Positions 1-64,000 of a stretch of DNA of 64,000 nucleotides are shown here, piece after piece (positions within the stretch are counted from its first letter, which is position 1; every line of letters starts with the position of its first letter). The notes under the pieces were generated by a model that saw nothing but the letters and a program-made list of their open reading frames with translations, made no database searches and was not told the origin of the DNA. The translations under genes were made by a program, and so were the position numbers. This DNA is from Jiulongibacter sp. (GTDB lineage: Bacteria > Bacteroidota > Bacteroidia > Cytophagales > Spirosomataceae): assembly GCA_965249455.1 (NCBI GenBank), contig OZ252236.1, positions 102,161 through 166,160 on the forward strand, in the 5' to 3' direction.

Positions 1-910
1 ACTGGCGATTGAAATTTGAAAGGTTTCGATAACCTGATTGCAATGAAATTTCAATGATGCTCATATCAGTTTCTTGCAGGAGTTTGCTGGCATTTTCCAA
101 ACGCATTTCACTGATATATTCTACAATCGTCTTTTTAGTTTTGTTTTTGAAGTATCTGCACAATGCCGATTTTGACATTGCCACTTCTTTAGACAGCACA
201 TCCAACTGTATTTCCTCTCTGAAGTTCTTTGCTATGTAACCAATTATCAAATTAAGACGCTTAGAGTCTTTCTGATTATGACCTTTAATAGGCTCATTAG
301 ATAAAAACTCATATTCCTGACTTTTAGACATTAAGTGCAAAAGCTCTAACAGTCCTAAAAACCGATACATTGCATCATTCTCCAGCATCTGAAGCATTAT
401 CTTTCTTGCCTTTTCTCTGGTAGCCCCATGAAAAGTAATTCCTCTAGACGACTGAATTAATAAATTCTCAATACTTTCCATTTCTGCCAAAGAAAAAAGG
501 TTTTCACCAAAACCATCATGTAAGAAATGAATAACCACCGAAGAAGGCTTCTCTGTAGCATCGGGTTCATAGCATCGGTCATCTGCTCTAAACCAATGGG
601 GCAAATTCTTACCTATCAAGGCCACATCTCCCTTTTCGTAGGCCGAAAAATGATTACCAACAAACTTTTTACCATAGCCTCCGTCACACAGAACTATTTC
701 AATTTCTTCGTGATGATGCCAGGGTGACTCAAAATAAGGTGTGGTAAACCTATCGACTACAAAGGATGAGCCGGGCTTAAGTGGCAACTTCTGAAGTAAT
801 GGCTTTTTAATCAATATAGTATTGCTTTTATAGTCCACAGATGAAGAATATGTAAAATTACAAATAGATATTTGTAATATACTGACTATGAAAACGAAAT
901 AAATTGCCAT
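1..910 (-). CDS. AraC family transcriptional regulator (cupin sensor domain plus HTH), C-terminus runs off the window start
   Basis: I translated the minus strand by hand. It reads MAIYFVF...VVDRFTTPYFESPWHHHEEIEIVLCDGGYGKKFVGNHFSAYEKGDVALIGKNLPHWF (cupin), then ...LNLIIGYIAKNFREEIQLDVLSKEVAMSKSALCRYFKNKTKKTIVEYISEMRLENASKLLQETDMSIIEISLQSGYRNLSNFNRQ (AraC HTH_18). It is absent from the ORF track because it is truncated by the window edge. The start codon may lie internal to 910. Confidence 0.6.
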   Translation of the reverse strand, partial: MAIYFVFIVSILQISICNFTYSSSVDYKSNTILIKKPLLQKLPLKPGSSFVVDRFTTPYFESPWHHHEEIEIVLCDGGYGKKFVGNHFSAYEKGDVALIGKNLPHWFRADDRCYEPDATEKPSSVVIHFLHDGFGENLFSLAEMESIENLLIQSSRGITFHGATREKARKIMLQMLENDAMYRFLGLLELLHLMSKSQEYEFLSNEPIKGHNQKDSKRLNLIIGYIAKNFREEIQLDVLSKEVAMSKSALCRYFKNKTKKTIVEYISEMRLENASKLLQETDMSIIEISLQSGYRNLSNFNRQ

Positions 911-955
911 ATCAGTACTTTATTACCTAAACTATACCTTACAAACCCTATTAAT

Positions 956-1741
956 TTGAATTCTACAAAAGACAGAGTCGTGGTCATAGTAGGCGGTACC
1001 GCGGGTATTGGCCTTTCTGCTGCTTTGGCATTGAAAGAGCAAGGAGCCTCCCTGGCTATATTTGGCAGAGATGATGATTTCTTCACCCAAGCTACCGCTC
1101 TTTTGGGGCCAGAAACCCTATTGATAAAAGGTGACGCCTCTGCTCAAAATGAGATAGAAAGCTTCTTTAATAGTGTAATAAATCGCTTCGGCAAAATAAA
1201 CGCACTGTACCATGTAGCAGGGGGAAGTGGAAGGCGTTTTGGCGACGGCCCTCTTCATGAGTTAAGTCTGGAGGGCTGGAACAAAACCTTCGAAATGAAC
1301 CTGACCTCTCTTATGCTCTCAAATCAGATGGCTGTTAAACAATTTCTAAAGCAACAAAGCGGCGGACAAATTCTTAACCTTGCCTCTGTATTAGCTTATT
1401 CACCAAGTCCTCATTTTTTCTCGACACACGCCTATGCCGCTGCCAAATCTGCAGTTATAGGTTTTTCGAAATCTTTGGCTGCATATTATGCGAAAGACAA
1501 TATCACAATAAACGTCCTGGCACCCGGATTGGTAGAAACACCTATGGCTCAGCGTGCAGCACAAGACCCAACAATCATACGTTTCATCCAATCTAAACAA
1601 CCTCTTGATGGTGGCAGAATAGCTTATTCTGAAGACCTTAGCCAAGCGGCTATCTATTTTTTAACCTCTGCTTCTTCCTTTGTAACGGGTCAGGTTCTGG
1701 CTGTAGATGGAGGTTGGAGTGTCACCGAAGGACAACTATAA
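956..1741 (+). CDS. SDR family NAD(P)-dependent oxidoreductase
   Basis: It carries the GGTAGIGLSAA glycine-rich motif and a YAAAK catalytic dyad, with a length typical of the SDR fold. It uses a TTG start and is divergent from the AraC gene. Confidence 0.8.
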   Translation: MNSTKDRVVVIVGGTAGIGLSAALALKEQGASLAIFGRDDDFFTQATALLGPETLLIKGDASAQNEIESFFNSVINRFGKINALYHVAGGSGRRFGDGPLHELSLEGWNKTFEMNLTSLMLSNQMAVKQFLKQQSGGQILNLASVLAYSPSPHFFSTHAYAAAKSAVIGFSKSLAAYYAKDNITINVLAPGLVETPMAQRAAQDPTIIRFIQSKQPLDGGRIAYSEDLSQAAIYFLTSASSFVTGQVLAVDGGWSVTEGQL

Positions 1742-1746
1742 CAGCT

Positions 1747-2637
1747 ATGAGTGATTTTGCGATAGGCATAGATCTGGGGGGCACCAATATCAAAGGGGTG
1801 TTAATGAAAGATGATGGACATATCATTGAAAGTTATCAGCTCAAAACCTGTGAAGACCCTAATGGTGAATGGAAACAAAATGTGATTGGCGTGCTGGATC
1901 ATTTAAAATCAAAGTCGCCCGTGCTGATAAAAAGAGTAGGACTTTCTGCTCCAGGTTTGGCAAATTCTGACAATTCTAAAATAGCTCATTTACCAGACAG
2001 GTTACCGGGTCTCGAGAATTTTCTTTGGGCAGAATATCTGCAAACGCCAACACTTATAATAAACGACGCACATGCAGCTTTGATGGCTGAGCACCAGTTT
2101 GGCGTTTTACAAGACTTTCAGAATGCCTTATTAATCACCTTGGGTACTGGTGTAGGTGGTGGAATATTAATAAACGGACAGCTACATCAGGGAATGAGTC
2201 AAATGGCCGGTCATCTAGGTCATATGGGCTTAAGTATTCATGAAGACGAAACCAGTATTCTAGGTATGCCAGGAAGCCTTGAATATGCCATAGGCAATTA
2301 TTCGGTGCATAAGAGATCGCACGGGAGATTTAAAAACACCTATGAGCTGGTAGAGGCATTTGAAAGAGGCGAGCATTGGGCCACCCTACTCTGGCTGGAG
2401 TCTGTCAGAAAATTAAGCTTGGGCATGGTTTCTTTAATCAATATCCTCTCGCCGGAAGCCATTGCCCTCTCTGGTGGTATTACCATGGCTGGAAACGCAT
2501 TGCTAAAACCTTTGTCAGAATATCTTGAAATTTTTGAATTCAAACCAAAAGATAAAACCACTAAAGTATTCCTGGCTAAATACGGTGAAATGTCCGGAGC
2601 CATAGGTGCTGCCGCTTTTGCCATGAAAAACATTTAG
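1747..2637 (+). CDS. ROK family sugar kinase
   Basis: It has an IGIDLGGTNIKGVL N-terminal ATPase motif and ROK-like length. The ATG at 1747 overlaps the SDR stop. Confidence 0.75.
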   Translation: MSDFAIGIDLGGTNIKGVLMKDDGHIIESYQLKTCEDPNGEWKQNVIGVLDHLKSKSPVLIKRVGLSAPGLANSDNSKIAHLPDRLPGLENFLWAEYLQTPTLIINDAHAALMAEHQFGVLQDFQNALLITLGTGVGGGILINGQLHQGMSQMAGHLGHMGLSIHEDETSILGMPGSLEYAIGNYSVHKRSHGRFKNTYELVEAFERGEHWATLLWLESVRKLSLGMVSLINILSPEAIALSGGITMAGNALLKPLSEYLEIFEFKPKDKTTKVFLAKYGEMSGAIGAAAFAMKNI

Positions 2638-2648
2638 AACAAACTAAA

Positions 2649-3458
2649 ATGAGCTATACACAAACATATTTAAAAAAATGTGCAGAATTGATAGAAACGG
2701 TTTCTGCCCAGGAAAGTACGATAAAAGAGGTAGCCACACTATTTGCGAAGACCATCTTAAATAAAAGAATGGTACACGTTTTTGGCAGTGGACACAGCCG
2801 AATCATGGTTGAAGAAATGTGGCCGAGGTATGGCTCTTTCCCGGGCTTTAACCCAATTGTGGAGCTGTCTCTCACTTTTCATAATCTGGTAGTAGGTGCA
2901 AACGGACAAAGGCAAGCCATGTTTCTGGAAAATGTACCGGGACTCGCCGCTCAAATACAAAGGAACTTTGACCTTTCAGAATTAGACTCGGCCCTGATTA
3001 TCTCCTCTTCCGGTTGCAACATTGCTCCCATAGAAATGGCTGAGCTATTTCAAAAGAAAGGGATTAAAACCGTAGGGCTGATCTCAAAAAAACACTCTGA
3101 GGTTAGTGTCAGTAAAAAGTCAGACGGGAAAAAACTTCAGGATTTTTGCGATATCATTTTAGACTCAGGTGCTCCGGTAGGTGATGCCATGGTAAAAATT
3201 GAAGGCTTAGAAACCCCTGTATCTCCGGGTTCTACCATTGGCTCATGTATGATCATTAACAGCATAAAAGCCGAGCTCGCCGCACTACTGACAGAAGCCG
3301 GGCATCCACCTAAAGTACTCACAGCCGGGGTGGTGATAGGTACAGAAAAAGCTACAGAGTTATTCCAGTCAGCCTATGATGAGCATGCTCACAGGCTGGC
3401 TGGCCTTTATGGAAAAGTAGGAATTGAAAGTTATGTTTCACAAGAAATTATAGAATAG
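2649..3458 (+). CDS. SIS (sugar isomerase) domain protein, UPF0309-like
   Basis: It shows the VHVFGSGHS motif and a SIS-type phosphosugar-binding fold. It is tightly packed within the operon. Confidence 0.6.
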   Translation: MSYTQTYLKKCAELIETVSAQESTIKEVATLFAKTILNKRMVHVFGSGHSRIMVEEMWPRYGSFPGFNPIVELSLTFHNLVVGANGQRQAMFLENVPGLAAQIQRNFDLSELDSALIISSSGCNIAPIEMAELFQKKGIKTVGLISKKHSEVSVSKKSDGKKLQDFCDIILDSGAPVGDAMVKIEGLETPVSPGSTIGSCMIINSIKAELAALLTEAGHPPKVLTAGVVIGTEKATELFQSAYDEHAHRLAGLYGKVGIESYVSQEIIE

Positions 3459-3461
3459 ATT

Positions 3462-4655
3462 ATGGCTAATGTTTGCATATTAGGTGGAGGGTTTATCGGC
3501 CGGTTCTATGCAGAATCGTTAATTGGAAGAAGAAGCAAAGACTCTGTAACAGTGGTCTATTCACGAAGTGAGGACACTGTTAACAGATTCGCAAAAGACT
3601 ATAAAGTTGGAAACGTTTACACAGATATGGAGTCGGCGGTGCTTGATCCCGCGGCAGAAATAGTCATTATAGCCTTGCCAAATTATCTCCACGAAGAGGC
3701 CGTCATGCTATGTGTAAAACATAAAAAGGCCGTTCTATGTACCAAGCCTCTAGGCCGTACAGCCCAGGAAGCTCTAAGAATGATGGAAGCTTGTGAAAAA
3801 GCAGGTATTTTCTCCGGCTATCTTGAAGACCTCTGCTACACTCCCAAGTTCCTGAAGTCTTTAAAATCTGTCAAAGATGGGACCATTGGGCGAGTGCTTT
3901 GGGCAAAATCAAGAGAAACACATCCCGGTCCACACGCCGAGTGGTTTTGGGATTTAGAAGCTGCAGGAGGTGGAGCCATTGTTGACATGGGCTGTCACTG
4001 CATTGAAATCAGCAGAAATTTCATTGGAAAAGACATTAAGCCTATAGAGGTCATGTGCTGGGCAGATACACAGGTAAAACCCATTGAGGCTGAGGATCAT
4101 GCCATAGGCTTAGTCAAATATGAAAATGGGGCCATAGGGCAATTTGAAGTAAGCTGGACTTTTAGAGGTGGGATGGATTTGAGAGACGAAGTCATGGGTT
4201 CTGAAGGTACCATATGGGTCAACTCCTGGCTTAGAACTGGTTTTGAGATGTTTACCTCTGGTGAAGGTAATGGCGGATACCTTGTAGAAAAGTCTGAATC
4301 TGACAATGGCTGGCAGTTTCCTGTGGGTGACGAAGCTCATGAACTGGGCTATACCAATATGTTCATTGATATGTTCACAGCCTATGAAGAAGGCACCGCT
4401 CCTCAGGAAAGTTTTTACGACGGCTACGTAGTAAATGCCGTCATCGATGCTGCTTACAAATCAGCAAAAACCAAACAATGGGAGCCTATTGACCTGAAAG
4501 TTTGGAGAGGAAAAGAAGGGGTAACGAAACCCTCTGTTTTTCAGGAGTATGACGCTGACCATTGGTTCATAAAAAATGAAACTTTACCCAATGGAGATAA
4601 GGTCACCATTGTGAAAGACAAAGTAACTGGAAAGACGAAGAAAATTACCAATTGA
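3462..4655 (+). CDS. Gfo/Idh/MocA family oxidoreductase
   Basis: The N-terminal Rossmann motif CILGGGFIGRFYAESL and the 397-aa length fit this family. Confidence 0.8.
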   Translation: MANVCILGGGFIGRFYAESLIGRRSKDSVTVVYSRSEDTVNRFAKDYKVGNVYTDMESAVLDPAAEIVIIALPNYLHEEAVMLCVKHKKAVLCTKPLGRTAQEALRMMEACEKAGIFSGYLEDLCYTPKFLKSLKSVKDGTIGRVLWAKSRETHPGPHAEWFWDLEAAGGGAIVDMGCHCIEISRNFIGKDIKPIEVMCWADTQVKPIEAEDHAIGLVKYENGAIGQFEVSWTFRGGMDLRDEVMGSEGTIWVNSWLRTGFEMFTSGEGNGGYLVEKSESDNGWQFPVGDEAHELGYTNMFIDMFTAYEEGTAPQESFYDGYVVNAVIDAAYKSAKTKQWEPIDLKVWRGKEGVTKPSVFQEYDADHWFIKNETLPNGDKVTIVKDKVTGKTKKITN

Positions 4656-4659
4656 TATT

Positions 4660-5679
4660 ATGCATCAAATACCCATTAAAACCACAGTTGTCGGCTCCTA
4701 TCCCTTCCCGGGATGGCTGGAGTTCGGCTCCGCAAACCTAGATAAGTTTGGTCCCTCAGATATCAGCGAAATGATAGAGGACGCTGTAGTGTGTGCCATT
4801 CATGACCAAACAGAAGCCGGACTCGATGTGATCACTGATGGCGAACAAACCCGTCTGGACTTCAATCTTTCATTTTATGGCTATATCAAAGGTATACAGG
4901 CCAATCATGCGGAAACCCGTATTTTCGGCCCACCGGCTCATGATCAGCGTGGAAAGCATACCATAATTGAACCCCTAACCGCACCCAAGGGCCTGGGCGT
5001 TGTAGAGGAGTATAATCGACTGAAAAGGCTGGCCCCTAAGGGCAAAATCCTTAAGGCCTCCATACCTGGCCCCTATACCCTCTCTGGCAGAATGCTGCCT
5101 GGCGAAGTATATAAAGACCGATGGGATATTACCGAAGCTATCCTTCCCATGGTTAAAAAAGAACTTGAAGATCTGGTAGCTGCCGGGGCAGAAGAAATCT
5201 GTATAGATGAACCTTCTATGAGCTGCTACTCCTATAAAGAAGACACCAAAAGGTTCGTAGATATTTTCAATAGAACCGTGGAGAGCATTCAGGGCAAAAC
5301 CAGGATTGGAACTCATTTATGTTTTGGTAACTATAAAGGCCGTTCAGTTGGTAAAAAGACCATCGCTCCGATGCTTCCTGATTTTCTTGACATGCATGCT
5401 GATGAACTACACACCGAAATGTGCGTCTTAAATTTTGCTGAAGTACATCTATTAGAAAGGTTTGCGGAGAAAATGGACGTAACCGTAGGGGTAATTGATG
5501 TCAAAAGCTATTATATCGAGACCGTTGAAGATGTAAAAGAACGGATACAGCGATGCTTAAAATATGTTCCTAAAGATAAGTTGGCAGTAGCTCCTGATTG
5601 TGGTCTTTCTCAAACAGCCCGCTGGGCCAGCAAGAGGAAACTGAGTAATATGTGTACTGCCGCCAAAGAACTGAGATAA
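4660..5679 (+). CDS. cobalamin-independent methionine synthase (MetE C-terminal-like)/UROD-superfamily protein
   Basis: It has the TTVVGSYPFPGWLE N-terminal motif plus H/C/E/C residues (HLCFGNY, APDCGL) characteristic of the MetE-like zinc site. Confidence 0.6.
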   Translation: MHQIPIKTTVVGSYPFPGWLEFGSANLDKFGPSDISEMIEDAVVCAIHDQTEAGLDVITDGEQTRLDFNLSFYGYIKGIQANHAETRIFGPPAHDQRGKHTIIEPLTAPKGLGVVEEYNRLKRLAPKGKILKASIPGPYTLSGRMLPGEVYKDRWDITEAILPMVKKELEDLVAAGAEEICIDEPSMSCYSYKEDTKRFVDIFNRTVESIQGKTRIGTHLCFGNYKGRSVGKKTIAPMLPDFLDMHADELHTEMCVLNFAEVHLLERFAEKMDVTVGVIDVKSYYIETVEDVKERIQRCLKYVPKDKLAVAPDCGLSQTARWASKRKLSNMCTAAKELR

Positions 5680-5681
5680 TC

Positions 5682-6518
5682 ATGATAAAGGCAGTACAAA
5701 AAGATAAGGATCTCATAAAAGATATTGAGAATTTCTCTGACCACAACGGTTTTAAGGTTTGGTGGCTGGGCCAAAGTGGCTTTCTAATTAAATATCAGAA
5801 CGAGTGCCTTCTTTTTGACCCTTATTTGTCTGATTCATTAACCATCAAATACGCTTCTACAGAAAAACCTCATGTCAGAATGAGTGAGAAGGTTGTTGAC
5901 CCAAACTTACTAACCATGGTGGATGTGGTTACCTCCAGCCATAATCACACAGATCACCTCGACAAAGAGACACTCAATGCTCTTTTTGAGGCAAACCCTC
6001 AGGCCAAATTCATTATCCCGAGAGCAAACGCTCAGTTTGTTGTGGATAGGCTGGATTGTGCCCAGGAATTTCCCATAGGATTAGCTGATGGCGAATCCGT
6101 GAAACTGGGTAAGTTTAGAATTACAGGGCTTCCGGCAGCACACAACGAGCTGGCTGTAAACGATAGAGGCGAACACCATTTTATGAGTTATCTTGTCAGC
6201 TTTGGTAAATATACCGTTTACCATAGTGGTGATACCCTCTGGTATCACGATCTGGCCGAAAGGCTCTCGAAACAACAAATTGATATTGCCTTTCTTCCAA
6301 TAAATGGCAACAAACCAGAAAGAAAAGTTGCCGGGAATTTGTCTGCCGAAGAAGCCGCTAAACTAGGCAAAGAAGCAGGCATTAAGTGTGTGATCCCGCA
6401 TCATTACCACCTATTTGAGTTTAATACCGAAGACCCTGAGAACTTTGTTGATTTTTGTGAAATGTATAGCACACCGTATCAAATTTTAAAACTCGGAGAA
6501 GCTTATTTTTATCAATAA
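5682..6518 (+). CDS. MBL-fold metallo-hydrolase
   Basis: It carries the HNHTDHLD metal-binding motif. I chose the internal ATG at 5682, which lies just after the upstream stop. Confidence 0.7.
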   Translation: MIKAVQKDKDLIKDIENFSDHNGFKVWWLGQSGFLIKYQNECLLFDPYLSDSLTIKYASTEKPHVRMSEKVVDPNLLTMVDVVTSSHNHTDHLDKETLNALFEANPQAKFIIPRANAQFVVDRLDCAQEFPIGLADGESVKLGKFRITGLPAAHNELAVNDRGEHHFMSYLVSFGKYTVYHSGDTLWYHDLAERLSKQQIDIAFLPINGNKPERKVAGNLSAEEAAKLGKEAGIKCVIPHHYHLFEFNTEDPENFVDFCEMYSTPYQILKLGEAYFYQ

Positions 6519-6519
6519 T

Positions 6520-7422
6520 ATGGAAAGAAGAGATTTTTTAACCACCGTTCCTGCATTGGCAGCTCTGAGTTCTTTCAAAAGCTTGAGATCGGAGTTGCCT
6601 ATTTCATGCAATACCTACAATTGGGTAACCTTTTACAGAAGAGCAGGTATTGAATGGGGAAAAGACATTTCTTCAGACATTATTGAGTTTTCAAAATGCG
6701 GCATTTCGGCCATAGAGCCAAATATAGAGAGTGTAGCAATGGGTCGTGCTTTAATTCCCATTCTGAAAGCCAATAACATTCAGATGCCTTCGGTGTACGT
6801 CAATAGTGTGCTCCATGAAAAAGCAGAAGTGGAGAAATCGATTGATTTGATTTTGGATATAGCTAAACTAATTAAACCTTTTGGCACTAAAATTCTGGTA
6901 ACAAACCCCAGCCCAATTCAATGGGGAGGGAAAGAAATCAAGACTGATGCTCAATTAAGTATTCAGGCAGAGGCTCTTAACCGTCTTGGTGCAAAATTAA
7001 AAGAAATGGGTATTACACTTGCTTACCATACACACGATATGGAAATGCTGGCAGGAGCCAGAGAATTTCATCATATGCTTCAGAATACCGAGTCAAAAAA
7101 CATGTCATTTTGTTTTGACCTTCACTGGATATATCGTGGTTCTCAAAACTCCGAATTAGCTGTTTTTGATGTTTTAAAAATGTATGCCGACAGAATAGTA
7201 GAATTGCACTTGAGACAATCTAAACAGGGTGTTTGGCAGGAGACCTTTAGTGCCACCGGAGATATAGACTATACCCGGGTAGCGAATGAACTTGCAAAAA
7301 GAGATATTCATCCTCATTTGGTGATAGAGCAATGCATTGAGAAAGATACCCCTCAAAAACTGGATGTGATTTCTGCTCATAAAGAAGACCATCAAGAAGT
7401 AAAACGAATTTTTAATAACTAA
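6520..7422 (+). CDS. Tat-exported sugar phosphate isomerase/epimerase (xylose-isomerase-like TIM barrel)
   Basis: The N-terminus has a twin-arginine signal (RRDFLTTVPALAALSSF). The rest resembles the TIM-barrel AP-endonuclease 2/xylose isomerase family. Confidence 0.7.
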   Translation: MERRDFLTTVPALAALSSFKSLRSELPISCNTYNWVTFYRRAGIEWGKDISSDIIEFSKCGISAIEPNIESVAMGRALIPILKANNIQMPSVYVNSVLHEKAEVEKSIDLILDIAKLIKPFGTKILVTNPSPIQWGGKEIKTDAQLSIQAEALNRLGAKLKEMGITLAYHTHDMEMLAGAREFHHMLQNTESKNMSFCFDLHWIYRGSQNSELAVFDVLKMYADRIVELHLRQSKQGVWQETFSATGDIDYTRVANELAKRDIHPHLVIEQCIEKDTPQKLDVISAHKEDHQEVKRIFNN

Positions 7423-7466
7423 GATTTTCAACTCCGCTTTGCTGCGGCAATAAACCTGATACTCCT

Positions 7467-8219
7467 ATGAACTTTACTCTGAAAGACGTTTCCAAAATGA
7501 TAGATCACTCTTTGCTTCATCCTACCATGACCGATGATGATCTTAGAAAAGGCTGTGCAGACGCTATAAAATATGATGTGGCAGCCGTATGTATTAAACC
7601 CTATTTTGTAAAAGAAACAGCAGAAATTCTGGCTGGTACAGACGTAAAGGTATGTAGTGTCATTGGTTTCCCACATGGCAATGGAACCATCCAAGCCAAA
7701 GTCTACGAAACCCGACTGGCCTGTAAAGATGGAGCTACTGAAATAGATATGGTGGTTAATGCTGGTAAAGTATTAGGTGAAGATTGGCGTTATGTAAAAA
7801 AAGAAATAAATGCGATCAACAAAGAATGCCTAAAGCATGGAGCTATTTTAAAAGTGATTTTTGAAAATGATTTTATTACTCAGGATAAACACAAAATTAA
7901 GCTGTGTAAAATCTGCAGTATTGTAGGAGTAGCCTTCATAAAAACCTCCACTGGTTATGGGTATGTAAAACTTCCTTCAGGAGATTATAATTACAAAGGA
8001 GCTACAGAACACGATCTTATTTTAATGAGAAAACACGCTGCTCCCGAGGTTCAGATTAAAGCAGCCGGAGGAGTCAGAACCCTTGACGGCCTGTTGAGAG
8101 TCAAAGAGCTGGGTTGTACCAGACTGGGGGCGTCTGCCACAGCAAGCATTATGGCCGAAGCCCGAGAAAGATTAGGGCTGTCACACGAGAAAGTAACCTC
8201 AAAACCAGATGGATATTAA
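7467..8219 (+). CDS. deoC: deoxyribose-phosphate aldolase family (class I aldolase, DeoC-like)
   Basis: It contains the IKTSTGY Schiff-base lysine region and IKAAGGVRT, and its length is DeoC-like. Confidence 0.75.
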   Translation: MNFTLKDVSKMIDHSLLHPTMTDDDLRKGCADAIKYDVAAVCIKPYFVKETAEILAGTDVKVCSVIGFPHGNGTIQAKVYETRLACKDGATEIDMVVNAGKVLGEDWRYVKKEINAINKECLKHGAILKVIFENDFITQDKHKIKLCKICSIVGVAFIKTSTGYGYVKLPSGDYNYKGATEHDLILMRKHAAPEVQIKAAGGVRTLDGLLRVKELGCTRLGASATASIMAEARERLGLSHEKVTSKPDGY

Positions 8220-8279
8220 TACTTTCAGGCCTTAAAAAACTCTAGCTTTGCACTCTCGATAGTATTGCATATTAAATAG

Positions 8280-9419
8280 ATGTCAAAAAGCAGGTGGGCT
8301 GTTTCCTCTTATTTTTTTATCAATGGCCTTGTTTATGGAAACTGGACCTCCCGATTGCCTGAAATACAAGCATTTTTTGGTGTCAGCAACAAAATTTTAG
8401 GTACCATTCTCCTCTTTATTGCAGTGGGAGCCATTATTTCCATGCCATTTACAGGCTGGTTAAATCACAGGGTACCCGGCGATAAAATAACAAAGGTTAC
8501 CGGTTATGTTTTTTGCTTACTTATACCATTTCTGGTGCTAAGCAATAACACCATAGTTGTCATGTTGGTTTTCCTTCTATTCGGGGTGGTAAACGGAGCC
8601 ATGGATGTGGCCATGAATGGACAGGCTGTTTATGTAGAAAGAGCTTATAATAAACCAATCATGTCATCTTTCCATGCTTTGTTTAGTGTAGGTATGGCGG
8701 CAGGAGCCGGTGTCAGTGCTGTCTTAACCAAAACAGGCTTATCGCTCAATGTTCATTTCACTTTTTTAGCCTTATTCTCCTTTATGTTACTACTCTTTGC
8801 TTCGAGATATTTAGTGAAAGAAGAGATGGAGGCAGGCAGCACTGAAGAAACACATTTTAAATGGCCGACTAAAGCCATTTTACCGTTAGGGTTAATTGCT
8901 TTTTGTAGTATGACGGGCGAAGGCTCCATGGCTGACTGGTCAGCCATTTACATCACAAAAGAGCTAAAAGAATCTGAGTTTTTTGGTGCTTTGGCCATAG
9001 GCATTTTTAGTAGCACCATGACCATTGGAAGAATATTCGGAGACTACATAACCGCCAAAATAGGGAAGCAAACTCTTTTAATAGCAGACAGCCTTTTGGC
9101 CATTTTCGGGTTACTTCTTGTACTATTCTCCGGCCAAATCATCTTAACACTCATAGGTCTGGGCATAGTAGGATTAGGACTTTCTACTGTGGTACCCATC
9201 ATTTATGGCATGGCAGGCAATGCACCTGGAGTAAAACCTAGTGTGGGCATAGCAATGGCCACCACGGTAGGTTATGCCGGTTTTTTTGTGGGACCTCCGG
9301 TCATAGGGTTTCTTTCAGACAGCTTTAACCTTAAGGTAGGTCTGTCATTCAGTCTCTTTTTGTTTGTCTTAATGCTGGCCATCATTTTTAAGGCAAATCC
9401 AGGTAATAAACATGGATAA
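8280..9419 (+). CDS. MFS transporter
   Basis: It is a polytopic hydrophobic protein of 379 aa with 12 predicted TM segments and is the terminal gene of the operon. Confidence 0.75.
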   Translation: MSKSRWAVSSYFFINGLVYGNWTSRLPEIQAFFGVSNKILGTILLFIAVGAIISMPFTGWLNHRVPGDKITKVTGYVFCLLIPFLVLSNNTIVVMLVFLLFGVVNGAMDVAMNGQAVYVERAYNKPIMSSFHALFSVGMAAGAGVSAVLTKTGLSLNVHFTFLALFSFMLLLFASRYLVKEEMEAGSTEETHFKWPTKAILPLGLIAFCSMTGEGSMADWSAIYITKELKESEFFGALAIGIFSSTMTIGRIFGDYITAKIGKQTLLIADSLLAIFGLLLVLFSGQIILTLIGLGIVGLGLSTVVPIIYGMAGNAPGVKPSVGIAMATTVGYAGFFVGPPVIGFLSDSFNLKVGLSFSLFLFVLMLAIIFKANPGNKHG

Positions 9420-9575
9420 TCCAAATTCAATAAAGAACTGTAGGCATCCAAAACTATTTCAAGTGCTGACCGATTATGAAGAATTCTTTCAAATCGCCGA
9501 AATGAAGCTCAAAAATGATTTCTTTACCTATGTAAATGCATGTCTATCCTGCTTTGCCAAAATTGCAGAAAAAAC

Positions 9576-9905
9576 ATGTACACAATCATACTACTACTTC
9601 AGGCCCAACCTAACTGGCTAAAGCTCTCCAGAACTGAAAGAAATACTATAAGTGGGGAAAGCTTTCTAAGCCTTTTAGAAAAATTTAAGGAACACATGAG
9701 TTTTGAATATCATGATTCAGAAGCTTTTCATGCCACCTTTTCTGATTTTCTTCTGATAAAAGCTGCGGACTTACAGAAGTATTATTTCTTCATAGAGGCT
9801 TTGCGGGATTCCGCCCTGCTATCAGAACCTTATTTTGAATTAAAAGAAGTAGTTATTGGAATACCTGACGGATATAAAATATACGAAAACCATGCAGACT
9901 ACTAA
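9576..9905 (+). CDS. darcynin family protein (DUF of about 100 aa)
   Basis: MYTIILLLQAQPNWLKLSRTERN...FEYHDSEAFHATFSDFLLIKAADLQKYYFFIEALRDS...EPYFEL matches my recollection of the darcynin family signature. I chose the internal ATG at 9576. Confidence 0.55.
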   Translation: MYTIILLLQAQPNWLKLSRTERNTISGESFLSLLEKFKEHMSFEYHDSEAFHATFSDFLLIKAADLQKYYFFIEALRDSALLSEPYFELKEVVIGIPDGYKIYENHADY

Positions 9906-10620
9906 TCAAAAAGTCCTTATCACCGGTGCTACAGCCGGAATTGGCCTTGCTCTGACAAAACGTTTTTTATCTGAAGGCAATACAGTTATTGGCATAGGCA
10001 GAAACCCTGAAATACTAAAGGAGCTGAAAGGATCAATTCTCCCATTCCAAGCTGATTTATCCAAAATCTCTGATCGCTTTCGCTTACTTGACTATCTCAA
10101 CAACGAGCATGCAGACCTCTCTGTTCTTATTAACAATGCCGGAATACAATACAATTATAGTTTCCTGGAAGAAGGCTCAAAAATTGACAAAATAAATTAT
10201 GAACTTGAATTAAATTTGACTGCACCCCTGCATTTATGTGAAGCCATTGTTCCTTTGTTTTTACAAAGTGAAAGTGAGAAGGCCATCATCAATGTCACCT
10301 CTGGGCTCGCCGATGTGCCCAAATCCTCCGCCCCGGTTTACTGTGGTTCAAAAGCAGGTTTAAAGCAATTTACAAAAGCTCTTAAATGGCAATTAACAGA
10401 CTCCAATATCCGGGTGTTTGACCTCAGCCCTTCTTTGGTGGACACCGGTATGACTGCCGGCAGAGGAAAAGGTAAAATAACACCTGATAAGTTGGTTGAC
10501 GAATTCTGGAATAAGTACAAAAAAAACCGATATCATATCGATATCGGTAAAGTCAAGCTTTTAAAAGTGCTAAACAGGTTGAGTCCGTCTTTGGCAGAAT
10601 CTATTATGAAAAAGAATTAA
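9892..10620 (+). CDS. SDR family oxidoreductase
   Basis: It has the VLITGATAGIGLAL motif and a YCGSK catalytic YxxxK. Confidence 0.75.
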   Translation: MQTTNQKVLITGATAGIGLALTKRFLSEGNTVIGIGRNPEILKELKGSILPFQADLSKISDRFRLLDYLNNEHADLSVLINNAGIQYNYSFLEEGSKIDKINYELELNLTAPLHLCEAIVPLFLQSESEKAIINVTSGLADVPKSSAPVYCGSKAGLKQFTKALKWQLTDSNIRVFDLSPSLVDTGMTAGRGKGKITPDKLVDEFWNKYKKNRYHIDIGKVKLLKVLNRLSPSLAESIMKKN

Positions 10621-10621
10621 A

Positions 10622-13249
10622 CTACTTAAACATTTTGTTGTTCTCATCTCCACCTGCTATCAAATAGGCTAGTAGATCTTTCAGCTCTTCTTCGTTGAGA
10701 GAATTAACTAAACCCGGCAGCATGACCGAAACATCTGAATACTTTTTAGATACTACTGTATTCTTCTTGATTTCCATCAGGTAATCTGGTGCATATGGGT
10801 TTTGAGATACAACATAACTGTCCTCTTTCTCACTGATAATTTTCGCAATAATAGACTCCCCTGATTTCAACTGAAATTCAGTAGCTGCATACTGATCTGA
10901 AACCGTATTACTGGGTTCCAGAATGGCCTCCAATATGTCCGTTTTGCTAAATCTAGTACCTATTCTTGTTAAATCAGGCCCCACGTTTCCTCCTTGTCCA
11001 TTCATGCTATGGCATCTGTTACAGGTAGTGGCCACAAACATGTTTTTGCCCTTATTAAAGTCTCTGTTAACCAATGGGGCTTCCAAAGCTTTGCTTGCCT
11101 CATCCAGTTGCCAGTTTCTACCGGGCCCTTCAGGATATTCATCCATTTTCAGATCATTACCTGAGTCTGATAACATATCGCCTCCGGATACTTGATCGTA
11201 ATGTTCTCTTTTATTTTCAGGTACATTCTCCAAAGCCATTTTTCTGGCTTTATCAATAAAACCTACGTAACTGTTTCCACCACGATACTCAAAAGCCTTT
11301 TTGTACCATTTAAAGTATTTGTCTCGCAGAGCGGGTGTCCAGCCAGCTTTTGCCTCACTTAAAGCAACCGCATAATAGGTAGCATTTACCGGAGGTACTT
11401 TCTCTAACATTTTTGCTATGTCAAGTCCGTACTGCGGATTTCTCAATATCAGGTCTGCCGATGAAGTTGCCGTTTGACCTCCGGCCTGAACATCCTTTTG
11501 ACTACTTTCTATCAGCTTAATGGTCTTGGCCACTACAGTAGGGTCATCAAGAAAAACCAACAGCTTTACCAACTCCTTATCCAGAAGGTCTTTTCCAGTA
11601 GGGAACATCGGGCTTAGCTTTTTAGTCAATGTTTTCTTTTCTTCCTCCGTAAGACCAGAAATCCTACTGAAAAGAACTTCATACGTTCTTAAATAATCCA
11701 ATACGAACTGATCACCCAGGCCTTCCGTTTGAACCGTATTTAAGGCAGCAAGAACCGTATGAAGAGTTGTATTATCCTTAGTTGACCTGATTAATCCCAG
11801 TAAGGCCTGAGTCTTCTTTACAGGATTTTTTTCACTTAAGGCTTTTGCTTTCCACATTTCTAAAGGCTGATGCTCTAAGGCAATCCTTGAAGCGTAACGC
11901 ACATGTCTGTCCTGATAATTCAGGTAAGACCAAACTGCCTCAACAGCCCCTTCTTTTGGCATATGATAACCCTCTATTTCTCTTCTAAGTTTATTATCAG
12001 CTGTTAGTTCTGTGGTTTCTACCTCTGAAACACCAGGCCCTTCATAATACACTCTGTACAGGTCTGAAGACAGCCTTCTGCCACCTGTTAGGAAGTACAA
12101 GGCCCCGTCTGGGCCAATGGCTCCATCTGTAAGTGGAAGCGGTACACCCGATAGAAACTCCTCTCTTTTAGCCGAATAACTACTACCCTCAGGAAACAGG
12201 TGTATAGCATGCATAATGCCAAATGACCAGTCGAAAGCCAAAAGCGATTGTTTGTATTTAGCCGGAAATTTAGCCTCTTTAAGGTAAAGTAAATTGGTGG
12301 GCGAACCTTGACCAATATTTATTACCGCCGGAAGATTATCTGTAAAATCAGGTGACCATTTACCATCGCCCGTACGCCAGCCAAATTCACTTCCGCTGGT
12401 GGCATGGCAAATTCGTGTTGGTCTGTACCAAGGCAAACCAAAATCCCATTCCATGTCAGCATCATAAACAAAAAGGTCTCCTATGTCATTAAAAGCCAGA
12501 TCAAAAGGATTTCTGTATCCTGCACTTATGAGTTCCCATTCATTTGTTGCCGGGTCTACTTTGGCTACCCAGCCACCCGGCTGCATGCGGTCATTGGCAT
12601 GGCCTCTCGGATCCTTTATTTCAGGGAAAAGATTATCATAAGCCCAGGTAGGTGGCAGACGGTAAGCGTTTTGCTCCGGCAAATCTGTGTAGTTGCCGGC
12701 AATTACATAGAGAGACTTTCCATCAGGCGATAGTTTAATACTGTGCGGGCCATGTTCACCGTTTCCCTTCAATTGTTTCAGCAATTTTAACTGATCATAT
12801 TTATCATCGCCATCCGTATCTTTTAATTGGTAAAAGCCACTATGCTGGGGTAAACTTTCTGTTGATCGGTTATTAACCATCACAAACAGACTATTGAATG
12901 CATACAAAAGCCCGTGTCCGGTACCTATGGTTCCTTGAGTGCCAGGCAATTCAATTTTCTCAATTTCTGGTGTAAGATCAGAGGAACCAATGGCCGGAAT
13001 GGTAAGCCTGTAAAGGCCACCGTACTGGTCTGAGGCTATCATTCTGCCTTTATCATCAAAACACATAGAAACCCATGAACCCAAATCATGCTCTGAAGGC
13101 GAATAGATGTGTTCCGCCTTAAAGCCAGGCTGTAGTTTCAGTTTATCTGTTTTAGGGTTTTCAGCATTTTTTATTTTAAAGGCATAAAATGTGAGCCCAG
13201 CTAAACACGCCAAGGCAAATAAACTTACCTGTCTTCTTTTCAATTTCAT
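10622..13249 (-). CDS. c-type cytochrome dehydrogenase, PVC-type: beta-propeller 'membrane-bound dehydrogenase' domain, HEAT repeats and C-terminal heme-binding CxxCH domain
   Basis: It has a signal peptide, a PQQ-sugar-dehydrogenase-like propeller region, HEAT-like repeats, and a C-terminal NMFVATTCNRCHSMNGQGGNVGPDL (CxxCH). Confidence 0.7.
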   Translation of the reverse strand: MKLKRRQVSLFALACLAGLTFYAFKIKNAENPKTDKLKLQPGFKAEHIYSPSEHDLGSWVSMCFDDKGRMIASDQYGGLYRLTIPAIGSSDLTPEIEKIELPGTQGTIGTGHGLLYAFNSLFVMVNNRSTESLPQHSGFYQLKDTDGDDKYDQLKLLKQLKGNGEHGPHSIKLSPDGKSLYVIAGNYTDLPEQNAYRLPPTWAYDNLFPEIKDPRGHANDRMQPGGWVAKVDPATNEWELISAGYRNPFDLAFNDIGDLFVYDADMEWDFGLPWYRPTRICHATSGSEFGWRTGDGKWSPDFTDNLPAVINIGQGSPTNLLYLKEAKFPAKYKQSLLAFDWSFGIMHAIHLFPEGSSYSAKREEFLSGVPLPLTDGAIGPDGALYFLTGGRRLSSDLYRVYYEGPGVSEVETTELTADNKLRREIEGYHMPKEGAVEAVWSYLNYQDRHVRYASRIALEHQPLEMWKAKALSEKNPVKKTQALLGLIRSTKDNTTLHTVLAALNTVQTEGLGDQFVLDYLRTYEVLFSRISGLTEEEKKTLTKKLSPMFPTGKDLLDKELVKLLVFLDDPTVVAKTIKLIESSQKDVQAGGQTATSSADLILRNPQYGLDIAKMLEKVPPVNATYYAVALSEAKAGWTPALRDKYFKWYKKAFEYRGGNSYVGFIDKARKMALENVPENKREHYDQVSGGDMLSDSGNDLKMDEYPEGPGRNWQLDEASKALEAPLVNRDFNKGKNMFVATTCNRCHSMNGQGGNVGPDLTRIGTRFSKTDILEAILEPSNTVSDQYAATEFQLKSGESIIAKIISEKEDSYVVSQNPYAPDYLMEIKKNTVVSKKYSDVSVMLPGLVNSLNEEELKDLLAYLIAGGDENNKMFK

Positions 13250-14205
13250 GGGTTAAGTTCTTTTCTGTTAAAGATACTGTTTTCATCAGGTGACTCCTTC
13301 TTTAAAATGGCCAATACGTTGTTGACCACGTCTACGCACATTTTGGTGTAAGTACGGTCTGTGAGGCTTCCTACATGAGCCGTAATTAATGCATTTTCTA
13401 AATCGAGCAGAGGTTCTGTTTTTTCTGGTGGCTCTACGGCCAATACATCAGCTGCATAGCCTGCAATTACTCCATTTTTTAAAGCAGAGGCCAAAGCCTC
13501 CTGATCAATAATGCCACCACGGGCAGTATTGATGAGCAAACTGCTCTTTTTCATCAAAGCAAGTGACTTCTCATTGATCAGATTTTTTGTACTTTCTACC
13601 AATGGCAAATGCATACTTACTATGTCTGCTTCTGTCAATACTTCTTCCAGACTCTTGAAAGGGTATGCCACCTCCATTTTTTTGTCGTTCCAATAAATGA
13701 CTTCCATGCCGAAAGCCTCGGCCAACTTAGCCACTTTTTGGCCAATATTCCCTAAGCCCAGAATACCCAGCGTTTTACCAAAGATTTCATCCCCCTTAAA
13801 ATTTGCTCTTTTTTCCCAATCTCCGGCTTTTACCTGAGCTATGGAATGGTACAGATTTCTCTGTAAAATGAGCATTAAAGAAAGAGTGTGCTCTGCAATG
13901 GTTTGAGAATTGACACCCGGGGCATTCACCACTTTGATCTTTTTGCTGGTAGCAAAAGGCACATTCACATTATCTAAACCTACTCCACATCTGCCTACAA
14001 CTTCCAGTTGAGGCAACCGACTGATCAAAGCCTCATTCACCTGACCTTTACCTCGGGTTAAAATGCCATGCACCGGATACTTATCTAATTGGCTCTCGTC
14101 AAAATCCTCTGAATAGGCTTCAATGATGTCCGTTTCTGTATCTGCTTTGAGAATATCCAGAGCTTTTTCATCAATGGTTTCGAGCAGTAGAACCGTTTTT
14201 TTCAT
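13246..14205 (-). CDS. D-isomer-specific 2-hydroxyacid dehydrogenase (NAD-binding)
   Basis: It has GILGLGNIGQKVAKLAEAFGMEV and a catalytic R/E/H triad region. It overlaps the downstream gene by 4 nt. Confidence 0.75.
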   Translation of the reverse strand: MKKTVLLLETIDEKALDILKADTETDIIEAYSEDFDESQLDKYPVHGILTRGKGQVNEALISRLPQLEVVGRCGVGLDNVNVPFATSKKIKVVNAPGVNSQTIAEHTLSLMLILQRNLYHSIAQVKAGDWEKRANFKGDEIFGKTLGILGLGNIGQKVAKLAEAFGMEVIYWNDKKMEVAYPFKSLEEVLTEADIVSMHLPLVESTKNLINEKSLALMKKSSLLINTARGGIIDQEALASALKNGVIAGYAADVLAVEPPEKTEPLLDLENALITAHVGSLTDRTYTKMCVDVVNNVLAILKKESPDENSIFNRKELNP

Positions 14206-14208
14206 TCT

Positions 14209-14694
14209 TTAATTATGATATAACGTGGCGTCTTTTGATTTATACCCTCTAAAATCATTTCTACCTGAGACATAGATACCCTCCTGAAATAGTTCATCTT
14301 CAAAAATCTTGGGATCAATGGCCGAACCAGGGGCAGAAGAAAGCTCTACCAGATTTCCGGAAGGGTCTCTTACGAACATTTGTATAGGTCCGTCCGGCAG
14401 TTGACGCACTTTTCCCCAGGGTGAGGTGTCAATCACACCCAATTCTTTCATTCTCCAGAATATGGTACTGATATCGTCTACCTGCATACACACATGCCCT
14501 CTGAAAGAGTAAGTATCTTCCCATTCTGTCAAATGAAGCTGCTGCGTATCATTAATTTTAAAGAATGCTGTAGGGTAGTCAAAGAGAAAGGCTGGTATGA
14601 CTTCAAGGCCTAATTCTTTTTCATAAAACTCGCTGGTCTCTTCCAGATTATTGACAATTAATGCCACGTGATTTATTCCAATTGCTTTTGCCAT
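14209..14694 (-). CDS. VOC (glyoxalase/bleomycin resistance/dioxygenase) family protein
   Basis: It is 161 aa with an INHVALIVNNLEETSEFY N-terminal VOC fold. Confidence 0.65.
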   Translation of the reverse strand: MAKAIGINHVALIVNNLEETSEFYEKELGLEVIPAFLFDYPTAFFKINDTQQLHLTEWEDTYSFRGHVCMQVDDISTIFWRMKELGVIDTSPWGKVRQLPDGPIQMFVRDPSGNLVELSSAPGSAIDPKIFEDELFQEGIYVSGRNDFRGYKSKDATLYHN

Positions 14695-14695
14695 G

Positions 14696-15865
14696 TTATT
14701 TTATGTTTTGGTTGAATTCTTTCACAAAATCCCAGTTAGGACTTAAACCTAAACCAGGAGCAGAAGGAGCAGCTATCTGCCCGTCATGAGCTTCAATTTT
14801 CTCATTGACTAAATCATACATCATTGGGTTTCCTCCTAAAGAAAACTCGATGATTGTAGCTGCAGGCGAAGCAAATGCCACATTTACCCCAGCCATAAAA
14901 GAAAAGGCCGAACCCCAACAATGAGGTGCCAGCTCCAACTGATAAGCATGGGCCAGTTGTGAAACACGCATTGCCTCTGTGATCCCTCCAATAATGGCGG
15001 AATCTGGCTGCACTACATCTAAAGCTCTGACCTCTATGAGATCTCTGACATCAAAAGCTGTATACTCACTCTCTCCTGCTGCAATAGGTATACAGGTAGA
15101 AGCTCTCACCTCTGCTGTACCTTGCTTATTATCTGGGCTAAGAGGCTCCTCAAACCAGTACAAATCACAGTCTTCCAATTCACGACAGAACTTCTTGGCT
15201 TCAGGAATACTGAAGGTACCATGTGCATCAGTCATCAGTTTGATGTCGTCACCAATAGCCTCACGAGCAGCCTTCACTCTTTTGATACTTTCTTTGACCG
15301 TACCATCCATGCTACCTACCCGCATTTTAACGCCTTTAAATCCTTTGGAGATATAGCTGTTTAATTGCTCGCCAATTTTCTCGGCACCGGCCCAGCCACC
15401 ACTGGCATACGCAGGCATACTTTCGCGGCAGATGCCGCCCAGCAGATCAGCCACAGGAACACCTAACATTTTACCTTTCAAATCCCATAAAGCTGTATCT
15501 ACACCACTCATGGCCGAAACCGTCAGGCCTCTTCTGCCTAATATCGGAAATTTACGACCTCTATCCAAAGCATAATGATCTCGGGTTCCATTGTAAATAT
15601 GCTCCCATATTCTGGTAATGTGGCGGGCATCTTTGCCTACAAGAATAGGCTTAATTTCGTTTTCAATACAGCTGACTATGGAGGCACATGAGCCCGAAGA
15701 GCCTACGGCTGCCTTGGCTTCGCCAAAACCTTGTAATCCGGTATCGGTGGTTACTACCACCAATGTCATATCAAAACAAGTTAACAAACCATAATCTGAG
15801 GTATGTTGCTTTTCTTTAGGAATAGGACAGCTCAGCCAAAAGGCTTCTACATTTGTAATTTTCAT
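14696..15865 (-). CDS. enolase-superfamily (mandelate racemase/muconate lactonizing enzyme) sugar-acid dehydratase-like protein
   Basis: It has the KITNVEAF N-terminal capping domain and a barrel with KxK and D/E/D metal-ligand spacing, at 389 aa. Confidence 0.7.
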   Translation of the reverse strand: MKITNVEAFWLSCPIPKEKQHTSDYGLLTCFDMTLVVVTTDTGLQGFGEAKAAVGSSGSCASIVSCIENEIKPILVGKDARHITRIWEHIYNGTRDHYALDRGRKFPILGRRGLTVSAMSGVDTALWDLKGKMLGVPVADLLGGICRESMPAYASGGWAGAEKIGEQLNSYISKGFKGVKMRVGSMDGTVKESIKRVKAAREAIGDDIKLMTDAHGTFSIPEAKKFCRELEDCDLYWFEEPLSPDNKQGTAEVRASTCIPIAAGESEYTAFDVRDLIEVRALDVVQPDSAIIGGITEAMRVSQLAHAYQLELAPHCWGSAFSFMAGVNVAFASPAATIIEFSLGGNPMMYDLVNEKIEAHDGQIAAPSAPGLGLSPNWDFVKEFNQNIK

Positions 15866-16746
15866 AGGAGAGGTCTAAGAGTATCGATCGATTTTTTGGT
15901 TAGCATGGTATAAAACTCCTCGGTAACGGCGGAGCTCCCGTGATCTTCCAGAAATTTCTTCTGCTCGCTGCTGAGGCCTTCCGGCTCATGCTCTATTGAA
16001 TTCGGATACGGATTGGCGGGTGTTCTGTCTAATGGCGAACAGAATTCTACAGACAATACATCGTCATAGCCAATTTCGCCAAGGGTGCTGATGATTTTTT
16101 CCCATTGCAGCGTGCCCATGCCCGGAGCCATTCTGTTATTATCGGCCACATGAAAGCCTACCAAACGCCCCTTGGCTCTTCTGATAGCCTCAAACATATC
16201 GTCTTCCTCAATGTTCATGTGAAAAGTGTCAAGACACACTCCACACTTCTCGCCCGTAGCCTTTGCTAAGGCAAGTGCCTGATCTCCTCTGTTCACAAAA
16301 TAGGTTTCGAAACGATTAATGGGCTCAATGCCTATTAAAACGTTTTGAGCCGTGGCGTATTCATATATTTCCTGCATTCCGGCTACGGCCCAGTCCCACT
16401 CTTCTTCAGGACGGCCATCAGGGATAATCTTCCCAACAGTACCCGGCACTACAGAAACCATTTTTCCCTCTAACTCACTGACCATTCGTACTACGTCTTT
16501 GACATACTGTACTGATGCAGCACGTTGTTTTTTGTCTTTGGCCAGCAGGTTGCGTTGCTCCAGCATCAATGTCACAGAGCCCCAACAGCTCAGACCGGCA
16601 CTATCGAGCAACTTTTTAATTTTTTTGGTATCATACATTTCAGGACTTCCCTGAATTTCTAAACTGTCATAGCCTAATGCGGAAATTCTTTCCAAAGTCT
16701 GTTCTATTGACTCTGCCCGCATCCAATTATGAATGGAAATTTTCAT
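15862..16746 (-). CDS. sugar phosphate isomerase/epimerase (xylose-isomerase-like TIM barrel)
   Basis: It has a TIM-barrel AP-endo-2 fold. A 4-nt overlap with the downstream gene suggests translational coupling. Confidence 0.7.
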   Translation of the reverse strand: MKISIHNWMRAESIEQTLERISALGYDSLEIQGSPEMYDTKKIKKLLDSAGLSCWGSVTLMLEQRNLLAKDKKQRAASVQYVKDVVRMVSELEGKMVSVVPGTVGKIIPDGRPEEEWDWAVAGMQEIYEYATAQNVLIGIEPINRFETYFVNRGDQALALAKATGEKCGVCLDTFHMNIEEDDMFEAIRRAKGRLVGFHVADNNRMAPGMGTLQWEKIISTLGEIGYDDVLSVEFCSPLDRTPANPYPNSIEHEPEGLSSEQKKFLEDHGSSAVTEEFYTMLTKKSIDTLRPLL

Positions 16747-16788
16747 TGTGATTATGGTTGAATTTTTATTTCGAGCTTCTGCTCAAAT

Positions 16789-17781
16789 TTATTTAATAAT
16801 TATTGGCTTTAAGCCTGGTTTGAATTTGTCTCCAAAACCTGAATTATTCGGATCGTAAGATCCTTCAAAATCAACATTGACCCCCTCTTCAGGAATCTCC
16901 GATTCTTTCCCCAAAGCCCAATACATACCATTGATGGCAAGCTTACGCATGTTCTCATTTTTGAAATCGTAAGGATGCCCCAGAGTGGTAAAGAAAACTC
17001 TTGCCTTTTTACCTGAAGTACCGGTGTAGGACTTGGTCCATGCTACGGGGTTAGTCAAAGGAAACTTATCCAATTTACCGTTTTTCTCATGATTTGACCT
17101 CAATGACCTACCCTCTAAAAAAGGTTTAGAATCCCCTGATAATTTCCAGTCGCCACCATCTACATGATAGAGCCAGGAAAAAGCATCAAACGGCTCTACT
17201 CCGTTAAGAATAGGGGTCTCAGCCTCAGGCAAAATACTGACAGAGGTTAGCTCACCATGACCATCTGCAAAATGCCCGTGATGTGTGATCCACTGCTGAC
17301 CAAATACTTTGGCAGGCCATTCATTATTTAAATGCATCATACTTGAATCTTTATAGAAAAACGTATGCGTGGCAGTTCTGAAACCAACCATTGGTTTTCC
17401 TGATTCTGCATAATCTGTGATGTATTTTGCTTCATTTTCAGGTAAGGCCCTGAAACGGGCAAACATCACCATAAGATCAGCCGTTTGAAGTGCCTCAAGA
17501 CCTTGTATATGATCAAGCCTGTTAGGATCTATAGTGCCGGTACTGTCAACAGAGTAGCATAAACTGATATCAGCATCTAACTCCCGTTTCAGAATTTTTG
17601 CCAGCATGGGCATTGACTCTTCAGACCTGTACTCCTCATCGCCTATCACAAAAACTACATGAGGTTTTTTCACAGTTTCCTTAGTAGAGGAGCATGCACT
17701 CAAAAAAACAGCCGTCACCAGCAAACCAAGAAAGGTGCTTATCATCTTATTCTTTAAAAAAGTATTCGGTTTATTTTTCAT
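16789..17781 (-). CDS. ThuA domain protein (class I glutamine-amidotransferase-like), lipoprotein
   Basis: It has a lipobox (FLSACSS) and a ThuA-like core (MVMFARFRALP...GKPMVGFRTATH). I chose the start at the MKNKPNTF methionine. Confidence 0.65.
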   Translation of the reverse strand: MKNKPNTFLKNKMISTFLGLLVTAVFLSACSSTKETVKKPHVVFVIGDEEYRSEESMPMLAKILKRELDADISLCYSVDSTGTIDPNRLDHIQGLEALQTADLMVMFARFRALPENEAKYITDYAESGKPMVGFRTATHTFFYKDSSMMHLNNEWPAKVFGQQWITHHGHFADGHGELTSVSILPEAETPILNGVEPFDAFSWLYHVDGGDWKLSGDSKPFLEGRSLRSNHEKNGKLDKFPLTNPVAWTKSYTGTSGKKARVFFTTLGHPYDFKNENMRKLAINGMYWALGKESEIPEEGVNVDFEGSYDPNNSGFGDKFKPGLKPIIIK

Positions 17782-20700
17782 CATTCTCATGTGGGTGCAT
17801 TTTGAGTAATTCACTGGCAATGTAAAAGTCTTTTTTGTCTTTCGTATCCTGCCTTACCTGCTTGACTTTCTCCGGAGAGACGGCTTTAGCCAGATTTCCA
17901 AATGAATTACGGATATAGGTAAGTACAGAAGCAATTTCTTCATCATTCAGCATTCCGCCAAAAGGCGTCATCGGTACTTGTCCAGGATATGATTTACCAG
18001 CCACGTCAATAGGACCGTAAAGACCATTCAGGGTGATTTTTATTAACCTTTCTTCGCTGCCCTGCACCCATTCATTGCCAGATAAAGGAGGAAATCCTGA
18101 AGATTCTAAGCCTTTACCATCCGGCTGATGGCAAGTGCTACAGTACCCTTCTCGCTCATATATCTCTCTGCCTTTAAGATAAGATTGTTGTTCTTCTTTT
18201 GAGAGCATAGCAGGCAGGGGCACAGATTCTCCTTTCTCAGGTTTGTACGGCACCATATGTGATAAAATAGCTTCATATGGTTTTTGCATCCAGTCGTCCA
18301 AAGGCTTTTGAGCCACCAGGGTTAACACTTCCTTGGCTGTTTCGTTATCAAGCCACGAGGCTGCCACCATCGCCTCAAATCGTACTCTGCTGTTTCCGTC
18401 TTTGGCTGCTTTTTTTAATAAAGCTACCTGATCAGAAATTTGATGATCACTATAACGCAATACTTTAACTGCAGCCGTTCTGACTTTATAATTTTTCGCC
18501 TTCAATGAGGCCTCAAGAAGTTCTCTTGACACTGCATTCATTCCCCATGAAACCCAGAGACCTTCTAAAACAAATCGCTCATAATCGGGATGCTTTTTAT
18601 CTAATGACGCCGTCCATTTATTTAAGGCAGTCATTACTTCTTCTTTGTCTCTTGCTCTTAGTTCTCTTCTGCTTCGGTATCGTGTTCGGTACTCCGGAAG
18701 TTTCAGATTGTCTAATAATTCGGTTATGGACGCTCCATCTACTTTGGCCGGTTTCACCAAAGGCCTGGATGGATACGTAATACGATATATTCTGCCATGT
18801 ACATGATCTCTCAGCGGATCACGGGCATTATGCTGCATGTGACCTACCAGTACATTGTGCCAGTCTACCAGATACAAGGAACCGTCCGGAGCAAACTCCA
18901 TGTCTACCGGTCTGAAGTTCGGATCATCACTGGTGACTAAGTCTAATCTGTGCTTAGTCTTATAGCCTGTTCCGTCATCAATCACCTGATGCATTTTGGT
19001 ACCCAGGAAGCCAATGGTGTTATTAATCATCATATCGCCCTGAACTTCCTCAGGGAAATGTCTGCTATGAACAAACTCTAAGCCTGAGGTAGGCCGCACT
19101 CTGTGTTTCTCTTCTATCAGATCTTTTGAGCCAGGATTAGACAAGCCGTATTTAGATTTAATGGTACCGGGCATCATCCACTCTACATTGGGGCCTGAAG
19201 TATGAGCAAAAAAGTTTTGGCCCCATTGATCAAAGGCAATACCCCATGGATTAGGAATAGGCAACTGAGCCGTACGCTCTAATTTTTTTCGTTGCGGGCT
19301 GTATCTGTAAAAACCACCATTAGTCGCTCTTACGGTTCCATAAGGAGTTTCTACATTGGTATGAAGGAAAACACCCTCTCCCATATAAATTGCCCCGGAA
19401 GGGTCGGCACAAAAAGCACTGATCACATGGTGTGTATCATGGTCATCAAAACCACTTAAAATAATCTCTACCTTATCAGCATGATCGTCTCCATCTGTAT
19501 CGGTATAAAGTTTCAGGTTGGTACCCTGCGAAATGTACACACCCTCGGTAGCAAACTCGAAACCTGCCGGAATGTGCAAATTATCTGCAAACACCGTTGA
19601 TTTGTCTGCTTTATAATCTCCGTCTGTGTCTTCCAGAATGATAATTTTATCGTTGGGTTTAGGATCACCCGGCCTGTAATGTGGGTAGGTAGGCATAACC
19701 GCCACCCAAAGTCTTCCTTTACTATCAAAAGAAATCTGAGAGGGGTTAGCTAACTCAGGAAAGTCTTCTTCTGAAGCAAATAGCTCAATTTTATAACCGG
19801 GAGCCATATGAAATTTGCTCATGGCCTTATCACCATAAAGGTATTCTACCTTATCTGTCAATTTAAAATTGGTCTCAATGGGCGATAACTTTTTCGTTTT
19901 GGAATCAGCCAGAGCAAGGTCATAACTTTCTCCCTGTAGGGTTTTCCAGATCAAGGTATCTCTGTTGGCCGTCATTTGATGAACTTTGACGAGCTCTTCA
20001 GGATAATTTTCATTACCAAAAGGTCTGTATCGTCTTCCGAAAACATGGACACCATTCGGGATTTTATAATCATTGTGCCACATCCAGTTCTTTTCCAGCA
20101 CTGCCGCTTTCACTTTATCCTTCAGAGAGCTGTTAACAAACATTTTCTTTCCAAAGACGCCATCTGCCAGCAATGTAGAGAACTGTTTATAGCCATCATC
20201 ATTAAGCTGAAGGCCGTCAATTGTGTATTCTTTGCCTTTTTCAAACCACTCTTTTGAAGGATTAAAGGCATCCACAAACAATACATCATATTTGCCGGCT
20301 ATTTCCTCAATTGCCTTTGCATATAGTTTAAGATTTTCATTCTCTTTCTTACCATCAGGAAGGTCATACTTTGAAGATAAATCCTGAAAGGCTATGGGCG
20401 AAACCAAAGCCAATTGCGGAGCAGAGGTTTCATTGTATTGCTGGGCTCTGGTATGTTCAATAAACGCAGAAAGCTCTCCCTTAAAGTTCTCTACACCCGC
20501 TTCTCCTTCGTAAGACTCTGAAAAGCCAAAACAAGCAATGATAATATCCGTTTTATTTTTTGCTAACCATTGATCGGGAGTTTCAAAATGCCCCTTACTT
20601 CCGGAGTTTTGTGCCAGATCTGTCTGAAACATTTCTGCTCCCGGAAAAGCCCATGGCGAATCCCGGCCCGAGTGTGGTCTGAAACCCGGCGTATCTCCTC

Positions 20701-20935
20701 CATCACACATATTTCGGATATAAAGGTTATGCTCCGGATACCTCATATGCAGCTCGGTCTCAAAATAACCGTAGTTCATCATTCGGGAACAAAGGTTATT
20801 TCCAATGAGACTAATATGAGCCCCTTTAGAGACACTTAAATAGTTCTTATTTGTGGCAAAACGACTAAGCACCAAAATGGCACAAACCGCCAGCACTAAA
20901 GACCAGACGGTTCTATAGCGTAATTTAGAAGACAT
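17771..20935 (-). CDS. giant PVC-type c-type cytochrome dehydrogenase: SGNH/GDSL-hydrolase-like N-domain, beta-propeller dehydrogenase domain, HEAT repeats and CxxCH heme domain
   Basis: It is 1054 aa with an N-terminal signal anchor. It contains a GDSL-like region, a propeller (DSKGRLWVAVMPTYPHYRPGD...), HEAT repeats, and a C-terminal GYCSTCHQPDGKG heme site. Confidence 0.7.
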   Translation of the reverse strand: MSSKLRYRTVWSLVLAVCAILVLSRFATNKNYLSVSKGAHISLIGNNLCSRMMNYGYFETELHMRYPEHNLYIRNMCDGGDTPGFRPHSGRDSPWAFPGAEMFQTDLAQNSGSKGHFETPDQWLAKNKTDIIIACFGFSESYEGEAGVENFKGELSAFIEHTRAQQYNETSAPQLALVSPIAFQDLSSKYDLPDGKKENENLKLYAKAIEEIAGKYDVLFVDAFNPSKEWFEKGKEYTIDGLQLNDDGYKQFSTLLADGVFGKKMFVNSSLKDKVKAAVLEKNWMWHNDYKIPNGVHVFGRRYRPFGNENYPEELVKVHQMTANRDTLIWKTLQGESYDLALADSKTKKLSPIETNFKLTDKVEYLYGDKAMSKFHMAPGYKIELFASEEDFPELANPSQISFDSKGRLWVAVMPTYPHYRPGDPKPNDKIIILEDTDGDYKADKSTVFADNLHIPAGFEFATEGVYISQGTNLKLYTDTDGDDHADKVEIILSGFDDHDTHHVISAFCADPSGAIYMGEGVFLHTNVETPYGTVRATNGGFYRYSPQRKKLERTAQLPIPNPWGIAFDQWGQNFFAHTSGPNVEWMMPGTIKSKYGLSNPGSKDLIEEKHRVRPTSGLEFVHSRHFPEEVQGDMMINNTIGFLGTKMHQVIDDGTGYKTKHRLDLVTSDDPNFRPVDMEFAPDGSLYLVDWHNVLVGHMQHNARDPLRDHVHGRIYRITYPSRPLVKPAKVDGASITELLDNLKLPEYRTRYRSRRELRARDKEEVMTALNKWTASLDKKHPDYERFVLEGLWVSWGMNAVSRELLEASLKAKNYKVRTAAVKVLRYSDHQISDQVALLKKAAKDGNSRVRFEAMVAASWLDNETAKEVLTLVAQKPLDDWMQKPYEAILSHMVPYKPEKGESVPLPAMLSKEEQQSYLKGREIYEREGYCSTCHQPDGKGLESSGFPPLSGNEWVQGSEERLIKITLNGLYGPIDVAGKSYPGQVPMTPFGGMLNDEEIASVLTYIRNSFGNLAKAVSPEKVKQVRQDTKDKKDFYIASELLKMHPHENDEK

Positions 20936-21042
20936 AATTTCTTTTATAGGGTTGTAATTATCAAGTTGACAAGAATATCTAAAAATATAAACTTATTCTC
21001 AATATCGTTGTACGAAAGTCCCACACTTGCACGAAAAGCTCT

Positions 21043-21083
21043 TTTTTGAGCAAATAGAGTACACTTTTTGAGACAAATAGTAC
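21043..21083. promoter_or_regulatory. tandem direct repeat TTTTTGAG(C)AAATAG(AG)TAC x2 in the divergent promoter region
   Basis: TTTTTGAGCAAATAGAGTAC (21043-21062) is immediately followed by TTTTTGAGACAAATAGTAC (21065-21083). The pair lies between the start of the 1054-aa dehydrogenase operon (20935, minus) and the GT2 start (21162, plus). Confidence 0.4.
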
Positions 21084-21161
21084 CATCAGAATCCTTCAAG
21101 GAATTCGGTTAAATGTCAGACTCCGGAATTTTATCATCCATCCATCATTTTTATCCGTAGA

Positions 21162-21893
21162 TTGAACCTAAAAAGTAAGCCCCATAACCTAGCCTCAAAC
21201 CCCACAGTTTTGATAAGTATAATTATCCCTACATACAATGAAGCTGCTACTATTCGACCTTGTTTGGAGAAGCTTAGTGGTGCGAATATTGAGGTAATCC
21301 TTTCTGATTCACCTCATTCTACGGACAATTTGCAGTCGGTAGTTGAGGAGTTTGGTTTCACTTATAATCAATCAGATAAAGCGGGCAGGAATCATCAGAT
21401 GAATGCCGGAGCAAAACTTGCCAAAGGAAGCATCCTGTATTTTGTTCATGCTGATACGCTGATACATGAGGATTTTGAACAAGATATTCTTCAGGAAATA
21501 AGTAAAGGAACCGACCTGGGATGCTATCGATATAAGTTTGACAAATACCATCATCCTTTGATGCATATCAATTCATTTTTTACGCGTTTCCCAATGATAT
21601 GGTGCAGAGGCGGAGATCAAACTCTTTTTATCAAGAAACGGGTTTTCGAGGAATTAGGTGGCTTTTGTGCTGAGCACCTGATTATGGAGGATTATGATAT
21701 CCTCATCAGAAGTAAGGGAAAATACACCTTCTCAATTGTCCCGAAAAACGTGATTGTCTCTTCAAGAAAATATGAAAAGAACAGTTATTGGGGCGTTTTG
21801 CGAGCAAACTATATTGTAATGAATAAGTGGCTCAAGAAAAAAGCGAGTCCCGAAGAACTACAAAACACTTATAAAGAACTCTTAAACAACTAA
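21162..21893 (+). CDS. family 2 glycosyltransferase of the arsenosugar-biosynthesis-associated type (TIGR04283-like)
   Basis: It has IIIPTYNEAATI (DXD-type GT-A N-terminus) and forms a conserved trio with the next two genes. Confidence 0.65.
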   Translation: MNLKSKPHNLASNPTVLISIIIPTYNEAATIRPCLEKLSGANIEVILSDSPHSTDNLQSVVEEFGFTYNQSDKAGRNHQMNAGAKLAKGSILYFVHADTLIHEDFEQDILQEISKGTDLGCYRYKFDKYHHPLMHINSFFTRFPMIWCRGGDQTLFIKKRVFEELGGFCAEHLIMEDYDILIRSKGKYTFSIVPKNVIVSSRKYEKNSYWGVLRANYIVMNKWLKKKASPEELQNTYKELLNN

Positions 21894-21896
21894 ATT

Positions 21897-22229
21897 ATGG
21901 AACAGTATTATGATCCTAAGGATCTGAAGAAATTTGGAAACATCAGTGAATATGGAAAAGAACTAAGCGATAAGTTTTTTGCTTACTATGGCGAAGTTTT
22001 CAAAGAAGGGGCTTTAACAGCCCGAGAAAAAGGCTTGATAGCCCTGGCCGTAGCTCATGCCATTCAATGCCCTTATTGCATAGATGCATACACTACAGAC
22101 TCTATAGAAAAAGGTTGCTCTGAGGAAGAATTGATGGAAGCCGTGCATGTAGCTGCCGCGATCAGAGGAGGAGCCTCTCTTGTCCATGGGGTTCAGATGA
22201 TGAATAAATCTAAAGAGCTGCTAATGTAA
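21897..22229 (+). CDS. AhpD-like/carboxymuconolactone decarboxylase family 'arsenosugar biosynthesis-associated peroxidase-like' protein
   Basis: It is 110 aa with a CPYC redox motif (AHAIQCPYCIDAY). Its stop overlaps the next start (TAATG). Confidence 0.65.
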   Translation: MEQYYDPKDLKKFGNISEYGKELSDKFFAYYGEVFKEGALTAREKGLIALAVAHAIQCPYCIDAYTTDSIEKGCSEEELMEAVHVAAAIRGGASLVHGVQMMNKSKELLM

Positions 22230-23296
22230 TGGTTAAAAATCCTGTAAAATCTTTAAAAGCCCAGAAACACGAGTTGGGCGATACCGCTTTTCAGCTCAAA
22301 GTTCTCAACGATACCGACTGCCTTGGTTTCTCAATGCCAAAGTTTAAGGAAAAGCTTGAAGAGAGTGATCTCTTCCCTCTAAAACCTACTTCACTGGAGG
22401 TATTGCAGATTAATATGGGCAAAATGTGCAATCAGGTATGTAATCATTGTCATGTTGATGCGGGGCCAGACCGTAAAGAAATTATGACCCGAGAGACCAT
22501 GCTGCTTTGTCTGGATGTGATCAAAAAAAATAATTTCACCACTGTAGACCTTACAGGCGGTGCACCGGAAATGAACCCTGATTTCAGATGGTTTATTGAA
22601 GAAATCAGAGCCATTTCTCTGGATATCAAAATAATAGTACGCTGCAATCTGACCATAATCAGAGCCAATCCGAAATATTACGATTTACCACACTTCTATA
22701 AAATTCATCGATTAGATGTGGTAAGCTCTTTACCTGCATACACAGAATCCAGAACAGACGCTCAGCGTGGAAATGGCGTTTTCAAAGACTCTATTAAGGC
22801 ATTGCAAATGCTCAATGAAGTAGGCTACGGAATAGAAGGAACGGGCCTAACGCTTGATTTGGTCTATAACCCTTCAGGGGCGTTTTTACCGAGCGGACAG
22901 TCCGGGCTGGAAATGAACTTTAAACGTAAACTCAAAGCTGATTTTGATATAGAATTTAATCATATTTTTGCTATTACTAATATACCCATCAGCCGGTATT
23001 TAGACTACCTTATTGTATCCGGAAATTACGGAGCATATATGGAGAAACTGGTGAATGCCTATAACCCTGCTGCCGCTAAAAATGTGATGTGTCGAAACAC
23101 TCTTTCCATTGGCTGGGATGGTTACATTTTTGATTGTGATTTTAATCAAATGTTGGATTTAAAAGTGGCTTGTTCTTCTAAACATCTGAAAGACTTTAAC
23201 TCTGAAGAATTAATTAACAGATCTGTCATTGTGAACCAGCATTGTTATGGCTGCACCGCTGGTGCGGGAAGTAGCTGCGGGGGTGAGGTGGCTTGA
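22229..23296 (+). CDS. arsS: radical SAM protein with Cys-rich C-terminal tail (ArsS-type, arsenosugar biosynthesis radical SAM protein)
   Basis: It has the CNQVCNHCH radical-SAM CX3CX2C cluster and a C-terminal CYGCTAGAGSSCGG motif, at 355 aa. Confidence 0.7.
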   Translation: MVKNPVKSLKAQKHELGDTAFQLKVLNDTDCLGFSMPKFKEKLEESDLFPLKPTSLEVLQINMGKMCNQVCNHCHVDAGPDRKEIMTRETMLLCLDVIKKNNFTTVDLTGGAPEMNPDFRWFIEEIRAISLDIKIIVRCNLTIIRANPKYYDLPHFYKIHRLDVVSSLPAYTESRTDAQRGNGVFKDSIKALQMLNEVGYGIEGTGLTLDLVYNPSGAFLPSGQSGLEMNFKRKLKADFDIEFNHIFAITNIPISRYLDYLIVSGNYGAYMEKLVNAYNPAAAKNVMCRNTLSIGWDGYIFDCDFNQMLDLKVACSSKHLKDFNSEELINRSVIVNQHCYGCTAGAGSSCGGEVA

Positions 23297-23341
23297 TATT
23301 ACAATCAGCTTAAAGCCAGCACATTGCGGTGATGAAATAGC

Positions 23342-23380
23342 AACCCCTGACACAGATCAGGGGTTATTTTCATCTTTTTT
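23342..23380 (+). terminator. rho-independent terminator after arsS
   Basis: The hairpin AACCCCTGA-cacaga-TCAGGGGTT is followed by ATTTTCATCTTTTTT. Confidence 0.6.
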
Positions 23381-23414
23381 AGATACAAATCAGGGGTTAT
23401 TTTTTCAAAATACG

Positions 23415-23528
23415 ACACAAATCAGGGCTTATATGATAAGAAAAAATCCTATCACCTCTCTTCAATCCTCAAAACCCGCTCTGCGAAGGCTCTGCCTTCG
23501 TTTTTGCGAATTACGGCCTCTGGCCGAT
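23415..23528. repeat. about 115-nt intergenic repeat element, copy A
   Basis: It reads ACACAAATCAGGGCTTAT...CCGCTCTGCGAAGGCTCTGCCTTCG...GGCCTCTGGCCGAT and is about 80% identical to copy B over its full length. Confidence 0.7.
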
Positions 23529-23714
23529 GCTAGGAGAAAATCGACTATTTTTTTGAACTTACAAATGGTTTCAAAAGAGCCAAAAATCTGTTACTCAAAC
23601 CAGAGTTTTGAGATCACCCGAAGCTATAAGCTTTGGAGAGCGGGGTGGTGAGGTGGCGTAGAGACTATATAATTCTATTATGCCCTCTTTAAGTAAATTG
23701 GCGGGAGATATTCA

Positions 23715-23829
23715 ACACAGATCAGGGGTTATTTGATAGAAAAAATTCTATTACCTCACTTCAGTCCACAAAACCAAGTCGCCGCGAAGTCTCCGCCTTT
23801 GCTGAATTGAATATAGGCCTCTGGCCGAT
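23715..23829. repeat. about 115-nt intergenic repeat element, copy B
   Basis: It reads ACACAGATCAGGGGTTATTTGATAGAAAAAAT...GCGAAGTCTCCGCCTTTGC...GGCCTCTGGCCGAT. Confidence 0.7.
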
Positions 23830-24346
23830 ATTTTATACATTTTTAAGTTTGATTATGCCATACTCAAACAAGCGTTTTGAAATCACTTTGGCCATACTGC
23901 CGCACCGCTGAAACTTGTCTGTATAATTGTTATTTCGGGGAGCAAGAGAAACCAACATGCAGCGAATAATTGCGATATTTGATGCAGAAATTGCAACGAT
24001 TATTTTCAAGTTGCTTTATCCAACTTTTTAAATCACACAAATTAATCTACAGTTTTAGTAGAATAGGTCTTATTGGTTATCTCGATGGAGGCTTTTGTCC
24101 TTCTATTCAAGTTTAGTAATGATTGATTGCTTTTTTGCCTTGATCACGCCTTAACCAGTTCTCTATAATTGACTACAATCTGAGTTATAAAAACCCTTAT
24201 TTCACTTTAAGGAATGTATCCTGAGATATAAATTATCATATTGTACTTTTAGTGAATAAAATGAAATATAAAACTCCTAATCTGGAATTTAGATCAGAGG
24301 TTGTTTTTTGGTATTTAACTCAAATCACAGTTTACTCGCTCTGCGA

Positions 24347-24373
24347 GGGTCAGGCGTTCTGACATTAATTCCG
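24347..24373. repeat. partial copy C of the same repeat family
   Basis: TCGCTCTGCGAGGGTCAGGCGTTCTGAC matches the CGCTCTGCGAAGGC core. Confidence 0.5.
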
Positions 24374-24544
24374 TTTAGAAATGGTAAAAAATAACAAACT
24401 GCAAAAAGCTAACTTGACTATTAGAAAATTTAGATAGTTTTAATAAAAATAGATGAAACACAGCTTACTAAATAGTCACTGACCACATGGAATTGGCTAC
24501 TGCATGGCTGAGCTTCTTCTTCACCAACATTATAGTTAAGCAAA

Positions 24545-25045
24545 ATGATAATTCGAATGACGAATCTCCTCTTTGTATTATACCTCTTCGGCTGCGGAGA
24601 AATCTCTTCAACTGACCTTAAAACTGAGTCAACCAACCAAGTTGAACAAACCCAGCCTTCAGACGACTTAGTAACAGGTTGGTACTACTTGACAGATGAA
24701 GAAAATGGAATTAAAAAAAACTTGTATGGTTCAGACGAAATGTATTTTATTAGCCCAATACCAATTGTTACAATTGACAATTTTACTGACCTTGAAATTT
24801 ATCAAAGTGACTTTGGTGACTATGGCTTGACAATTCGACTTGACGAAAAAGGAAGAAAAGAATGGAGTGAAGCAACAGGAAAATCGACAGGCCAGAAATT
24901 AGCCCTGATAATCAATAACGAACTCTACTTTACGCCAATTGTGAATTCCCAAATTGACTTTGGAATAACAGCTCTAAATCGTGGTGACTTGACAGAAGAT
25001 GAATTGAAAGAGATTAAAATGAAAATAGAACAAGAAAAGAAATGA
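24545..25045 (+). CDS. hypothetical lipoprotein
   Basis: It has a lipobox (LFGCG) after a hydrophobic N-terminus. It sits in low-GC, repeat-flanked DNA and has no recognisable domain. Confidence 0.5.
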   Translation: MIIRMTNLLFVLYLFGCGEISSTDLKTESTNQVEQTQPSDDLVTGWYYLTDEENGIKKNLYGSDEMYFISPIPIVTIDNFTDLEIYQSDFGDYGLTIRLDEKGRKEWSEATGKSTGQKLALIINNELYFTPIVNSQIDFGITALNRGDLTEDELKEIKMKIEQEKK

Positions 25046-25158
25046 AAAAACCCTCTTGACCATTAAAAATAAAATATATTGAATTGACTTAGTGAAAACT
25101 TGCAAGTTGATTGCAATTACAGTCCTACTTGCAAAATACTAGACTTAGCTTCGATAGA

Positions 25159-25749
25159 ATGAGCTCCGAGAAGATTGAAAAATATATAAAAAAGGCATTT
25201 CCAGAGCACTGGTTTGATTATGCACGCGAATTAAAGGACGCCTCAATGGAATTATGGCAAAGTCATAAAAATGTATATATCGCATATTCGACTTATGAAG
25301 AGGGAGATTTTTTTCGAAAACTATATTCGAGGACTTATTTTCTTTTAATGGGGTTAGCAATAGAGAATTTGCTTAAAGGTATATTAATTTCAGAAAATCC
25401 AGAATATATTCTAGATGGTAAAATAGATAAGGAAATTTCAAGTGGGCACAACTTAGAGGCTTTATTAAAAAAGGTAGGGTCAATAAATTTCATGGATAGA
25501 GAAATTGAAATTTGCAGAACCCTAAGTCAAGTAATTCCCTATTGGGGGAAATATCCAATCCCAAAAAACTTCAGTATGCTTAAAAATGAATTATTTATGA
25601 CAGAAGAATGGTTTGAAGAATTATTGAAACTGTATACAAAACTGGAATTTAAATTATGCGAATTAAACATCAATGGAATTAAAGGCCCAAACAACATAGA
25701 TTTCCCAAGACTTTTTGTTGAAGGAGTATCTGACAAAGTAAAAATTTAA
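25159..25749 (+). CDS. hypothetical protein (orphan, low GC)
   Basis: The ORF runs 25111-25749 and I chose the internal ATG at 25159. I recognise no family. Confidence 0.4.
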   Translation: MSSEKIEKYIKKAFPEHWFDYARELKDASMELWQSHKNVYIAYSTYEEGDFFRKLYSRTYFLLMGLAIENLLKGILISENPEYILDGKIDKEISSGHNLEALLKKVGSINFMDREIEICRTLSQVIPYWGKYPIPKNFSMLKNELFMTEEWFEELLKLYTKLEFKLCELNINGIKGPNNIDFPRLFVEGVSDKVKI

Positions 25750-25845
25750 CTAACACGGAATGTAAAATAGGCCATACAGCTACCTACAAACTTTAAGAAA
25801 TATTCAAAAAGCTGATTTGGCTTCTAAAGCGAAACATCATAAGAC

Positions 25846-25903
25846 TCTCGCTCTGCAAAGGCTAAGCCCATTGTTTTTGTCATAAGCGGCCTCTGGCCAA
25901 TAT
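25846..25903. repeat. partial copy D of the same repeat family
   Basis: CTCGCTCTGCAAAGGCTAAGCC...TTGTTTTTGTCATAAGCGGCCTCTGGCCAATATTT aligns with the 3' half of copy A. Confidence 0.6.
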
Positions 25904-26057
25904 TTGACTCAAAAAGTTAATCTTAAATTCTTGAATCTAAAATAACAACCTCTCAAACCAAGAAATTAGAATTCTTTCACTGAAACAAGATTCCAAATAG
26001 TGCAGGCTTTTGACCGGCTCATTGAATTATCTGCAATTCGAATATTGAATTTCTATC

Positions 26058-26825
26058 TCAATATTTCAAAGAGTAAGTAAGAATTGCAGAACCTATTGTT
26101 CCGTTTCTATCTATTAAAACTTCTGATACTCTGCCGTGTTCATCAAAGGTGTAACTGAAGCTAAGTGTTGTAGTCTCTCCCTGTTCTTCAAAAGTGGCCG
26201 TTTTAATCAGGTGGCTACTGTAATGCCCTAGGAAAGAATCTCTGAAGGTCCAATGAACAGCTGAAGGACTAAGCACCTCTTGTCTTATGTTATTTTCATA
26301 ATCAGTATAAGTGTAGGTCGCTTTTGTGCCAAGAGTTTCAACCATAGATTGTAGATCGCCCTCAGGGCTATAACTGAAAGTCCTTGTTGTATTTGCATAC
26401 ATGAAAACCAGAAAATCATTTTTGTAATAATAGCCAGCCGTACGGTTATCAGATATTGCCAGTCCGTTTTTATCTAACTGATAAATTAATGGTTCTGTGG
26501 AAGCATTCACTATCAGTTTATTCCCATTGTATTCGTAGTCATAAAGGTTCATTTCAGCTACGGTTACATTCTTTATTTTACCATCCTGAGAATAGCTCAA
26601 TTTAATGGGAATATTTGAGGAGCCTTCAGCATCCTTAAATTCTAGTTTCAGGTCGATATGGCTTATGGCCAATTGCTCAGTACCTGACGACTTAATTTCC
26701 GGCAGTTCACTGAGTTGTTCTTCAATTGATTTTCCCTGTGGGAACACTTCGTTTTCAGGGGTATCATCTTTACAAGAAAGGAAAGAAGTGGTTAATAAAA
26801 CCAAGAGATAGATGTTCGTTTTCAT
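26058..26825 (-). CDS. hypothetical lipoprotein
   Basis: It has a signal peptide with a lipobox (SFLSCKDD). I chose the start at MKTNIYLL. Confidence 0.5.
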   Translation of the reverse strand: MKTNIYLLVLLTTSFLSCKDDTPENEVFPQGKSIEEQLSELPEIKSSGTEQLAISHIDLKLEFKDAEGSSNIPIKLSYSQDGKIKNVTVAEMNLYDYEYNGNKLIVNASTEPLIYQLDKNGLAISDNRTAGYYYKNDFLVFMYANTTRTFSYSPEGDLQSMVETLGTKATYTYTDYENNIRQEVLSPSAVHWTFRDSFLGHYSSHLIKTATFEEQGETTTLSFSYTFDEHGRVSEVLIDRNGTIGSAILTYSLKY

Positions 26826-26891
26826 AGGGCTAATTGTGTTTGTATGAATCGTAACGATAACTGTCAAAGCTTATTACTCTAAAGAAACCAT

Positions 26892-28655
26892 TTAATTCTG
26901 CAACCTTTCCATTTCCACATAAAAGGGGAAAATGCGTTTCCCGGCCGAAACATAAAACGGAATAAGGTCACAAGTACCCTGAGAGAGTTTAATACTATTC
27001 ATCTCGACCCTCTCCAGATTTTCTCCCTCGAATACCTTCTTAAACACTTTTGAACCCACTTCTAAATACATTGTTCCGGAGCTTACAGGCTTGATAAATT
27101 TGAAGACTGCCTTATATTTCCCCTCATTTACGGAGACTCTCCATTTGCCATAGACCTCCTCCTGAGCCCAAATTCCCCTTTCTCCTCCGGCATCATTTCT
27201 GTTTAATATTATTGGATTTTCCTGCTCAGCTCCCACAACTATTGGTGGTTGATTCACTAAATGTACAGAGCTTATTAAACTATGATATTGTTTGTCGAAC
27301 TCTTTTTTAAGAGTTCTGGCTACCTCTTTCTGCTCTACATTAAGATTGACTTCCTCTCCGGGATCTGAGTTAATATTATATAATTCGAAGTCTGTCATTT
27401 CTGCATCAAAATCTGTCATACCAACTAACCGGTAATCACCCATTTGTAAAGCAACGTTATTATATAACTCCGGGTACCGTCTGGCCCATGAAAAGAACAA
27501 GGGTCTGTCTGCCCAGCTTACTTCTTTTCCTTCCAATAAGGGTAGTAAGCTGTGCCCATCTAATTCACGATCCTTAGGCAATTCTAAATTACATATTGCT
27601 GCCAGCGTGGGAAGTATGTCCATATGGGTGGCTGTTACATTAATGCTTTTTGCTTCGGGGTATTTCTGAGGATACCTTAGCATCATTGGCACACGAACGC
27701 CTCCTCGGTACACCATCGTCTTACGCCCCCGCATACCTCCGGTAAATCTTTTTTGTTGCGGCCCATTATCAGTCATAAAAATAAGGATCGTATTCTCAGC
27801 AATTCCCAGTTCCTCAAGTTGAGTCAAAAGCTTTCCGATATTATCATCAATATTGCTGACCATTCCATAGACCTTTCGGGCATCTTCCTTATCCCTTTCT
27901 GTCATTTCAGGCAGATTGTCTACATCTTTAAAACCTTCAGACGGATCAATATCTTTATACATATCGTAATACTTCTGAGGCAATTGTAAAGGCGTATGTG
28001 GAGCATTGAAAGCCAGATAACAAAAGAAAGGATTCGCCTTGTTTTGCTTAATAAAATTCATGGCTTCCGTTACGAATATATCTGAGCAATATCCTTCAAA
28101 GGCTTTCTGTTTTCCATTTTGCCATAATATAGGGTTGAAATAGCTACTGTCTCCTTTAAAATATGTAGTTATGTCTCCTACCTGACCCATCCCGCCGGAG
28201 AGATGTATTAAGGATTCATCAAAACCCTGATCCATAGGTCGGGAAGGATAATTATCGCCCAAATGCCATTTGCCAAAAATCCCTGTGGTGTAATTAGCCT
28301 TTTTCAGAAATTCGGCAATCGTTACTTCATCTGTATGCATGATAGCTCCGCCGTTATAGGTATCTCTAATTCCGGTCCTAAGCGACTGCCTCCCAGTCAT
28401 TAAACTGGCACGTGTAGGGGCACAAACAGGTGATACGTAAAAGCTATTGAATAGAATACTGTTTGCCGCCAATTCATCAAGTACAGGTGTTTTCACATGC
28501 CGATTTCCTGTAAATCCAAAATCACCATAACCCTGGTCATCTGTCATGATGAGGATGATATTGGGCTTGTCTGGAGTTTCAGATTTCTCTGGTTTTGAAC
28601 AGGCTAAAAAAACAGAACATACAGACAGACTAAGCAGCAGAGAGAATTTTTCCAT
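26892..28655 (-). CDS. sulfatase (formylglycine-dependent arylsulfatase family), lipoprotein
   Basis: It has the PVCAPTRASLMTGR CxPxR formylglycine motif, a signal peptide with a lipobox (FLACS), and 587 aa. Confidence 0.85.
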   Translation of the reverse strand: MEKFSLLLSLSVCSVFLACSKPEKSETPDKPNIILIMTDDQGYGDFGFTGNRHVKTPVLDELAANSILFNSFYVSPVCAPTRASLMTGRQSLRTGIRDTYNGGAIMHTDEVTIAEFLKKANYTTGIFGKWHLGDNYPSRPMDQGFDESLIHLSGGMGQVGDITTYFKGDSSYFNPILWQNGKQKAFEGYCSDIFVTEAMNFIKQNKANPFFCYLAFNAPHTPLQLPQKYYDMYKDIDPSEGFKDVDNLPEMTERDKEDARKVYGMVSNIDDNIGKLLTQLEELGIAENTILIFMTDNGPQQKRFTGGMRGRKTMVYRGGVRVPMMLRYPQKYPEAKSINVTATHMDILPTLAAICNLELPKDRELDGHSLLPLLEGKEVSWADRPLFFSWARRYPELYNNVALQMGDYRLVGMTDFDAEMTDFELYNINSDPGEEVNLNVEQKEVARTLKKEFDKQYHSLISSVHLVNQPPIVVGAEQENPIILNRNDAGGERGIWAQEEVYGKWRVSVNEGKYKAVFKFIKPVSSGTMYLEVGSKVFKKVFEGENLERVEMNSIKLSQGTCDLIPFYVSAGKRIFPFYVEMERLQN

Positions 28656-28808
28656 AAAAGGCTTCGATAGGGTGTTTCAGACCGAATTTACGGAATAATT
28701 GAGATATCGGTAATATCGCTCCAGATATTCCAGATCTTTATGAAAGGGCTTTATACAACAGCTTAAAAAAGAAGAAACGAGCTATCAGTATACTAATAGC
28801 TCGTTTCT

Positions 28809-30317
28809 TTAATCTTCTCTTGGTTCTTTTCGTCTTGCATCTGCCATTCGAACTATCCTCGGGTGAAAAGAAGCAATTGGTTTGACTAATTCAGTTTGTG
28901 CATCAATAACTTCATGAATATTCTTGTACACCATTGGAGCTTCATCCAGATCGCTTCCAATCAATTCAATTCCCTGATCTCTCAGGATTTTTCTGACCTC
29001 AGATTCATCAACATTTTTAAATGCAGCTGTTCTACTCATTACCCGGCCCGCACCGTGTGAAGCCGAATTGATGGAAGCCTCATTTCCTAGTCCTTTCACA
29101 AGAAAACCCGGCGTTGCCATTGATCCTGGAATTATCCCCAATTCATCTTTGGAGGCAGGTGTAGCACCTTTTCTGTGAACCAAAACATCTTTACCCATAT
29201 ACTTTTCCCGCCAAGCAAAATTATGGTGATTCTCCACCATAAGAATCGGTTTCAAATTCAGATCACTGGCCATTTTGTTATGGATTTCGTGGTGATTCGC
29301 TGAAGCATATTCGCCTGCTAAATTCATAGCTATCCAATATTCCTGCCCTTCCTCTTTATTAAGGTCTAGCCAAGCAAGATGTGAAGCCTCACCGGGCAAC
29401 TTAGTTACCTGCCGTGCAATTCTTGTGTAATAACTAGCAATGGTTCCACCAAAGCCACGTGACCCAGAATGCGATAGCAAAGTCAAATACTGACCCATAG
29501 GTAAACCAATGGCTTCATCAAACTCTTCTATCTCTAAAACTCCCCATTCTACGAAATGGTTACCAGTGCCTGAGGTCCCCAATTGTTTGTAGGCCTTATC
29601 CTTCAAATCATTAATTACTTTTGTGGCATTCCATTCAGCCTTGTCCATAATTGAGGCATCATACTTATGCCTTATCTCTCCGCCTATTCCGAACTGGGCA
29701 TTCTTGCCCAGAAGCGTTTTAAGCATATCAGACTCCTTTTGTAAAACACTTGAAGGCAAATCAAAAACAGACATGCACATTCTGCAAGCAATATCAACGC
29801 CTACGGCATAAGGGATGACCTTATCAGGCTCTGTGGCCAAAACACCTCCAATGGGCAAGCCGTATCCCTGATGAGCATCAGGCATAAGAGCACCACCTAT
29901 AGCTATAGGCAATTGCATGGCAACATTCATCTGGTTAAAAGCTCCTTCTTCAATATACTCACCTCCATAGACAGGGAAATCCAGTATTTCAGGTTTTAAT
30001 TCAAATTTACTGGAATCCAACTCCCTTTGAGTTTTAACCGGAAATTCAGAAATGGTTTGCTCCAGAAGAGCCTGCCCTGCTTTAGTAAGTTTTATGGATA
30101 TTCCATTGTCAGACTCTTTGACTAGCAAGCGAGCCAGCTTAGTCAGCTTATTTTTCCTTTTAGCAGCAGCTTTGGGGTGGTCAAAAAGCTTTACAAGTGC
30201 TTTGAGAATGTCTTCTTCTCCCCACCCTGCTTTGGTTAATAGCCCTTCTGTTACCCGGGTAACTCTAGGTATAATTTCGGCGGGGATTTCCGCAATCATT
30301 TTTATGCTGTTTTCCAT
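28809..30317 (-). CDS. rtcB: RtcB family RNA 3'-phosphate/5'-OH ligase with N-terminal extension of about 80 aa
   Basis: It carries the RtcB signature motifs MPDAHQGYGLPIGG, HSGSRGFG, ENHHNF and SASHGAGR, and a C-terminal ...KPIASFHPRIVRM. Confidence 0.85.
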   Translation of the reverse strand: MENSIKMIAEIPAEIIPRVTRVTEGLLTKAGWGEEDILKALVKLFDHPKAAAKRKNKLTKLARLLVKESDNGISIKLTKAGQALLEQTISEFPVKTQRELDSSKFELKPEILDFPVYGGEYIEEGAFNQMNVAMQLPIAIGGALMPDAHQGYGLPIGGVLATEPDKVIPYAVGVDIACRMCMSVFDLPSSVLQKESDMLKTLLGKNAQFGIGGEIRHKYDASIMDKAEWNATKVINDLKDKAYKQLGTSGTGNHFVEWGVLEIEEFDEAIGLPMGQYLTLLSHSGSRGFGGTIASYYTRIARQVTKLPGEASHLAWLDLNKEEGQEYWIAMNLAGEYASANHHEIHNKMASDLNLKPILMVENHHNFAWREKYMGKDVLVHRKGATPASKDELGIIPGSMATPGFLVKGLGNEASINSASHGAGRVMSRTAAFKNVDESEVRKILRDQGIELIGSDLDEAPMVYKNIHEVIDAQTELVKPIASFHPRIVRMADARRKEPRED

Positions 30318-30351
30318 TTTTTTCTATTTGATACTACAAAGCTGGCAATCG

Positions 30352-30374
30352 TCTACGCAATCTTTTTGCGTAGA
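30352..30374. promoter_or_regulatory. perfect palindrome TCTACGCAA-tcttt-TTGCGTAGA (candidate operator) in the rtcB/regulator divergent promoter
   Basis: It has 9-bp perfect inverted arms with a 5-bp spacer and lies between the rtcB start (30317, minus) and the WYL regulator start (30420, plus). A half-site, TTTACGCAAA, overlaps the regulator ATG (30411-30420). Confidence 0.65.
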
Positions 30375-30419
30375 TAGCAGAAAGTTCTAATTTGCTAAAA
30401 ATAAGTACAGTTTACGCAA

Positions 30420-31457
30420 ATGCCCGTTAACAGAAACGCCCTGATCCGCTACAAAGTAATTGACAGCTGCCTGCAAAGGAGACAACGAAAATGGACACTT
30501 GATGATTTAATTGATGCCGTTTCTGATGCCTTGTATGAGTTTGATGGCAACGATAAGGGTATAAGTAAGCGAACGATCCAGTCAGATATTCAAATGATGA
30601 GGAGTGATAAACTAGGTTATTATGCTCCCATTGTGGTTGAAGACAAGAAATATTATACCTATTCAGAACCAGGGTACAGCATCACGAATATTCCACTATC
30701 CGAAACTGATTTAGGAAAGATGAACGAAGCCGTAGAAATGCTGAAACAGTTCAAAGGCTTTACGCATTTTAATCAGCTGAATGAGGTGGTTCAAAAACTG
30801 GAAGATCATGTTTACTCGTCTCGTGTCAAATCGTTTCCTGTTATAGATTTTGAGAAAAATGATAATCTGAAAGGTCTAAATCATCTTGATATTCTGTATC
30901 AATCGGTTATTCATAAAAAGCCCGTTTCATTGACTTATCAATCATTCAAAGCCCGAAAGGCGAGTACTTTTGCCTTTAACGTCTGGTGGCTAAAGGAATT
31001 TAAGAACAGGTGGTTTGCCGTTGGCGTCAAAGATCAGAAGAAGTTTCTTCTAACACTGGCTTTGGATCGAATTGAGGATGTTAATATTTCAGAAGAAAGT
31101 TATGTAGAAAATGACAAGTTCAATCCTGAATTATACTACAAACATGTAATTGGGGTAACTGTGAGCAATCATCTAAGACCTCTTAAAGTTGGTTTGTTTG
31201 TTTCCAATCTGCATGCCCCGTATGTCATTACAAAGCCTTTACATAGCTCTCAAGAATTACTGGAAACACGGGAAGATGGTATGGTAATTCAATTGAAAGT
31301 ACAGCATAATTTTGAGCTGGAAAAAGAAATTCTTGGCTTTGGGGAAGGAGTGCAAGTTTTGTGGCCGCCAAGGCTTCAAAAGAAAATTAAAGAAAGATTG
31401 CAGAACGCCTATAAAAGCTATGACTCATCAGATATTCCCGACGAGTCACTAGCTTAA
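30420..31457 (+). CDS. WYL domain-containing transcriptional regulator (wHTH plus WYL plus C-terminal WCX-like domain; PafBC/DriD-like)
   Basis: It has an N-terminal HTH (GISKRTIQSDIQMMRSD). The WYL core is PVSLTYQSFKARKASTFAFNVWWLKEFKNRWFAVGVKDQKKFLLTLALDRIEDV. It is divergent from rtcB. Confidence 0.7.
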   Translation: MPVNRNALIRYKVIDSCLQRRQRKWTLDDLIDAVSDALYEFDGNDKGISKRTIQSDIQMMRSDKLGYYAPIVVEDKKYYTYSEPGYSITNIPLSETDLGKMNEAVEMLKQFKGFTHFNQLNEVVQKLEDHVYSSRVKSFPVIDFEKNDNLKGLNHLDILYQSVIHKKPVSLTYQSFKARKASTFAFNVWWLKEFKNRWFAVGVKDQKKFLLTLALDRIEDVNISEESYVENDKFNPELYYKHVIGVTVSNHLRPLKVGLFVSNLHAPYVITKPLHSSQELLETREDGMVIQLKVQHNFELEKEILGFGEGVQVLWPPRLQKKIKERLQNAYKSYDSSDIPDESLA

Positions 31458-32548
31458 TTTTTCATGAAGATTTGCTTCAATTGATCCAGAATTTGTCCGT
31501 TTCCTGAAACAGAAATTGTGTTGATTTTCTCTGCGATCTTCTCCACGTATTCCATCTCCTTCAGTTTCCAGAGCATCTGGTTTTCTTCCATCAGTTTAGC
31601 CGTATTCAGCAAGCTTCTGGTAGAAGCCGTTTCCTGTCTTTGCGTAATCATATTGGCCTGAGCTGTTTTTTCGGCAATCAAGACTTTGTTCATAATCGTT
31701 TTGATTTCGCCCGGCAAAATGATATCCCGAATACCGCAGGTTTTTAATTCCACCCCTAAAGTAAGGCCCTCTTTGGCCACATCCTGAAGTATGTAATCAG
31801 AGACTCTTTCTTTTTTGGCCACCAGTTCATCCAATGTCATTTCACCAATGTACTCTCTCAATGAAATCTGAAGCATCACATACAACTGCTTTTCAAACTC
31901 CTTGTTATTAAAGAGAGCTTTCTTGAGGTCAACAACCTGATAATGAGCAAAAAAGCTGATCCGAACATTAGCCTTGTCCTTGGTCAGAATTTCCTGGCCG
32001 GAAACCTCCAACTGCTGCTGACGAATATCCAGTTTGGCGACATCTATTTTTGTGGCGTTTTTCCACCAATAGTAGGTACCGCTCTCAAGCTCTTTCTCAA
32101 ATTTTCCGTCAATCAAAAGCAAGCCTCGCTCGTAAGATTCCAAGGTATACCTTCTTATCCATGGCAAAAGAGCGGTGTCCAGCAATTGCCTTTCAATATC
32201 CTCTGTAATCTCAATTTTGGAGGTGTCCACTTTAACAAATGTTTGCTCTTTGATGCCTTTCCATACACCGTATTCGCCTTTTAACAATACTTTTGAGAAT
32301 CGTTTGTTTTCGAATTGGAGGGCAATTTGATTGTCTCCAACCTCAATCAAGTGTAGCTCGCTGGCTACTTCTGGTTTCAGATGCAAAGTATCTTCAAGTA
32401 AGGGAGGATTATATACCTCATCTCTGTTAAAAACAAATACCTGTTCACCTTGAATGAACCAATAAATGCCTTCCTGAAGCACCTTTTGGAATTTCTTCCT
32501 TTTGAAAACCAAACCAATCTGGTTTTCCAATACCTGTACTCTTTTCAT
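31454..32548 (-). CDS. SPFH/band-7 (slipin-like) domain protein with an extra N-terminal half
   Basis: The C-terminal half has the stomatin/HflC-like motifs (VRISFFAHYQVVD..., GIRDIILPGEIKTIMNKVLIAEKTAQAN). The first 150 aa or so are unassigned. Confidence 0.65.
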   Translation of the reverse strand: MKRVQVLENQIGLVFKRKKFQKVLQEGIYWFIQGEQVFVFNRDEVYNPPLLEDTLHLKPEVASELHLIEVGDNQIALQFENKRFSKVLLKGEYGVWKGIKEQTFVKVDTSKIEITEDIERQLLDTALLPWIRRYTLESYERGLLLIDGKFEKELESGTYYWWKNATKIDVAKLDIRQQQLEVSGQEILTKDKANVRISFFAHYQVVDLKKALFNNKEFEKQLYVMLQISLREYIGEMTLDELVAKKERVSDYILQDVAKEGLTLGVELKTCGIRDIILPGEIKTIMNKVLIAEKTAQANMITQRQETASTRSLLNTAKLMEENQMLWKLKEMEYVEKIAEKINTISVSGNGQILDQLKQIFMKN

Positions 32549-32559
32549 TTGGGTACGTG

Positions 32560-32884
32560 TTTAAGTTAAAAAATAATAAAGCCGCTTAACCCGGGTTATC
32601 CGCAGAAAACTGCTGACGGGGTCCCCCTTAAGAACAGCTGGGGGTGGAACGTTCCAGTAGATCCTTGTGAACTCCATTTAGTATCAGATGTACTTTTTGG
32701 TGAAAACAAGTATCGACCAGAAGGTTTCACTCTTCGTCATTCGGTATCCGGGCGGCCCGGCCGAGCTCCTGTGATCACTAAGACCTGGGCAAGCCGGGTT
32801 AAACGGTGAGTTTTGCCATTTTTGGGCTGACAGCCCTTTACAGATTAACGGTCTGTTGCATTAACCAATATGCTTCAGGTAACT
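32560..32884 (-). other. GC-rich, hairpin-dense non-coding segment between the tRNA-like array and the SPFH gene (structured leader or unknown ncRNA)
   Basis: There is no ORF of 60 aa or more. Local GC is well above the flanks, with many strong hairpins (GGGGTCCCCC, GGAACGTTCC, CCGGGCGGCCCGGCCGAGCTCC) and two AACCCGG(C/G)TT motifs. Confidence 0.35.
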
Positions 32885-33160
32885 AAAACCTAGCGGGATT
32901 CGAACCCACATATTGCTGCTGCTCTAACCTAGCTGAGCTACTCCGTCAAAGACAGAGGAAGGAATCGAACCTTCGACCTGCAAGGTGATATAGAGATTAA
33001 AGTTCTGACGGCATATTCATCCCAATTAGTAGAATACCACGAGGCAATACGGAAACCTTCGTCAGGTTCAAAACAGTAATCAAAAATCGAGGTGAATATG
33101 AGGATCGAACTCATGTCTTTACCCTAGTGGGCATTGTCCTTTCCACTGGACCAAAACACC
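32885..33160 (-). ncRNA. tandem array of about three tRNA-like elements lacking canonical anticodon arms (Y-RNA/YrlA-like tRNA mimics or degenerate tRNAs)
   Basis: On the minus strand, elements 1 and 3 have canonical T-arms and D-arms with a U8-A9 junction, and element 2 has a canonical T-arm. The T-arms are ATGAG-TTCGATC-CTCAT, GAAGG-TTCGATT-CCTTC and GTGGG-TTCGAAT-CCCGC. The D-arms are GTCC-AGTGGAAA-GGAC and GCTC-AGCTAGGTTA-GAGC. Only 11-21 nt sit where a 17-nt anticodon arm plus variable loop should be. In element 1 this region is a 5-bp stem with a 4-nt loop. The acceptor-stem pairing is imperfect in all three. Confidence 0.5.
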
Positions 33161-33194
33161 TTTGTTGTCAATTGACTGTACAAAGGTTTTGCAG

Positions 33195-33215
33195 TAGTAC
33201 GCAGCCTTTTTGCGT
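33195..33215. promoter_or_regulatory. second copy of the TACGCA-N7-TGCGTA palindrome, upstream of the tRNA-like array on the minus strand
   Basis: GTACGCAGCCTTTTTGCGTAG matches CTACGCAATCTTTTTGCGTAG at 30353-30373 in 17 of 21 positions, with identical spacing. Confidence 0.6.
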
Positions 33216-33295
33216 AGGTGAAAAATTTCTTACTTTTTATTATTGTGGCAATTGGGTAGATTTTACTAATAATAGTACATAACTATTCTATGAAA

Positions 33296-33706
33296 TCATC
33301 GAAGAAGAGTTTTTTTGACTAAGCTAAAATTGTGCACGCGAGGTGAAATGAAGTTCATATCGGTTAACTGTTTTTTAAATTCCCGAATATCCTTTTCGCT
33401 AAGGATTATTCGTGCGTTTTCTGGATTTAAACTATCAAAAAAGACAAAGAAATTTTTAGCATAATAACCTTGATTATAATCAGGAATGGATTGGAGGATT
33501 TTATAATATTGTCCTTTATACGAAAACTTATATTCTACAAATGCACGACTGTTACGACTAGACGGAGATCCTCCTGTTACATATGCCATTTCAACTAAGC
33601 CTGTTTTTTTTAATTGCTCAAGCTCGTTTTCCTGATTATTTAAAGAATAAAGGGCAAAAAGTAAAACCAAAATATAAGGCCAAAACTGTTTTATTAATTT
33701 TCTCAT
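33296..33706 (-). CDS. hypothetical membrane-anchored protein
   Basis: It has an N-terminal TM helix and no recognised domain. The flanking DNA is AT-rich. Confidence 0.4.
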   Translation of the reverse strand: MRKLIKQFWPYILVLLFALYSLNNQENELEQLKKTGLVEMAYVTGGSPSSRNSRAFVEYKFSYKGQYYKILQSIPDYNQGYYAKNFFVFFDSLNPENARIILSEKDIREFKKQLTDMNFISPRVHNFSLVKKTLLR

Positions 33707-33790
33707 TAATGTTGTAATGGGAATTTGTTATTAAGTCTGTAATGTTATAATAAGTTAATTACTCAAATATGCTTCCATTTAAGAAAACCC

Positions 33791-35005
33791 TCACTCCAGA
33801 TAATCCAAATCCTTATGAAAGGTTTCGGGGAGTTTGTAGTTGGCATACATGGCTATGGCAAAACAACTGACACCTGTGATGAGTGCTGCCTGAATGATGG
33901 TGAATTGCTCCATAGACCCCAGAAAACCATAAAGCATACTTATAGGAATGGCCGCCCCCCGTACAAAATTGGGAATGGTGGTAGCTACTGTGGCTCTGAT
34001 ATTGGTACCAAACTGCTCTGCCCCCATGGTGATCATCACAATCCAGTATCCTGTGGAGATACCCATAATGACACAAACGGTATAAAACGTGAAGGCAGTT
34101 TGATTATGAAGATTTAGGTAAACCAAAGAAATAGCAAGACTAAAAACCTGAAAAATACCAATGGCTTTTTTCCTGCTTTTAAGCTTTTGACTAACCACTC
34201 CACACAGCACATCTCCACAGGCGAGGCCTGTATAAATAAAGGCCACCGCTTTCCCGGTGGTAATTTCTCCTTGAATATTAAGCTCAGTAGCTAGTGTAGG
34301 GGCCATTTGCATTAAAATGGTGACCACAAAAAACACTGGAATACCTACTAGTAAACTAAGAATATAAATTCTCCTACTCTTTGGGTTTGTTATCAGCTTC
34401 CAGATATTTCCTCTTTCGTGTTTCTGATCTGACTTGGCATGTAAAAACATTTCTGACTCAAAAGTGCCAATTCTCATTAATAACAAAAGAATTCCGAGGC
34501 CGCCACCTACAAAAAAGGCGTGTCGCCAATACAAAGAATCACCAATGAGACCGGCTACTACCGCCCCCAAAACACCTGTGGCGGCTAAAATTGAGGTTCC
34601 ATAACCTCGTATCCTCTGCGGCATGGTTTCGGCCACGATGGTAACACCTACACCAAGCTCACCCGCAAGACCTACACCAGCCAGAAAACGCAGGGCTGTA
34701 TACGAGTAAATATCGTTGATAAAGCCATTGATAATATTACAAACTGAGTACAAAAGAATGGACCCAAACAGTACCGAAAGACGACCCTTTTTATCTCCCA
34801 GAACGCCAAAGAATATACCGCCAAGCAGTAAACCCACCATCTGGATATCAAACAGAAACAGCCGCATATTGTCGAGATTTTGACCCGCGTAACCCATTTC
34901 TGCCAGACTGCTTTTGCCAATAACCACAAAAAGGATTAAATCAAAAGTATCAACAAAATAGCCTAATGAAGCTACCAGTAATAAGAGTAAGGTTGACTTT
35001 TTCAA
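33791..35005 (-). CDS. MFS transporter
   Basis: It is a 404-aa polytopic membrane protein. Confidence 0.7.
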   Translation of the reverse strand: MKKSTLLLLLVASLGYFVDTFDLILFVVIGKSSLAEMGYAGQNLDNMRLFLFDIQMVGLLLGGIFFGVLGDKKGRLSVLFGSILLYSVCNIINGFINDIYSYTALRFLAGVGLAGELGVGVTIVAETMPQRIRGYGTSILAATGVLGAVVAGLIGDSLYWRHAFFVGGGLGILLLLMRIGTFESEMFLHAKSDQKHERGNIWKLITNPKSRRIYILSLLVGIPVFFVVTILMQMAPTLATELNIQGEITTGKAVAFIYTGLACGDVLCGVVSQKLKSRKKAIGIFQVFSLAISLVYLNLHNQTAFTFYTVCVIMGISTGYWIVMITMGAEQFGTNIRATVATTIPNFVRGAAIPISMLYGFLGSMEQFTIIQAALITGVSCFAIAMYANYKLPETFHKDLDYLE

Positions 35006-35084
35006 GGAATAGGGGTTTTGGCTGGCAAATTACTGAAATTGAACCAATGACCTATAAAAAACATTATGCTCTCAAAGAAAAGGT

Positions 35085-35738
35085 ATGATACCCAAAGAGG
35101 TTCCTGAAGAATTAAAACCCCTCATCAAAAGTATTCCTGAAGAGATAGCCAATATGATCTCTCATGGGCTTGGTGTTTTGTTTTTTCTGATAGGTATACC
35201 GCTTCTGTTACTAAGAGTACAGACAGATGGATGGCTTACTTTAGGCAGCGTAATTTTCAGTATTTCGCTTCTAATGGTTTACTTTTCTTCCACTATTTAC
35301 CACAGCGTATACAAACTCTATTTAAAAAGAAGACTTAGAGTTTTTGATCACATCAGTATATACTTCTTGATTGCTGGCAGTTTTACGCCATTTGTACTTA
35401 AACATGTACAAACTACTTTAGGTTGGAGCATTTTGGGCCTAATCTGGCTCATGGTATTAATAGGAGGCATTTTCAAATATTTTTTCACTCATAAGTTTAA
35501 TGTTGTTTCTACGCTGGCTTATGTAGGTATGGGAGGCATGGCCATTTTTATCATTACTCCGCTTTCTGAAAATCTTACAGACAGTAGTCTGCATTGGCTG
35601 GCTTTAGGAGGTATCTCCTATTTAGCAGGAGTTCCTTTCTACCTCTGGAAACGACTGTATATGAATCATTTCATCTGGCATGTTTTTGTTTTGATAGGTA
35701 GTGTATCTCATTTTATGGCGGTTTGGCATTTAGTATAA
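35085..35738 (+). CDS. hemolysin III family channel protein (PAQR/YqfA-like)
   Basis: It has 7 TM segments with conserved YHSVYK and HxxxH (FIWHVFVLIGSVSHF) motifs. Confidence 0.7.
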   Translation: MIPKEVPEELKPLIKSIPEEIANMISHGLGVLFFLIGIPLLLLRVQTDGWLTLGSVIFSISLLMVYFSSTIYHSVYKLYLKRRLRVFDHISIYFLIAGSFTPFVLKHVQTTLGWSILGLIWLMVLIGGIFKYFFTHKFNVVSTLAYVGMGGMAIFIITPLSENLTDSSLHWLALGGISYLAGVPFYLWKRLYMNHFIWHVFVLIGSVSHFMAVWHLV

Positions 35739-35850
35739 ATACCACCAAAAACTCAGGTTTCAGCCACCTTCCCTCTCCTTTTAGCCACTTGTCTTAATGC
35801 TTGTAGACAGATGCATAAGATTTATCTAACTTTGATAAAACCCTAATCTT

Positions 35851-37044
35851 ATGAATAAAATAATTTCCCTTGTCATCCTGAGTATTCTTACTCTGCAAAT
35901 TCAAGCCCAGGAAGTGGGCATTATTATGGGTACCGCCCGCGACTACATGCGTGAAGGAACCGTAGAAGAAGCCCTGATAAAACTAAAAAGTATGGGCATT
36001 AAATACCTGGAAGGTGCCGGTGCCAGAGGTATGAGTAATGAAGAATACAAGGCTTTGCTTGATAAACATGGTATGAGGGTAATTGCCGGAGGTACTTCAT
36101 TTGAGAAACTGCAAAGCAGAGAGGGCGTTCAGGAATATATTGATCAGTTAAAGTTCTTTGGTGCCGAATATGCCACATGCTATTGGATTCCTCACAAGGG
36201 AGATGACTTCACATTTGCAGATATGCAAAAAGGAATTGACGTTTTTAATACTGCCGGAAAGCAATTTGCAGAAGCAGGCATCTCTTTCCTCTATCATGCA
36301 CATGGTTATGAGTTCAGACCTTATGATGGGCCGGGCACCCTATTTGACTATATGATGGAAAAGCTTGACCCACGTTATGTAAATCTGGAACTGGACGTTT
36401 TCTGGATGAGAAACCCGGGACAAGACCCAGCGGCATTAATGCGTAAATATCCGGGGCGAGTTCCTGTCACTCATTTAAAAGACAGGATGAAAGGCTCAGT
36501 GGATAACCTGAATGGCAGGCAGGATAAAGAGAGAAACGTAGTGCTGGGCACAGGAGATGTGAGCATAGCAGAAGTAATGAAAGCAGCGAAAGAAACCGGA
36601 GTAAAATATCACTTTATTGAAGATGAATCCTCTAGAGCCGGGGTACAGCTGCCCTTGCATTTGGCCTATCTAAGATCCTTAGAATCAAATATAAAAGCGG
36701 TGCAGTTTTCAGTAGACAGGCTACATAAAGCCATGGTAGATGCTGATTCGCTTACGCTAAGTACCATCACTGCAGAAGAACTTACCTATGGGCACTCAAG
36801 TGGCACAATTGAGAACAAAACTGTCTTCATGGAAAGTCTGCTGAGCGGTAAGTCTGATTTCGCTAAAATAGATTTTCCTAATTCTGACATTACAGTCAAA
36901 GGGGATGTAGCCTGGGTAAGAAATGTAATGAATGCTGATGTATTGGATGGTGGCAAAGCCAATAAGATTTCCTTAAAAATTCTTTACGTTTGGGTCAAAG
37001 AAGACGGCAACTGGAAACTACTGGCACGGCAGGCAGTTAAGTAG
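35851..37044 (+). CDS. secreted xylose-isomerase-like TIM-barrel protein fused to a C-terminal NTF2-like (DUF4440/SnoaL-like) domain
   Basis: It has a signal peptide and a TIM barrel (YHAHGYEF..., LELDVFW). The C-terminal domain ends ...VWVKEDGNWKLLARQ. Confidence 0.55.
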   Translation: MNKIISLVILSILTLQIQAQEVGIIMGTARDYMREGTVEEALIKLKSMGIKYLEGAGARGMSNEEYKALLDKHGMRVIAGGTSFEKLQSREGVQEYIDQLKFFGAEYATCYWIPHKGDDFTFADMQKGIDVFNTAGKQFAEAGISFLYHAHGYEFRPYDGPGTLFDYMMEKLDPRYVNLELDVFWMRNPGQDPAALMRKYPGRVPVTHLKDRMKGSVDNLNGRQDKERNVVLGTGDVSIAEVMKAAKETGVKYHFIEDESSRAGVQLPLHLAYLRSLESNIKAVQFSVDRLHKAMVDADSLTLSTITAEELTYGHSSGTIENKTVFMESLLSGKSDFAKIDFPNSDITVKGDVAWVRNVMNADVLDGGKANKISLKILYVWVKEDGNWKLLARQAVK

Positions 37045-37067
37045 TTCACTCTTGCATGGGCGTTCGA

Positions 37068-37799
37068 TCACTTCCTTAAAACGTTGTTTTTCAGCACCTT
37101 TGCAAGAGTTTCATCCTTGTAGCTTCTTCCTATTGGTATCTTGTTTCCTTTAATGAGTAATTCATGACTCTCTATGCTTTCAATTTTGCTGATGGGAACA
37201 ATATAGGATTTATGCACCTTCAAAAACTTATCTGAATTTAGGTTTTCTTCGACTGTTTTTAAGGGGAGCAAGGTCATATAATTGCCTTCAGTGGTATGAA
37301 TAACCACATAATTCTGAAGCGACTTTATAAAGAGAATTTTATCAATATATATCTTCTCATATTTGCTTTCGCATTTAATAAAAAAGTAGGCCTCATCAGG
37401 TTCTTTAGAGGGCTTGGAGCCCAGATTAAACTTTAACTCATGCATCTTCCTTACCTTTTCTGCAGCCTTAAAAAAGCGGTTAAAGGTTATTGGCTTTAGC
37501 AGATAGTCTGTGACATCTTGCTGGAATCCATCTAAAGCATATTGCGAAAATGCAGTAGTCAGAATTACATGGGGCCGCTCTGCCCGCATTTGAAGAAAAT
37601 CCAGGCCCGTCATCATGGGCATCTGAATATCAAGAAAAATCAGGTCAATCGTATGAGAATCCAGGCATTGATTTAATTCTAAAGCATTTTCACAAACATG
37701 GGTGAGCTCCAGGTAGTCCACTACTTCAATGTATTTAGTCAAAACATCTCTGGCTAATGGCTCGTCATCTACTACAACACATCTTAACTTATTTACCAT
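37068..37799 (-). CDS. LytTR family two-component response regulator
   Basis: It has a REC domain (VVVDDEPLARDVL, phospho-acceptor Asp) and a C-terminal LytTR domain (FLKVHKSYIVPISKIESI). Confidence 0.8.
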   Translation of the reverse strand: MVNKLRCVVVDDEPLARDVLTKYIEVVDYLELTHVCENALELNQCLDSHTIDLIFLDIQMPMMTGLDFLQMRAERPHVILTTAFSQYALDGFQQDVTDYLLKPITFNRFFKAAEKVRKMHELKFNLGSKPSKEPDEAYFFIKCESKYEKIYIDKILFIKSLQNYVVIHTTEGNYMTLLPLKTVEENLNSDKFLKVHKSYIVPISKIESIESHELLIKGNKIPIGRSYKDETLAKVLKNNVLRK

Positions 37800-38872
37800 G
37801 CAATTCGAAGTTTAACGTCAAAGACAGTTGAGCTACTTGAAATTTCCAAATCATACTTGTCATGATAAATTAAGTCAAGCCTTCTTTGTACATTTTTCAG
37901 GCCTATTCCACTGCATTCAGACTTCGGTTTATTGATTACAGAATCTGGAGCTTTGCTGTTTTCTAAACTCATGAAGAGTCCGGCATTATCTGTCAGAAGT
38001 TTCATCCTTATAAAATTTGATTGTGATTTGCCTTTTGATACATATTTAAAGGCATTTTCAACAAACGGGATCAAAATAAATGGAGCAATTCGCTGACCAT
38101 TTTTCACTTTATTCTCTATTTCAAAAACCAATTCTGTTTGCTTCTCATCTAATCGTAACTTTTCTAAATCTATGAAGTTTTCTAAAAAAGTTAGCTCTTT
38201 TGAGAGTTCAGTTTCTTCTTCATCACACTCATAAAGCTGATACCTCAACATTCCTGAAAAATTAGCTAAAGACTCTGAGGCCAGGTCTGGATTTTTGTGA
38301 ATTAAAGCAAAAATGGAGTTAATGGTATTGAATAGAAAGTGAGGGTTAATTTGTGATTTCAAATACTTGAGTTCAGTCTCTAACTTCTCCTTTTCAAGGG
38401 TTAATTGCCTTTTCTCTGCTCTAAGCCAGTTTTTCCCAAGTTTTATACTCATCGCTAAAGTCATACTGGCTAAAGTAGATGGCAGGGCATTGGTCAAAAA
38501 AATGTTTACAAACTCGTTGGGCTGCCTCTTAAATATTTCAAAAAAAGTCTTTTCAGAAAAATACGCAGCTACATAGTACCCACTGGTTATTAGCATAGTA
38601 CATAAAATAATAAGTGCTATCAGAGCAATAATGTAAGTACCGTACGCCCGCCTGTACAATAACCTTGGGATCAGATAATACAGATTAAAATAGACTCCTA
38701 TAATCTGAAAAACTACATAGGAGTACGTTTTGATTGACTCCGTAGAGCTTAAGTATGAAAAAGCACCATAGAAGTCTCCCACATAAATGGTGGTCCATAT
38801 AAAATGGTATACCAACCAAAAAGGGATATGGTAGAGCTTATACTTGATTAACCAGGAGTTGCCAGATATCAT
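37793..38872 (-). CDS. LytS-type sensor histidine kinase (membrane, His_kinase PF06580-like)
   Basis: It has 5-6 N-terminal TM helices. The LKSQINPHFLFNTINSIFALIH H-box and an HATPase region are present. It overlaps the regulator gene. Confidence 0.75.
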   Translation of the reverse strand: MISGNSWLIKYKLYHIPFWLVYHFIWTTIYVGDFYGAFSYLSSTESIKTYSYVVFQIIGVYFNLYYLIPRLLYRRAYGTYIIALIALIILCTMLITSGYYVAAYFSEKTFFEIFKRQPNEFVNIFLTNALPSTLASMTLAMSIKLGKNWLRAEKRQLTLEKEKLETELKYLKSQINPHFLFNTINSIFALIHKNPDLASESLANFSGMLRYQLYECDEEETELSKELTFLENFIDLEKLRLDEKQTELVFEIENKVKNGQRIAPFILIPFVENAFKYVSKGKSQSNFIRMKLLTDNAGLFMSLENSKAPDSVINKPKSECSGIGLKNVQRRLDLIYHDKYDLEISSSSTVFDVKLRIAW

Positions 38873-39057
38873 AAAGAGTGAAATTAAGAATTTTCGTCAT
38901 TCAAATGAGGGCTTGATTGATCAATGGTCAATGATTATTGACAAATAACATTCTAGCTGCAATCCTGCGTTTGTCAACCCATGTAAACCTCTGATCAACT
39001 CCAATTTAACAGGAGTCCGAAGTCTCTTTTCTTTGAGCCTTATTCAACATACTCATA

Positions 39058-41490
39058 ATGAAGAGAACACTAATATTCCTGTTGCTGCTTTCTCAAGGCA
39101 CCAATGCACAGATTTCAGGTAAACTGGAAAATCCGGATCATGAGGTCATTCCATATGCTACCGTTTCGCTCTATCAATTGCCAGACAGTACTTTTATTCT
39201 GGGTACCAATAGTGATGATATTGGAGAGTTTTTTATTCCAACACAACGGCCTTCATCGTATTATATCAAGATCAGCAGTGTAGGGTTTGCAGATACTTTC
39301 ACCTCAGCTATTATGATTGAAAATGAAACCCCCATCCGCTTAGGCCTATTGAAAATGACTGCTGATCTTACAGCCTTAAATGAGGTGGTTATAAGGACAA
39401 AAAAGGATATAGTACAGCAAACCGAAATGGGTCAGGTAATTAACGTTCAAAACAGTCTAATGACTCAGGGTAGCTCAGCTATGCAGGTTATTGAAAGATT
39501 ACCAGGCGTTTTGGTTGACAAGAGAAATAACCAATTTGGCCTTAACGGACAAAGCGGAGTCACCGTACTTTTTAATGGGCGGCGTGTTCAGCTTTCAATG
39601 CCTGATTTAATGGCATTGTTGGAAAGTACCGATGCCAACAATATTGAAAAAATCGAACTCCTAACGTCTCCATCGGCCAAATATGATGCAGATGGAGGGG
39701 CAGGCCTCATCAATATTGTGTTCAAAAAAAATGAGAATGAAGGTCAGCAGCTAAGCCTCAATACTTCTGTGGGCTACGGTTATAAAGAAAAAGCAAATGG
39801 GTCAATGGCCTATTCCAATGGCACAAAGAAAGTGTTTATTAATACAGGCTATTCTTATTTTCATGATAATAGCAAGAGAGGTTTTGAGGGAGAAGGTTTC
39901 GGCAATCAGCCCATTGTAGGCGGGCCAGGATATACTTTTTTCTCCACCTATTTTCACAACAATCTGTCAACTCACAATACCAATTTCTCACTGCTTTATA
40001 CTCCATTGAAGAGAACAGAAATAGGCGGAGATGTGTCGTTTTTAATGAGTAGTACAATCGGTAAATCTGTCATCAATAATGCAAGAGATAATGAGGATAA
40101 ATCATTCATTCGGTCAGATATCCTTTCCGAATCTTTAACACGCAAAAAGAACCTTATCTCATCTGTGTATTGGTCTCAGAAAGTCAATGACCAGAATCAC
40201 TTGAATTTAGATTTCAGTTATTTAAGCTACTCAAATGACAGTCCCAGTCTGGTAAAGAGTAAATACTTTAATCGCGAGGGCGAAGCCTTAAACCCTGAAA
40301 ACGCTGTTTACACAGATGGCAACAGGGGTACAAGTATATCCTCCATAGATCTAACCGTTTTAAAAGCCGATTATCAGTTAAAGATTGGCTCTGTATCAGA
40401 AGGTGAATTTGGCATAAAAGGGAGTTATTCAATCAATAGAAACGACAGTAAAATAGAAACAAACACAGGAGAAAATTGGGAGGTAGACCCAAGATCTCAA
40501 AGCCTGATTCATAGTGATGAAAAGTTACTGGCAGCGTATTCTCAGTTTAAGATTGGGCTTTCAGAGAAATCAACTATTCATGCCGGACTTCGTTATGAAT
40601 ATTGGAAAAGAAAAATTAGCAACAACCCTGAGCCCTTCATCATAAGTCAATTATTCCCAACTTTTTTATTCCAACATTACTTGACAAACCAAACTGTTTT
40701 CAGAGTTAACTACAACAGAAGAATAAGCCGACCTACCTATGATGATCTGATTTCAAACCTGTACTACAATGACCCTACAGCCGTTTTTACAGGCAATCCA
40801 CTTTTAAAGCCGACCATTTCAGATGGTCTCAAATTAGAGTTTTCAATTCATGGATTCAATATTGGCCTCACGGCTCAAAAAGAGCTTAATCCAATCATCA
40901 GATACCAGATAACCTCAACGGCTGCCAAAGATATTCTGATTCTTTCTCCACAAAATGCCGACTACCAAAACAGCCTGACTATGGCTCTCAATTTTCCTTG
41001 GCAATGGGCATCCTGGGCAAAGCTTAGTCTGTCAAGTGCTACTTCATTAAGGAAATTTCAGATTAGTTATACCCCTGAGGTGGCAACTAAAAAATACCTT
41101 TTTCAATCACTGAATTTTAATCAAACGTTTAACCTTCCGGCAGACTTCACAACAGAGATTTCAGGTTGGTGGAATTTCGCAGGTTACCTTGGTCACACTG
41201 CACAGGATGGCTTCGGTGTAATCAATCTCGGGATTTCTAAAAAACTGAAAAATGATAGGGGCACTGTACAATTTGGCATTTCTGATCTATTCAAATCATT
41301 TGACATTGAGAATCACATTGGTGCCACAGGACCTATTATTTTTGATATAGATACGCATTCGCGGTACCGTGATGAATCAGGTATCAGCAGAATCTTCAGG
41401 CTAAGTTATTCACGAAATTTTGGCAGTTCCTCAAAAAGAAAAAGAAGAAACACGGGTGCGGAAGAAGAAAAAAGTAGGGTGAATAAGTAA
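39058..41490 (+). CDS. outer membrane beta-barrel protein/TonB-dependent receptor-like with carboxypeptidase-regulatory-like N-domain
   Basis: It has a signal peptide, a CarbopepD_reg-like N-terminus (ISGKLENPDHEVIPYATVSL), a plug-like region, and 810 aa. Confidence 0.65.
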   Translation: MKRTLIFLLLLSQGTNAQISGKLENPDHEVIPYATVSLYQLPDSTFILGTNSDDIGEFFIPTQRPSSYYIKISSVGFADTFTSAIMIENETPIRLGLLKMTADLTALNEVVIRTKKDIVQQTEMGQVINVQNSLMTQGSSAMQVIERLPGVLVDKRNNQFGLNGQSGVTVLFNGRRVQLSMPDLMALLESTDANNIEKIELLTSPSAKYDADGGAGLINIVFKKNENEGQQLSLNTSVGYGYKEKANGSMAYSNGTKKVFINTGYSYFHDNSKRGFEGEGFGNQPIVGGPGYTFFSTYFHNNLSTHNTNFSLLYTPLKRTEIGGDVSFLMSSTIGKSVINNARDNEDKSFIRSDILSESLTRKKNLISSVYWSQKVNDQNHLNLDFSYLSYSNDSPSLVKSKYFNREGEALNPENAVYTDGNRGTSISSIDLTVLKADYQLKIGSVSEGEFGIKGSYSINRNDSKIETNTGENWEVDPRSQSLIHSDEKLLAAYSQFKIGLSEKSTIHAGLRYEYWKRKISNNPEPFIISQLFPTFLFQHYLTNQTVFRVNYNRRISRPTYDDLISNLYYNDPTAVFTGNPLLKPTISDGLKLEFSIHGFNIGLTAQKELNPIIRYQITSTAAKDILILSPQNADYQNSLTMALNFPWQWASWAKLSLSSATSLRKFQISYTPEVATKKYLFQSLNFNQTFNLPADFTTEISGWWNFAGYLGHTAQDGFGVINLGISKKLKNDRGTVQFGISDLFKSFDIENHIGATGPIIFDIDTHSRYRDESGISRIFRLSYSRNFGSSSKRKRRNTGAEEEKSRVNK

Positions 41491-41550
41491 AATCGAGTTA
41501 ACTAAATTATTTAAGGTGAAAAAAGTTATATTCGGGTTGAAAAAAGACCA

Positions 41551-42399
41551 ATGAAAAGCTATTTAATTCTGGCCAAAAACCTACTGGTACTTCTTATTCT
41601 CATAAACTGTCAAAGTAAGAAGGAGGATACCACAAATGAAACTGATGAACGTGTAGTTATAGCACCCACTTATCAGGACATTCTTGATTCGGCAAAACTG
41701 AATGGAGCCGTTCTTATTTACGACAGCCAACAAGAAACCTTCTACACAAACGACTCCGTTTGGATGAAAACGGGTTTTCTTCCGGCGTCTACTTTTAAAA
41801 TAGCTAACTCCATTAATGCCTTAGAAAATGGAATAGCAAAAGATACCAATACTATGTTCTTTTGGGATGGGAAACCGAAGTTTTTGAAATCTTGGGAAGA
41901 AGATATGAATTTCTTTCAAGCATACCAGAGATCATGCGTGCCTTGTTATCAGCATATTGCCAGGCAAACCGGGGTTAATAAAATGAGAGAAACGCTGGAT
42001 AAAATTGATTATCCGGGAATGGTCTTTGACAGTACCAGTATTGATAATTTCTGGCTGGAAGGAGCCTCACGTATTTCACAAATTGAACAAATAGCCTTTC
42101 TAAAACGATTGTTCAACAAGAAGCTTCCTCTCAAAGAAAATACGTATGCCGTTATGGAGCAAATAATGCTTCTCAAAGAAACGCCAAATTATAAGCTTTA
42201 CGGTAAAACAGGATGGGCACAGCCAGACGACGTTACAAACATTGGGTGGTTTGTGGGTTATGCAAAAACGGCAGACAATGTTTTTTTCATTGCCACAAAT
42301 GTTCAGCCGGGTCAAGGTTTTGATATGCAAGATTTTGGGAAAGTCAGAATGGGCGTTAGCTTGGATGCATTGCAGCACCATATTGAGAAGACCCTTTAA
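41551..42399 (+). CDS. class D (OXA-type) beta-lactamase
   Basis: It carries the class D active-site motifs STFK (PASTFKIANS), KTG (YGKTGWAQ) and FWLEG (WxxG), with a signal peptide and 282 aa. Confidence 0.8.
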   Translation: MKSYLILAKNLLVLLILINCQSKKEDTTNETDERVVIAPTYQDILDSAKLNGAVLIYDSQQETFYTNDSVWMKTGFLPASTFKIANSINALENGIAKDTNTMFFWDGKPKFLKSWEEDMNFFQAYQRSCVPCYQHIARQTGVNKMRETLDKIDYPGMVFDSTSIDNFWLEGASRISQIEQIAFLKRLFNKKLPLKENTYAVMEQIMLLKETPNYKLYGKTGWAQPDDVTNIGWFVGYAKTADNVFFIATNVQPGQGFDMQDFGKVRMGVSLDALQHHIEKTL

Positions 42400-42457
42400 T
42401 TCATTATTTCTCAGGCTTCTTTGTATCCCTAAGTTTCGCCCAGGTGATTTAACTGGT

Positions 42458-43624
42458 TTAAAATGCTTCTCCGGTATAGATATAAAACGCTTGCCCTTCC
42501 CGAGTGAAGCCAACATCCAATCTGATAAAAATATCCTTTTTAGGGAAAATCAGGTATCTAAGACCAACTCCACCTGCTGGTAGAATATCCTTAAAGCTGA
42601 ATTGTCTTAACTCGGGCTGTACAGAACCAACAGAAAGAAAAGCCGCCCCGCCAATTCGCTTACTAAAACCGAAAGGAAGAAAGCGGTATTCGGCCTGAGC
42701 AGCCAGATAATGATTGTCCCTAAATCTGCCATAATAGTAGCCTCTCATAATACTTTCACTGCCCAGAAGTGCCATCATGTTAAAAGGTGCAGCCCCGTTA
42801 ACAAACTGCCCGTAGAGTTGAGCAGCCAAGACCTGATTCTTACGGACCGATTTGAAATATCGCAGATCGAGGTTTGTACTGGCAAAGTCAAAACTGCCGC
42901 CACCACTCTTGCCATAATGAAGGTAGGCCAGCTCGGCAAAAAGGCCGTTGCGAACATTGAGGGCATTGTGCCGGTTATCATAAACTAAGCCAAGACCCAA
43001 ACCCAAACTGGAGGAGCCTTCAATTCCCGGAATAATTAACTCGTTTTCACCCGGGTGTTCTATTCTGGTTCTTGAAACCCTTTGATAATCCAATTCAATC
43101 CCCCCAAAAAAATTGTCTGCAATGCGGTGTAATACCCTTTCTTTTACCGCAATATAGTCTGCCCCAATCAACAGCTCGTCGGCTTTTTGGGCACCCATAC
43201 CAATGCCGTAGTATTGAAGAGGAAATCGCTGTGCTTTGAGTTTACCCAGAAAAAACCACTTGTCTTTATCTGTATAAATAAAATGTTCAAGGAAGCCTCC
43301 ATACTGTTTATTGAGCGTGAAGAAACCGAAAGATTGAACCTCGCTCAGCCTGTTAGAACTGTCACTTTTTGAATAAAACAATCGCAAGGCCGATACACCG
43401 ATTTCAAAACTCGTTTCAGGAGTATAGGCTAAACTGGGGTAAAAGAAATATTTTGACCCCGTCTCTTCGGAGTTAAACAGCTGATTATAAATTTTGCTTG
43501 GCAAACCCTTCTTTTTATCCAGAGTGTCTGATTGTGAATAAGCAGTAAAACCAGTCATAACCATGACCAAACAAATAATTTGTCTGAAAGAGTGGTGAAG
43601 TTTCGTAGAAGTATTCTTATTCAA
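42458..43624 (-). CDS. Omp85/BamA-like outer-membrane beta-barrel protein (surface antigen family, no POTRA)
   Basis: It has a signal peptide and beta-barrel signature with a terminal aromatic residue (...YIYTGEAF). Confidence 0.5.
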   Translation of the reverse strand: MNKNTSTKLHHSFRQIICLVMVMTGFTAYSQSDTLDKKKGLPSKIYNQLFNSEETGSKYFFYPSLAYTPETSFEIGVSALRLFYSKSDSSNRLSEVQSFGFFTLNKQYGGFLEHFIYTDKDKWFFLGKLKAQRFPLQYYGIGMGAQKADELLIGADYIAVKERVLHRIADNFFGGIELDYQRVSRTRIEHPGENELIIPGIEGSSSLGLGLGLVYDNRHNALNVRNGLFAELAYLHYGKSGGGSFDFASTNLDLRYFKSVRKNQVLAAQLYGQFVNGAAPFNMMALLGSESIMRGYYYGRFRDNHYLAAQAEYRFLPFGFSKRIGGAAFLSVGSVQPELRQFSFKDILPAGGVGLRYLIFPKKDIFIRLDVGFTREGQAFYIYTGEAF

Positions 43625-44051
43625 TTCTCTGGCTACTTAGAGCTTGTAATAGTGCCAAATAAAGCTATTCTATCAAATGCTCAAAAAAGTTATTCTTTAA
43701 TAATCTGAGCTTCTTTGAAAAAGGCGATTCAGACATCTAAATATCATAACTAAGCAAAGACATAAAAAATTTAAGCCATTTAAATTATTTAAACAGACCC
43801 TTCAAGTCATCTCAATCCTGGCCTTTGAATCTGAGGTATAAAATATAATTAATCCAATAAGCTACGCATTAGAGGCTAATAACTAGTGTTATCATCGGGT
43901 GTGCCTTCCAAATTAGTCCAAGAAAATTGAATTCATTGTTTAGTTAAGCCACTGAATACTATACTAAGCAAACACCTGTTTTTAAGCGTTGCCTTGGTTC
44001 TTAGATGGTAGAATACGATTATAAGGCTATATAGGAGTAAACGAAGATGGC

Positions 44052-44080
44052 CTTTGAAGAGACTCTTCAAAGACCAAGAT
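44052..44080. terminator. near-perfect palindrome CCTTTGAAGAG-a-CTCTTCAAAGACC just past the stop of the 44091-45035 gene
   Basis: It has a 10-bp inverted repeat. It lacks a clean T-tract, so it may be a bidirectional terminator or a protein-binding site. Confidence 0.4.
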
Positions 44081-44090
44081 CCTATTTAGT

Positions 44091-45035
44091 TTATTTCAAT
44101 AATGTCCCGTTGTAATAGGAAATCACATTGCTGAATTTGCCTTCGTCATTTACATTGTGTTGATAATGAATAGGAAGCTCAATTTCCTTTTTATCAGATT
44201 TTCTAATCAAATGAATGTTCCACCAAGAATACAACACGCCTGAATTTCCCATTTCATAATGCATATAATCCGGGTAACCCACTTGCTCAAAATCTACCAG
44301 TTCAAAATTCTCTAAGAAGGCCGTTTTATGTGCCTTATCTTCTGCTAAAGAGATTGACTTAAAAATATCACCATTGATATCGTTAAAAGTAGCTTTATCT
44401 GAGAAATAGCTGTAATACTTTTCAAACGCACCGTTTTCAGCAGCAGCTAACATTAAACGTAGGTTATTAATGTTTTGGTGTTGACTATAAATAGTGCCGT
44501 TTTTTCTTTCAGAAAACGCATCTCGAACCTCATTACCAAACTCAGGATTCATATAATTCATGATTCTCCTGATTTTATTGTCCTTCGTCAAAGTAAATGA
44601 ACGATGTAAAAGCATATCTGCCTTAACTCCCGTTTTTTTGTGAACTCCTTTTAAGATATCCCAACTTTCAACGGTGACAGCATTATTATCACTCGGGTCT
44701 TTGGCATACTCAAATGCATCCGGATAGGACCCTTCCATTGTTTTAATAGAATAGAAATCCAAATTGTCTTTCCAGAAAGTAGCATTCCTTAAATAGGCTC
44801 CCTTGTCAGACCCTTTCGAATAAGCAGAAGAAGTTACCGCATTATAGGCCTTAAAATCTGCTGTCATCAGTTTTGACATGGCTGTCGTATCGCCTTTTAC
44901 CATGGCCTTCGTGAAAGCATCTACCACATTTATGGCAGGATGCTCAATGTAGATTTTACCGTTTTCCTTCTTTTGACCGAAGCCAATGAAAGGAATCATC
45001 ATCAATAAGAATACAATTGTTTTTTTCATGGTCAT
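44091..45035 (-). CDS. secreted hypothetical protein, possibly tandem NTF2-like folds
   Basis: It has a signal peptide and 314 aa, with two internally similar halves. Confidence 0.4.
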   Translation of the reverse strand: MTMKKTIVFLLMMIPFIGFGQKKENGKIYIEHPAINVVDAFTKAMVKGDTTAMSKLMTADFKAYNAVTSSAYSKGSDKGAYLRNATFWKDNLDFYSIKTMEGSYPDAFEYAKDPSDNNAVTVESWDILKGVHKKTGVKADMLLHRSFTLTKDNKIRRIMNYMNPEFGNEVRDAFSERKNGTIYSQHQNINNLRLMLAAAENGAFEKYYSYFSDKATFNDINGDIFKSISLAEDKAHKTAFLENFELVDFEQVGYPDYMHYEMGNSGVLYSWWNIHLIRKSDKKEIELPIHYQHNVNDEGKFSNVISYYNGTLLK

Positions 45036-45319
45036 TTATCTGTTTTTATAGTGCTGAAGCCGCACTAGTTTAGGTTAAATTATAATTATAAAAGGCTTTA
45101 GTTTGTGTGTGTTAAAAACAGATATGTACTTGTCTTCAGAACCCGAATAAGAAGATCATTCTACTTTGAATGCAGTCCATAATAGATACTCTAAAATGAA
45201 GAGGTAAGAGAGAAACAAGAAGCAAAGGACATACATCTTCATCAAGCTACTCATAATCAAACACTTATTCAAATAATTTTAGCGAGCGGTTATTTATTAG
45301 GATAATTCCGGTCTCACCA

Positions 45320-46495
45320 TTATAAATTGGTGATCATAGCTTCTAATTTTTCCAATCTTTCCAGAATACCTTCTGTTTTAGAAAGCTCCTCCTTTAGGGA
45401 TTCTATTTCCTTCTGCTGCTCCTGAATAGCATTGACCAGTGGCATTACAAAATCAGAATAAGCAAGCGAGAGCATGCCATCGTCAGACTTTTTCAAACCA
45501 CTAAACGGGATGTTCAAATCTGTCATTAATTTCTCAATATCCTGAGCTATGAAACCGTCGTAACGGGTTTTGTTTTTGTCTGCGATGTAGTTGTAAGAGA
45601 CAGTTTTCAAGCCATTAATAAAATCTAAACCTAAGCGACTGGTATAAACAATACTTTCTTTCAATCTCCGGTCTGATGGGTTACTCCAGGCTACTTGACC
45701 TTCTATGACCGAGACATTTACATCGCCTATTCGTACTTTATTGCTTGCATTTACTATGGCATTATTGCCTAAGCTTGTAGCATTATATAGGTTCTCACTA
45801 CTGGCGTTAGTTCCATGCCCCACGAATGTATTGTTATTGCCAGTCTTGATAGAAAATCCAGCACCATAGCCGATGGCTGTGTTGCTTGAACCAGTAGAGT
45901 CATTTTCTAAGGAATTTGAACCAATAGAAGTGTTGCGTTCTCCGAGAGAGCTTACTAGAGCATAGTTTCCAACGGCAGTATTGTAACTTGCTTCTTTGTT
46001 AGAAAAAAGAGCCCAGTTGCCCACGGCGGTATTAAAATTTGCCGTGGTGTTATTGAAAAGCGAAGAATTTCCGAGAGCTGTGTTTCTAAGACCTGAAGTA
46101 TTATAATAAAGTGCCAAATTTCCTGTTCCTGTATTGTGTGTTCCGTTTTCATTTAAACGTAAGACAAAATTTCCTATCGCTGTATTTGTAACACCGGTTG
46201 TGTTATTTTGAAGTGTTAACGACCCCAAGGCGGTATTCTGGAAACCTGAAGTATTTGAAAAAAGTGAAGAATCTCCTACCGCAGTGTTGTGAGTTCCATT
46301 GGGAGCACTAACAATATTGTTCTTTAGTGCATTTGAGCCAAGTGCTAGGTTGTTGCCGCCAGCCGTCGAGTTTGAACTTCCTTGCAAACCTTTTGGCGTG
46401 ATGGTGATGGAGCCGTCGGTTGTGCCATTGCTTGAGATTTGGGCAGCAGCGGATATGGAGATTAATGAAATAAGAAATATGTATAGTTTTTTCAT
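45320..46495 (-). CDS. tail-fibre-like repeat protein with C-terminal peptidase-S74 intramolecular chaperone domain
   Basis: It has a signal peptide and GxxNTAxGxxAL-type repeats. The C-terminus reads SDRRLKESIVYTSRLGLDFINGLKTVSYNY...DGFIAQDIEKL...LAYSDFVMPLVNAIQEQQKEIESLKEEL. Confidence 0.7.
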   Translation of the reverse strand: MKKLYIFLISLISISAAAQISSNGTTDGSITITPKGLQGSSNSTAGGNNLALGSNALKNNIVSAPNGTHNTAVGDSSLFSNTSGFQNTALGSLTLQNNTTGVTNTAIGNFVLRLNENGTHNTGTGNLALYYNTSGLRNTALGNSSLFNNTTANFNTAVGNWALFSNKEASYNTAVGNYALVSSLGERNTSIGSNSLENDSTGSSNTAIGYGAGFSIKTGNNNTFVGHGTNASSENLYNATSLGNNAIVNASNKVRIGDVNVSVIEGQVAWSNPSDRRLKESIVYTSRLGLDFINGLKTVSYNYIADKNKTRYDGFIAQDIEKLMTDLNIPFSGLKKSDDGMLSLAYSDFVMPLVNAIQEQQKEIESLKEELSKTEGILERLEKLEAMITNL

Positions 46496-46538
46496 AGCAA
46501 AATTGAGTTTAAAGTAATCATGGAGCCGTAATGTAAGC

Positions 46539-49088
46539 TTAATTGGCACAGCCTCCGATCTCCGCCTCAAAAGTACTCCCATCTTTAGCCTCAAAACCTG
46601 GGTTAAAGGTTAAGGAATTACCTGCTTTATACTTTACCCTTGCCGGGTCAATAATTTTATTATTTGCCGTGAGGGTAGTGTTGGCGATTTGCAAGGCATT
46701 GAAACTTAAATCAGACGTAAGATTTAATGTAGGGAATGGTGTTGTGACAAATATTTCACCAGTGCCAACACGGTCGCGATTGTAAAAGTTAGCTACGCAG
46801 CCAAGGTAGTAATTGGTATTGGCAGCAGGTGTTACACTTAGAGTTGCACCCGTTCCAAGTTCGAGACCGCCCGTGGGGTCATCGTACCATGTAGGAACCC
46901 CAACAGGGCAATTACCAGTCAATTGAATTGGAGTTCCAGCACATATTTCTTTGGCACTTGCCCCTACGTTGGTGGGTGGGGGCGGAGTGGCAAAATTAAT
47001 AGTAGCAAAAATACTTGATCTGATTTCTGGCTCACATTCGGCAAATGCAACGAACTCAATGTTTTCATAAGACATTGGGCTATTGGCAAATCTGCGTGCC
47101 ACATTGACATCATAGACTGTGGTTTTGCACCCCCCATTAGGCGGTATTCCGGTTATTAAACCTAGTTTCGTAATATTATCACCAAAAGGCGAAGACCCGG
47201 TACTTGCAGAACTAGATATAAATACATCGTTCATAATGGACTCATTCACAAAACCCAAACTATAGTCTCTTGTCTCAACTGAATTATTACAAACCTTTAC
47301 TTTGAAGTTTCCCGCATTTCCCAATGAAATATTTGATACTGTAATATTTGGTAGTGCACTACCATTTATTTCCAATTTTGGCTTATCTCTTTGTACCCCA
47401 CCTTCATACGGACAGGAAGTTCTGGAAGCTGCGGAATCCAAGATGAAAATCGGAGTACCGTAAACCGGGTCTTCAACTATCCTGACATCAAAAAAGTCAC
47501 CTGAATCATCGTCATACCTTGTTACCGACACATCACTGACCTGCCCACCGGTTTTTGTTTGGGTTTGCCCAAAGGTTTTATTTGTGGTAAACTTGGCCCC
47601 TACCTTGAACCCTGAACCCCCAAAATAAACCCCTGTCTCAATACCAAATTGCGTGTCAACATAATGCTCAACTTCGATACTTTGAGAACTGTTATAGGCT
47701 ACGGAAGAATTGTAACCTTGACTGGATCCGCCACTAAAATTTATTGGGGTTCCTGTTTGCAGAGCAGCGGCAGCAATATTTGCATCGTTTTTATCCAAAA
47801 CCTGCCGCCAAACATTGATTTGATATTGGGCATTTGCCCTTTGCGGAACTGTATTGTTCACAGAGTCATTTACTATGGTCTGCTTCAATGCTATATCTTC
47901 TAAAATGCCCTGTTTTGTCAGAAAGAAGTCTTTCTTGGTTTCAAGCAAAGGTCTATAGACTATACCCGTATCTACACTTACTTGTCCGTTCTCAATACTG
48001 ACTCGTCGTGAAAACCCATAGGCTAAATCAATGCCATAGCCCACAAAAAGGTCATTGTTTTGGGCTCCTTTCCCATTGCTTAAAGCGGTCAAGCTCTCAC
48101 TGACGGTTACACAGTGTTCTTTTGAATTATATTTAGTCTCAAAGCTACCCTCTGTACCGCTGGCTGAGAATTCCACATAGGTCTCCAACTCTAAAGCGAC
48201 AATAAAACCTACTGAGCCTTTGTAGCCTAATTTGTACGCTCCGGCAAATTCTTTAGACTCGCTTACAGAAAGCTTTTCGTCAAAACTTCGGCACTGCGTA
48301 CCCGTATTTGTTATGGTGGTAGAACTATTATCACCAGGAGGATTGTGGATAATCATGGTAGGAATTTGGGGCTGCGTAGTTACACCAACCGAATCTATCT
48401 GAGCTACTGTAGGGCCTTCTACCACAAAAGGCAGAATAATAAAATTATTAAAACTATTTTGGTTATAGACGGTGTAACTTTTTTCCCTGAAACCGATTAC
48501 GATCCACCCCTGAGTGCGGCCTACCGGAAAGGTGTATGTGCCAGAAAACTTAATGCTTCTGGCAAGTCCATAATTTGGATCATAGAAGAAAACATAGTTC
48601 GTGTTTCTGGTGAGGTTAATATTCTGGTCATAGAGGTAGGGCTGTTCATTTTTGCCGATGGAGCTTTTGAATGTACCCGTGTACCAATCATAAGGCCCTC
48701 CCCAGTTATCATCCGTAAAGAATTCAAAAAAAACCTGATGTGTGGTAGGTATGTTATTTACATAATCATCAAAAATATGCTTGTGAACCACTTCCAGGTC
48801 AATAGTGAACGGAACCCCTGCCTGTGCTTTGAATAAGTTAGCTTCGGGAACGGTATTAAACGCCTGTTGAATGAGTGAACTGGCAGTATAAAAGTTATTG
48901 TGATTGACGATAAGACCTTGGTAGTTATTATTACCTCCTACACTGCCCCCGCTACTGGTAACTTTTATGTGGCCATTAACCCCATAGCTTCCTGCACTGG
49001 TACCAACGGTATTGGCTTGCCATTGGGCGTGACTTTGCAAGCAGAAAACATAACAAGCAATTAATAAGAATGTAAAATGTCTTTTCAT
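46539..49088 (-). CDS. large secreted protein of unknown function (849 aa) with Cys-bracketed Ig-like C-terminal modules
   Basis: It has a signal peptide (MKRHFTFLLIACYVFCLQSHAQ). The C-terminus is ...CAGTPIQLTGNCPVGVPTWYDD...YYLGCV...FNPGFEAKDGSTFEAEIGGCAN. Confidence 0.5.
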   Translation of the reverse strand: MKRHFTFLLIACYVFCLQSHAQWQANTVGTSAGSYGVNGHIKVTSSGGSVGGNNNYQGLIVNHNNFYTASSLIQQAFNTVPEANLFKAQAGVPFTIDLEVVHKHIFDDYVNNIPTTHQVFFEFFTDDNWGGPYDWYTGTFKSSIGKNEQPYLYDQNINLTRNTNYVFFYDPNYGLARSIKFSGTYTFPVGRTQGWIVIGFREKSYTVYNQNSFNNFIILPFVVEGPTVAQIDSVGVTTQPQIPTMIIHNPPGDNSSTTITNTGTQCRSFDEKLSVSESKEFAGAYKLGYKGSVGFIVALELETYVEFSASGTEGSFETKYNSKEHCVTVSESLTALSNGKGAQNNDLFVGYGIDLAYGFSRRVSIENGQVSVDTGIVYRPLLETKKDFFLTKQGILEDIALKQTIVNDSVNNTVPQRANAQYQINVWRQVLDKNDANIAAAALQTGTPINFSGGSSQGYNSSVAYNSSQSIEVEHYVDTQFGIETGVYFGGSGFKVGAKFTTNKTFGQTQTKTGGQVSDVSVTRYDDDSGDFFDVRIVEDPVYGTPIFILDSAASRTSCPYEGGVQRDKPKLEINGSALPNITVSNISLGNAGNFKVKVCNNSVETRDYSLGFVNESIMNDVFISSSASTGSSPFGDNITKLGLITGIPPNGGCKTTVYDVNVARRFANSPMSYENIEFVAFAECEPEIRSSIFATINFATPPPPTNVGASAKEICAGTPIQLTGNCPVGVPTWYDDPTGGLELGTGATLSVTPAANTNYYLGCVANFYNRDRVGTGEIFVTTPFPTLNLTSDLSFNALQIANTTLTANNKIIDPARVKYKAGNSLTFNPGFEAKDGSTFEAEIGGCAN

Positions 49089-49121
49089 ATTCGTAAGATT
49101 AAGAGGTTCCAATTGTTAAAA

Positions 49122-49454
49122 TCAAGCATTTACACAGGCCATAAATGCTGCTGCCCTCCGCCTGGAAAGGAATATATCTTTGCTGCTGTTTGATCTTGAA
49201 AATTGAGCCTTTGCTTTCTCTGGTGTGACTATCCTAAACCTGTTCAGATAATTTAAATTGATAATTACTGACCGATTAACTCTAAAAAAGCGAAATGGAG
49301 ATAACCTGTCTTCTAATACCCCCAAAGTAGTGGATGACAAGAGCTGGGAGCCGTCATCAAAATAAATCAGCGTGTAGTTTCCTTGAGCTTCGAGACGTGA
49401 GATTTCGTTAGGACTCACCATACAGCGAGAGCCCAGATGAATGACATTTTTCAT
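49122..49454 (-). CDS. stand-alone LytTR DNA-binding domain protein
   Basis: It is 110 aa with a LytTR core (FFRVNRSVIINLNYLNRF). Confidence 0.65.
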   Translation of the reverse strand: MKNVIHLGSRCMVSPNEISRLEAQGNYTLIYFDDGSQLLSSTTLGVLEDRLSPFRFFRVNRSVIINLNYLNRFRIVTPEKAKAQFSRSNSSKDIFLSRRRAAAFMACVNA

Positions 49455-49597
49455 GGTTTATATCGTTTAGATAGCATAATTTGTATCTAAACCTTCCAGA
49501 TGTCAATCAAAACTATCCCAAAGGGGCTTATTTTCTTCCGAAGATCGCTTTTCTTTTTCCCTGATTTTCTAAGTTTTTTGAGAATTAACCTTTTTTC

Positions 49598-50350
49598 TTA
49601 GACTCTTTGCAGACGTTTTAACAGGTCTTCTTTGGCCGAAGAGTTTATAGGAATTGGCTTAGAGGCTATATAAACATGGTGATCAGTCATTTCGTCGATG
49701 GCCTTTATATTAACCAGGTATGAACGGTGTATTCTCATGAAAAGAGATTTAGAAAGTTTGTCTTCCACGTTCTTAAGCGGAACAGAAAGGGTAAACTCGT
49801 CTTCTTTTGTGACTATTTGGCAGTAGCTTCTATCTGCCTCTAGATACAAAATATCACTCACAAAAATCTTGACCATTCTATTTTTGTGCTTCACAAATAT
49901 CCGATCGTTCAGGAAATCGGCTTGCGACTCGATTGCAACATTCGCATCCGATTCTTCAATTTCTCTTTCTTTAAGAATTTGCTCCACTGTCAGCTCCAGG
50001 GTTCTTTGAAGTTCTAGGGCTTGAACTGGCTTAGATAAAAAAGCAAAGGGGCGGGTAGTCTTGGCTTTATTGAAAGTGACCTCATCAGCATTAGCTGTTA
50101 GGTAAATAATCACACACTTTCTTCCAGATGCATTAATTGCTTCAGCTGTTTGTATACCGTCTATATCTCCCTTTAAATTGATATCAAGTAAGACTATATC
50201 GGGTGCGTTTTGTTCTATGTGCATTAAGGCCTCCTCTCCTCTGGGCACTAAGCCCGTCACTTCATAACCTAAATTTGTAAGCCTTAAAGAGATTTTGGCT
50301 GCAATAATCATCTCATCCTCAACTACTAATACTGTTATCGGATTTTTCAT
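49598..50350 (-). CDS. LytTR family response regulator
   Basis: It has a REC domain (LVVEDEMIIAAKI) and a LytTR domain (FMRIHRSYLVNIKAI). Confidence 0.8.
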   Translation of the reverse strand: MKNPITVLVVEDEMIIAAKISLRLTNLGYEVTGLVPRGEEALMHIEQNAPDIVLLDINLKGDIDGIQTAEAINASGRKCVIIYLTANADEVTFNKAKTTRPFAFLSKPVQALELQRTLELTVEQILKEREIEESDANVAIESQADFLNDRIFVKHKNRMVKIFVSDILYLEADRSYCQIVTKEDEFTLSVPLKNVEDKLSKSLFMRIHRSYLVNIKAIDEMTDHHVYIASKPIPINSSAKEDLLKRLQRV

Positions 50351-52347
50351 GCCAAACTACGCGTTTTGCTAAAAATTAAAATAGCCTTTGTACCGTTTTC
50401 ATTTTTATAAGAAATAGTACCATTAATCTGTTTTGTAAGTAGCTCAATTAACTTAGTACCAAAACCTGTTCCTTTTGCCAAACCATCTTCTTTCTTGCCA
50501 ATGCCGTCATCGGTGATATTCAATTCCAGACTATCTTCATTGAGCCCTCCTGACTTTAAATTTATTTCAATTTTACCACTTTCTCTACCTTCAAAAGCAT
50601 ATTTAAAAGCATTGGTAAGGAGCTCATTAGCAATCAGTCCCACAGAGATGGCCGTATCTATATCGAGCACCAGCTCGGGCATATTGCACTCTACCTTCAC
50701 TTTGCCATCCGGACTGAAAGAGTTACTGATATTCTCTCCTAAATTCAAGAAATAATCTCTCATTTCTATGGAAGTGAGGTGATCGCTCTGATACAATTTC
50801 TGGTGTATAATACCCATCGAATTCACCCTGTTTTGGCTCGATAGCATAGCGGCCTGAACCGAAGGATCTTCAATTTGGGAAGATTGTAATTCTAAAAGAC
50901 CCGAAACTATTTCCAGATTATTTTTGACACGATGATGAATTTCTTTGAGCAATAGCTCATTTTCTCTGTGACGTTTGTCTAACTGAATATTGGAGGCTTC
51001 CAGATCAATGTTTAACTTCTCTAGCTGTAAATTCTTTTTCTTGTTTTTGCGATAGGTATAAAACAAACCAGCAAGCAGCAAAAGCAATAATCCACCTATT
51101 ATGTAACTCAAAAGCTGAATCTTTTCCTGTTGTTTAATCAAATCTGTTTGAGAGGCAATAGTCTGGTCTTTTTGCTCAGATTCATACTTAATTCGCAGCT
51201 CGCTTCTTAAAGCTTCTGCTTCCTGCTGTAAGGCATTAATGGCAATATCTTTCCCTTCTGATAGGTACTTATAGGCCATTTCTGGCTGATTTATCTTTTT
51301 GTAAGACTCTGCCAGCCAAAGGTAATGATCTTTTAATTCGTCTGAATTATATACTTTTTTATCATAGAAATGCTCAACATAATCTTTTAAATAAGGTATG
51401 GCTTCGGCATATTTTTTTTGCAAAAAATAAATGCTTCCGATATCCCCTTTCCAGCCATTGGCGTTTTCATCACCATATTTTTCTTGCATTCCTTTCCATG
51501 AAAACCGGAAATCTCGAAGTGCGTCATCATAACGCCCTAATTTTCGATAAACTTTTCCTCTCCATGCTCTTACATTAATGGTTTCAGAGGATCTGTATTC
51601 TTCCGGTAATTCAGGAACTAAAGTCAGGGCCTTATTGACGGTTTCCAGGGCCTTCTCTGGCCGGCCTGTTTTTACATAAGTATCATTTAAACGAAGCATT
51701 GCCCGTATTAATGGATGCGTATTGCCTTCCTCCTTATAGGCGGCCACCACCATTTCACTGTATTTTAAGGCCGACTCATAATCTTTTGTACTTGAATACA
51801 GCCCTGCTAAAGAAGCGTGAATTGAATTAATTCCTTGTTGATATTTTATGGACTGGGCTATTTCTAAACCTTTAAAATATTCAACTTCAGCCTCGGCATA
51901 ACGCTGCATAAACTGTAAGTCAAAACCCACAGTTTTGTAAGCATCTGCTATAAGTTCTTTGTCGTCTGTTTGTAAAAAGTACTTCAGTGCTTCATTATCA
52001 TAGTAATAGATAGAGTCTTTGTTTTCAGATGTAATACTTAGGTAATGCCAATTAGCCAGCTGTTCATAGGTTTTTCCTAAAGCTAAAGCTTCTTTGGTAG
52101 CCCTGGCTCTGCTTAGTGTTTTCCATAAATCCTGTTTAATTCTGGCATCAGTTTCTCCATCCATCTTATTGATGGCTCTATCTATCTTTACTAAGACCGT
52201 ATCTAAAGGTAGCGTCTGAAGTGATTCTCCTTTAGATAAGCCATATACCTCCAGTTCCCTATTCTGTGCTTTTAGTTCGAGTGAACACAGAACTGATAAA
52301 AGAATAAGCAACGTTCTTTTACCTATCTTAATTGATTGACTTCTCAT
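50347..52347 (-). CDS. TPR-repeat sensor histidine kinase (HisKA_2-type H-box plus HATPase)
   Basis: It has a signal peptide, TPR repeats, one TM helix, an EIHHRVKNNLEIVSGLL H-box and a C-terminal ATPase. It overlaps the regulator gene by 4 nt. Confidence 0.75.
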   Translation of the reverse strand: MRSQSIKIGKRTLLILLSVLCSLELKAQNRELEVYGLSKGESLQTLPLDTVLVKIDRAINKMDGETDARIKQDLWKTLSRARATKEALALGKTYEQLANWHYLSITSENKDSIYYYDNEALKYFLQTDDKELIADAYKTVGFDLQFMQRYAEAEVEYFKGLEIAQSIKYQQGINSIHASLAGLYSSTKDYESALKYSEMVVAAYKEEGNTHPLIRAMLRLNDTYVKTGRPEKALETVNKALTLVPELPEEYRSSETINVRAWRGKVYRKLGRYDDALRDFRFSWKGMQEKYGDENANGWKGDIGSIYFLQKKYAEAIPYLKDYVEHFYDKKVYNSDELKDHYLWLAESYKKINQPEMAYKYLSEGKDIAINALQQEAEALRSELRIKYESEQKDQTIASQTDLIKQQEKIQLLSYIIGGLLLLLLAGLFYTYRKNKKKNLQLEKLNIDLEASNIQLDKRHRENELLLKEIHHRVKNNLEIVSGLLELQSSQIEDPSVQAAMLSSQNRVNSMGIIHQKLYQSDHLTSIEMRDYFLNLGENISNSFSPDGKVKVECNMPELVLDIDTAISVGLIANELLTNAFKYAFEGRESGKIEINLKSGGLNEDSLELNITDDGIGKKEDGLAKGTGFGTKLIELLTKQINGTISYKNENGTKAILIFSKTRSLA

Positions 52348-52682
52348 TGAAAAAACAGTGGCTTTAAAATAGTAAAAGCAATGTACCCCATTTTAATGAA
52401 GACAAAAAATTACTAATTAGTCTTACGACTAGCAGAAGTCAAGGTTTTACAGTGATTGGCTAGTTGTCTATGCTTTCAGAATAGCCACTTTAACCAAAGA
52501 AAAACGTAAAGCTGTGCTTTTGACAACCATAGGATGAAAGCAAAGAATATTGTTGTTTACATCTTAAAGACTACAATAAATTATCTCTCTGGTTTTGAGA
52601 ATTAATGTAGAGTATGTCAAAACTAAGCAGGCACTTATAAGTGTAACAGACGTTGTTATCTCTCCAAATTTATAGCAATGAA

Positions 52683-54104
52683 TTAATCATAGCTAAAATC
52701 GTCATCATTTAATTGATGCTCATCGTCAATTTTTACGGGTAATTTAGCACCGGAATCCTTCATCCACTTTAGAAGGTCTTTTAGCAGCTTATCTCTTATT
52801 TCTTTTTCAGTTATAGACAAATCCTTTCTTTCACCAATATCCTCCGAAAGATTGTAGAGCTCCACCCCTTCTTTCTTCCTCTTCCCTTTATTTAAAACCC
52901 ATTCCTCATGATGAAGAAGGATTTTCCAATCACCTTGTCTCATCAGCGTTACGGGTCTGCTTCTGAAATCCTGATCGCGGCCTCTGATGACCGGTCTGTC
53001 AAGATAGCCTGGAAAATGCCAGAATATGCCTTCTCTTTCTACAGAAGCTTGCTCTCCAAAAAGAACAGGCTTTATGCTGACTCCATCTAAATACGCATCT
53101 GGACTGGCTCCGGCTAAATCCACGAAAGTAGGATACAAATCCACATTTATGATGGGCATAGTGTTTATCCCGGGAGTTATTTTGCCCGGCATACAGGCAA
53201 TAAACGGTTCTCTGATGCCACCCTCATAATAGCTGCCCTTATTGCCTCTCAGGGGTTCTTGTGGAGATTCATTGGTAGCTCCATTATCCGAAGTAAAAAT
53301 GATGAGCGTATTTTCTTCAAGCCCCAGTTTTCGTAAATGATTTCTTACCAAAGCCACACTGGCATCCAAGTCAAAAGTGCAAGCAGCATAAAGTGCTTGT
53401 TTATCTGATAAACCTTTGTCCTTAAAATGTTCAAAACTGGAAGGACGAGCCTCTAAACTACTGTGAATAGCGTGGTGAGAAAGAAAAGCAAAGAATGGCT
53501 TCTGTTTGTTTTCTGTGATAAAATCGCATGCCGCATTCGTTAGAGAAAATATCCCTTTGGGATCTTCCGGCTCATCTCTTTTTTTGTTCGGGTTCCCTTG
53601 TCTTGAGTCAAAATAGGTGTCAAATCCTTGTGCCAGAGGCTTTGTTTCAGAAGTTTTACCCAGATGCCATTTCCCGAACAGGCCGGTACTGTAACCTTGA
53701 CTTTTCAATGCTTCTGCCACGGTGACAAACTTTCCCTCCAGGTGATTAGTGTTGGGAACAGGAACTACCTTCATTTTCGACTTGTCGCCTCGAGTGGTTC
53801 CCCAAACGGCATACACCCCGTGAGCCGGTGAGTACTTTCCACTTACCAGACAAGCCCTGCTCGGGGCACAGTTTCCTGCACTGGCATAGGCATTAGGAAA
53901 CACCAGACCTTCTTTTGCCAAAGCATCTATATTGGGTGTCTCAAATTCAGGGTGGCCATTATAAGCCACATCCATATAACCCAAATCATCGGCAAAAATT
54001 AAGACAATGTTTGGCTTCTGTGCTCGTAGATCTAAGGTGCTTAAAGCCACAAAAAATAAAGTCAGTATAACCTGATAGATGTTATCATTCGATTTCATAG
54101 TCAA
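52683..54104 (-). CDS. sulfatase
   Basis: It has the AGNCAPSRACLVSGK CxPxR motif and a signal peptide. Confidence 0.85.
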   Translation of the reverse strand: MTMKSNDNIYQVILTLFFVALSTLDLRAQKPNIVLIFADDLGYMDVAYNGHPEFETPNIDALAKEGLVFPNAYASAGNCAPSRACLVSGKYSPAHGVYAVWGTTRGDKSKMKVVPVPNTNHLEGKFVTVAEALKSQGYSTGLFGKWHLGKTSETKPLAQGFDTYFDSRQGNPNKKRDEPEDPKGIFSLTNAACDFITENKQKPFFAFLSHHAIHSSLEARPSSFEHFKDKGLSDKQALYAACTFDLDASVALVRNHLRKLGLEENTLIIFTSDNGATNESPQEPLRGNKGSYYEGGIREPFIACMPGKITPGINTMPIINVDLYPTFVDLAGASPDAYLDGVSIKPVLFGEQASVEREGIFWHFPGYLDRPVIRGRDQDFRSRPVTLMRQGDWKILLHHEEWVLNKGKRKKEGVELYNLSEDIGERKDLSITEKEIRDKLLKDLLKWMKDSGAKLPVKIDDEHQLNDDDFSYD

Positions 54105-54131
54105 ATAGGATTGGGTTTTAATACACTTGTC

Positions 54132-56006
54132 TTAAGGAATAGCCGCTGGCTGAAGGCCTTCCAGATAAAAAAGCATATTAGCTGAGAGCGAAAACTGTTC
54201 AAATGCCTTATCACTTTTTCTTATTTCATCTATTTCTTTGACAAAGTGTACTAAGTCAGCCCTGTTTTTTTGATAAAGTAGCATTTGTACAGCCATCCAA
54301 CTTAAAATGGGGTCATTACTTTCCAATACTTTTTTCAATGCCTTATGATCGCTGGTTTGTTCACTGACAATGGAGGCCAATACTACCTGAGCAGCATCCG
54401 GGTCTTGTTCCGCTAAATTTTTAATTGTGCCTAAATAGGGTTGAATGTTTTGAGTAGGCTGACATTTTAATCCGATAGCGGCCCAAAACCTGAGTACTTG
54501 ATTCTCAGATAGCAAGGCCTTTTTTTGTTTATTAATAGAGCCTTGTGAATCTTGACCTACTAAAAAAGCCATATCCACAATCTCTTTGACAGGGTATAAT
54601 TTGTTATCTAAGCGATAGTGATACATTGGGCCGGTTTTTGATATCCTGATCATTTCTGTTTCCGGCAAAAACATGACATCCCGTTCATTGATCAAATGCT
54701 CCTTTAATTTCTGACGGTACGTACTCAAGACCGCGTTATACTCTTTTGACAAAGCCAGATTATTGGTTTGCCATCGGTCATTTTTTATATCATAAAGGAA
54801 CTCAACAGGTCTTGGCTCCAGCATTTGAGACTCTACCGAGCTAAGCTTGCCCCCGGCATAATCCTTTCTAATGGTGGAAGTAATATCGCCCCTATCCATA
54901 TAAGAGAGGAAACGAAGCTCCTGAATGTAAGGTCTGAACACCCGGGTGTAAGCAAATTGATCGTCGATGACCGTACGCGTCATATCAAAGCTTTCATCTG
55001 AGCGATCTGAAGACAAAAAGAGGTTCTGATGTTCTGCTTTAAACAGGCTCTGCCCTTGAAAGTGTTCGGGTACGGGCACCTTAGCTATATCTAAAACCGT
55101 AGGTGGCAAATCACAAAAGTCCAGAAGTTGGGTATTCACAGTCCCATTTGTGACCGAAAACTCTTTCTGATACTTTTCAGGAACGTACATGATAAATGGA
55201 ACCTGATGTCCAAGTGCCACACCATTTGTTTTTGCACGGGGCATTCCTTCTCCATGATCTGCAAAACAAAACACAATTGTATTTTCCAGAAGTCCTTCAG
55301 ATTGTAGCCTGTCAAAAAGATTTCGCATTTCCATATCAGCCAAAGAAATGGAATTGTAGATTCTGGCGGTATGTTTTCTCATCGCCGGGCTGTCCTTATA
55401 AAATTCAGGTAACAGCACTTCATCTGCTGAGGTCTTCAACTCTTTTGGCAATTTGCTCAGAACCATTTGCTCGTATTCTTCATATGAGTTCGTCATGGTT
55501 CTGGACTGATGACTACTCATGAAATTAAATACAGCAAAAAACGGCTGTCCCTCTTCTCTGTTCCACCATCCAGCTTTGTTAGAACTCTCGTGCCATGCTT
55601 CTGCAATAAAGGCTTTAGTCTCTGCTACGTTATAGTCAGTTTTTGCATTATTCGTGCAGTAGTATCCAGCTTGTTTCAGATAATATGGAAAGCCCTTCAC
55701 AAACTCCGGTATGGGATAATTACTTCTGTGATTACCTGTACCTAAAGTGTAGGTTTTCATGCCCGTTATAAGAGCCGTTCTGCTTGGGGAGCATACGCTT
55801 CCGGTGGAAAACACCTGTGTAAATCTGGACCCGACCTTTGCCAGAGAGTCCATGAATGGAGTTTTGGCCGCCGTATTTCCATAACTTCCCAAAAATTGCG
55901 GAGAAGTATCTTCATACGTAAGCCAAAGAATATTGGGACGATCCTGAGCCTTTGCCCAGGAAGCACCCAATAAAATCCAGATTACGGCCAAACCTAGTTT
56001 CTTCAT
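54132..56006 (-). CDS. sulfatase with C-terminal extension
   Basis: It has the GSVCSPSRTALITG CxPxR motif. At 624 aa it has about 150 extra C-terminal residues. Confidence 0.8.
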   Translation of the reverse strand: MKKLGLAVIWILLGASWAKAQDRPNILWLTYEDTSPQFLGSYGNTAAKTPFMDSLAKVGSRFTQVFSTGSVCSPSRTALITGMKTYTLGTGNHRSNYPIPEFVKGFPYYLKQAGYYCTNNAKTDYNVAETKAFIAEAWHESSNKAGWWNREEGQPFFAVFNFMSSHQSRTMTNSYEEYEQMVLSKLPKELKTSADEVLLPEFYKDSPAMRKHTARIYNSISLADMEMRNLFDRLQSEGLLENTIVFCFADHGEGMPRAKTNGVALGHQVPFIMYVPEKYQKEFSVTNGTVNTQLLDFCDLPPTVLDIAKVPVPEHFQGQSLFKAEHQNLFLSSDRSDESFDMTRTVIDDQFAYTRVFRPYIQELRFLSYMDRGDITSTIRKDYAGGKLSSVESQMLEPRPVEFLYDIKNDRWQTNNLALSKEYNAVLSTYRQKLKEHLINERDVMFLPETEMIRISKTGPMYHYRLDNKLYPVKEIVDMAFLVGQDSQGSINKQKKALLSENQVLRFWAAIGLKCQPTQNIQPYLGTIKNLAEQDPDAAQVVLASIVSEQTSDHKALKKVLESNDPILSWMAVQMLLYQKNRADLVHFVKEIDEIRKSDKAFEQFSLSANMLFYLEGLQPAAIP

Positions 56007-57413
56007 TTACTTTTTGATTTTGATCAACTCATAATTCGGATCATCAGTACGAGCAGTACTTAGCAATCCTTCTAACTCTTTGAGCTTATCAGGGTATACT
56101 AAAGCCAAATCATTTTCTTCGCTTATATCTTCTTTCAAATTATACAATTCAATTGGCTGTTGGTAATATTTTACAATTTTCCAGTCGCCTTGTCTTAAGG
56201 CCTGGCGTGGACCTTTAGCCTCATTAAATTCCCAATACAAATACTTATGGCTTTGCTGCTTTCTCCCCTTTAAGGCATTAACATACGATAGGCCATTTAC
56301 TTCGGGATCTGTAGGTGTTAAGCCGGCAATTTCACAGGCTGTAGGAAGAAAATCCCAAAATGCCGAGATGTGATCTGTGGTACTGCCTGGTTTAATCTGA
56401 GAAGGCCATCTGGCCGCAAATGGCACATGAATTCCGCCCTCGTAAGTATCTCTTTTTCTTCCTTTGAATTTCCAGTTGCTATCAAAGAACCCGTTATCAT
56501 ACTCATGCCCATTGTCGCTGGTAAAAATGATCAGGGTATTGTCATCAATTCCCAGCCTTTTCAGCTTTTGCATAAGTAATCCAATATCTTTATCCATACG
56601 GGCTATCATACCTGCATAAGTGGTATTGCCTTCGGGATCATTGTAATAATGACCTTTTTTCATGGGTCTTTCTTCCCAACCCAGATTCAAAAAAGGTTCT
56701 TTAGAATCTTCAGGTACAGTTAACTCATAGTGAGGAATAGTAAATGCCAGATAAAGAAAGAATGGATTCCCTTCTGCGGCTTGGTTATCTACAAATTGTA
56801 GTGCCTCAGAGGCAATTAAGTCATGCGAAAACTGACCAGTGGTTTCCTCCGGAATATTGTTCTCCAGTTTTACCTCCTCTGTGTTTCTCCAAAGACGAAG
56901 AGGATAATAATGATGGGCAGCCCCATGTCTTCGATACCCAAAGAAATGGTCAAATCCCTGCTTATTGGCTTGAGCAGAAGTGCCGGCTTCATCCATACCC
57001 CACTTTCCGAAAATGGCTGTACTGTAACCAGCTCTCTTTAACTCCTCAGCCACAGTAACGTCCTCATCCAGCAAAACCACATCTTTACCGGAAGTAGTCC
57101 AGTTTGGGTTTCCTCTCACTCTTGTGTGTCCGGTATCTTTACCTGTAAGTAAACAAGATCTGGAGGGCCCGCAAACAGGCGAGCCAGAGTAGTGATTGGT
57201 AAAAACTATGCCCTCACGGGCTATTTTATCTATGTTAGGCGTTTTGATTTTCTCTTGACCATTAAACCCTACATCGCCATAGCCCAGATCATCGGCCATG
57301 ATATAAATGATGTTTGGTTTTGTCTTTGCCGAGCCTTTGTTGACCTGTTTAAGACAAGCACTGGCCGTGACTAATAATCCTGTGGCGAGTGTAAGTAGAC
57401 TTTTATAAAACAT
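56007..57413 (-). CDS. sulfatase
   Basis: It has the GSPVCGPSRSCLLTG CxPxR motif. Its stop abuts the start of the next sulfatase (TAA then ATG). Confidence 0.85.
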   Translation of the reverse strand: MFYKSLLTLATGLLVTASACLKQVNKGSAKTKPNIIYIMADDLGYGDVGFNGQEKIKTPNIDKIAREGIVFTNHYSGSPVCGPSRSCLLTGKDTGHTRVRGNPNWTTSGKDVVLLDEDVTVAEELKRAGYSTAIFGKWGMDEAGTSAQANKQGFDHFFGYRRHGAAHHYYPLRLWRNTEEVKLENNIPEETTGQFSHDLIASEALQFVDNQAAEGNPFFLYLAFTIPHYELTVPEDSKEPFLNLGWEERPMKKGHYYNDPEGNTTYAGMIARMDKDIGLLMQKLKRLGIDDNTLIIFTSDNGHEYDNGFFDSNWKFKGRKRDTYEGGIHVPFAARWPSQIKPGSTTDHISAFWDFLPTACEIAGLTPTDPEVNGLSYVNALKGRKQQSHKYLYWEFNEAKGPRQALRQGDWKIVKYYQQPIELYNLKEDISEENDLALVYPDKLKELEGLLSTARTDDPNYELIKIKK

Positions 57414-57483
57414 AGTTTCAGTTTATGAAATGAATAACAAAGCACAGGCTCAAAGAGCCTGCACTTTCGTCCCTTAACCCAGT

Positions 57484-58980
57484 TTATCTATAACCATTAT
57501 TAGTGGGGTCTGAATCAAGCAAAGCCGGATTCAACACTATTTCTTCTGCGGGGATTGGAAGTTTAACCATATGAGGTTTTATGTTTTCATTTCCTTTAAA
57601 GATTCCGTAGTCTGCATTCTGAACAGTTTCTACTAAAATCCCCCATCTTATCAAATCATATCTTCTTTCAGACTCGCCTGCCAGCTCCCATTTGTATTCA
57701 TCTCTGATGGCTTGTCTAAGCTCTGTCTGGCTTAAGCCTGATAGTGGCTGAGCCGGAGAAAAGGCACGCTCTCTCACTTGATTAATATAGGTTGCAGCGT
57801 TAGAGTCGTTAAGCTCGTTGGCCGCTTCAGCCGCCATAAGATAAACATGAGCCAAACGCATGGTGATCCACCATTCACCGTGATTACCACGTGGAGAAGC
57901 TACAAAGTCGAAATTGGTTCTTTTCTTCAGGTACGAATATCTTAAAGGGTATCCTAAATACTCGTTCATGATGTTCATAGGCCTTCTGAGGTCTTCCTGA
58001 GGATACGTATTCACCAAGTCATTTAAAGGTACCGCAAGCCCGTAACCATTAAACTCTTCTCCTCTTGAAGTAAGCAATGCGGCAAATTCATTTCTTTGAG
58101 CCGACTCCAAAGGCTCATCACGAAGTCTTGGATTAAATGAATCTGTAATTACCTGTGCGTTTCCGCTTACATCCTTCGTAAAATCGAAGCCAAAAATGGC
58201 TTCATCGTTGTATTGATTATCAATATCAAACACTTCTTCATACGTAGGAAGTAGTCTGTGAGGTGAATTATCAATGATATCCTTCGAAGCTTCTAAAGCT
58301 CCGGCCCAGTCTTCTTGCCACAGGTTAACTCTGGCTCTAAGAAATTTAGCGGCCCATTTTGTGGCTCTGCCCAGGTCTCCTCCTGAATGAGAAGAAGGTA
58401 GAAGATTCTCTGCAGCCTTTAAATCGGCCACCAGCGATGTTCTTATTTGAGCAGCATCTGTTCTTCCTAAAACGGATACTTCGTCAAGCGGTAGTTCTTC
58501 AGTAAAAAACGGAACATCTCCCCATAAAGCCGTCAGATGATAATAAGCCAAAGCTCTTAAAAAGTAAGCTTCGCCTACGGTTTGATTTCTGATGGCCTCA
58601 GACAGTTTCTCGTTTGACTCTACATTGGCAATTACCGAATTGGCATCTCCAACGATAGCAAAAAGGTCACGCCAAACGATATAAGCGTTTCCGTAGTTTG
58701 TTTCGGTCAGGTTGTAATCCATGATTGGAGCTAAACCACCGAAAATCCTACTTGGCATCATCTCGTCGCTACCAAAGAAAGTCCAGGCAGAAATGCCCTG
58801 CCAGCCACCATAAAGGTTTTCAGCTCTAAAGCCTTGATAGAGTCCGTTAGCAGCCTGAATTGCCTCCTGATCGGAGTTGTAAAAATTTGCCGGAGAGATT
58901 ACTCCACGTACGTTTTCTGCCAGAAAGTCGTCACAACTTGACAAACTTAATGCAGCTAGTAATATGAATATTTTCTTCAT
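57484..58980 (-). CDS. susD: SusD/RagB family nutrient-binding outer-membrane lipoprotein
   Basis: It has a lipobox (LSLSSCDDF) and the TPR-like SusD fold length. It lies immediately downstream of the SusC-like gene. Confidence 0.85.
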   Translation of the reverse strand: MKKIFILLAALSLSSCDDFLAENVRGVISPANFYNSDQEAIQAANGLYQGFRAENLYGGWQGISAWTFFGSDEMMPSRIFGGLAPIMDYNLTETNYGNAYIVWRDLFAIVGDANSVIANVESNEKLSEAIRNQTVGEAYFLRALAYYHLTALWGDVPFFTEELPLDEVSVLGRTDAAQIRTSLVADLKAAENLLPSSHSGGDLGRATKWAAKFLRARVNLWQEDWAGALEASKDIIDNSPHRLLPTYEEVFDIDNQYNDEAIFGFDFTKDVSGNAQVITDSFNPRLRDEPLESAQRNEFAALLTSRGEEFNGYGLAVPLNDLVNTYPQEDLRRPMNIMNEYLGYPLRYSYLKKRTNFDFVASPRGNHGEWWITMRLAHVYLMAAEAANELNDSNAATYINQVRERAFSPAQPLSGLSQTELRQAIRDEYKWELAGESERRYDLIRWGILVETVQNADYGIFKGNENIKPHMVKLPIPAEEIVLNPALLDSDPTNNGYR

Positions 58981-58991
58981 TTTTGATTGGA

Positions 58992-61900
58992 TTAAAAGTT
59001 AGCTTTTACACCAAAAGTGATTGTTTTTGCATTCGGATACTCGGCTCTTACTATACCTCTTACCGTAGAGTTTGAGCTCAGGCGATTGGCCTCCGGATCG
59101 TATCCCCTGAAACTTGAAGCCAGGAAAAGGTTATTACCTACGCCATAGACATTCAGGCTTTTAATGGTTGAAGACTTAACTGGAATGTCATAGGCCAGCT
59201 TAATGGTTTTTACTCTCAGATGAGAGCCATCTTCAAGAAGTGCTGTGTTAGATCTTACATCTGCAATACTGATCATACTTCCTGCACGTGGAATGTCCGA
59301 AGTATTGTTGGTAGGTGTCCATCTGTCGTTTAGCTCAGCATAGAAGTTCGCGGTACTTCTTCCAAAGAAGCCACGCTGATTGTATTCGTTATAAATGTCG
59401 TTACCGTAGGTTCCCTGAAGGAATACATCCAAAGTGAAATTTTTATAGGAAACCGAGTTATTGATACCTCCAAAGAAAAGTGGCTCAGGATTCCCCATTA
59501 CCACATGATCATCATTATTGATTTTCCCATCTCCGTTTTCGTCCTTAAATCTTGGGCCACCTACTACTTGTCTGATACCTAAATTTCCATCGGCGTCTAT
59601 TTCTTCCTGCGACTTGTAGGTACCTAAATACTCTACCCCAGTAAATACACCTACCGGCTGTCCTACTATTAATTTAGCACCCGGACCTCCCTGCTCCAGG
59701 GTATATATGATGATTTCATCTACGCCAGCAATGTTTAACACTTTTGATCTGTTACCTGAAAGTGTCAAAGTAGACTCCCAACGAAAATCGTTTTTATTGA
59801 CATTCACAGTGTTTAGCATGAACTCTAGCCCCTGGTTTTGTATTGACCCAATGTTCTCAAGCTTTGTATCAAAACCTGTTACTTTCGGAATCTGACGAGC
59901 CAATAAAAGATCTTTTGTTCTCTTATAATAGTAGTCTATTTCACCAGTGATTCTATTGTTCAGAAAGCCAAACTCAAGTCCTACATCCACCTGATTAGTG
60001 GTTTCCCACTTCAATTCCGGATTGGCCGGACGGCCACGCTGTATACCCACGGCTTGTACGTCATTGAATACTAAAATGCTGTTATTTAGCACTGCTAAAG
60101 TGTTGTAAGGATTGATAGACTCCTTTCCTGCACTACCTAAGCTGGTTCTCAATTTTAGGTTGCTGAATAGGTTTTGATTCTGCATAAATGGCTCATCAAT
60201 AATTCTCCAGGCAAAAGCCGCCGAAGGGAAAAACGCATACGCATTGTTTGAACCGGAATAAACAGATGCACCATCCACTCTACCTACAACGGTAAGCAAG
60301 TATTTATCTTTGAAGGAATAATTGGCACGACCTAACCAGGATACCAACTGACGTGAGTCACTGTATCCTGAACCCACACGGTATGTCAATGGATCACCCA
60401 GACTTAAGTCATCATAGCCAATAGCGTCAATTGAGATTCCTTGAGTTTGTGCCCAGAAAGACTCCTGACTTCCTTTTTGCCAGGTAAATCCACCTAGTAA
60501 ATCAAAGCGATTGTTGTCGTTGATTTTCTTTGTCCAGGTAACGGTATTCTCCTGAAGTATATCAAAACTAAAGTAGGTATTGACGTCACCAAAACCACCT
60601 GTCTGAGCTACTGCTCTTTGAGGAAGTAGGCCTGAGTCGTACTGATTTCTCTTTGACCAGTTAATCTTTGGTCCAATGGAAGATCGAATCGTGATGTTTT
60701 TAGCAGGTTTGTACTCCACATAAGCGGTGGTTAGTAAGTTGGTACCGTAAGTAAAATCTGTACGCTGCTCTATATCAGCAATAGGGTTTCTCAGAACACC
60801 ACCTGTTACAGTATTGGCATCCCAATAAGAACCATCCGGATAGTACGCCGGAAATGCCGTAAGCACTTCACGCATACTCCAAAGGTCTACCTTATTGTTA
60901 TTGGTGTTTGTAAACGAGCCATTTAAACGAAGGCCAGCAGTTACTTTAGGAGTGATTTTGAAATCAAAGTTTGTTCTCAAATTGTAACGCTCCAGTCCGG
61001 TGTTTTTTATAATCCCTTCCTGATTAAAGTAATTGGCAGAGATGTAATAGTTAAGATCATCATTCTGACCCGCTATGGAGATATCTCCATTATAGATAGC
61101 CCCGGTTTGAGTTATTAAATCTTGCCAATCTGTATTACCGGCTTCAGCAGGGTTTGTGAAGGGATCTGCCTCTCCGGAAAACTCTGATAACTCTTTACCA
61201 TAGGCAATTCTATCCGGGCCGTTCAGGTAATCAATCTTGCGAGCAATATTCTGTACACCTGAGTAAATGTTCGCTGTTACTGTTGGTTTTCCGCTTCCGG
61301 CTCCTTTACCGCTTTTAGTGGTAATCAGAATTACACCATTGGCTCCTCTAGTACCGTAAATAGAGATGGCCGTAGCGTCTTTCAGAATATCAATAGATTC
61401 AATATCATTGGTATTCAGATTATTAAGATTAAAGTCTGTACCTACAATAAATCCATCGATTACGTATAAAGGCTCATTGTCAGCATTTACCGAGTTTCCT
61501 CCTCTGATTCTAATGGAGCTCCTTGCTCCGGGTGAACCGTTAGATGAGGTTACCATTACACCTGCAGCTCTTCCCTGAAGCATCTGATCTACTCTGGAAC
61601 CAGGAGCATTCTCGAGGCTCTCGGCATCTACCTGAGCCACTGAACCCGTAAGGTCACGTTTTTGAGTAACACCGTAACCCACTACAACTACTTCATCAAG
61701 CAAGGCGTCAGATTGATTAAGGGTTACATTAATTATGGTCTGATTACCCACAATTACACTCTCACTTGTGTAACCAATAAATGAGAAAATAAGCTCTTCG
61801 CCAGGCGAAGCCTGAATGGAGTATTTGCCGTCAATATCAGAATTTACCCCCCGGGTAGTTCCCTTGACAATCACACTCACTCCCACTAAATCTTCGGAGT

Positions 61901-62006
61901 CCTGATCTATAATTTTTCCTGTAATTAGGCTTTGGGCCTGAAGGCCAAAAGTTAGAAAAAGTAAGAACAGTACTGCGATACTTTTTGACTGTAAATTTCT
62001 AAACAT
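58992..62006 (-). CDS. susC: SusC/RagA family TonB-dependent transporter
   Basis: It has a carboxypeptidase-regulatory N-domain, a plug, a 22-strand barrel, 1004 aa and a C-terminal F. Confidence 0.85.
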   Translation of the reverse strand: MFRNLQSKSIAVLFLLFLTFGLQAQSLITGKIIDQDSEDLVGVSVIVKGTTRGVNSDIDGKYSIQASPGEELIFSFIGYTSESVIVGNQTIINVTLNQSDALLDEVVVVGYGVTQKRDLTGSVAQVDAESLENAPGSRVDQMLQGRAAGVMVTSSNGSPGARSSIRIRGGNSVNADNEPLYVIDGFIVGTDFNLNNLNTNDIESIDILKDATAISIYGTRGANGVILITTKSGKGAGSGKPTVTANIYSGVQNIARKIDYLNGPDRIAYGKELSEFSGEADPFTNPAEAGNTDWQDLITQTGAIYNGDISIAGQNDDLNYYISANYFNQEGIIKNTGLERYNLRTNFDFKITPKVTAGLRLNGSFTNTNNNKVDLWSMREVLTAFPAYYPDGSYWDANTVTGGVLRNPIADIEQRTDFTYGTNLLTTAYVEYKPAKNITIRSSIGPKINWSKRNQYDSGLLPQRAVAQTGGFGDVNTYFSFDILQENTVTWTKKINDNNRFDLLGGFTWQKGSQESFWAQTQGISIDAIGYDDLSLGDPLTYRVGSGYSDSRQLVSWLGRANYSFKDKYLLTVVGRVDGASVYSGSNNAYAFFPSAAFAWRIIDEPFMQNQNLFSNLKLRTSLGSAGKESINPYNTLAVLNNSILVFNDVQAVGIQRGRPANPELKWETTNQVDVGLEFGFLNNRITGEIDYYYKRTKDLLLARQIPKVTGFDTKLENIGSIQNQGLEFMLNTVNVNKNDFRWESTLTLSGNRSKVLNIAGVDEIIIYTLEQGGPGAKLIVGQPVGVFTGVEYLGTYKSQEEIDADGNLGIRQVVGGPRFKDENGDGKINNDDHVVMGNPEPLFFGGINNSVSYKNFTLDVFLQGTYGNDIYNEYNQRGFFGRSTANFYAELNDRWTPTNNTSDIPRAGSMISIADVRSNTALLEDGSHLRVKTIKLAYDIPVKSSTIKSLNVYGVGNNLFLASSFRGYDPEANRLSSNSTVRGIVRAEYPNAKTITFGVKANF

Positions 62007-62175
62007 AAGTTCGCGATAGGTTTGGTTAATATTTCTTTTAAGAATCGTTAAGCAAACCTAATCCATTATATATGGCCAAATGTCTCAAAAGAGGGGCACA
62101 AATGAATCATAGCCAATAATCCCCTTATTATAAATTATTTATAATCACTTCGGGACTTAGAAAGATGGAAAAAAA

Positions 62176-64000
62176 TTAGTTTGAAGAAATGCTCGCTAAA
62201 GTTTTTACGTATTCTTTGGGCGAGCAGCCAAACTCTTTTTGGAAACATTTGGCAAAATATTTCGGGTTATTGAAGCCTGTTTGATAGGCTATTTCGGAGA
62301 TATAATAATTCCCTGCTTTTAACAGTTTAGCGGCCTTTTTTAGTCTGTATGATCTGATGAAAACTGAAGGTGGCTCACCCAGTAAGCTTTCCATTTTTCT
62401 ATAGAAAGTGGCTCTGCTCATAGAACACTCTTCTGCCAAAAACTCCACACTTAGGCTATTGTCCTGAATGTGTTTTTCAATCAAACCAATTACCTGTTTT
62501 ATAAACAACTCGTTTGGCGATTCTTCCTCATCAATTTTGGGGTCAATCTCAAAGGATTTGGAGTACTTTGACTTTAAAATGTTTCTGTTTTCAATCAGAT
62601 TTTTTGCTCGCCACTTTACCAGATCAGGGCTAAAAGGTTTATCGATGAAATCATCAACTCCGCTCTGAAGGCAGGTCAATTTTTGAGACTCTGCATTTAA
62701 ACCTGTGAGAATAATAAACGGAATATGGCAGAGAGCCGCATCTCTTTTAACATTTTGAAGCAGCGTAAGTCCATTCATACGCGGCATTGATAAATCACTA
62801 ATTACCAAGTCAAACTCCTGATTGAGCAAAAGCTCAAAAGCTCCCTCACCATCTGAGGCCTTGGTAATGTCAAAATCACTAATCAATGTCTGTTCTAAAA
62901 GGCCCAGTATTTCTGCCTCATCATCTACTAATAGCAGTTTAGGCTTAAGTTTATTACCCTTGGTAAGCGTGCCGTTTCGGTCTTCCAGAATGACCATACT
63001 ATGGGTAGATAATTTAAGCTCACTGGTCAAAAAGTGGCTCTTCTCAATTGGCAGATAAAATAAAACGTGCGTATAAACACCTTCCTGACTCTGAATATCA
63101 ATAAACCCTCGGTGTTTTTTAATCAAACGAGTCACCAGTTCCAATCCAATACCGGCTCCTTTTCGCTTGGTTTCAGAAACATTATTGCTGGCCTGATAAA
63201 AGCGGTTAAACAAGTTTTTAATTTCATTAGAAGGTATACCTATTCCGGTATCTTCCACTACACATTTAAGGTAGGTTCCGGGTTTAGGGGCAGAATCAGG
63301 CAAATCTGACTTTTCAAGTTCTACCACCTCACTTCTTACTAAAACCTCCCCACCAGAAGGGGTATATTTAAGGGCATTGTTTAACAAATTCAGAAGAATG
63401 ATTTCCAGCAACTCCTCATCAATCCAGGCCTCTTTAGGCTCAGTGCCTAAGCTGTAATTAAGGTTAATATCTCTTACTACCGCAAAAGCTTCTGTTTCTT
63501 TGCATATTTTTTCAATAGAGTCGAAAAGCTTATTCTGGCCCACCTGAAGAACAAACTCCCCCGCCTCACTGTTTCGGATATTCATAATCTGATCAGTCAT
63601 TTTCTTTAACCTCATGGTCTGCTGATACAGGTTATTTAAAACCGCCTGATTCACTTTTTTCCCGGACAGTGCATTTTCTAAAGGCCCTAGCAGCAAACTA
63701 AGCCTGTTTTTAATCTCATGCGAAAGATCAGAAAAGTAGATCATCTGCTGATCATGCAACGCTCCCAGCTCTCTCTCCTCTTTTAGCTTATGCTGAAGGT
63801 TATTCCACCTTCTGAATAAATAGTACGCCAGATACAGTAAACTTACTGCTACAAGAAAATAGATTACGAAGGCCGTGGTAGTCTGCCAAAAAGGTTTGCC
63901 CACATAAATACTCACTCTTTTAATGTCTGTACTCCAGATTCCGTAACCATTGGCCGCTTTTAACTCAAACACATAATGCCCAGGCGGAACATCAAGAAAC
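62176..64000 (-). CDS. hybrid two-component system regulator (Y_Y_Y/periplasmic sensor, HisKA, HATPase, REC, AraC HTH), N-terminus beyond window end
   Basis: The C-terminal AraC HTH, the REC domain (LLVDDEAEILGLL) and the kinase core are all visible. The reading frame stays open to position 64000. Confidence 0.8.
   Translation of the reverse strand, partial: FLDVPPGHYVFELKAANGYGIWSTDIKRVSIYVGKPFWQTTTAFVIYFLVAVSLLYLAYYLFRRWNNLQHKLKEERELGALHDQQMIYFSDLSHEIKNRLSLLLGPLENALSGKKVNQAVLNNLYQQTMRLKKMTDQIMNIRNSEAGEFVLQVGQNKLFDSIEKICKETEAFAVVRDINLNYSLGTEPKEAWIDEELLEIILLNLLNNALKYTPSGGEVLVRSEVVELEKSDLPDSAPKPGTYLKCVVEDTGIGIPSNEIKNLFNRFYQASNNVSETKRKGAGIGLELVTRLIKKHRGFIDIQSQEGVYTHVLFYLPIEKSHFLTSELKLSTHSMVILEDRNGTLTKGNKLKPKLLLVDDEAEILGLLEQTLISDFDITKASDGEGAFELLLNQEFDLVISDLSMPRMNGLTLLQNVKRDAALCHIPFIILTGLNAESQKLTCLQSGVDDFIDKPFSPDLVKWRAKNLIENRNILKSKYSKSFEIDPKIDEEESPNELFIKQVIGLIEKHIQDNSLSVEFLAEECSMSRATFYRKMESLLGEPPSVFIRSYRLKKAAKLLKAGNYYISEIAYQTGFNNPKYFAKCFQKEFGCSPKEYVKTLASISSN

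Follow-up and report, generated by a model that had tools for sequence, protein, structure and literature searches.

What does a set of arsenosugar-type genes do where no arsenite methyltransferase gene stands beside it? The window analysed here, a stretch of 64,000 nucleotides of Bacteroidota DNA, carries three adjacent genes for a GT2 glycosyltransferase, an AhpD-like protein and the radical SAM enzyme ArsS. We give a probability of roughly 0.68 to the reading of this trio as a compact core operon, peculiar to its clade, that belongs to the known arsenosugar-type pathway of ArsS. The trio is one more ordinary case of a system already described, and the question that it leaves open is a modest one, namely the source of its dimethylarsenite.

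A tightly packed unit of three genes

All three genes lie on the forward strand. The GT2 gene comes first (21210..21893, 227 aa) and is followed, after a gap of 3 nt, by the gene for the AhpD/CMD-fold CxxC protein (21897..22229, 110 aa) and then by that for ArsS (22229..23296, 355 aa). The predicted overlap of the last two genes amounts to 1 nt, the AhpD stop and the ArsS start sharing one base in TAATG. Because AhpD overlaps the ArsS start in this way, the two are probably translationally coupled. The predicted open reading frames also held, with one adjustment. The mechanical reading frame of GT2 spans 21162-21893 from a TTG at 21162, but the likely start is the TTG at 21210; homologue alignments begin at 21210/21213, and in one relative (L088) stop codons stand directly 5′ of the GT2 sequence LISIIIPTYNE.

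The trio's promoter is presumed to lie in the intergenic region (20936..21209) that separates GT2 from a divergent gene on the reverse strand, which encodes a 1054-aa cytochrome c/DUF7133 protein. It was not located, since sigma-70-like matches in this region were of consensus level and no more numerous than in shuffled sequence, and the Bacteroidota -7 motif TAnnTTTG was not found upstream of the trio. At the other end, a consensus scan alone gave a terminator-like hairpin on the forward strand (AACCCCTGA...TCAGGGGTT, 23342..23365) with a T-rich tail, ATTTTCATCT. Its stem has nine pairs, five of them GC, and it lies 46 nt past the ArsS stop, where it probably marks the end of the transcription unit. 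An Rfam search of 20.8-24.7 kb returned one sub-threshold chance match and nothing else. A strain-variable region adjoins the trio.

The family assignments of the original prediction are confirmed, as all three proteins score above curated NCBIfam cut-offs. ArsS matches the equivalog model TIGR04167 ('arsenosugar biosynthesis radical SAM (seleno)protein') at 431.5 bits against a cut-off of 300, over model positions 2-302 of 303. The AhpD-like protein reaches 185.1 bits against a cut-off of 120 for TIGR04169 ('arsenosugar biosynthesis-associated peroxidase-like protein'). GT2 passes TIGR04283 ('arsenosugar biosynthesis glycosyltransferase') narrowly, with 187.4 bits against 182, and its next best family scores 31.7 bits. 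Pfam domains are Glycos_transf_2 (PF00535, 67 bits) in GT2, CMD (PF02627) in the AhpD-like protein, and Radical_SAM (PF04055) with DUF3641 (PF12345, 179 bits) in ArsS.

ArsS carries the CX3CX2C motif as CNQVCNHC (C67, C71 and C74). Its C-terminal DUF3641 domain has a Cys-rich tail, CYGCTAGAGSSCGG, with C339, C342 and C350, and the tail segment HCYGCTAGAGSSCGG is invariant across the family alignment. The AhpD-like protein has an active-site-type motif, C58-P-Y-C61, within QCPYC, and its relatives in the PDB are AhpD/CMD proteins. A sequence search of the PDB found no ArsS structure. The folds nearest to the predicted ArsS model, which is of medium confidence (pLDDT 71), are those of generic SPASM/twitch-type radical SAM enzymes and are uninformative on function.

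Split clusters are the norm in Bacteroidota

The trio was compared with at least 80 other Bacteroidota ArsS loci at 59-69% identity, 48 of them with full context. AhpD adjoins ArsS on its upstream side in 71 of the 80 loci listed (89%), and a TIGR04282-like DUF2064 gene is present in 41 of the 48 full-context loci listed. Other partners are less constant. PNP occurs in 36 of the 80 loci listed and an MtnK-like kinase in one; three full-context loci listed consist of AhpD-ArsS alone. Of the 80 loci listed, 27 have GT2 no more than 10 kb away, and outside the Marinilongibacter clade none has it directly 5′ of AhpD. What is truly conserved in the system is therefore AhpD-ArsS with DUF2064, and not the 'conserved trio' that had been described. 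Split clusters are the norm for Bacteroidota ArsS loci.

The same comparison bears on arsM, whose absence beside the trio was at first taken to be remarkable. A dedicated ArsM (NF038099) lies within 10 kb in 36 of the 80 loci listed and in 22 of the 48 with full context. A missing neighbouring arsM is unremarkable, because the other 26 of these 48 also have none within 10 kb.

That arsM and other ars genes are missing nearby was itself correct. A tblastn search with 36 AsSugarArsM sequences found no arsM in the 64-kb window, and none of its open reading frames of at least 100 aa has the class-I methyltransferase glycine motif. Pfam found no ArsR, ArsC, Acr3 or ArsB domains in the open reading frames scanned between 1.7 and 54 kb. 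When DUF2064, PNP, rhodanese, DUF547, FA_hydroxylase and Pyr_redox proteins from related loci were searched against the window by tblastn, only the three trio genes were recovered. The 1.25-kb non-coding stretch 3′ of ArsS holds no relics of DUF2064, PNP or ArsM at E <= 1e-3. Further, the 10-kb flanks of four clade relatives contain no arsenite methyltransferase, and neither these flanks nor the window contain DUF2064/TIGR04282 or a PNP-type adenine-removing enzyme. DUF2064 is thus not within 10 kb in any of the five clade members, and its absence is a rarer feature than that of arsM.

Known systems and a proposed pathway

The closest characterised system is the arsenosugar arsM-arsS pair of Synechocystis sp. 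PCC 6803 (Xue et al. 2019; Cheng et al. 2021; both through PMC12159101 and 10.1101/2022.09.23.509062). There, arsS is co-transcribed with arsM, and ArsS converts DMAs(III) to DDMAA (PMC13598754; 10.64898/2026.04.29.721666; 10.1101/2022.09.23.509062), an adenosylation known solely for the Synechocystis enzyme. The ArsS of the window belongs to the same TIGR04167 family and shares the CX3CX2C motif and the Cys-rich DUF3641 domain, and by analogy the expected reaction is that of DMAs(III) with a 5′-dA radical to give DDMAA. In contrast to Synechocystis, the window has no arsM in 64 kb, and its upstream partners are GT2 and the AhpD-like protein. The ArsL/ArsM arsinothricin pathway of Burkholderia gladioli also uses a radical SAM enzyme to make a C-As bond, but ArsL belongs to another family and transfers a 3-amino-3-carboxypropyl group, and the ArsS studied here shows no ArsL-like sign.

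Within Bacteroidota, the fullest counterpart is an extended cluster in Aequorivita (L070) and Winogradskyella (L069, L072), with the order AhpD-ArsS-rhodanese(NF045521)-DUF2064(TIGR04282)-PNP-AsSugarArsM(NF038099)-FA_hydroxylase-DUF547-GT2(TIGR04283)-Pyr_redox. It shares with the window an orthologous AhpD-ArsS pair (ArsS 59-69% identical) and a TIGR04283 GT2 (about 35-45% identical). However, the window has only three of these roughly ten genes, with GT2 shifted to immediately 5′ of AhpD, and rhodanese, DUF2064, PNP, ArsM and DUF547 are missing from its entire length.

A second type of locus, which includes the closest ArsS relatives (71-81% identity), is linked to transporters. Here (DUF2064b)-SusC/RagA-SusD-SSF-Metallophos_2 adjoins AhpD-ArsS, as found in Marinilongibacter aquaticus (L081), Emticicia (L083/L089), Lacihabitans (L084), Maribacter (L054/L076) and a member of the Saprospiraceae (L031). 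In M. aquaticus, an identical GT2-AhpD-ArsS trio stands at the 3′ end of this module. The window is without the module, and has one generic SusC that is 22% identical.

ArsS most likely performs the same chemistry as its characterised counterpart, DMAs(III) to DDMAA. The AhpD-like protein may act as a thiol-disulfide partner, which would keep the arsenical trivalent and thiol-bound, deliver it in that state, or act as reductant of the Cys-rich ArsS tail. Adenine would then be removed by a purine-nucleoside phosphorylase, or by a nucleosidase with an MtnK-like kinase, to leave a ribose-1-phosphate analogue, which a DUF2064/CofC-like enzyme would probably convert to an NDP-sugar. GT2 would finally form the β-riboside bond to a glycerol-type acceptor. 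Related clusters contain PNP, DUF2064, AsSugarArsM and, in one case, an MtnK-like kinase, and they support this order of steps. Our literature searches found nothing on what TIGR04282, TIGR04283 or TIGR04169 do, no demonstrated role for the AhpD-like protein, GT2, DUF2064 or PNP, and nothing on arsenic in Marinilongibacter.

Since the window lacks ArsM and the genes for the middle steps, the operon cannot make up the pathway alone. Its dimethylarsenite and the intermediate conversions must have another source, be it unlinked genes, housekeeping MTA/purine salvage enzymes or methylated arsenic taken up from outside. Two observations speak against the core-operon reading. DUF2064, which elsewhere ranks second in constancy among the partners, is missing within 10 kb throughout the clade; this is awkward for the NDP-sugar route. 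GT2 stands barely above its cut-off, with seven of 38 conserved sites diverged.

Where the dimethylarsenite might come from

The pathway may also be the ordinary one, complete but with its genes scattered; this view falls within the core-operon reading and differs from it only in the dimethylarsenite source. On this account, ArsM (NF038099 or canonical), DUF2064 and PNP would be encoded elsewhere on the 5.13-Mb chromosome, and arsenosugars would be made from arsenite as in Synechocystis. We regard it as possible, though tentative. It is favoured by the 26 full-context loci listed without ArsM within 10 kb, by the three that are AhpD-ArsS only, and by the sister genera Emticicia and Lacihabitans, both of which possess AsSugarArsM.

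Two ArsM searches weigh against it, though indirectly. The clade has three complete genomes, of 5,128,938 bp (the source of the window), 5,007,758 bp (a sister genome, ENA ERZ25084454 ctg6071) and 4,635,932 bp (M. aquaticus). None of them is represented among the best 120 matches in either search, with Fibrella and Lacihabitans queries, of which only the Lacihabitans search is informative, and only for the NF038099 type, canonical ArsM being unaddressed. A co-inherited ArsM is predicted to have about 81 ± 2% identity to the Lacihabitans query, and the lowest identity among the best 120 matches is 77%, roughly 2 SD below. This hints, without proving it, that the three genomes have no dedicated AsSugarArsM (NF038099). 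A canonical ArsM, or a divergent one of the arsenosugar type, may still be present in the genome. One ArsM considered as a clade member (P0314, on a 4.51-Mb contig) was rejected, as its genome is unrelated and carries a cluster of the standard form, AhpD-ArsS-Rhod-DUF2064-ArsM.

We speculate, with lower expectation, that no genome of the clade encodes an arsenite methyltransferase and that the trio salvages environmental methylated arsenic, such as DMA from algae or cyanobacteria. Cells would first import the arsenical (M. aquaticus through the adjoining SusC/SusD/SSF/phosphoesterase module, a putative uptake system), and the AhpD-like thiol protein would hold it trivalent while ArsS adenosylates it and the diverged GT2 glycosylates the product. 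Heterotrophic Bacteroidota would in that case include a route to arsenosugars that needs no ArsM and is fed by uptake.

A different substrate is doubtful

The original prediction also suggested that the trio might act on a different substrate. ArsS could adenosylate a different soft nucleophile containing, for example, selenium, sulfur or phosphorus, with GT2 then acting on the product. The absence of ArsM, DUF2064 and PNP from all 64 kb is compatible with such a role, as are the selenoprotein forms that the NCBIfam name gives for the ArsS family and the state of GT2, which barely passes its cut-off. Of 38 positions with 90% or higher conservation in its family, GT2 keeps 31, with the N-terminal IPxxNE, H-A-D and G-D-Q motifs among them; the remaining seven vary in one or more clade members, and A77N, P102H, L134M and G226K/H are changed in all four.

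ArsS itself argues otherwise. Across 84 other ArsS proteins, ArsM-linked ones among them, 138 positions reach a conservation of 95% or more; the window's enzyme retains 136 of these, and its two changes (L/I and I/V) are conservative. This conservation gives no reason to favour another substrate. The AhpD-like protein is equally conserved, with 40 of 41 positions kept, and two close ArsS relatives at 74-77% identity (L086, L087) adjoin ArsM. Consequently, we consider a non-arsenic substrate improbable.

Selection and neighbourhood in the Marinilongibacter clade

Among the loci compared, the contiguous GT2-AhpD-ArsS order is found only in the Marinilongibacter clade, that is, in the window and four relatives, where it occupies three different neighbourhoods. 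This clade is a small group of freshwater Bacteroidota, and the gene order is peculiar to it. The relatives range from a locus with 98.5% DNA identity to the window (L082) to more distant ones, such as L088, with an ArsS of 87% identity. All three reading frames are intact in the five genomes, and the tight packing and gene overlap are kept. Synonymous divergence (dS) is saturated, dN is 0.08-0.44, and dN/dS against the closest strain is 0.13-0.20, values which indicate that the trio is under purifying selection. It is thus very unlikely that the trio is the decaying, now functionless remnant of a larger arsenosugar cluster, even though most partners known elsewhere are missing and the adjoining region varies between strains.

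The divergent dehydrogenase operon that had been predicted next to the trio is indeed there. Its first product is the 1054-aa protein (GDSL/DUF7133/HEAT/cytochrome c, with domains read through L082), beyond which, also as read through L082, lie ThuA, AP_endonuc_2, MR_MLE, Glyoxalase, 2-Hacid_dh and a second cytochrome c protein. A functional tie between the trio and this periplasmic cytochrome c/DUF7133-ThuA-sugar dehydrogenase operon has little to recommend it, because the divergent arrangement of the window, L082 and L088 (three of five clade members) is missing beside the trio in L085 and M. aquaticus (L081), and its genes are not recurrent neighbours in any of the 80 other loci listed.

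Implications

As such, the find matters little, for all three genes already have names in the NCBI annotation models, and the missing neighbouring arsM, the source of the locus's apparent oddity, is the common (majority) state among the Bacteroidota loci compared. What the comparison adds is a suggested order of steps for the accessory genes, with PNP or an MtnK-like kinase acting first, then DUF2064, and then GT2. Further, it singles out a small clade that may be without a dedicated ArsM; three of its genomes are complete, and one of these is that of the cultured Marinilongibacter aquaticus. With its trio joined to an outer-membrane uptake module, M. aquaticus would offer a convenient test case for whether a heterotroph makes arsenosugars from scavenged methylated arsenic.

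Identity and Arrangement of the Trio

Three abutting forward-strand reading frames at 21162–23296 encode the proteins named in the original prediction, each passing the curated cut-off of one specific NCBIfam model. The first (mechanically called at 21162–21893) is a GT2 glycosyltransferase that narrowly clears TIGR04283, 'arsenosugar biosynthesis glycosyltransferase' (187.4 vs 182 bits; Pfam Glycos_transf_2). The second (21897–22229) is an AhpD-like protein with a CPYC motif (TIGR04169, 'arsenosugar biosynthesis-associated peroxidase-like protein', 185.1 vs 120 bits; Pfam CMD). The third (22229–23296) is the radical SAM enzyme ArsS (TIGR04167, 431.5 vs 300 bits; Pfam Radical_SAM and DUF3641), which reads C67-X3-C71-X2-C74 at the radical SAM motif and HCYGCTAGAGSSCGG at its cysteine-rich tail. 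A gap of 3 nt separates GT2 from AhpD, AhpD and ArsS, predicted to be coupled, share a TAATG overlap of stop and start, and a consensus scan places a terminator-like hairpin 3′ of ArsS (23342–23365). For GT2, TTG 21210 is a likelier start codon than TTG 21162, since all homologue alignments begin there and a clade relative, L088, has stop codons just 5′ of the conserved stretch LISIIIPTYNE.

The contiguous GT2-AhpD-ArsS order recurs in all four relatives read from the Marinilongibacter clade: L082, a 5.01-Mb genome with 98.5% DNA identity to the window; L088 and L085, whose ArsS proteins are 87% and 85% identical to that of the window; and L081, Marinilongibacter aquaticus, the closest named relative by ArsS (81%). 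Between species, synonymous sites are saturated and dN is 0.08–0.15 for AhpD and ArsS and 0.29–0.44 for GT2; comparison with the nearest strain gives a dN/dS of 0.13–0.20. The three genes travel together, and purifying selection acts on them.

The genes flanking it are less constant. In the window, L082 and L088 the trio is divergent from a cytochrome c/DUF7133-ThuA dehydrogenase operon, in L085 it follows a sigma/anti-sigma pair, and in M. aquaticus it comes last (3′) in a closely spaced SusC-SusD-SSF-Metallophos_2-GT2-AhpD-ArsS row. The divergent operon noted earlier is thus present beside the window trio, but as a neighbour rather than a partner. This seven-gene operon (10622–20935, reverse strand), kept in L082 and L088, has a 1054-aa GDSL/DUF7133/HEAT/cytochrome c protein at one end, and also encodes ThuA, AP_endonuc_2, MR_MLE (enolase superfamily), Glyoxalase, 2-Hacid_dh and an 875-aa cytochrome c protein. 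It has the look of a periplasmic system for oxidising sugars and has no connection with the trio. In L085, a small TehB/UbiE-like SAM methyltransferase (927–1556, reverse strand, 209 aa) is encoded 8 kb 5′ of the trio. It occurs near the trio in L085 only among clade members, has no window counterpart, and its proximity is probably coincidental.

Directly after ArsS, a 1.25-kb non-coding stretch (23297–24544) with no Rfam match holds a ~300-nt direct repeat (about 23415–23660 and 23715–23890) and four copies of the 20-mer ACACAGATCAGGGGTTATTT, absent from the rest of the window. Comparing window 23529–33790 with L082 11270–16073 shows that these strains, otherwise 98.5% identical, are variable 3′ of ArsS. 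The window has an extra segment (23529–25998) with repeat copies at its bounds and two small low-GC (about 33%) reading frames inside, and from about 26840 to 33790 it carries sulfatase, RtcB, WYL/WCX and Band_7 genes where L082 has a Por_Secre_tail protein.

Comparison with Other ArsS Loci

Reading frames around 80 Bacteroidota ArsS genes among the matches listed (59–69% ArsS identity) were clustered, HMMs were made for recurrent families, and every family member was searched back against the full 64-kb window (E ≤ 1e-3). Only GT2, AhpD and ArsS were matched, with no homologue of ArsM, DUF2064, PNP, rhodanese, DUF547, FA_hydroxylase or Pyr_redox at this threshold. No window reading frame of at least 100 aa carries the class-I methyltransferase glycine motif. 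Pfam scans of the reading frames between 1.7 and 54 kb revealed sugar metabolism, sulfatases, two-component systems, RtcB and transporters, and no ArsR, ArsC, Acr3 or ArsB domains. The earlier statement that arsM and ars genes do not lie nearby therefore holds.

The description of a 'conserved trio' does not. AhpD lies directly upstream of ArsS in 71 of the 80 loci listed, and GT2 is present in 27, never directly upstream of AhpD (0/80). PNP (NF006054) and 'arsenosugar biosynthesis arsenite methyltransferase ArsM' (NF038099; 570 bits vs a cut-off of 400 in one example) each occur in 36 of these 80, rhodanese (NF045521) in 30 and DUF547 in 27; three loci have AhpD-ArsS with no further partners. 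The trio is therefore a clade-specific rearrangement. Nor is a missing adjacent arsM an oddity: of the 48 loci whose flanks extend 8 kb or more each way, 22 have ArsM no further than 10 kb from ArsS and 26 do not, making its absence the majority state. With DUF2064 (TIGR04282-like) found in 41 of these 48, its absence from the window is the less common feature.

Two DUF2064 paralogues share one ArsS cluster in L005, L006, L011, L047, L051, L065, L075 and L079, one scoring about 250–290 on the family HMM and the other about 140–200; the lower-scoring type tends to adjoin AhpD-ArsS or the SusC module. In L012, a MAG of an uncultured Bacteroidetes bacterium, ArsM is seemingly split into two adjacent reading frames (about 12185–13200; HMM scores 453 and 194), which could reflect a frameshift, a pseudogene or an assembly error.

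ArsM Elsewhere or a Different Substrate

The original prediction offered two explanations, a different substrate or an ArsM encoded elsewhere. For the former, clade ArsS differs from 84 other ArsS proteins at 2 of the 138 positions with 95% conservation or more, both changes being conservative, and clade AhpD at 1 of 41 conserved positions. In GT2, one or more clade members differ at 7 of 38 conserved positions, and all four differ at 4 of these; GT2 may be adapted, or merely under less constraint. The nearest outgroup ArsS genes, from Emticicia (L086) and Lacihabitans (L087; 74–77% identity), both lie immediately upstream of ArsM. A PDB sequence search returned no ArsS structure. A model built from a 10-sequence alignment (pLDDT 71, pTM 0.74, cysteine loops of low confidence) resembles SPASM/twitch-type radical SAM enzymes (SkfB, CteB, anSME, MoaA, BlsE, DesII; TM about 0.5), which fits the family assignment and is uninformative on substrate. 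Nothing in these sequences suggests a new substrate for ArsS, and we lean against one.

An ArsM elsewhere was addressed by proxy, by searching the ArsM proteins of Fibrella and of Lacihabitans against a 5.8-billion-protein collection. Among the best 120 matches of either search there is no ArsM from Marinilongibacter or the three complete clade genomes; those of Emticicia, Lacihabitans, Telluribacter, Spirosoma and Hymenobacter are all among the matches listed. ArsM and ArsS identities are correlated over 36 loci (r = 0.82, residual SD 1.9%), and interpolation from these loci gives a co-inherited clade ArsM an expected identity of about 81% to the Lacihabitans query. Because this exceeds 77%, the lowest identity among the best 120 matches of that search, yet no clade match appears, the interpolation weighs somewhat against the clade having a dedicated AsSugarArsM, a claim that covers the NF038099 type and not canonical ArsM.

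Proposed Route and Uptake

According to three sources (PMC13598754; 10.64898/2026.04.29.721666; 10.1101/2022.09.23.509062), ArsS makes DDMAA by joining the SAM-derived 5′-deoxyadenosyl radical to dimethylarsenite; adenine removal and ribose derivatisation follow. The Synechocystis arsS gene shares a transcript with arsM, whereas the window trio has no arsM in 64 kb. Gene content of related loci suggests the steps after DDMAA. PNP would convert it to a ribose-1-phosphate analogue, CofC-like DUF2064 would turn this into an NDP-sugar, and the inverting GT2 would form a beta-riboside. The AhpD-like CxxC protein may handle thiol chemistry, either for the trivalent arsenical or for the Cys tail of ArsS. 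The literature searched does not document these accessory roles (AhpD-like, GT2, DUF2064, PNP). In Emticicia sp. SJ17W-69 (L086), an MtnK-like (S-methyl-5-thioribose kinase) homologue at 7359–8348, between DUF2064 and AhpD-ArsS-ArsM (TIGR01767 108 bits, below cut-off), may replace PNP. On this route the window operon would encode the committed entry step and probably the final one as well; as it has ArsS and GT2 without ArsM, PNP or DUF2064, substrate supply and the middle steps would be provided in trans.

A four-gene module of SusC/RagA TonB-dependent receptor, SusD, SSF-like permease and Metallophos_2 (YfcE-like) phosphoesterase is orthologous, at 46–78% identity, beside or inside ArsS clusters at at least 11 loci in three Bacteroidota classes (L081 2038–8971; L083 11177–18168; L084 11132–17965; L089 4325–11391; also L031, L047, L054, L065, L075, L076 and L079). 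L059 has SSF and Metallophos_2 only, the module is not in the window, and a second DUF2064 paralogue (TIGR04282 80 bits, below cut-off) is often beside it. This gene arrangement suggests an uptake step linked to the chemistry of ArsS, of which we know no earlier description. In M. aquaticus the transporter module is fused to the trio, which hints that the clade salvages environmental methylated arsenic independently of ArsM; we consider this reading unlikely.

We lean towards a genome without a dedicated ArsM and against a different substrate for the trio, which is most likely an ordinary representative of the known ArsS system with a compact, clade-specific gene order. The lack of an adjacent arsM, which had made the locus seem of interest, is common in the phylum Bacteroidota.

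Follow-up and report, generated by a model that had tools for sequence, protein, structure and literature searches.

A composite tRNA-like RNA upstream of an SPFH gene in a putative Band-7/RtcB-type RNA-repair regulon of Jiulongibacter sp.

An rtcB gene that shares its locus with a WYL-domain regulator, an SPFH/Band-7 gene and tRNA-like sequence raises the question of what the tRNA-like sequence represents and which of its neighbours it serves. Such a locus was analysed at positions 28,809–33,295 of a stretch of 64,000 nt from Jiulongibacter sp. (GCA_965249455.1 OZ252236.1:102161-166160), hereafter termed the window. The protein-coding part of the locus comprises the following features:

28809–30317, minus strand: rtcB, encoding an RtcB RNA ligase of 502 aa (Pfam PF01139, E 1.7e-83, residues 131–489)
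30420–31457, plus strand: gene for a WYL + WCX transcription regulator of 345 aa (Pfam WYL E 1.6e-8, WCX E 8.4e-10)
31454–32548, minus strand: SPFH/Band-7 (slipin) gene, 364 aa (Pfam PF01145, E 1.3e-27)
31420–31449, minus strand: terminator-like hairpin of 13 pairs directly 3' of the SPFH stop codon (consensus scan, pattern match only)

The Pfam matches bear out the gene assignments of an earlier reading made by a model from the sequence alone (the sequence-only reading), namely RtcB, a WYL regulator gene divergent from rtcB, and an SPFH gene on the rtcB strand. The RtcB protein carries an extra N-terminal stretch of about 120 aa. The sequence-only reading had raised an anti-phage role as one candidate; in a comparison with defence models (PADLOC 2023), only generic WYL models were matched, by the WYL protein (E 6.8e-22), RtcB and the SPFH protein being without a match, and a sequence search for a relative of the WYL protein with a solved structure returned none. 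The claim that no Ro/Rsr gene lies nearby was confirmed, as no TROVE domain was detected by Pfam in 28 window ORFs (eight near the locus and 20 of at least 300 aa); likewise, no recurrent TROVE gene was present among 148 neighbour ORFs from 22 related loci. The neighbours at those 22 loci included RtcB (20), RlaP (11), an RNase T-type exonuclease (4) and Tpt1 (1), and the presence of such RNA-repair genes was counted in favour of a role of the locus in RNA repair. Among 80 related loci, RtcB was encoded in the same locus as the SPFH gene in 58 and was absent from 22 (flanks of up to 6 kb per side being inspected), and the placement of the WYL gene between the SPFH gene and rtcB was seen in the window only (0/80). 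Many related loci also contain 8–15 genuine tRNA genes in the same orientation, and related Bacteroidota loci unite RtcB and the SPFH gene with an AAA ATPase and tRNA arrays in a single island.

The spacer upstream of the SPFH gene spans 747 nt (32549–33295) and bears tRNA-like sequence on the minus strand. The covariance-model search that the sequence-only reading had suggested was performed with Rfam and returned a tRNA match of 36.8 bits at 33090–33160 (threshold 29), two weak tRNA matches and, at 32917–32982, a match to part of YrlA (37.2 bits, E 2.5e-6). The description of an RtcB locus with a WYL regulator and YrlA-type tRNA mimics was supported. ARAGORN called zero tRNAs anywhere in the window. 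The core of the spacer is one composite structured RNA rather than an array, and is followed by a leader:

32984–33068, minus strand: non-tRNA 5' domain consisting of hairpin P1 (33062–33039), hairpin P2 (33037–33013) and a variable linker (covariation)
32916–32983, minus strand: permuted tRNA module 1, YrlA-like (Rfam YrlA positions 23–85, covariation)
32840–32909, minus strand: permuted tRNA module 2 (covariation)
32814–32836, minus strand: 3' H-type pseudoknot, in which the loop of the hairpin GGGC-UGUCA-GCCC pairs, across an A-rich linker, with the strand UGGCA (covariation)
32549–32813, minus strand: leader from the pseudoknot to the SPFH ATG, with partly conserved motifs (conserved blocks, 62 aligned loci)

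Module 1 begins with an anticodon-stem strand and a variable loop, followed by the T arm (32974–32958), a closed 7-bp acceptor hairpin (32957–32941), the dinucleotide UA, the D arm (32938–32921) and a closing strand (32919–32916), and is without an anticodon loop. In module 2, the T arm (32909–32893) precedes a closed acceptor-like hairpin (32892–32876), the D arm (32873–32858) and a complete anticodon arm (32856–32840), whose canonical 7-nt loop CCGUUAA displays the triplet GUU in the window. The acceptor-like stems across loci measure 5–7 bp, mostly 5–6 bp, and are closed by loops of 3–8 nt, and these closed acceptor ends render charging impossible. Leu triplets in module 2 accompany Leu-type D arms across loci. 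The sequence-only reading had described three tandem tRNA mimics without an anticodon arm, co-opted as an array. The presence of tRNA-like elements was upheld, as was the missing anticodon loop in the case of module 1; however, module 2 has a complete anticodon arm and a further element at 33160–33090 has an anticodon stem capped by a 4-nt loop instead of a 7-nt anticodon loop. The units are not equivalent, and the non-tRNA 5' domain, the 3' pseudoknot and the shared operator (see below) had been overlooked.

Homologues of the RNA were identified upstream of the SPFH gene in 80/80 Bacteroidota loci from four orders, the carriers including Emticicia, Pedobacter caeni and Chryseolinea serpens, and a metagenome scan that started from the RNA located an SPFH gene directly downstream in 65 of the 66 informative matches. 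The pairing of RNA and SPFH gene is near-obligate, and the conservation in related genomes on which the earlier proposal had been staked beforehand was thereby found. In a structure alignment of 58 homologues, 93.6% of the cells representing 60 base pairs were paired, as compared to 40–46% in slid controls, and double changes occurred at 52 of the 60 pairs; the observed values were reached by 0/500 shuffles. The elements are conserved and covary far beyond chance. P1 and P2 were 95% and 92% paired, respectively, with six covarying pairs each, while helices 3–6 of module 1 were 90–100% paired (double changes at 18/20 pairs), helices 7–10 of module 2 were 92–99% paired (double changes at nearly all pairs) and the stem of the pseudoknot hairpin was 84.7% paired. 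Complementarity between the pseudoknot loop and the downstream strand averaged 4.55 nt, versus 3.23 ± 0.13 nt in 500 cross-sequence permutations, and these pairs also covary. The Rfam tRNA model scored the RNA core of relatives at 31–40 bits, and Rfam contains no dedicated family for the SPFH-associated RNA.

In the AF2 model of the SPFH protein (pLDDT 76.6), the SPFH domain is preceded by three five-stranded beta repeats and followed by a long helix. PDB sequence matches were to stomatin, and a Foldseek search with the model retrieved stomatin and HflK/C cages, as well as the major vault protein over the full length. As in the slipin family, the SPFH domain is followed by a coiled-coil helix; the membrane anchor of that family was not predicted. 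No transmembrane helix was called in the protein, whose 19-residue Kyte–Doolittle hydropathy peaks at 0.83, and the corresponding peak was below 1.6 in 20/20 homologues. The membrane SPFH scaffold that had been envisaged for this locus is consequently not supported. Like other SPFH proteins and the vault protein, the SPFH protein of the window probably assembles into a ring-shaped or cage-like structure of large size.

A palindrome search revealed a candidate operator that links the two transcription units:

30353–30373, no strand assigned: operator copy 1 within the promoter region shared by the divergent rtcB and WYL genes, sequence CTACGCA-N7-TGCGTAG (palindrome search)
33181–33217, minus strand: operator copy 2 (33217–33198) with a promoter-like TTTG (33184–33181), upstream of the RNA/SPFH unit (palindrome search)

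Within the 64 kb, exactly two copies of this palindrome exist, against a chance expectation of 0. Copy 1 is likewise followed by TTTG, 13 nt downstream on the rtcB strand, and the arrangement of palindrome and TTTG is repeated in related loci. Furthermore, the palindrome was present in 37/37 loci with a WYL gene versus 11/43 without one (Fisher p 2.7e-13), and was never found in shuffled loci. The regulator displays the WYL and WCX domains of its family together with a candidate DNA target near its own gene, and is probably the repressor of both the rtcB and the RNA/SPFH units.

We propose, with moderate confidence in the account as a whole, that the locus constitutes a small Band-7/RtcB-type regulon for RNA repair, with a WYL repressor, a tRNA-like RNA and an SPFH particle. 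The repressor would bind the palindrome where it overlaps the rtcB promoter, divergent from the WYL gene, and the RNA/SPFH promoter, and would be freed upon RNA damage by broken tRNA or other RNA fragments. The RNA, in which a 5' domain and a 3' pseudoknot flank two tRNA-shaped bodies whose acceptor ends are closed, would be the dedicated partner of the soluble SPFH protein, which itself would assemble into a large ring or cage. The resulting RNA-SPFH particle may then cooperate with RtcB in dealing with cleaved tRNAs, whether it recruits enzymes that handle tRNA or itself takes the place of tRNA.

Alternatively, it may be hypothesized that the RNA belongs to the SPFH mRNA as a leader that acts in cis and controls transcription or translation, or is trimmed by tRNA-processing enzymes to set mRNA levels, rather than a free partner. 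Conservation runs on to the SPFH start codon, and the RNA could thus act in cis: it is always located on the same strand directly upstream of the SPFH gene, most loci place 209–376 nt between core and ATG, an interval that contains conserved motifs, and no convincing terminator separates the RNA from the ATG in the window. However, module 1 follows the design of YrlA, familiar from a free RNA that is held in a particle, alternative terminator/antiterminator pairings were not observed, and the fold of the 287 nt downstream of the RNA core is unremarkable (z-score −1.47). A leader in place of a free partner therefore seems unlikely, although the two roles are not mutually exclusive.

The anticodon arm of module 2 suggests another function, that of a decoy or bait for anticodon nucleases, in which an unchargeable body with a normal loop soaks up toxins or reports an attack by being cleaved, whereupon RtcB would reseal it. 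Of the 58 sequences, 49 have a loop of 7 nt, and U33 is present in 45 of these; position 37 is a purine, yet 21 different triplets occur among the 49 sequences, and the closed acceptor ends preclude charging. A sponge role has been proposed for the array tRNAs of Anabaena, and an inhibitor role for Salmonella YrlA. Conversely, module 1 and the 5' domain are equally conserved in spite of having no anticodon loop, and the variation in triplets may follow exchange with neighbouring tRNA genes, as the Leu-type D arms with Leu triplets would indicate, such that we consider this function quite improbable. An extended form, which we regard as very doubtful, would place the RNA in an undescribed class of large non-coding RNA, whose two sealed permuted tRNA bodies, 5' domain and pseudoknot reside in a soluble, vault-like SPFH cage, the anticodon module, with its canonical loop that varies between species, serving as anticodon-nuclease bait or sensor to be resealed by RtcB. 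If this were true, the system would be a tRNA-damage surveillance particle and not a passive scaffold.

Module 1 possesses the permuted tRNA-like domain of YrlA (RF02553), in which a closed acceptor stem lies between the T and D arms, and the RNA could accordingly be an ordinary YrlA Y RNA serving an Rsr (Ro60) encoded elsewhere in the genome, given the E value of the partial match and a TROVE scan that spans the window ORFs. Nevertheless, only model positions 23–85 are matched, leaving the Ro-binding stem (positions 1–22 and 86–114) unmatched and the score of 37.2 bits far under the family threshold of 69; the regions flanking module 1 form their own hairpins and the second module in place of this stem, TROVE is absent from the 28 window ORFs and not recurrent in the 22 related loci, and the RNA tracks the SPFH gene (80/80 and 65/66), making this explanation highly improbable. 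That the elements are functionless remnants of a decayed tandem tRNA array is barely credible: real tRNA genes abound in many related loci, the element at 33160–33090 resembles a damaged tRNA gene and tandem tRNAs can imitate YrlA matches (Chen et al. 2014), but in 58 sequences pairing is preserved by compensatory changes in P1 and P2, the closed acceptor hairpins, the pseudoknot and the long-range stem, whereas the pairing expected of a normal tRNA is just 58% paired, and covariation thus refutes decay for the RNA core.

Decay is plausible for one element only, which is located upstream of the core:

33090–33160, minus strand: degenerate tRNA-like element, a cloverleaf with two acceptor-stem mismatches (Rfam tRNA, 36.8 bits)

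While it passes the score threshold of the tRNA family (RF00005), its 4-nt loop, two broken acceptor pairs and lack of an ARAGORN call argue against a usable tRNA. The closest match is an intact, syntenic tRNA-Asp(GUC) of Emticicia (locus L002), the difference being a gap in the anticodon loop, and of the 24 loci displayed only four (L001, L002, L053 and L079) have a T-arm-bearing element at the equivalent site. This element looks like a decayed copy of tRNA-Asp, which is the one instance in which the decay anticipated by the sequence-only reading as a counter-explanation was encountered.

Several known systems resemble the proposed regulon in part. The major vault protein shares with the window SPFH protein the succession of beta repeats, SPFH-like domain and long helix, and its structures were the only PDB matches among those listed with an alignment length (401–454 columns) sufficient to include the N-terminal repeats. 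The two proteins show modest similarity (E about 6e-9, TM-score 0.33–0.42, 10–12% identity), and the window protein has only three repeats and a predicted cage, unlike the vault particle. Each protein is found or encoded with a small structured RNA, the window RNA being unrelated to vault RNA. Permuted tRNA genes, reportedly described by Soma and colleagues in 2007, occur in the red alga Cyanidioschyzon merolae. In these, as in the window, the T arm and an acceptor strand lie upstream of the other acceptor strand, the D arm and the anticodon arm, and an RtcB-type ligase is at hand in both cases. The possibility that the window modules are precursors of working permuted tRNAs was considered and is not supported, given their short stems, the closing loops of 3–8 nt and the fact that no circularisation motif was seen; the acceptor-like stems are closer to a sealed mimic than to a precursor that would be opened.

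In the TrcR regulon of Anabaena, which is induced by translational stress, one repressor governs rtcB, the slipin gene alr0740, the AAA ATPase gene all0263 and the tRNA array trn, a gene content resembling that of related Bacteroidota islands (rtcB, slipin-family SPFH gene, AAA ATPase and tRNAs). However, the Anabaena repressor is a ribbon-helix-helix protein and its genes are scattered, whereas the candidate repressor of the window is a WYL protein; moreover, in the passages considered here its slipin gene is not reported to be preceded by a tRNA-like RNA, while the window has such an RNA but no intact tRNA gene. The Salmonella rsr-yrlBA-rtcBA operon likewise combines RtcB with a tRNA mimic that has a closed acceptor stem in addition to T and D arms, and is induced via RtcR, a sensor regulator of damaged RNA. 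In contrast to this operon, the window lacks Rsr and the Ro-binding stem and has an SPFH protein in the place of Ro, a predicted WYL repressor with a palindromic operator instead of the sigma-54 activator RtcR, and an RNA that adds a second module bearing an anticodon loop.

The closest precedent was set by Burroughs and Aravind 2016 (NAR), who, as summarised by Wang et al. 2018 (bioRxiv 10.1101/312249), predicted RtcB systems adjoining a Band-7 protein and a tRNA-like RNA (b7a-tRNA) and noted YrlA occasionally beside Band-7; the claim that the locus had not been described in this form is thus not supported. The b7a-tRNA is, according to Wang et al. 2018, a prediction that was never experimentally validated. 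In that summary, such systems have RtcB, Band-7 and a tRNA-like RNA and no Ro protein, in common with the window, where the Band-7/SPFH gene is part of an RtcB locus and the tRNA-like RNA lies beside it; the accessory genes of the scheme (RlaP, DinB and exonucleases) are also present in relatives of the window locus. As compared to the b7a-tRNA of this summary, the window RNA is larger, exceeding a single tRNA by combining two permuted modules with a 5' domain and a pseudoknot. On its sequence, and within the outline given by Wang et al. 2018, the window locus is a further member of the already predicted Band-7/RtcB kind, with a presumed function in RNA repair.

Pfam searches bore out the sequence-only reading with respect to the identities of RtcB, the divergent WYL regulator and the SPFH gene, and the features of the locus are as follows:

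28809-30317, minus strand: RtcB (Pfam PF01139, E 1.7e-83)
30420-31457, plus strand: WYL and WCX regulator, divergent from rtcB
31454-32548, minus strand: SPFH/Band_7 protein (Pfam)
32549-33295: spacer of 747 nt upstream of the SPFH gene

The earlier remark that no TROVE gene lies nearby also held, the domain being absent from the 28 window ORFs scanned with Pfam. The setting of the locus is an ordinary chromosome, with sulfatases, SusD, transporters and kinases as its neighbours among the scanned ORFs. Several sulfatase genes and a SusD-like gene (26892-28655 and 52683-62006), adjoining an ORF of 1004 aa, look like a polysaccharide-utilisation cluster unrelated to the RNA-repair locus. RtcB carries an N-terminal extension of approximately 120 aa without a Pfam match (residues 1-120, 29958-30317), which was aligned only by its closest (Cytophagales) homologues, other homologues beginning near residue 100. 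No PDB entry matched the WYL protein by sequence, and PADLOC fitted no defence model to RtcB or the SPFH protein and indicated no defence-system membership.

ARAGORN detected no tRNA in the whole window, and the spacer elements are therefore not ordinary tRNA genes. At curated thresholds, Rfam returned tRNA matches only and no family for the SPFH-associated RNA; the tRNA match at 33090-33160 (minus strand) reached 36.8 bits (threshold 29). A sensitive Rfam scan additionally identified a partial YrlA match at 32917-32982 (minus strand; 37.2 bits, E 2.5e-6), which spans model positions 23-85 of 114 in a family whose threshold is 69, and two weak tRNA matches (32893-32940 and 32823-32877).

The SPFH protein is a member of the large "slipin" family, its best matches (55-64% identical) being found in Cytophagales such as Emticicia. 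Scanning one genome per species yielded 80 related Bacteroidota loci from the Cytophagales, Chitinophagales, Sphingobacteriales and Flavobacteriales. RtcB was present in the same locus in 58 of the 80, nearly always on the same strand and downstream of the SPFH gene, and a WYL gene lay upstream in 37. The usual order is a divergent WYL gene, a gap of 600-1000 nt, the SPFH gene and RtcB; that of the window is atypical, as the WYL gene sits between the SPFH gene and rtcB. Queried with the window spacer, nhmmer gave a syntenic match in most loci after one pass (E down to 1e-18). After three iterations, the conservation beside the SPFH gene in related Bacteroidota, which the sequence-only reading had put forward as a check, extended to 80/80 loci, where the match in each lay 250-800 nt ahead of the SPFH gene. 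In an independent, RNA-first test, a short RNA-derived pattern was scanned against metagenome contigs: 90 of 120 matches represented this RNA, and an SPFH gene lay immediately downstream in 65 of the 66 that had at least 900 nt of downstream room. The sole exception, metagenome contig L286 (30-2554), has RtcB approximately 1.2 kb past the RNA, and no SPFH gene was detectable in the interval. Because the association holds in both surveys, the RNA and the SPFH gene constitute a near-obligate pair, with RtcB and WYL as common companions that are less tightly linked. No SPFH relatives were found in viral contigs, and a viral scan with the pattern "D arm, short linker, T arm" returned 120 loci, none with an SPFH, RtcB or WYL gene and none with the full RNA. 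In one viral contig (L123, 5130-5280; IMGVR_UViG_3300027869_000035), a unit comprising a T arm, a closed acceptor hairpin and a D arm occurs twice in tandem, which resembles a doubled YrlA; the portion of that contig retrieved encodes neither SPFH nor RtcB nor WYL.

RNAalifold analysis of a MAFFT alignment of 58 core RNA sequences (A2) produced a consensus of 56 pairs, 47 of which displayed compensatory changes; a 3' hairpin was appended to this consensus by hand before pairs were counted. The final structure comprises 60 pairs in 11 helices, with 93.6% of cells paired as against 40-46% in slid controls, and 52 of the 60 pairs have changed on both sides. The covariation score was 0.62, versus 0.09-0.13 in slid controls (partners shifted by 1-3 columns), and the observed pairing values were reached by none of 500 shuffles. 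The RNA core is approximately 260 nt long, with defined, covariation-supported helices:

33068-32984, minus strand: 5' domain with hairpins P1 and P2
32983-32916, minus strand: module 1, a permuted tRNA unit
32909-32840, minus strand: module 2, a permuted tRNA unit
32836-32814, minus strand: 3' pseudoknot, in which the hairpin loop pairs with a strand beyond an A-rich linker

Module 1 runs in the order anticodon-stem strand, variable loop, T arm, acceptor stem (7 bp, with a 3-nt closing loop), UA, D arm and closing strand; its layout is that of YrlA, a circularly permuted tRNA lacking the anticodon loop. In module 2, a T arm and a closed acceptor-like hairpin come first, and a D arm and a complete anticodon arm follow. 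For the pseudoknot, a permutation test across sequences gave a mean complement of 4.55 nt versus 3.23 +/- 0.13 (maximum 3.64), and covarying pairs were seen (e.g. CACC/GGTG, CATC/GATG, GAGG/CCTC and GGGC/GCCC).

That this RNA is a cis-acting leader of the SPFH gene is the main rival to our preferred reading, because conservation reaches the SPFH start codon. The 287 nt from pseudoknot to ATG proved unremarkable when folded (z -1.47). Conserved motifs, e.g. CTTCCG and GCTTT..TTTTAAAA, were observed in this region (32549-32813) across 62 loci, and the RNA may be longer than its core or include a leader element. We prefer to regard the RNA as a probable partner of the SPFH protein; an attractive minority reading would make its anticodon-bearing module 2 a bait or sensor. 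The tRNA-like elements had previously been described as having no anticodon arm, a description that fails for module 2, since its complete arm bears a 7-nt loop in 49 of the 58 sequences (U33 in 45/49, a purine at position 37 in 45/49), with a pyrimidine at position 32. Twenty-one different triplets occur there, that of the window being GUU. In A2 columns 284-326, the D arm type of module 2 tends to be associated with its triplet across the 58 loci, Leu triplets accompanying class II-like UG-GCG...CGC D arms in loci L026, L072 and L076 (L079 being an exception), and this tracking suggests that module 2 has repeatedly been exchanged with real tRNA genes.

Tandem tRNAs may imitate YrlA hits, as Chen et al. 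2014 have warned. The closed acceptor hairpins (helices 5 and 8) display double changes in all of their pairs, and a conventional tRNA, built from the module 1 D arm and the module 2 T arm with its own acceptor stem, was rejected because 58% of cells pair, compared to 90-92% when the same region is read as hairpins; the core RNA is no tandem-tRNA artefact. Functional permuted tRNA genes opened by processing are unlikely, given that the acceptor-like stems are short (5-7 bp) and closed (loops of 3-8 nt), so that they represent sealed mimics and not precursors.

Two copies, and no more, of the palindrome CTACGCA-N7-TGCGTAG were located in the 64 kb of the window, where none would be expected by chance:

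30353-30373: candidate operator, rtcB/WYL intergenic region
33198-33217: candidate operator, upstream of the RNA

On the rtcB/SPFH strand, a TTTG lies 13 nt downstream of each copy; we take it to be a Bacteroidota promoter-like motif. A sigma-70 promoter scan was uninformative for Bacteroidota. The palindrome was present in 37/37 loci with a WYL gene versus 11/43 without (Fisher p 2.7e-13), and shuffled loci gave no matches. Its presence at both promoters and its co-occurrence with the WYL gene argue that it is very probably the operator to which the WYL protein would bind, and the RNA/SPFH unit and rtcB very probably form one regulon. In Emticicia (L002, position 1833), a WYL-type operator with TTTG is located inside a tRNA array and is followed by eight tRNAs, the RNA, the SPFH gene and RtcB, while Flavobacterium akiainvivens (L040, 2144) has the order WYL, operator, RtcB, tRNA-Asn/Asp/Phe, RNA and SPFH gene. 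It seems that the extra tRNAs are part of the same stress regulon.

Element 1, the upstream tRNA-like stretch (33160-33090), folds as a cloverleaf in which a 4-nt loop replaces the anticodon loop and two acceptor pairs are broken. A T-arm-bearing element occupies this position in only 4 of the 24 loci displayed (L001, L002, L053 and L079). Among 257 tRNAs predicted in the loci, its best match was the tRNA-Asp(GUC) that Emticicia L002 has at the syntenic position (Rfam 62.8 bits). An anticodon-loop gap distinguishes element 1 from that tRNA, and it looks like a decayed or remodelled copy. In other lineages, intact genes for tRNA-Tyr, Gln, Pro or Trp are found upstream, within a few hundred nt of the core RNA, with a tRNA-Tyr between operator and core RNA in L023; the slot therefore holds variable tRNA genes. 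An inverted repeat (CCTTTGT...ACAAAGG, 33160-33186) covers the promoter-like TTTG and extends into the beginning of element 1. In Chitinophagaceae, an array of 8-15 genuine tRNA genes, followed by genes for an RNase H-like protein (PF04308) and an AAA ATPase, precedes the RNA and SPFH gene, after which come RlaP/DinB/unknown proteins and then RtcB. Same-strand arrays of 6-15 bona fide tRNA genes (approximately 400-5100 in locus coordinates) were observed in 17 loci (L006, L010, L015, L027, L028, L034, L044, L046, L052, L058, L060, L064, L066, L070, L071, L073 and L078), upstream of the RNase H-like gene, AAA ATPase, RNA and SPFH gene. Phe, His, Lys, Arg, Asn, Ile, Ser, Gln, Asp and Tyr tRNAs are abundant in them and those for Gly, Ala and Thr almost absent; in the four array loci scanned, the array tRNAs scored 35-69 bits with Rfam. 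A census of 148 neighbour ORFs from 22 loci recorded RtcB (20), WYL (13), RlaP (11), PhyH-type dioxygenase (PhyH; 7), AAA (5), RNase T-type exonuclease (4), RNase H-like protein (3) and the RNA 2'-phosphotransferase Tpt1 (1), with no recurrent TROVE.

The membrane SPFH scaffold proposed earlier finds no support, because a hydrophobic segment is absent: the 19-residue hydropathy maximum is only 0.83, and remains below 1.6 in 20 homologues. The AlphaFold model (pLDDT 76.6) has three beta repeats, each with five strands, ahead of the SPFH domain and a long helix. Foldseek matched it to cage-forming stomatin, HflK/C, prohibitin, erlin and flotillin structures (E 1e-14 to 1e-8) and to major vault protein entries (E about 6e-9); among the matches listed, only the alignments to the latter (401-454 columns) were long enough to include the N-terminal repeats. 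It seems reasonable to suppose that the SPFH protein may form a large soluble ring or cage.

RtcB is widespread in bacteria, and its partners and substrates are poorly known. Burroughs and Aravind reportedly described, in 2016, SPFH/Band-7 modules with "a novel tRNA-like molecule" as scaffolding cofactors. Wang et al. 2018 attribute to Burroughs and Aravind 2016 the occurrence, in certain bacteria, of RtcB beside a Band-7 protein and a predicted band-7-associated tRNA-like RNA (b7a-tRNA); they mention occasional layouts in which b7a-tRNA adjoins Rsr or YrlA adjoins Band-7, and treat b7a-tRNA as a prediction without validation. A 2026 paper places an SPFH gene within the Pseudomonas rtc locus, and the Anabaena repressor TrcR governs, under translational stress, rtcB and a tRNA array together with genes for a slipin and an AAA ATPase. 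The association of Band-7, RtcB and a tRNA-like RNA having been predicted in 2016, the claim that such a system had not been described in this form is therefore unsupported, and the locus belongs to a known, computationally predicted kind. Our literature search found no description of the composite architecture of the RNA, its operator or its absence from Rfam.

The RNA is large and well defined, and its function is predicted. On balance, we lean towards a regulon repressed by the WYL protein and devoted to RNA repair, in which the bipartite tRNA-mimic RNA would partner an SPFH protein that is soluble and probably assembles into a cage, and the two would act alongside RtcB on damaged tRNA. The idea of a Band-7-associated RNA thereby gains a concrete object in culturable Bacteroidota (Emticicia, Pedobacter, Chryseolinea, Larkinella and Flavobacterium), namely an RNA core of approximately 260 nt with an anchorless, near-obligate protein partner, a candidate WYL operator and, in relatives, links to extra tRNA genes. 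A particle composed of the RNA and the SPFH protein, if one exists, would be a bacterial equivalent of Ro/Y RNA and vault particles and would help to explain how cells withstand tRNA-cleaving toxins and translation stress.

Follow-up and report, generated by a model that had tools for sequence, protein, structure and literature searches.

A conserved palindromic operator in Bacteroidota and its predicted WYL regulator, a probable activator of RNA-repair genes

Introduction

Bacterial modules of RtcB, of Ro60 with Y RNA and of Band-7 protein with tRNA-like RNA are widespread, and their triggers and roles are poorly understood. The sole control circuit of such a module that, to our knowledge, has been worked out is that of RtcR in enterobacteria. 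WYL regulators are said to figure among the neighbours of RNA-repair genes in the 2016 work of Burroughs and Aravind. Damaged tRNA fragments are the signal to which RtcR responds, and the RNA-repair operon that it switches on contains, in Salmonella, Rsr (Ro60) and Y RNAs as well (PMC7790460; bioRxiv 10.1101/312249). The second source also quotes Burroughs and Aravind (2016) as having predicted an RtcB/Band-7/b7a-tRNA system, in which Ro60/YrlA are interchangeable partners (bioRxiv 10.1101/312249). In a further paper the same work is cited as linking WYL regulators with RNA repair (PMC9503650).

Several WYL regulators have been described in detail. The DriD box is ATACGAC-N7-GTCGTAT with an AT-rich gap, and it also occurs in driD promoters (PMC10853764). 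In promoters with a poor -35, the spacing of DriD sites from the -10 element is constant, and DriD binds them asymmetrically (PMC13004042). The promoters of PafBC are without a -35 element and have a specific element at -23 to -28 beside a normal -10 element (PMC8635444). CapW and BrxR are described as homodimers that bind palindromic operators in the promoter of the adjacent operon, a ligand (ssDNA in the case of CapW) altering their DNA binding (PMC11662680). In a literature search that combined WYL with RtcB, RNA repair, Ro60 and YafY, and covered the 2016 work of Burroughs and Aravind second-hand, no description was found of the operator, the -7 coupling or the regulon presented here.

Results

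Two copies of one palindrome in the window

The window, i.e. the whole stretch of 64 kb that was analysed, is part of a contig of Jiulongibacter sp. An initial annotation had described a perfect 9-bp inverted repeat between rtcB and the gene of a WYL regulator, and a second palindrome just upstream of a tRNA-like array on the minus strand. Both were seen by direct sequence reading, exact pattern match and matrix score.

30352..30374, no strand assigned: putative operator O1, TCTACGCAATCTTTTTGCGTAGA
33197..33217, no strand assigned: putative operator O2, GTACGCAGCCTTTTTGCGTAG

The arms of O1, TCTACGCAA and TTGCGTAGA, form a perfect 9-bp repeat around a centre of 5 bp, and its core reads TACGCA-ATCTTTT-TGCGTA (30354-30372). 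O1 is situated between the start of rtcB (30317, minus strand) and that of the WYL gene (30420), where it would be common to the two predicted divergent promoters. The core of O2 is TACGCA-GCCTTTT-TGCGTA (33198-33216), and the first tRNA-like element (33160, minus strand) begins 37 nt downstream of this operator. The two 21-mers are identical at 18 of 21 positions, not 17 as had been counted, the mismatches being at positions 1, 8 and 9.

Exact matches to TACGCA-N7-TGCGTA numbered two in the 64 kb versus 0.00 in 100 dinucleotide shuffles, and a search of the window that allowed 2 mismatches gave no site beyond O1 and O2. With a weight matrix built solely from 99 sites in other genomes (see below), O1 scored 42.8 bits and O2 43.4 bits, and no other position in the window reached 8 bits. 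All three scans bear out the earlier statement that the motif is absent elsewhere in the window. A half-site that had been reported at the start codon of the regulator is present (TTTACGCAAATG, 30411-30422), but no more than chance is needed to explain it: it is conserved near the regulator start in just 1 of 80 homologous loci, and it was rejected as a functional element. By itself the TACGCA half-site occurs 22 times in the window.

Genes and RNAs beside the palindromes

The following features adjoin O1 and O2.

28772..28809, minus strand: terminator-like hairpin (17-bp stem, then a T run) at the end of rtcB, from a terminator scan
28809..30317, minus strand: rtcB, 3'-phosphate/5'-OH RNA ligase of 502 aa (Pfam RtcB, 1.7e-83, residues 131-489)
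30420..31457, plus strand: WYL regulator of 345 aa with winged HTH, predicted helical linker, WYL and WCX (Pfam, AlphaFold, Foldseek)
31454..32548, minus strand: SPFH/Band-7 protein of 364 aa (Pfam Band_7, 1.3e-27)
32823..32877, minus strand: weaker tRNA-like element (fold; Rfam tRNA 21.9 bits, below the gathering score)
32893..32982, minus strand: YrlA-type (Y RNA-like) tRNA-like domain (Rfam YrlA 37.2 bits, E 2.5e-06; tRNA 22.4 bits)
32990..33088, minus strand: structured RNA module, recognized by sequence blocks common to the leftward transcripts of related loci
33090..33160, minus strand: tRNA-like RNA 1 (Rfam tRNA 36.8 bits, above the gathering score of 29)

RtcB has about 120 extra N-terminal residues, and because of the terminator-like hairpin at the gene end rtcB is probably monocistronic. 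The tRNA-like matches immediately precede the SPFH gene and share its strand; this gene is predicted to be the last of the O2 transcription unit, and its 3' end overlaps that of the WYL gene by 4 nt. ARAGORN called no tRNA in the window, the RNAs being detected by Rfam alone. tRNA-like RNA 1 folds as a cloverleaf whose anticodon loop is 4 nt, so that it is a mimic rather than a decoder. In the 32893..32982 element the arms follow the order T arm, D arm, second T arm. Its 37.2 bits compare with a gathering score of 69 for the YrlA family (RF02553), and the alignment covers model positions 23-85 only, i.e. the tRNA-like domain, the Ro-binding stem being outside. An Rfam search of the 32990..33088 module gave no credible family match. 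Genes for TROVE, RlaP, RNA ligase and PhyH were sought in the window and none was found.

The palindrome is conserved across Bacteroidota

By one genome-collection scan 80 homologous loci from several orders of Bacteroidota were gathered (929 kb). Their consensus element is CTRCGCA-RTSTTTT-TGCGYAG, and exact TRCGCA-N7-TGCGYA cores were present 99 times in this DNA versus 0.4 in shuffles. Upstream of a WYL gene were 68 of these sites, most commonly at 57-59 nt, and in most of the 80 loci the distance between the element and the WYL gene was 54-67 nt. The spacer is conserved and asymmetric, with T at core positions 8 and 10-13, and with few exceptions its T run shares a strand with the WYL gene, the 43 sites that do not adjoin such a gene included. 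The initial annotation had overlooked this conserved asymmetry.

In a motif-first scan of metagenomes, 46 of 62 sites that had a promoter box (described below) lay no more than 2.5 kb from a WYL or RNA-repair homologue, versus 2 of 60 sites without the box. In this search as well as in the gene-first one, the WYL gene was the most frequent neighbour of the element; 32 of 91 boxed sites had no WYL gene within 400 nt. No other regulator gene conserved in the homologous loci was found. Viral contigs, in which a phage link was sought and not found, yielded 44 motif matches with a promoter box at only two (one element seen twice). These two represent a mobile element inserted beside tRNA-like RNAs, and the remaining matches are unrelated repeated sequences. 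The bare pattern matches by chance in many unrelated genomes and viral contigs, where neither the box nor the associated genes accompany it.

In sum, orthologous genes and genes linked to them in function have a conserved dyad-symmetric site upstream, and this site co-occurs with a regulator gene. As judged from sequence comparison, O1 and O2 are genuine copies of a binding site whose conservation extends across the phylum Bacteroidota, with a predicted binding protein. The regulon proposed at the outset, with one operator for rtcB, for the regulator gene and for the tRNA-like/SPFH transcript, is supported by the 80-locus comparison and the metagenome scan, and very probably one operator defines an RNA-repair regulon that is tied to the WYL protein.

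Targets of the element in other genomes

At the 91 boxed exact sites the first recognized leftward gene encoded SPFH (29), RtcB (23), TROVE/Ro60 (8), RlaP (5) or a T4-type RNA ligase (4). The SPFH gene was preceded by RNA modules, either tRNA-like RNAs or real tRNA arrays, at 28 of the 29 sites, and in some genomes arrays of 8-13 canonical tRNA genes are found under the same element. This wider regulon of Ro60, ATP RNA ligase, RlaP nucleotidyltransferase and real tRNAs in other genomes had escaped earlier notice.

A promoter box at a fixed distance from the operator

The promoter consensus of Bacteroidota is of the -33/-7 type. At 91 of the 99 sites a -7 box, nAnnTTTG, was found 8 nt from the operator, on a fixed side and pointing away from the WYL gene; the CAAA box has one single offset in 84 of the 99 exact sites and is 1 nt further in 7 more. 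This rigid coupling of operator and -7 box had likewise been missed. The position of the -33 element is occupied by the operator, which has AAAA there instead of TTTG, and no TTG. The site is at a fixed distance from a -10-type element in promoters that have no good -35-type element. In the target promoters the first T of the -7 box is poorly conserved, and an A/T-rich tract is present upstream of the operator in homologous loci. With TA of TAnnTTTG taken as -12/-11, the half-sites are at about -27 to -22 and -40 to -35, and the whole operator is at about -41 to -21 with its centre near -31. A sigma-70 promoter scan, which is uninformative for this phylum, gave fewer matches than in shuffles. 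In the window the following elements were assigned.

30337..30344, minus strand: predicted -7 box of rtcB, CAGCTTTG, 8 nt from the 21-bp operator O1, an offset conserved in other genomes
33181..33188, minus strand: predicted -7 box of the RNA array and SPFH transcript, AACCTTTG, at the same operator offset as at O1 and in other genomes
30365..30395, plus strand: candidate promoter of the WYL gene, TTTG (-33 type), 19 nt, TAATTTGC (-7 type), read from the sequence

Transcription would start at about 30329-30332 for rtcB and at about 33173-33176 for the RNA array and SPFH gene. The TTTG of the candidate WYL promoter falls inside the right half of O1. The consensus of the 68 sites upstream of WYL genes is TTTG, 19 nt, then TAnTTTT; the WYL-side box is at exactly that position in only 17 of the 99 sites and is the weaker part of the promoter reading. 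A role for the operator as a terminator or RNA hairpin was also considered and rejected: the sites are upstream of the predicted transcription starts, so that the operator would not be part of the RNA, and what is conserved is a DNA dyad with its spacer.

The WYL regulator resembles known activators in its predicted fold

Pfam recognized in the regulator a WYL domain (PF13280, 1.6e-08, 34.8 bits versus a cut-off of 21.8, residues 155-222) and the C-terminal dimerisation domain WCX (PF25583, 8.4e-10, residues 255-330). The same search gave no HTH match, and NCBIfam gave no match at all. In the AlphaFold model, which is of modest quality (mean pLDDT 66.8, linker below 50), three helices and a beta hairpin at residues 5-81 form a winged HTH, and linker helices are predicted at 95-109 and 119-135 with a pLDDT below 50. 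In activators of the DriD/PafBC type a three-helix bundle forms the linker between HTH and WYL and serves to contact RNA polymerase. A search of the PDB with the single sequence gave no matches and a profile search gave PafB and DriD at marginal values (E 0.001-0.07); because of this, fold comparison was relied upon. Foldseek matched PafBC at 3.4e-14 and DriD at 9.6e-14 versus about 1e-8 for CapW and BrxR, and the full-length alignments to DriD and PafB take in their HTH domains. In its length, and in alignments that span about 340 columns, the regulator is consistent with the activators. With a model of this quality, the ranking of activators above repressors is weak evidence.

The recognition-helix residues S49, R51, Q54, D56, Q58, M60 and R61 are invariant. 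Together with the co-occurrence of gene and site, and the likeness of the site to the crystallographically defined DriD box, this is why the site is assigned to the WYL protein. The dyad symmetry of the operator supports, indirectly, a dimer.

Discussion

The analysis points to a WYL regulator of RNA repair that is probably an activator. What the analysis shows is the sites, their conservation and fixed geometry, the target genes and the predicted fold of the protein; inferred are its binding to the sites, the direction of control, where transcription starts and which ligand acts. In this scheme O1 and O2 would be operator copies of the adjacent HTH-WYL-WCX protein, which would bind CTRCGCA-N7-TGCGYAG, probably as a homodimer. 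The operator and the nAnnTTTG box 8 nt away would act as a rigid unit facing away from the WYL gene. RNA damage would yield a nucleic-acid ligand that is bound by the WYL domain. Once on the operator, the liganded dimer would recruit RNA polymerase to promoters without a -33 element or adapt it to them, in the style of DriD and PafBC. A role of WYL and CARF regulators in sensing cyclic-ended RNA and in controlling RNA repair has been proposed (PMC9503650). Every WYL regulator structurally matched here binds single-stranded DNA, not RNA. In this way O1 would activate rtcB, and O2 the tRNA-like RNAs and SPFH. The regulator is presumably autoregulated, since its own promoter at O1 uses a TTTG inside the operator. 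To this explanation as a whole, i.e. one WYL-bound operator, an RNA-repair regulon and activation, we give a probability of about 0.55.

A repressor of the CapW/BrxR type is a possible but unlikely alternative reading of the same operator. The ligand-free WYL protein would then block RNA polymerase at both divergent promoters until a damage ligand frees the operator. The centre of the operator near -31, between about -41 and -21, is at the classic position for steric repression, and the operator overlaps the TTTG of the regulator's own promoter. CapW and BrxR, both palindrome-binding WYL-WCX repressors, are significant structural matches (about 1e-8), and two papers report WYL regulators of conflict systems to be negative regulators (PMC9503650; PMC9186387). 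The A/T-rich tract could be an UP-like element that keeps the promoters active without a -33 element. However, the target promoters look weak alone, having no -33 element and an imperfect -7 box, and a symmetric steric block needs neither a spacing precise to one nucleotide nor a fixed orientation of the spacer throughout the phylum. The predicted helical linker and the length of 345 aa are also activator-like, and Foldseek is about 10^5-fold better for the activators.

It is very improbable that another factor or an alternative sigma factor reads the element, the WYL gene being merely one of its targets. The assignment to the WYL protein is based on co-occurrence only, the 32 of 91 sites that have no WYL gene within 400 nt would fit such a factor, and the fixed -7 spacing could in principle mean an extended promoter for a different holoenzyme. 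Against this, the homologous loci contain no other conserved regulator gene and the WYL gene is the commonest neighbour from whichever end the search began, while the dyad, its 7+7+7 frame and a TACG placed as in the DriD box fit a winged-HTH dimer of the WYL family. That the palindromes are a coincidence or a structural feature (RNA hairpin, terminator, repeat) with no operator role can practically be dismissed: a terminator scan does show a weak hairpin over O1 (30362-30384) and the bare pattern has its chance matches in unrelated genomes and viral contigs, but those lack the box and the associated genes, the counts are 2 against 0 expected in the window and 99 against 0.4 in the homologous loci, the sites are intergenic at fixed distances from promoter box and start codons, and the unique flanks of homologous sites argue against copies of a mobile repeat.

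The activator reading can be carried further, although in its full form this extension is speculative and rather improbable. The WYL protein would be an RNA-damage sensor of the Bacteroidota that recognizes broken RNA (tRNA halves or cyclic-phosphate ends) rather than single-stranded DNA. It would activate promoters without a -33 element by adapting the unusual sigma factor of this phylum in the manner of PafBC, and its regulon would supply repair enzymes and replacement or decoy tRNAs against anticodon nucleases. The replacement or decoy tRNAs would be mimics in this genome and canonical arrays in others.

RtcB, the tRNA-like RNAs, SPFH and the WYL regulator gene are predicted to be under one RNA-damage switch. 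A conserved operator with a dedicated sensor-regulator opens RNA repair to direct experiment in another phylum. With a single protein and its 21-bp site it can be asked what signal turns on RNA repair, and the regulon list tells which components work in concert. Should the regulator sense RNA, the known range of WYL ligands would extend from DNA damage to RNA damage, and if it activates promoters without a -33 element this would be the first such case with the transcription machinery of Bacteroidota. That tRNA arrays come under this same control points to a tRNA reserve inducible by damage, and if the sensor reading is true the regulon would be an inducible answer to anticodon nucleases.

Comparison with known systems

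CapW (CBASS) and BrxR (BREX) share winged HTH, WYL and WCX with the window regulator. They differ in being shorter (about 280-290 aa), in their weaker structural match (about 1e-8) and in being repressors of phage defence.

PafBC of mycobacteria, a WYL activator that works by sigma adaptation, is the best match by sequence profile as well as by structure, and the proximal half-site of the window operator coincides with the position of the PafBC element. In contrast, PafBC consists of two WYL proteins, as a heterodimer or as a fusion, with only one HTH reading DNA, its element is non-palindromic, and it controls about 150 DNA damage genes in response to single-stranded DNA.

DriD of Caulobacter crescentus agrees with the window regulator in the order of domains (winged HTH, helical linker, WYL, WCX) as predicted for the latter, and gives a full-length Foldseek match. 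Both boxes are 21-bp dyads in a 7+7+7 frame with T, A/R, C and G in common at positions 2-5, and both occur in the promoter of the regulator itself. The identity of the two proteins is 12-15% only, however, and DriD is the WYL activator of an SOS-independent DNA damage response that senses single-stranded DNA. The DriD box lies further upstream and stops at -36, before the -35 position, whereas the window box spans about -41 to -21 in a host that uses the -33/-7 promoter type of Bacteroidota. The operator thus exactly reproduces the activator geometry of neither DriD nor PafBC.

RtcR, which governs rtcBA in E. coli and Salmonella, is unrelated in sequence and consists of CARF, a sigma-54 AAA+ activator domain and an HTH acting at sigma-54 promoters, whereas the Pfam domains of the window regulator are WYL and WCX only and its promoters are of the -7 TAnnTTTG type. 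It is nevertheless the functional analogue, being a dedicated ligand-sensing regulator encoded beside rtcB. With RtcB, an SPFH protein and a tRNA-like RNA beside the SPFH gene, the locus has the composition of the predicted RtcB/Band-7/b7a-tRNA system.

Two copies of the operator and their surroundings

The initial annotation had described a palindromic operator in two copies, one (O1) between rtcB and the gene of the WYL regulator and the other (O2) upstream of the tRNA-like RNAs and SPFH. Sequence inspection confirmed both at the positions reported. The features of the locus are as follows.

28809-30317, minus: rtcB
30337-30344, minus: predicted -7 promoter box at O1, at the same offset as in other genomes
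30352-30374: palindrome O1, TCTACGCAATCTTTTTGCGTAGA
30420-31457, plus: regulator gene (345 aa, WYL and WCX domains), divergent from rtcB
31454-32548, minus: SPFH/Band-7 gene
32917-32982, minus: partial Rfam match to YrlA, tRNA-like domain only
33090-33160, minus: tRNA-like element (Rfam, 36.8 bits, exceeding the gathering score)
33181-33188, minus: predicted -7 box at O2, again at the offset of the other genomes
33197-33217: palindrome O2, GTACGCAGCCTTTTTGCGTAG

The exact core TACGCA-N7-TGCGTA occurs twice in the 64 kb and not once in 100 shuffles, and allowing up to two mismatches yielded no additional site in the window, which agrees with the claim that the motif is found nowhere else there. 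The two 21-mers are near-identical as had been stated, but the count is 18 of 21 positions, one above the 17 reported. A half-site at the regulator start codon, which had also been noted, is not conserved (1 of 80 homologous loci) and was dropped.

Upstream of SPFH and on the same strand lies a non-coding stretch of about 600 nt, in which Rfam detected two further, weaker tRNA-like matches. None of the Rfam tRNA-like elements upstream of SPFH was called a tRNA by ARAGORN. The predicted fold of the element at 33090-33160 is a cloverleaf with an anticodon loop of 4 nt. An RNA block between the tRNA-like elements (32990-33088, minus; approximate sequence CYGAYGRGGGUUUCUGAAUAGCCCCRUAGUAU ... AUAUGCUG) matches no Rfam family and has counterparts in other genomes (loci L009, L014, L022, L026, L071 and others). 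For the last ~250 nt ahead of the SPFH start codon (32560-32815, minus) long-range structure is predicted and tRNA-like matches are absent. The regulator and SPFH genes are convergent with a 4-nt overlap of their 3' ends (31454-31457), and a terminator-like hairpin for SPFH (31420-31449, minus) is situated within the end of the regulator gene. RtcB itself has 502 aa, the Pfam RtcB match being limited to residues 131-489; its N-terminal extension of ~120-130 aa is common to the 500-510-aa RtcB proteins of related loci.

Conservation of the operator and its coupling to a promoter box

The regulator family comprises 6823 database proteins (E <= 1e-10); among the named ones, those of Leadbetterella, Emticicia, Spirosoma, Fibrella and Chitinophaga are the closest, at 62-72% identity. 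With an alignment of 13 regulators as query, 80 loci from different species were collected (929 kb; Cytophagales, Chitinophagales, Flavobacteriales, Saprospirales and Bacteroidales). These 929 kb contain 99 exact matches to the degenerate core TRCGCA-N7-TGCGYA, versus 0.4 in shuffled sequence. Upstream of the regulator gene 68 sites are present, the commonest distance to the gene start being 57-59 nt. The sites share the consensus CTRCGCA-RTSTTTT-TGCGYAG; at core positions 8 and 10-13 over 80% of them have T, and the T run of the spacer is on the regulator-gene strand in nearly all, including the 43 that do not adjoin a regulator gene. Because the spacer is conserved and its T run is fixed to one strand, the element is an oriented 21-bp unit rather than a simple palindrome.

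Next to almost every site, on the side facing away from the regulator gene, the sequence tACAAAg.T was found, which on the opposite strand reads nAnCTTTG, the Bacteroidota -7 promoter box (consensus TAnnTTTG). The gap between this box and the operator is 8 nt; the offset is identical in 84 of the 99 exact sites and 1 nt larger in 7 more. A 41-nt matrix of operator plus box, derived solely from the sites of other genomes, gave the two window sites 42.8 and 43.4 bits, near the median of the training sites, and the rest of the window less than 8 bits throughout. Occurrence at many unrelated positions, which the initial annotation had regarded as speaking against a regulon, was thus not encountered within the window.

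As an unbiased check, metagenome contigs were searched with the motif alone. This returned 122 instances, 62 with and 60 without the box. Within 2.5 kb, 46 of the 62 box-bearing sites had a homologue either of the regulator or of one of the RNA-repair genes, whereas this was so for only 2 of the 60 boxless sites, which were mostly on GC-richer contigs. This indicates that the bare pattern arises by chance in large collections and that the composite element is specific to the RNA-repair gene set. Viral contigs contained chance families only, plus one mobile element beside tRNA-like RNAs. In the latter (IMG/VR contigs L233 and L237, same element; ~580 nt from the operator) the order is operator, box, tRNA-like RNAs and a tyrosine integrase. 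The mobile element seems to have been inserted at a tRNA-like gene, as happens at real tRNA genes.

Genes and RNAs downstream of the box

First gene recognised when reading from the operator through the -7 box (91 exact, box-bearing sites)
SPFH: 29 sites (28 preceded by several hundred nt bearing tRNA-type T loops)
RtcB: 23 sites
TROVE/Ro60: 8 sites
Protein of 192-204 aa, no assigned function: 6 sites
RlaP nucleotidyltransferase: 5 sites
T4-type RNA ligase: 4 sites
Protein of 722-743 aa, weak TerD/Prok-RING hits: 2 sites
DUF2828/vWA protein: 1 site
Protein of 271 aa, without Pfam hit: 1 site
No recognised gene: 12 sites, several at contig ends

That operator and box precede RtcB and SPFH/RNA genes in other genomes too supports the small regulon predicted initially, which would join rtcB, the regulator and the tRNA-mimic/SPFH transcript.

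In several loci the RNAs directly downstream of the box, in place of the tRNA mimics of the window, are canonical tRNA genes with ordinary anticodons according to ARAGORN, and their Rfam scores are 50-71 bits. In three loci 8-13 tRNAs with differing anticodons form an array ahead of SPFH; others have one tRNA each (-Phe, -Lys, -Tyr or -Pro).

Arrays: L040, ~4600-5820; L047, 5061-5861; L165 (oriented), ~9500-10540
Single tRNAs: L045, 5765-5838; L054, 5760-5834; L055, 835-920; L064, 5770-5843; L073, 1877-1960; L075, 3157-3323; L078, 2397-2470

Their linkage to the operator suggests that these tRNAs may be a damage-inducible reserve.

The conserved 722-743-aa protein recurs as a target, often behind a leader of 240-440 nt (L008, ~1840-4066; L021, ~300-2460; also L091, L109, L112, L123, L127, L132, L135 and L191). 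Its Pfam matches are weak (a TerD-like C-terminal part and Prok-RING_4), and it is a candidate new member of the RNA-repair set. In Flavobacteriaceae (L068, L072, L073, L075, L078, L080) the 192-204-aa family, for which Pfam gives no match, is divergent from the regulator, with only 33-36 nt between the operator and the beginning of its ORFs.

The regulator as the predicted operator-binding protein

No second regulator gene is conserved in the homologous loci. In the 13-member alignment the recognition-helix region is invariant (S49, R51, Q54, D56, Q58, M60, R61), which fits the invariant half-sites. Searched against the PDB as a single sequence, the regulator gave no match, and a profile search gave marginal matches to PafB and DriD. 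The AlphaFold model is of modest quality (mean pLDDT 66.8; domains good, linker poor); its full-length structural alignment retrieved PafBC (3.4e-14) and DriD (9.6e-14), with the repressors CapW and BrxR ranking behind at ~1e-8. The DriD box, ATACGAC-N7-GTCGTAT, is known from EMSA and crystallography; its gap is AT-rich, and driD promoters contain it too (PMC10853764). It has the 7+7+7 frame in common with the present operator, and T, A/R, C and G are shared at positions 2-5. Since the WYL protein is the sole conserved regulator, with an invariant helix, a PafBC/DriD-like fold and a DriD-like box, its predicted binding to the operator is well founded, although not proven.

In many genomes the regulator carries an additional C-terminal ~230 aa of the PhyH (2-oxoglutarate/Fe dioxygenase) family (Pfam, 3.2e-10), giving ORFs of 573-586 aa (L044, 6001-7740; L065, 6001-7722; ~30 other loci). 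This domain, which the window regulator does not have, may have a sensory role or act as an RNA-modifying enzyme.

Activation or repression

On a numbering that places the TA of the -7 box at -12/-11, the operator occupies positions from about -41 to -21 in the target promoters, and its half-sites fall at -27 to -22 and at -40 to -35. The predicted transcription starts are near 30329-30332 and 33173-33176 on the minus strand and at about 30401-30405 on the plus strand. The position expected for the -33 TTTG reads AAAA in the conserved spacer, so the target promoters are without a -33 element. Promoters with DriD sites likewise have poor -35 elements and keep a single fixed distance between site and -10 element, and the binding of DriD is asymmetric (PMC13004042); PafBC promoters have no -35 element and their own element is at -23 to -28 (PMC8635444). 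The position of the operator would also be compatible with a steric repressor in the manner of CapW/BrxR. The spacing constant within 1 nt, the fixed orientation of the asymmetric site and the missing upstream element point to stereospecific contact of the regulator with RNA polymerase and hence to activation. Activation appears roughly twice as likely as repression.

The regulator's own candidate promoter at O1 has its TTTG inside the operator, followed after 19 nt by TAATTTGC. The 68 sites preceding regulator genes have a consensus with the same, though less rigid, layout. As this promoter would use a TTTG within the operator, autoregulation of either sign is likely.

By analogy with RtcR and with other WYL regulators, the ligand may be a nucleic acid arising from damage. 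RtcR, which controls rtcBA and is of the CARF type, responds to damaged tRNAs (PMC7790460). For DriD, PafBC and CapW the ligand of the WYL domain is single-stranded DNA, and it was proposed that WYL and CARF regulators sense cyclic-ended RNA and control RNA repair (PMC9503650).

Comparison with known systems

The gene set corresponds to the RtcB/Band-7/b7a-tRNA system predicted by Burroughs and Aravind (2016), as cited in bioRxiv 10.1101/312249. Neither the operator nor the way it is tied to the -7 box nor the regulon was found described in the searchable literature. RtcR and the window regulator are predicted to be alike in working but are unrelated proteins, the latter belonging to the HTH-WYL-WCX family. 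Judged from sequence, it would be a WYL regulator that serves RNA repair rather than DNA repair or phage defence, its box resembling that of DriD and the position of the box that seen with PafBC.
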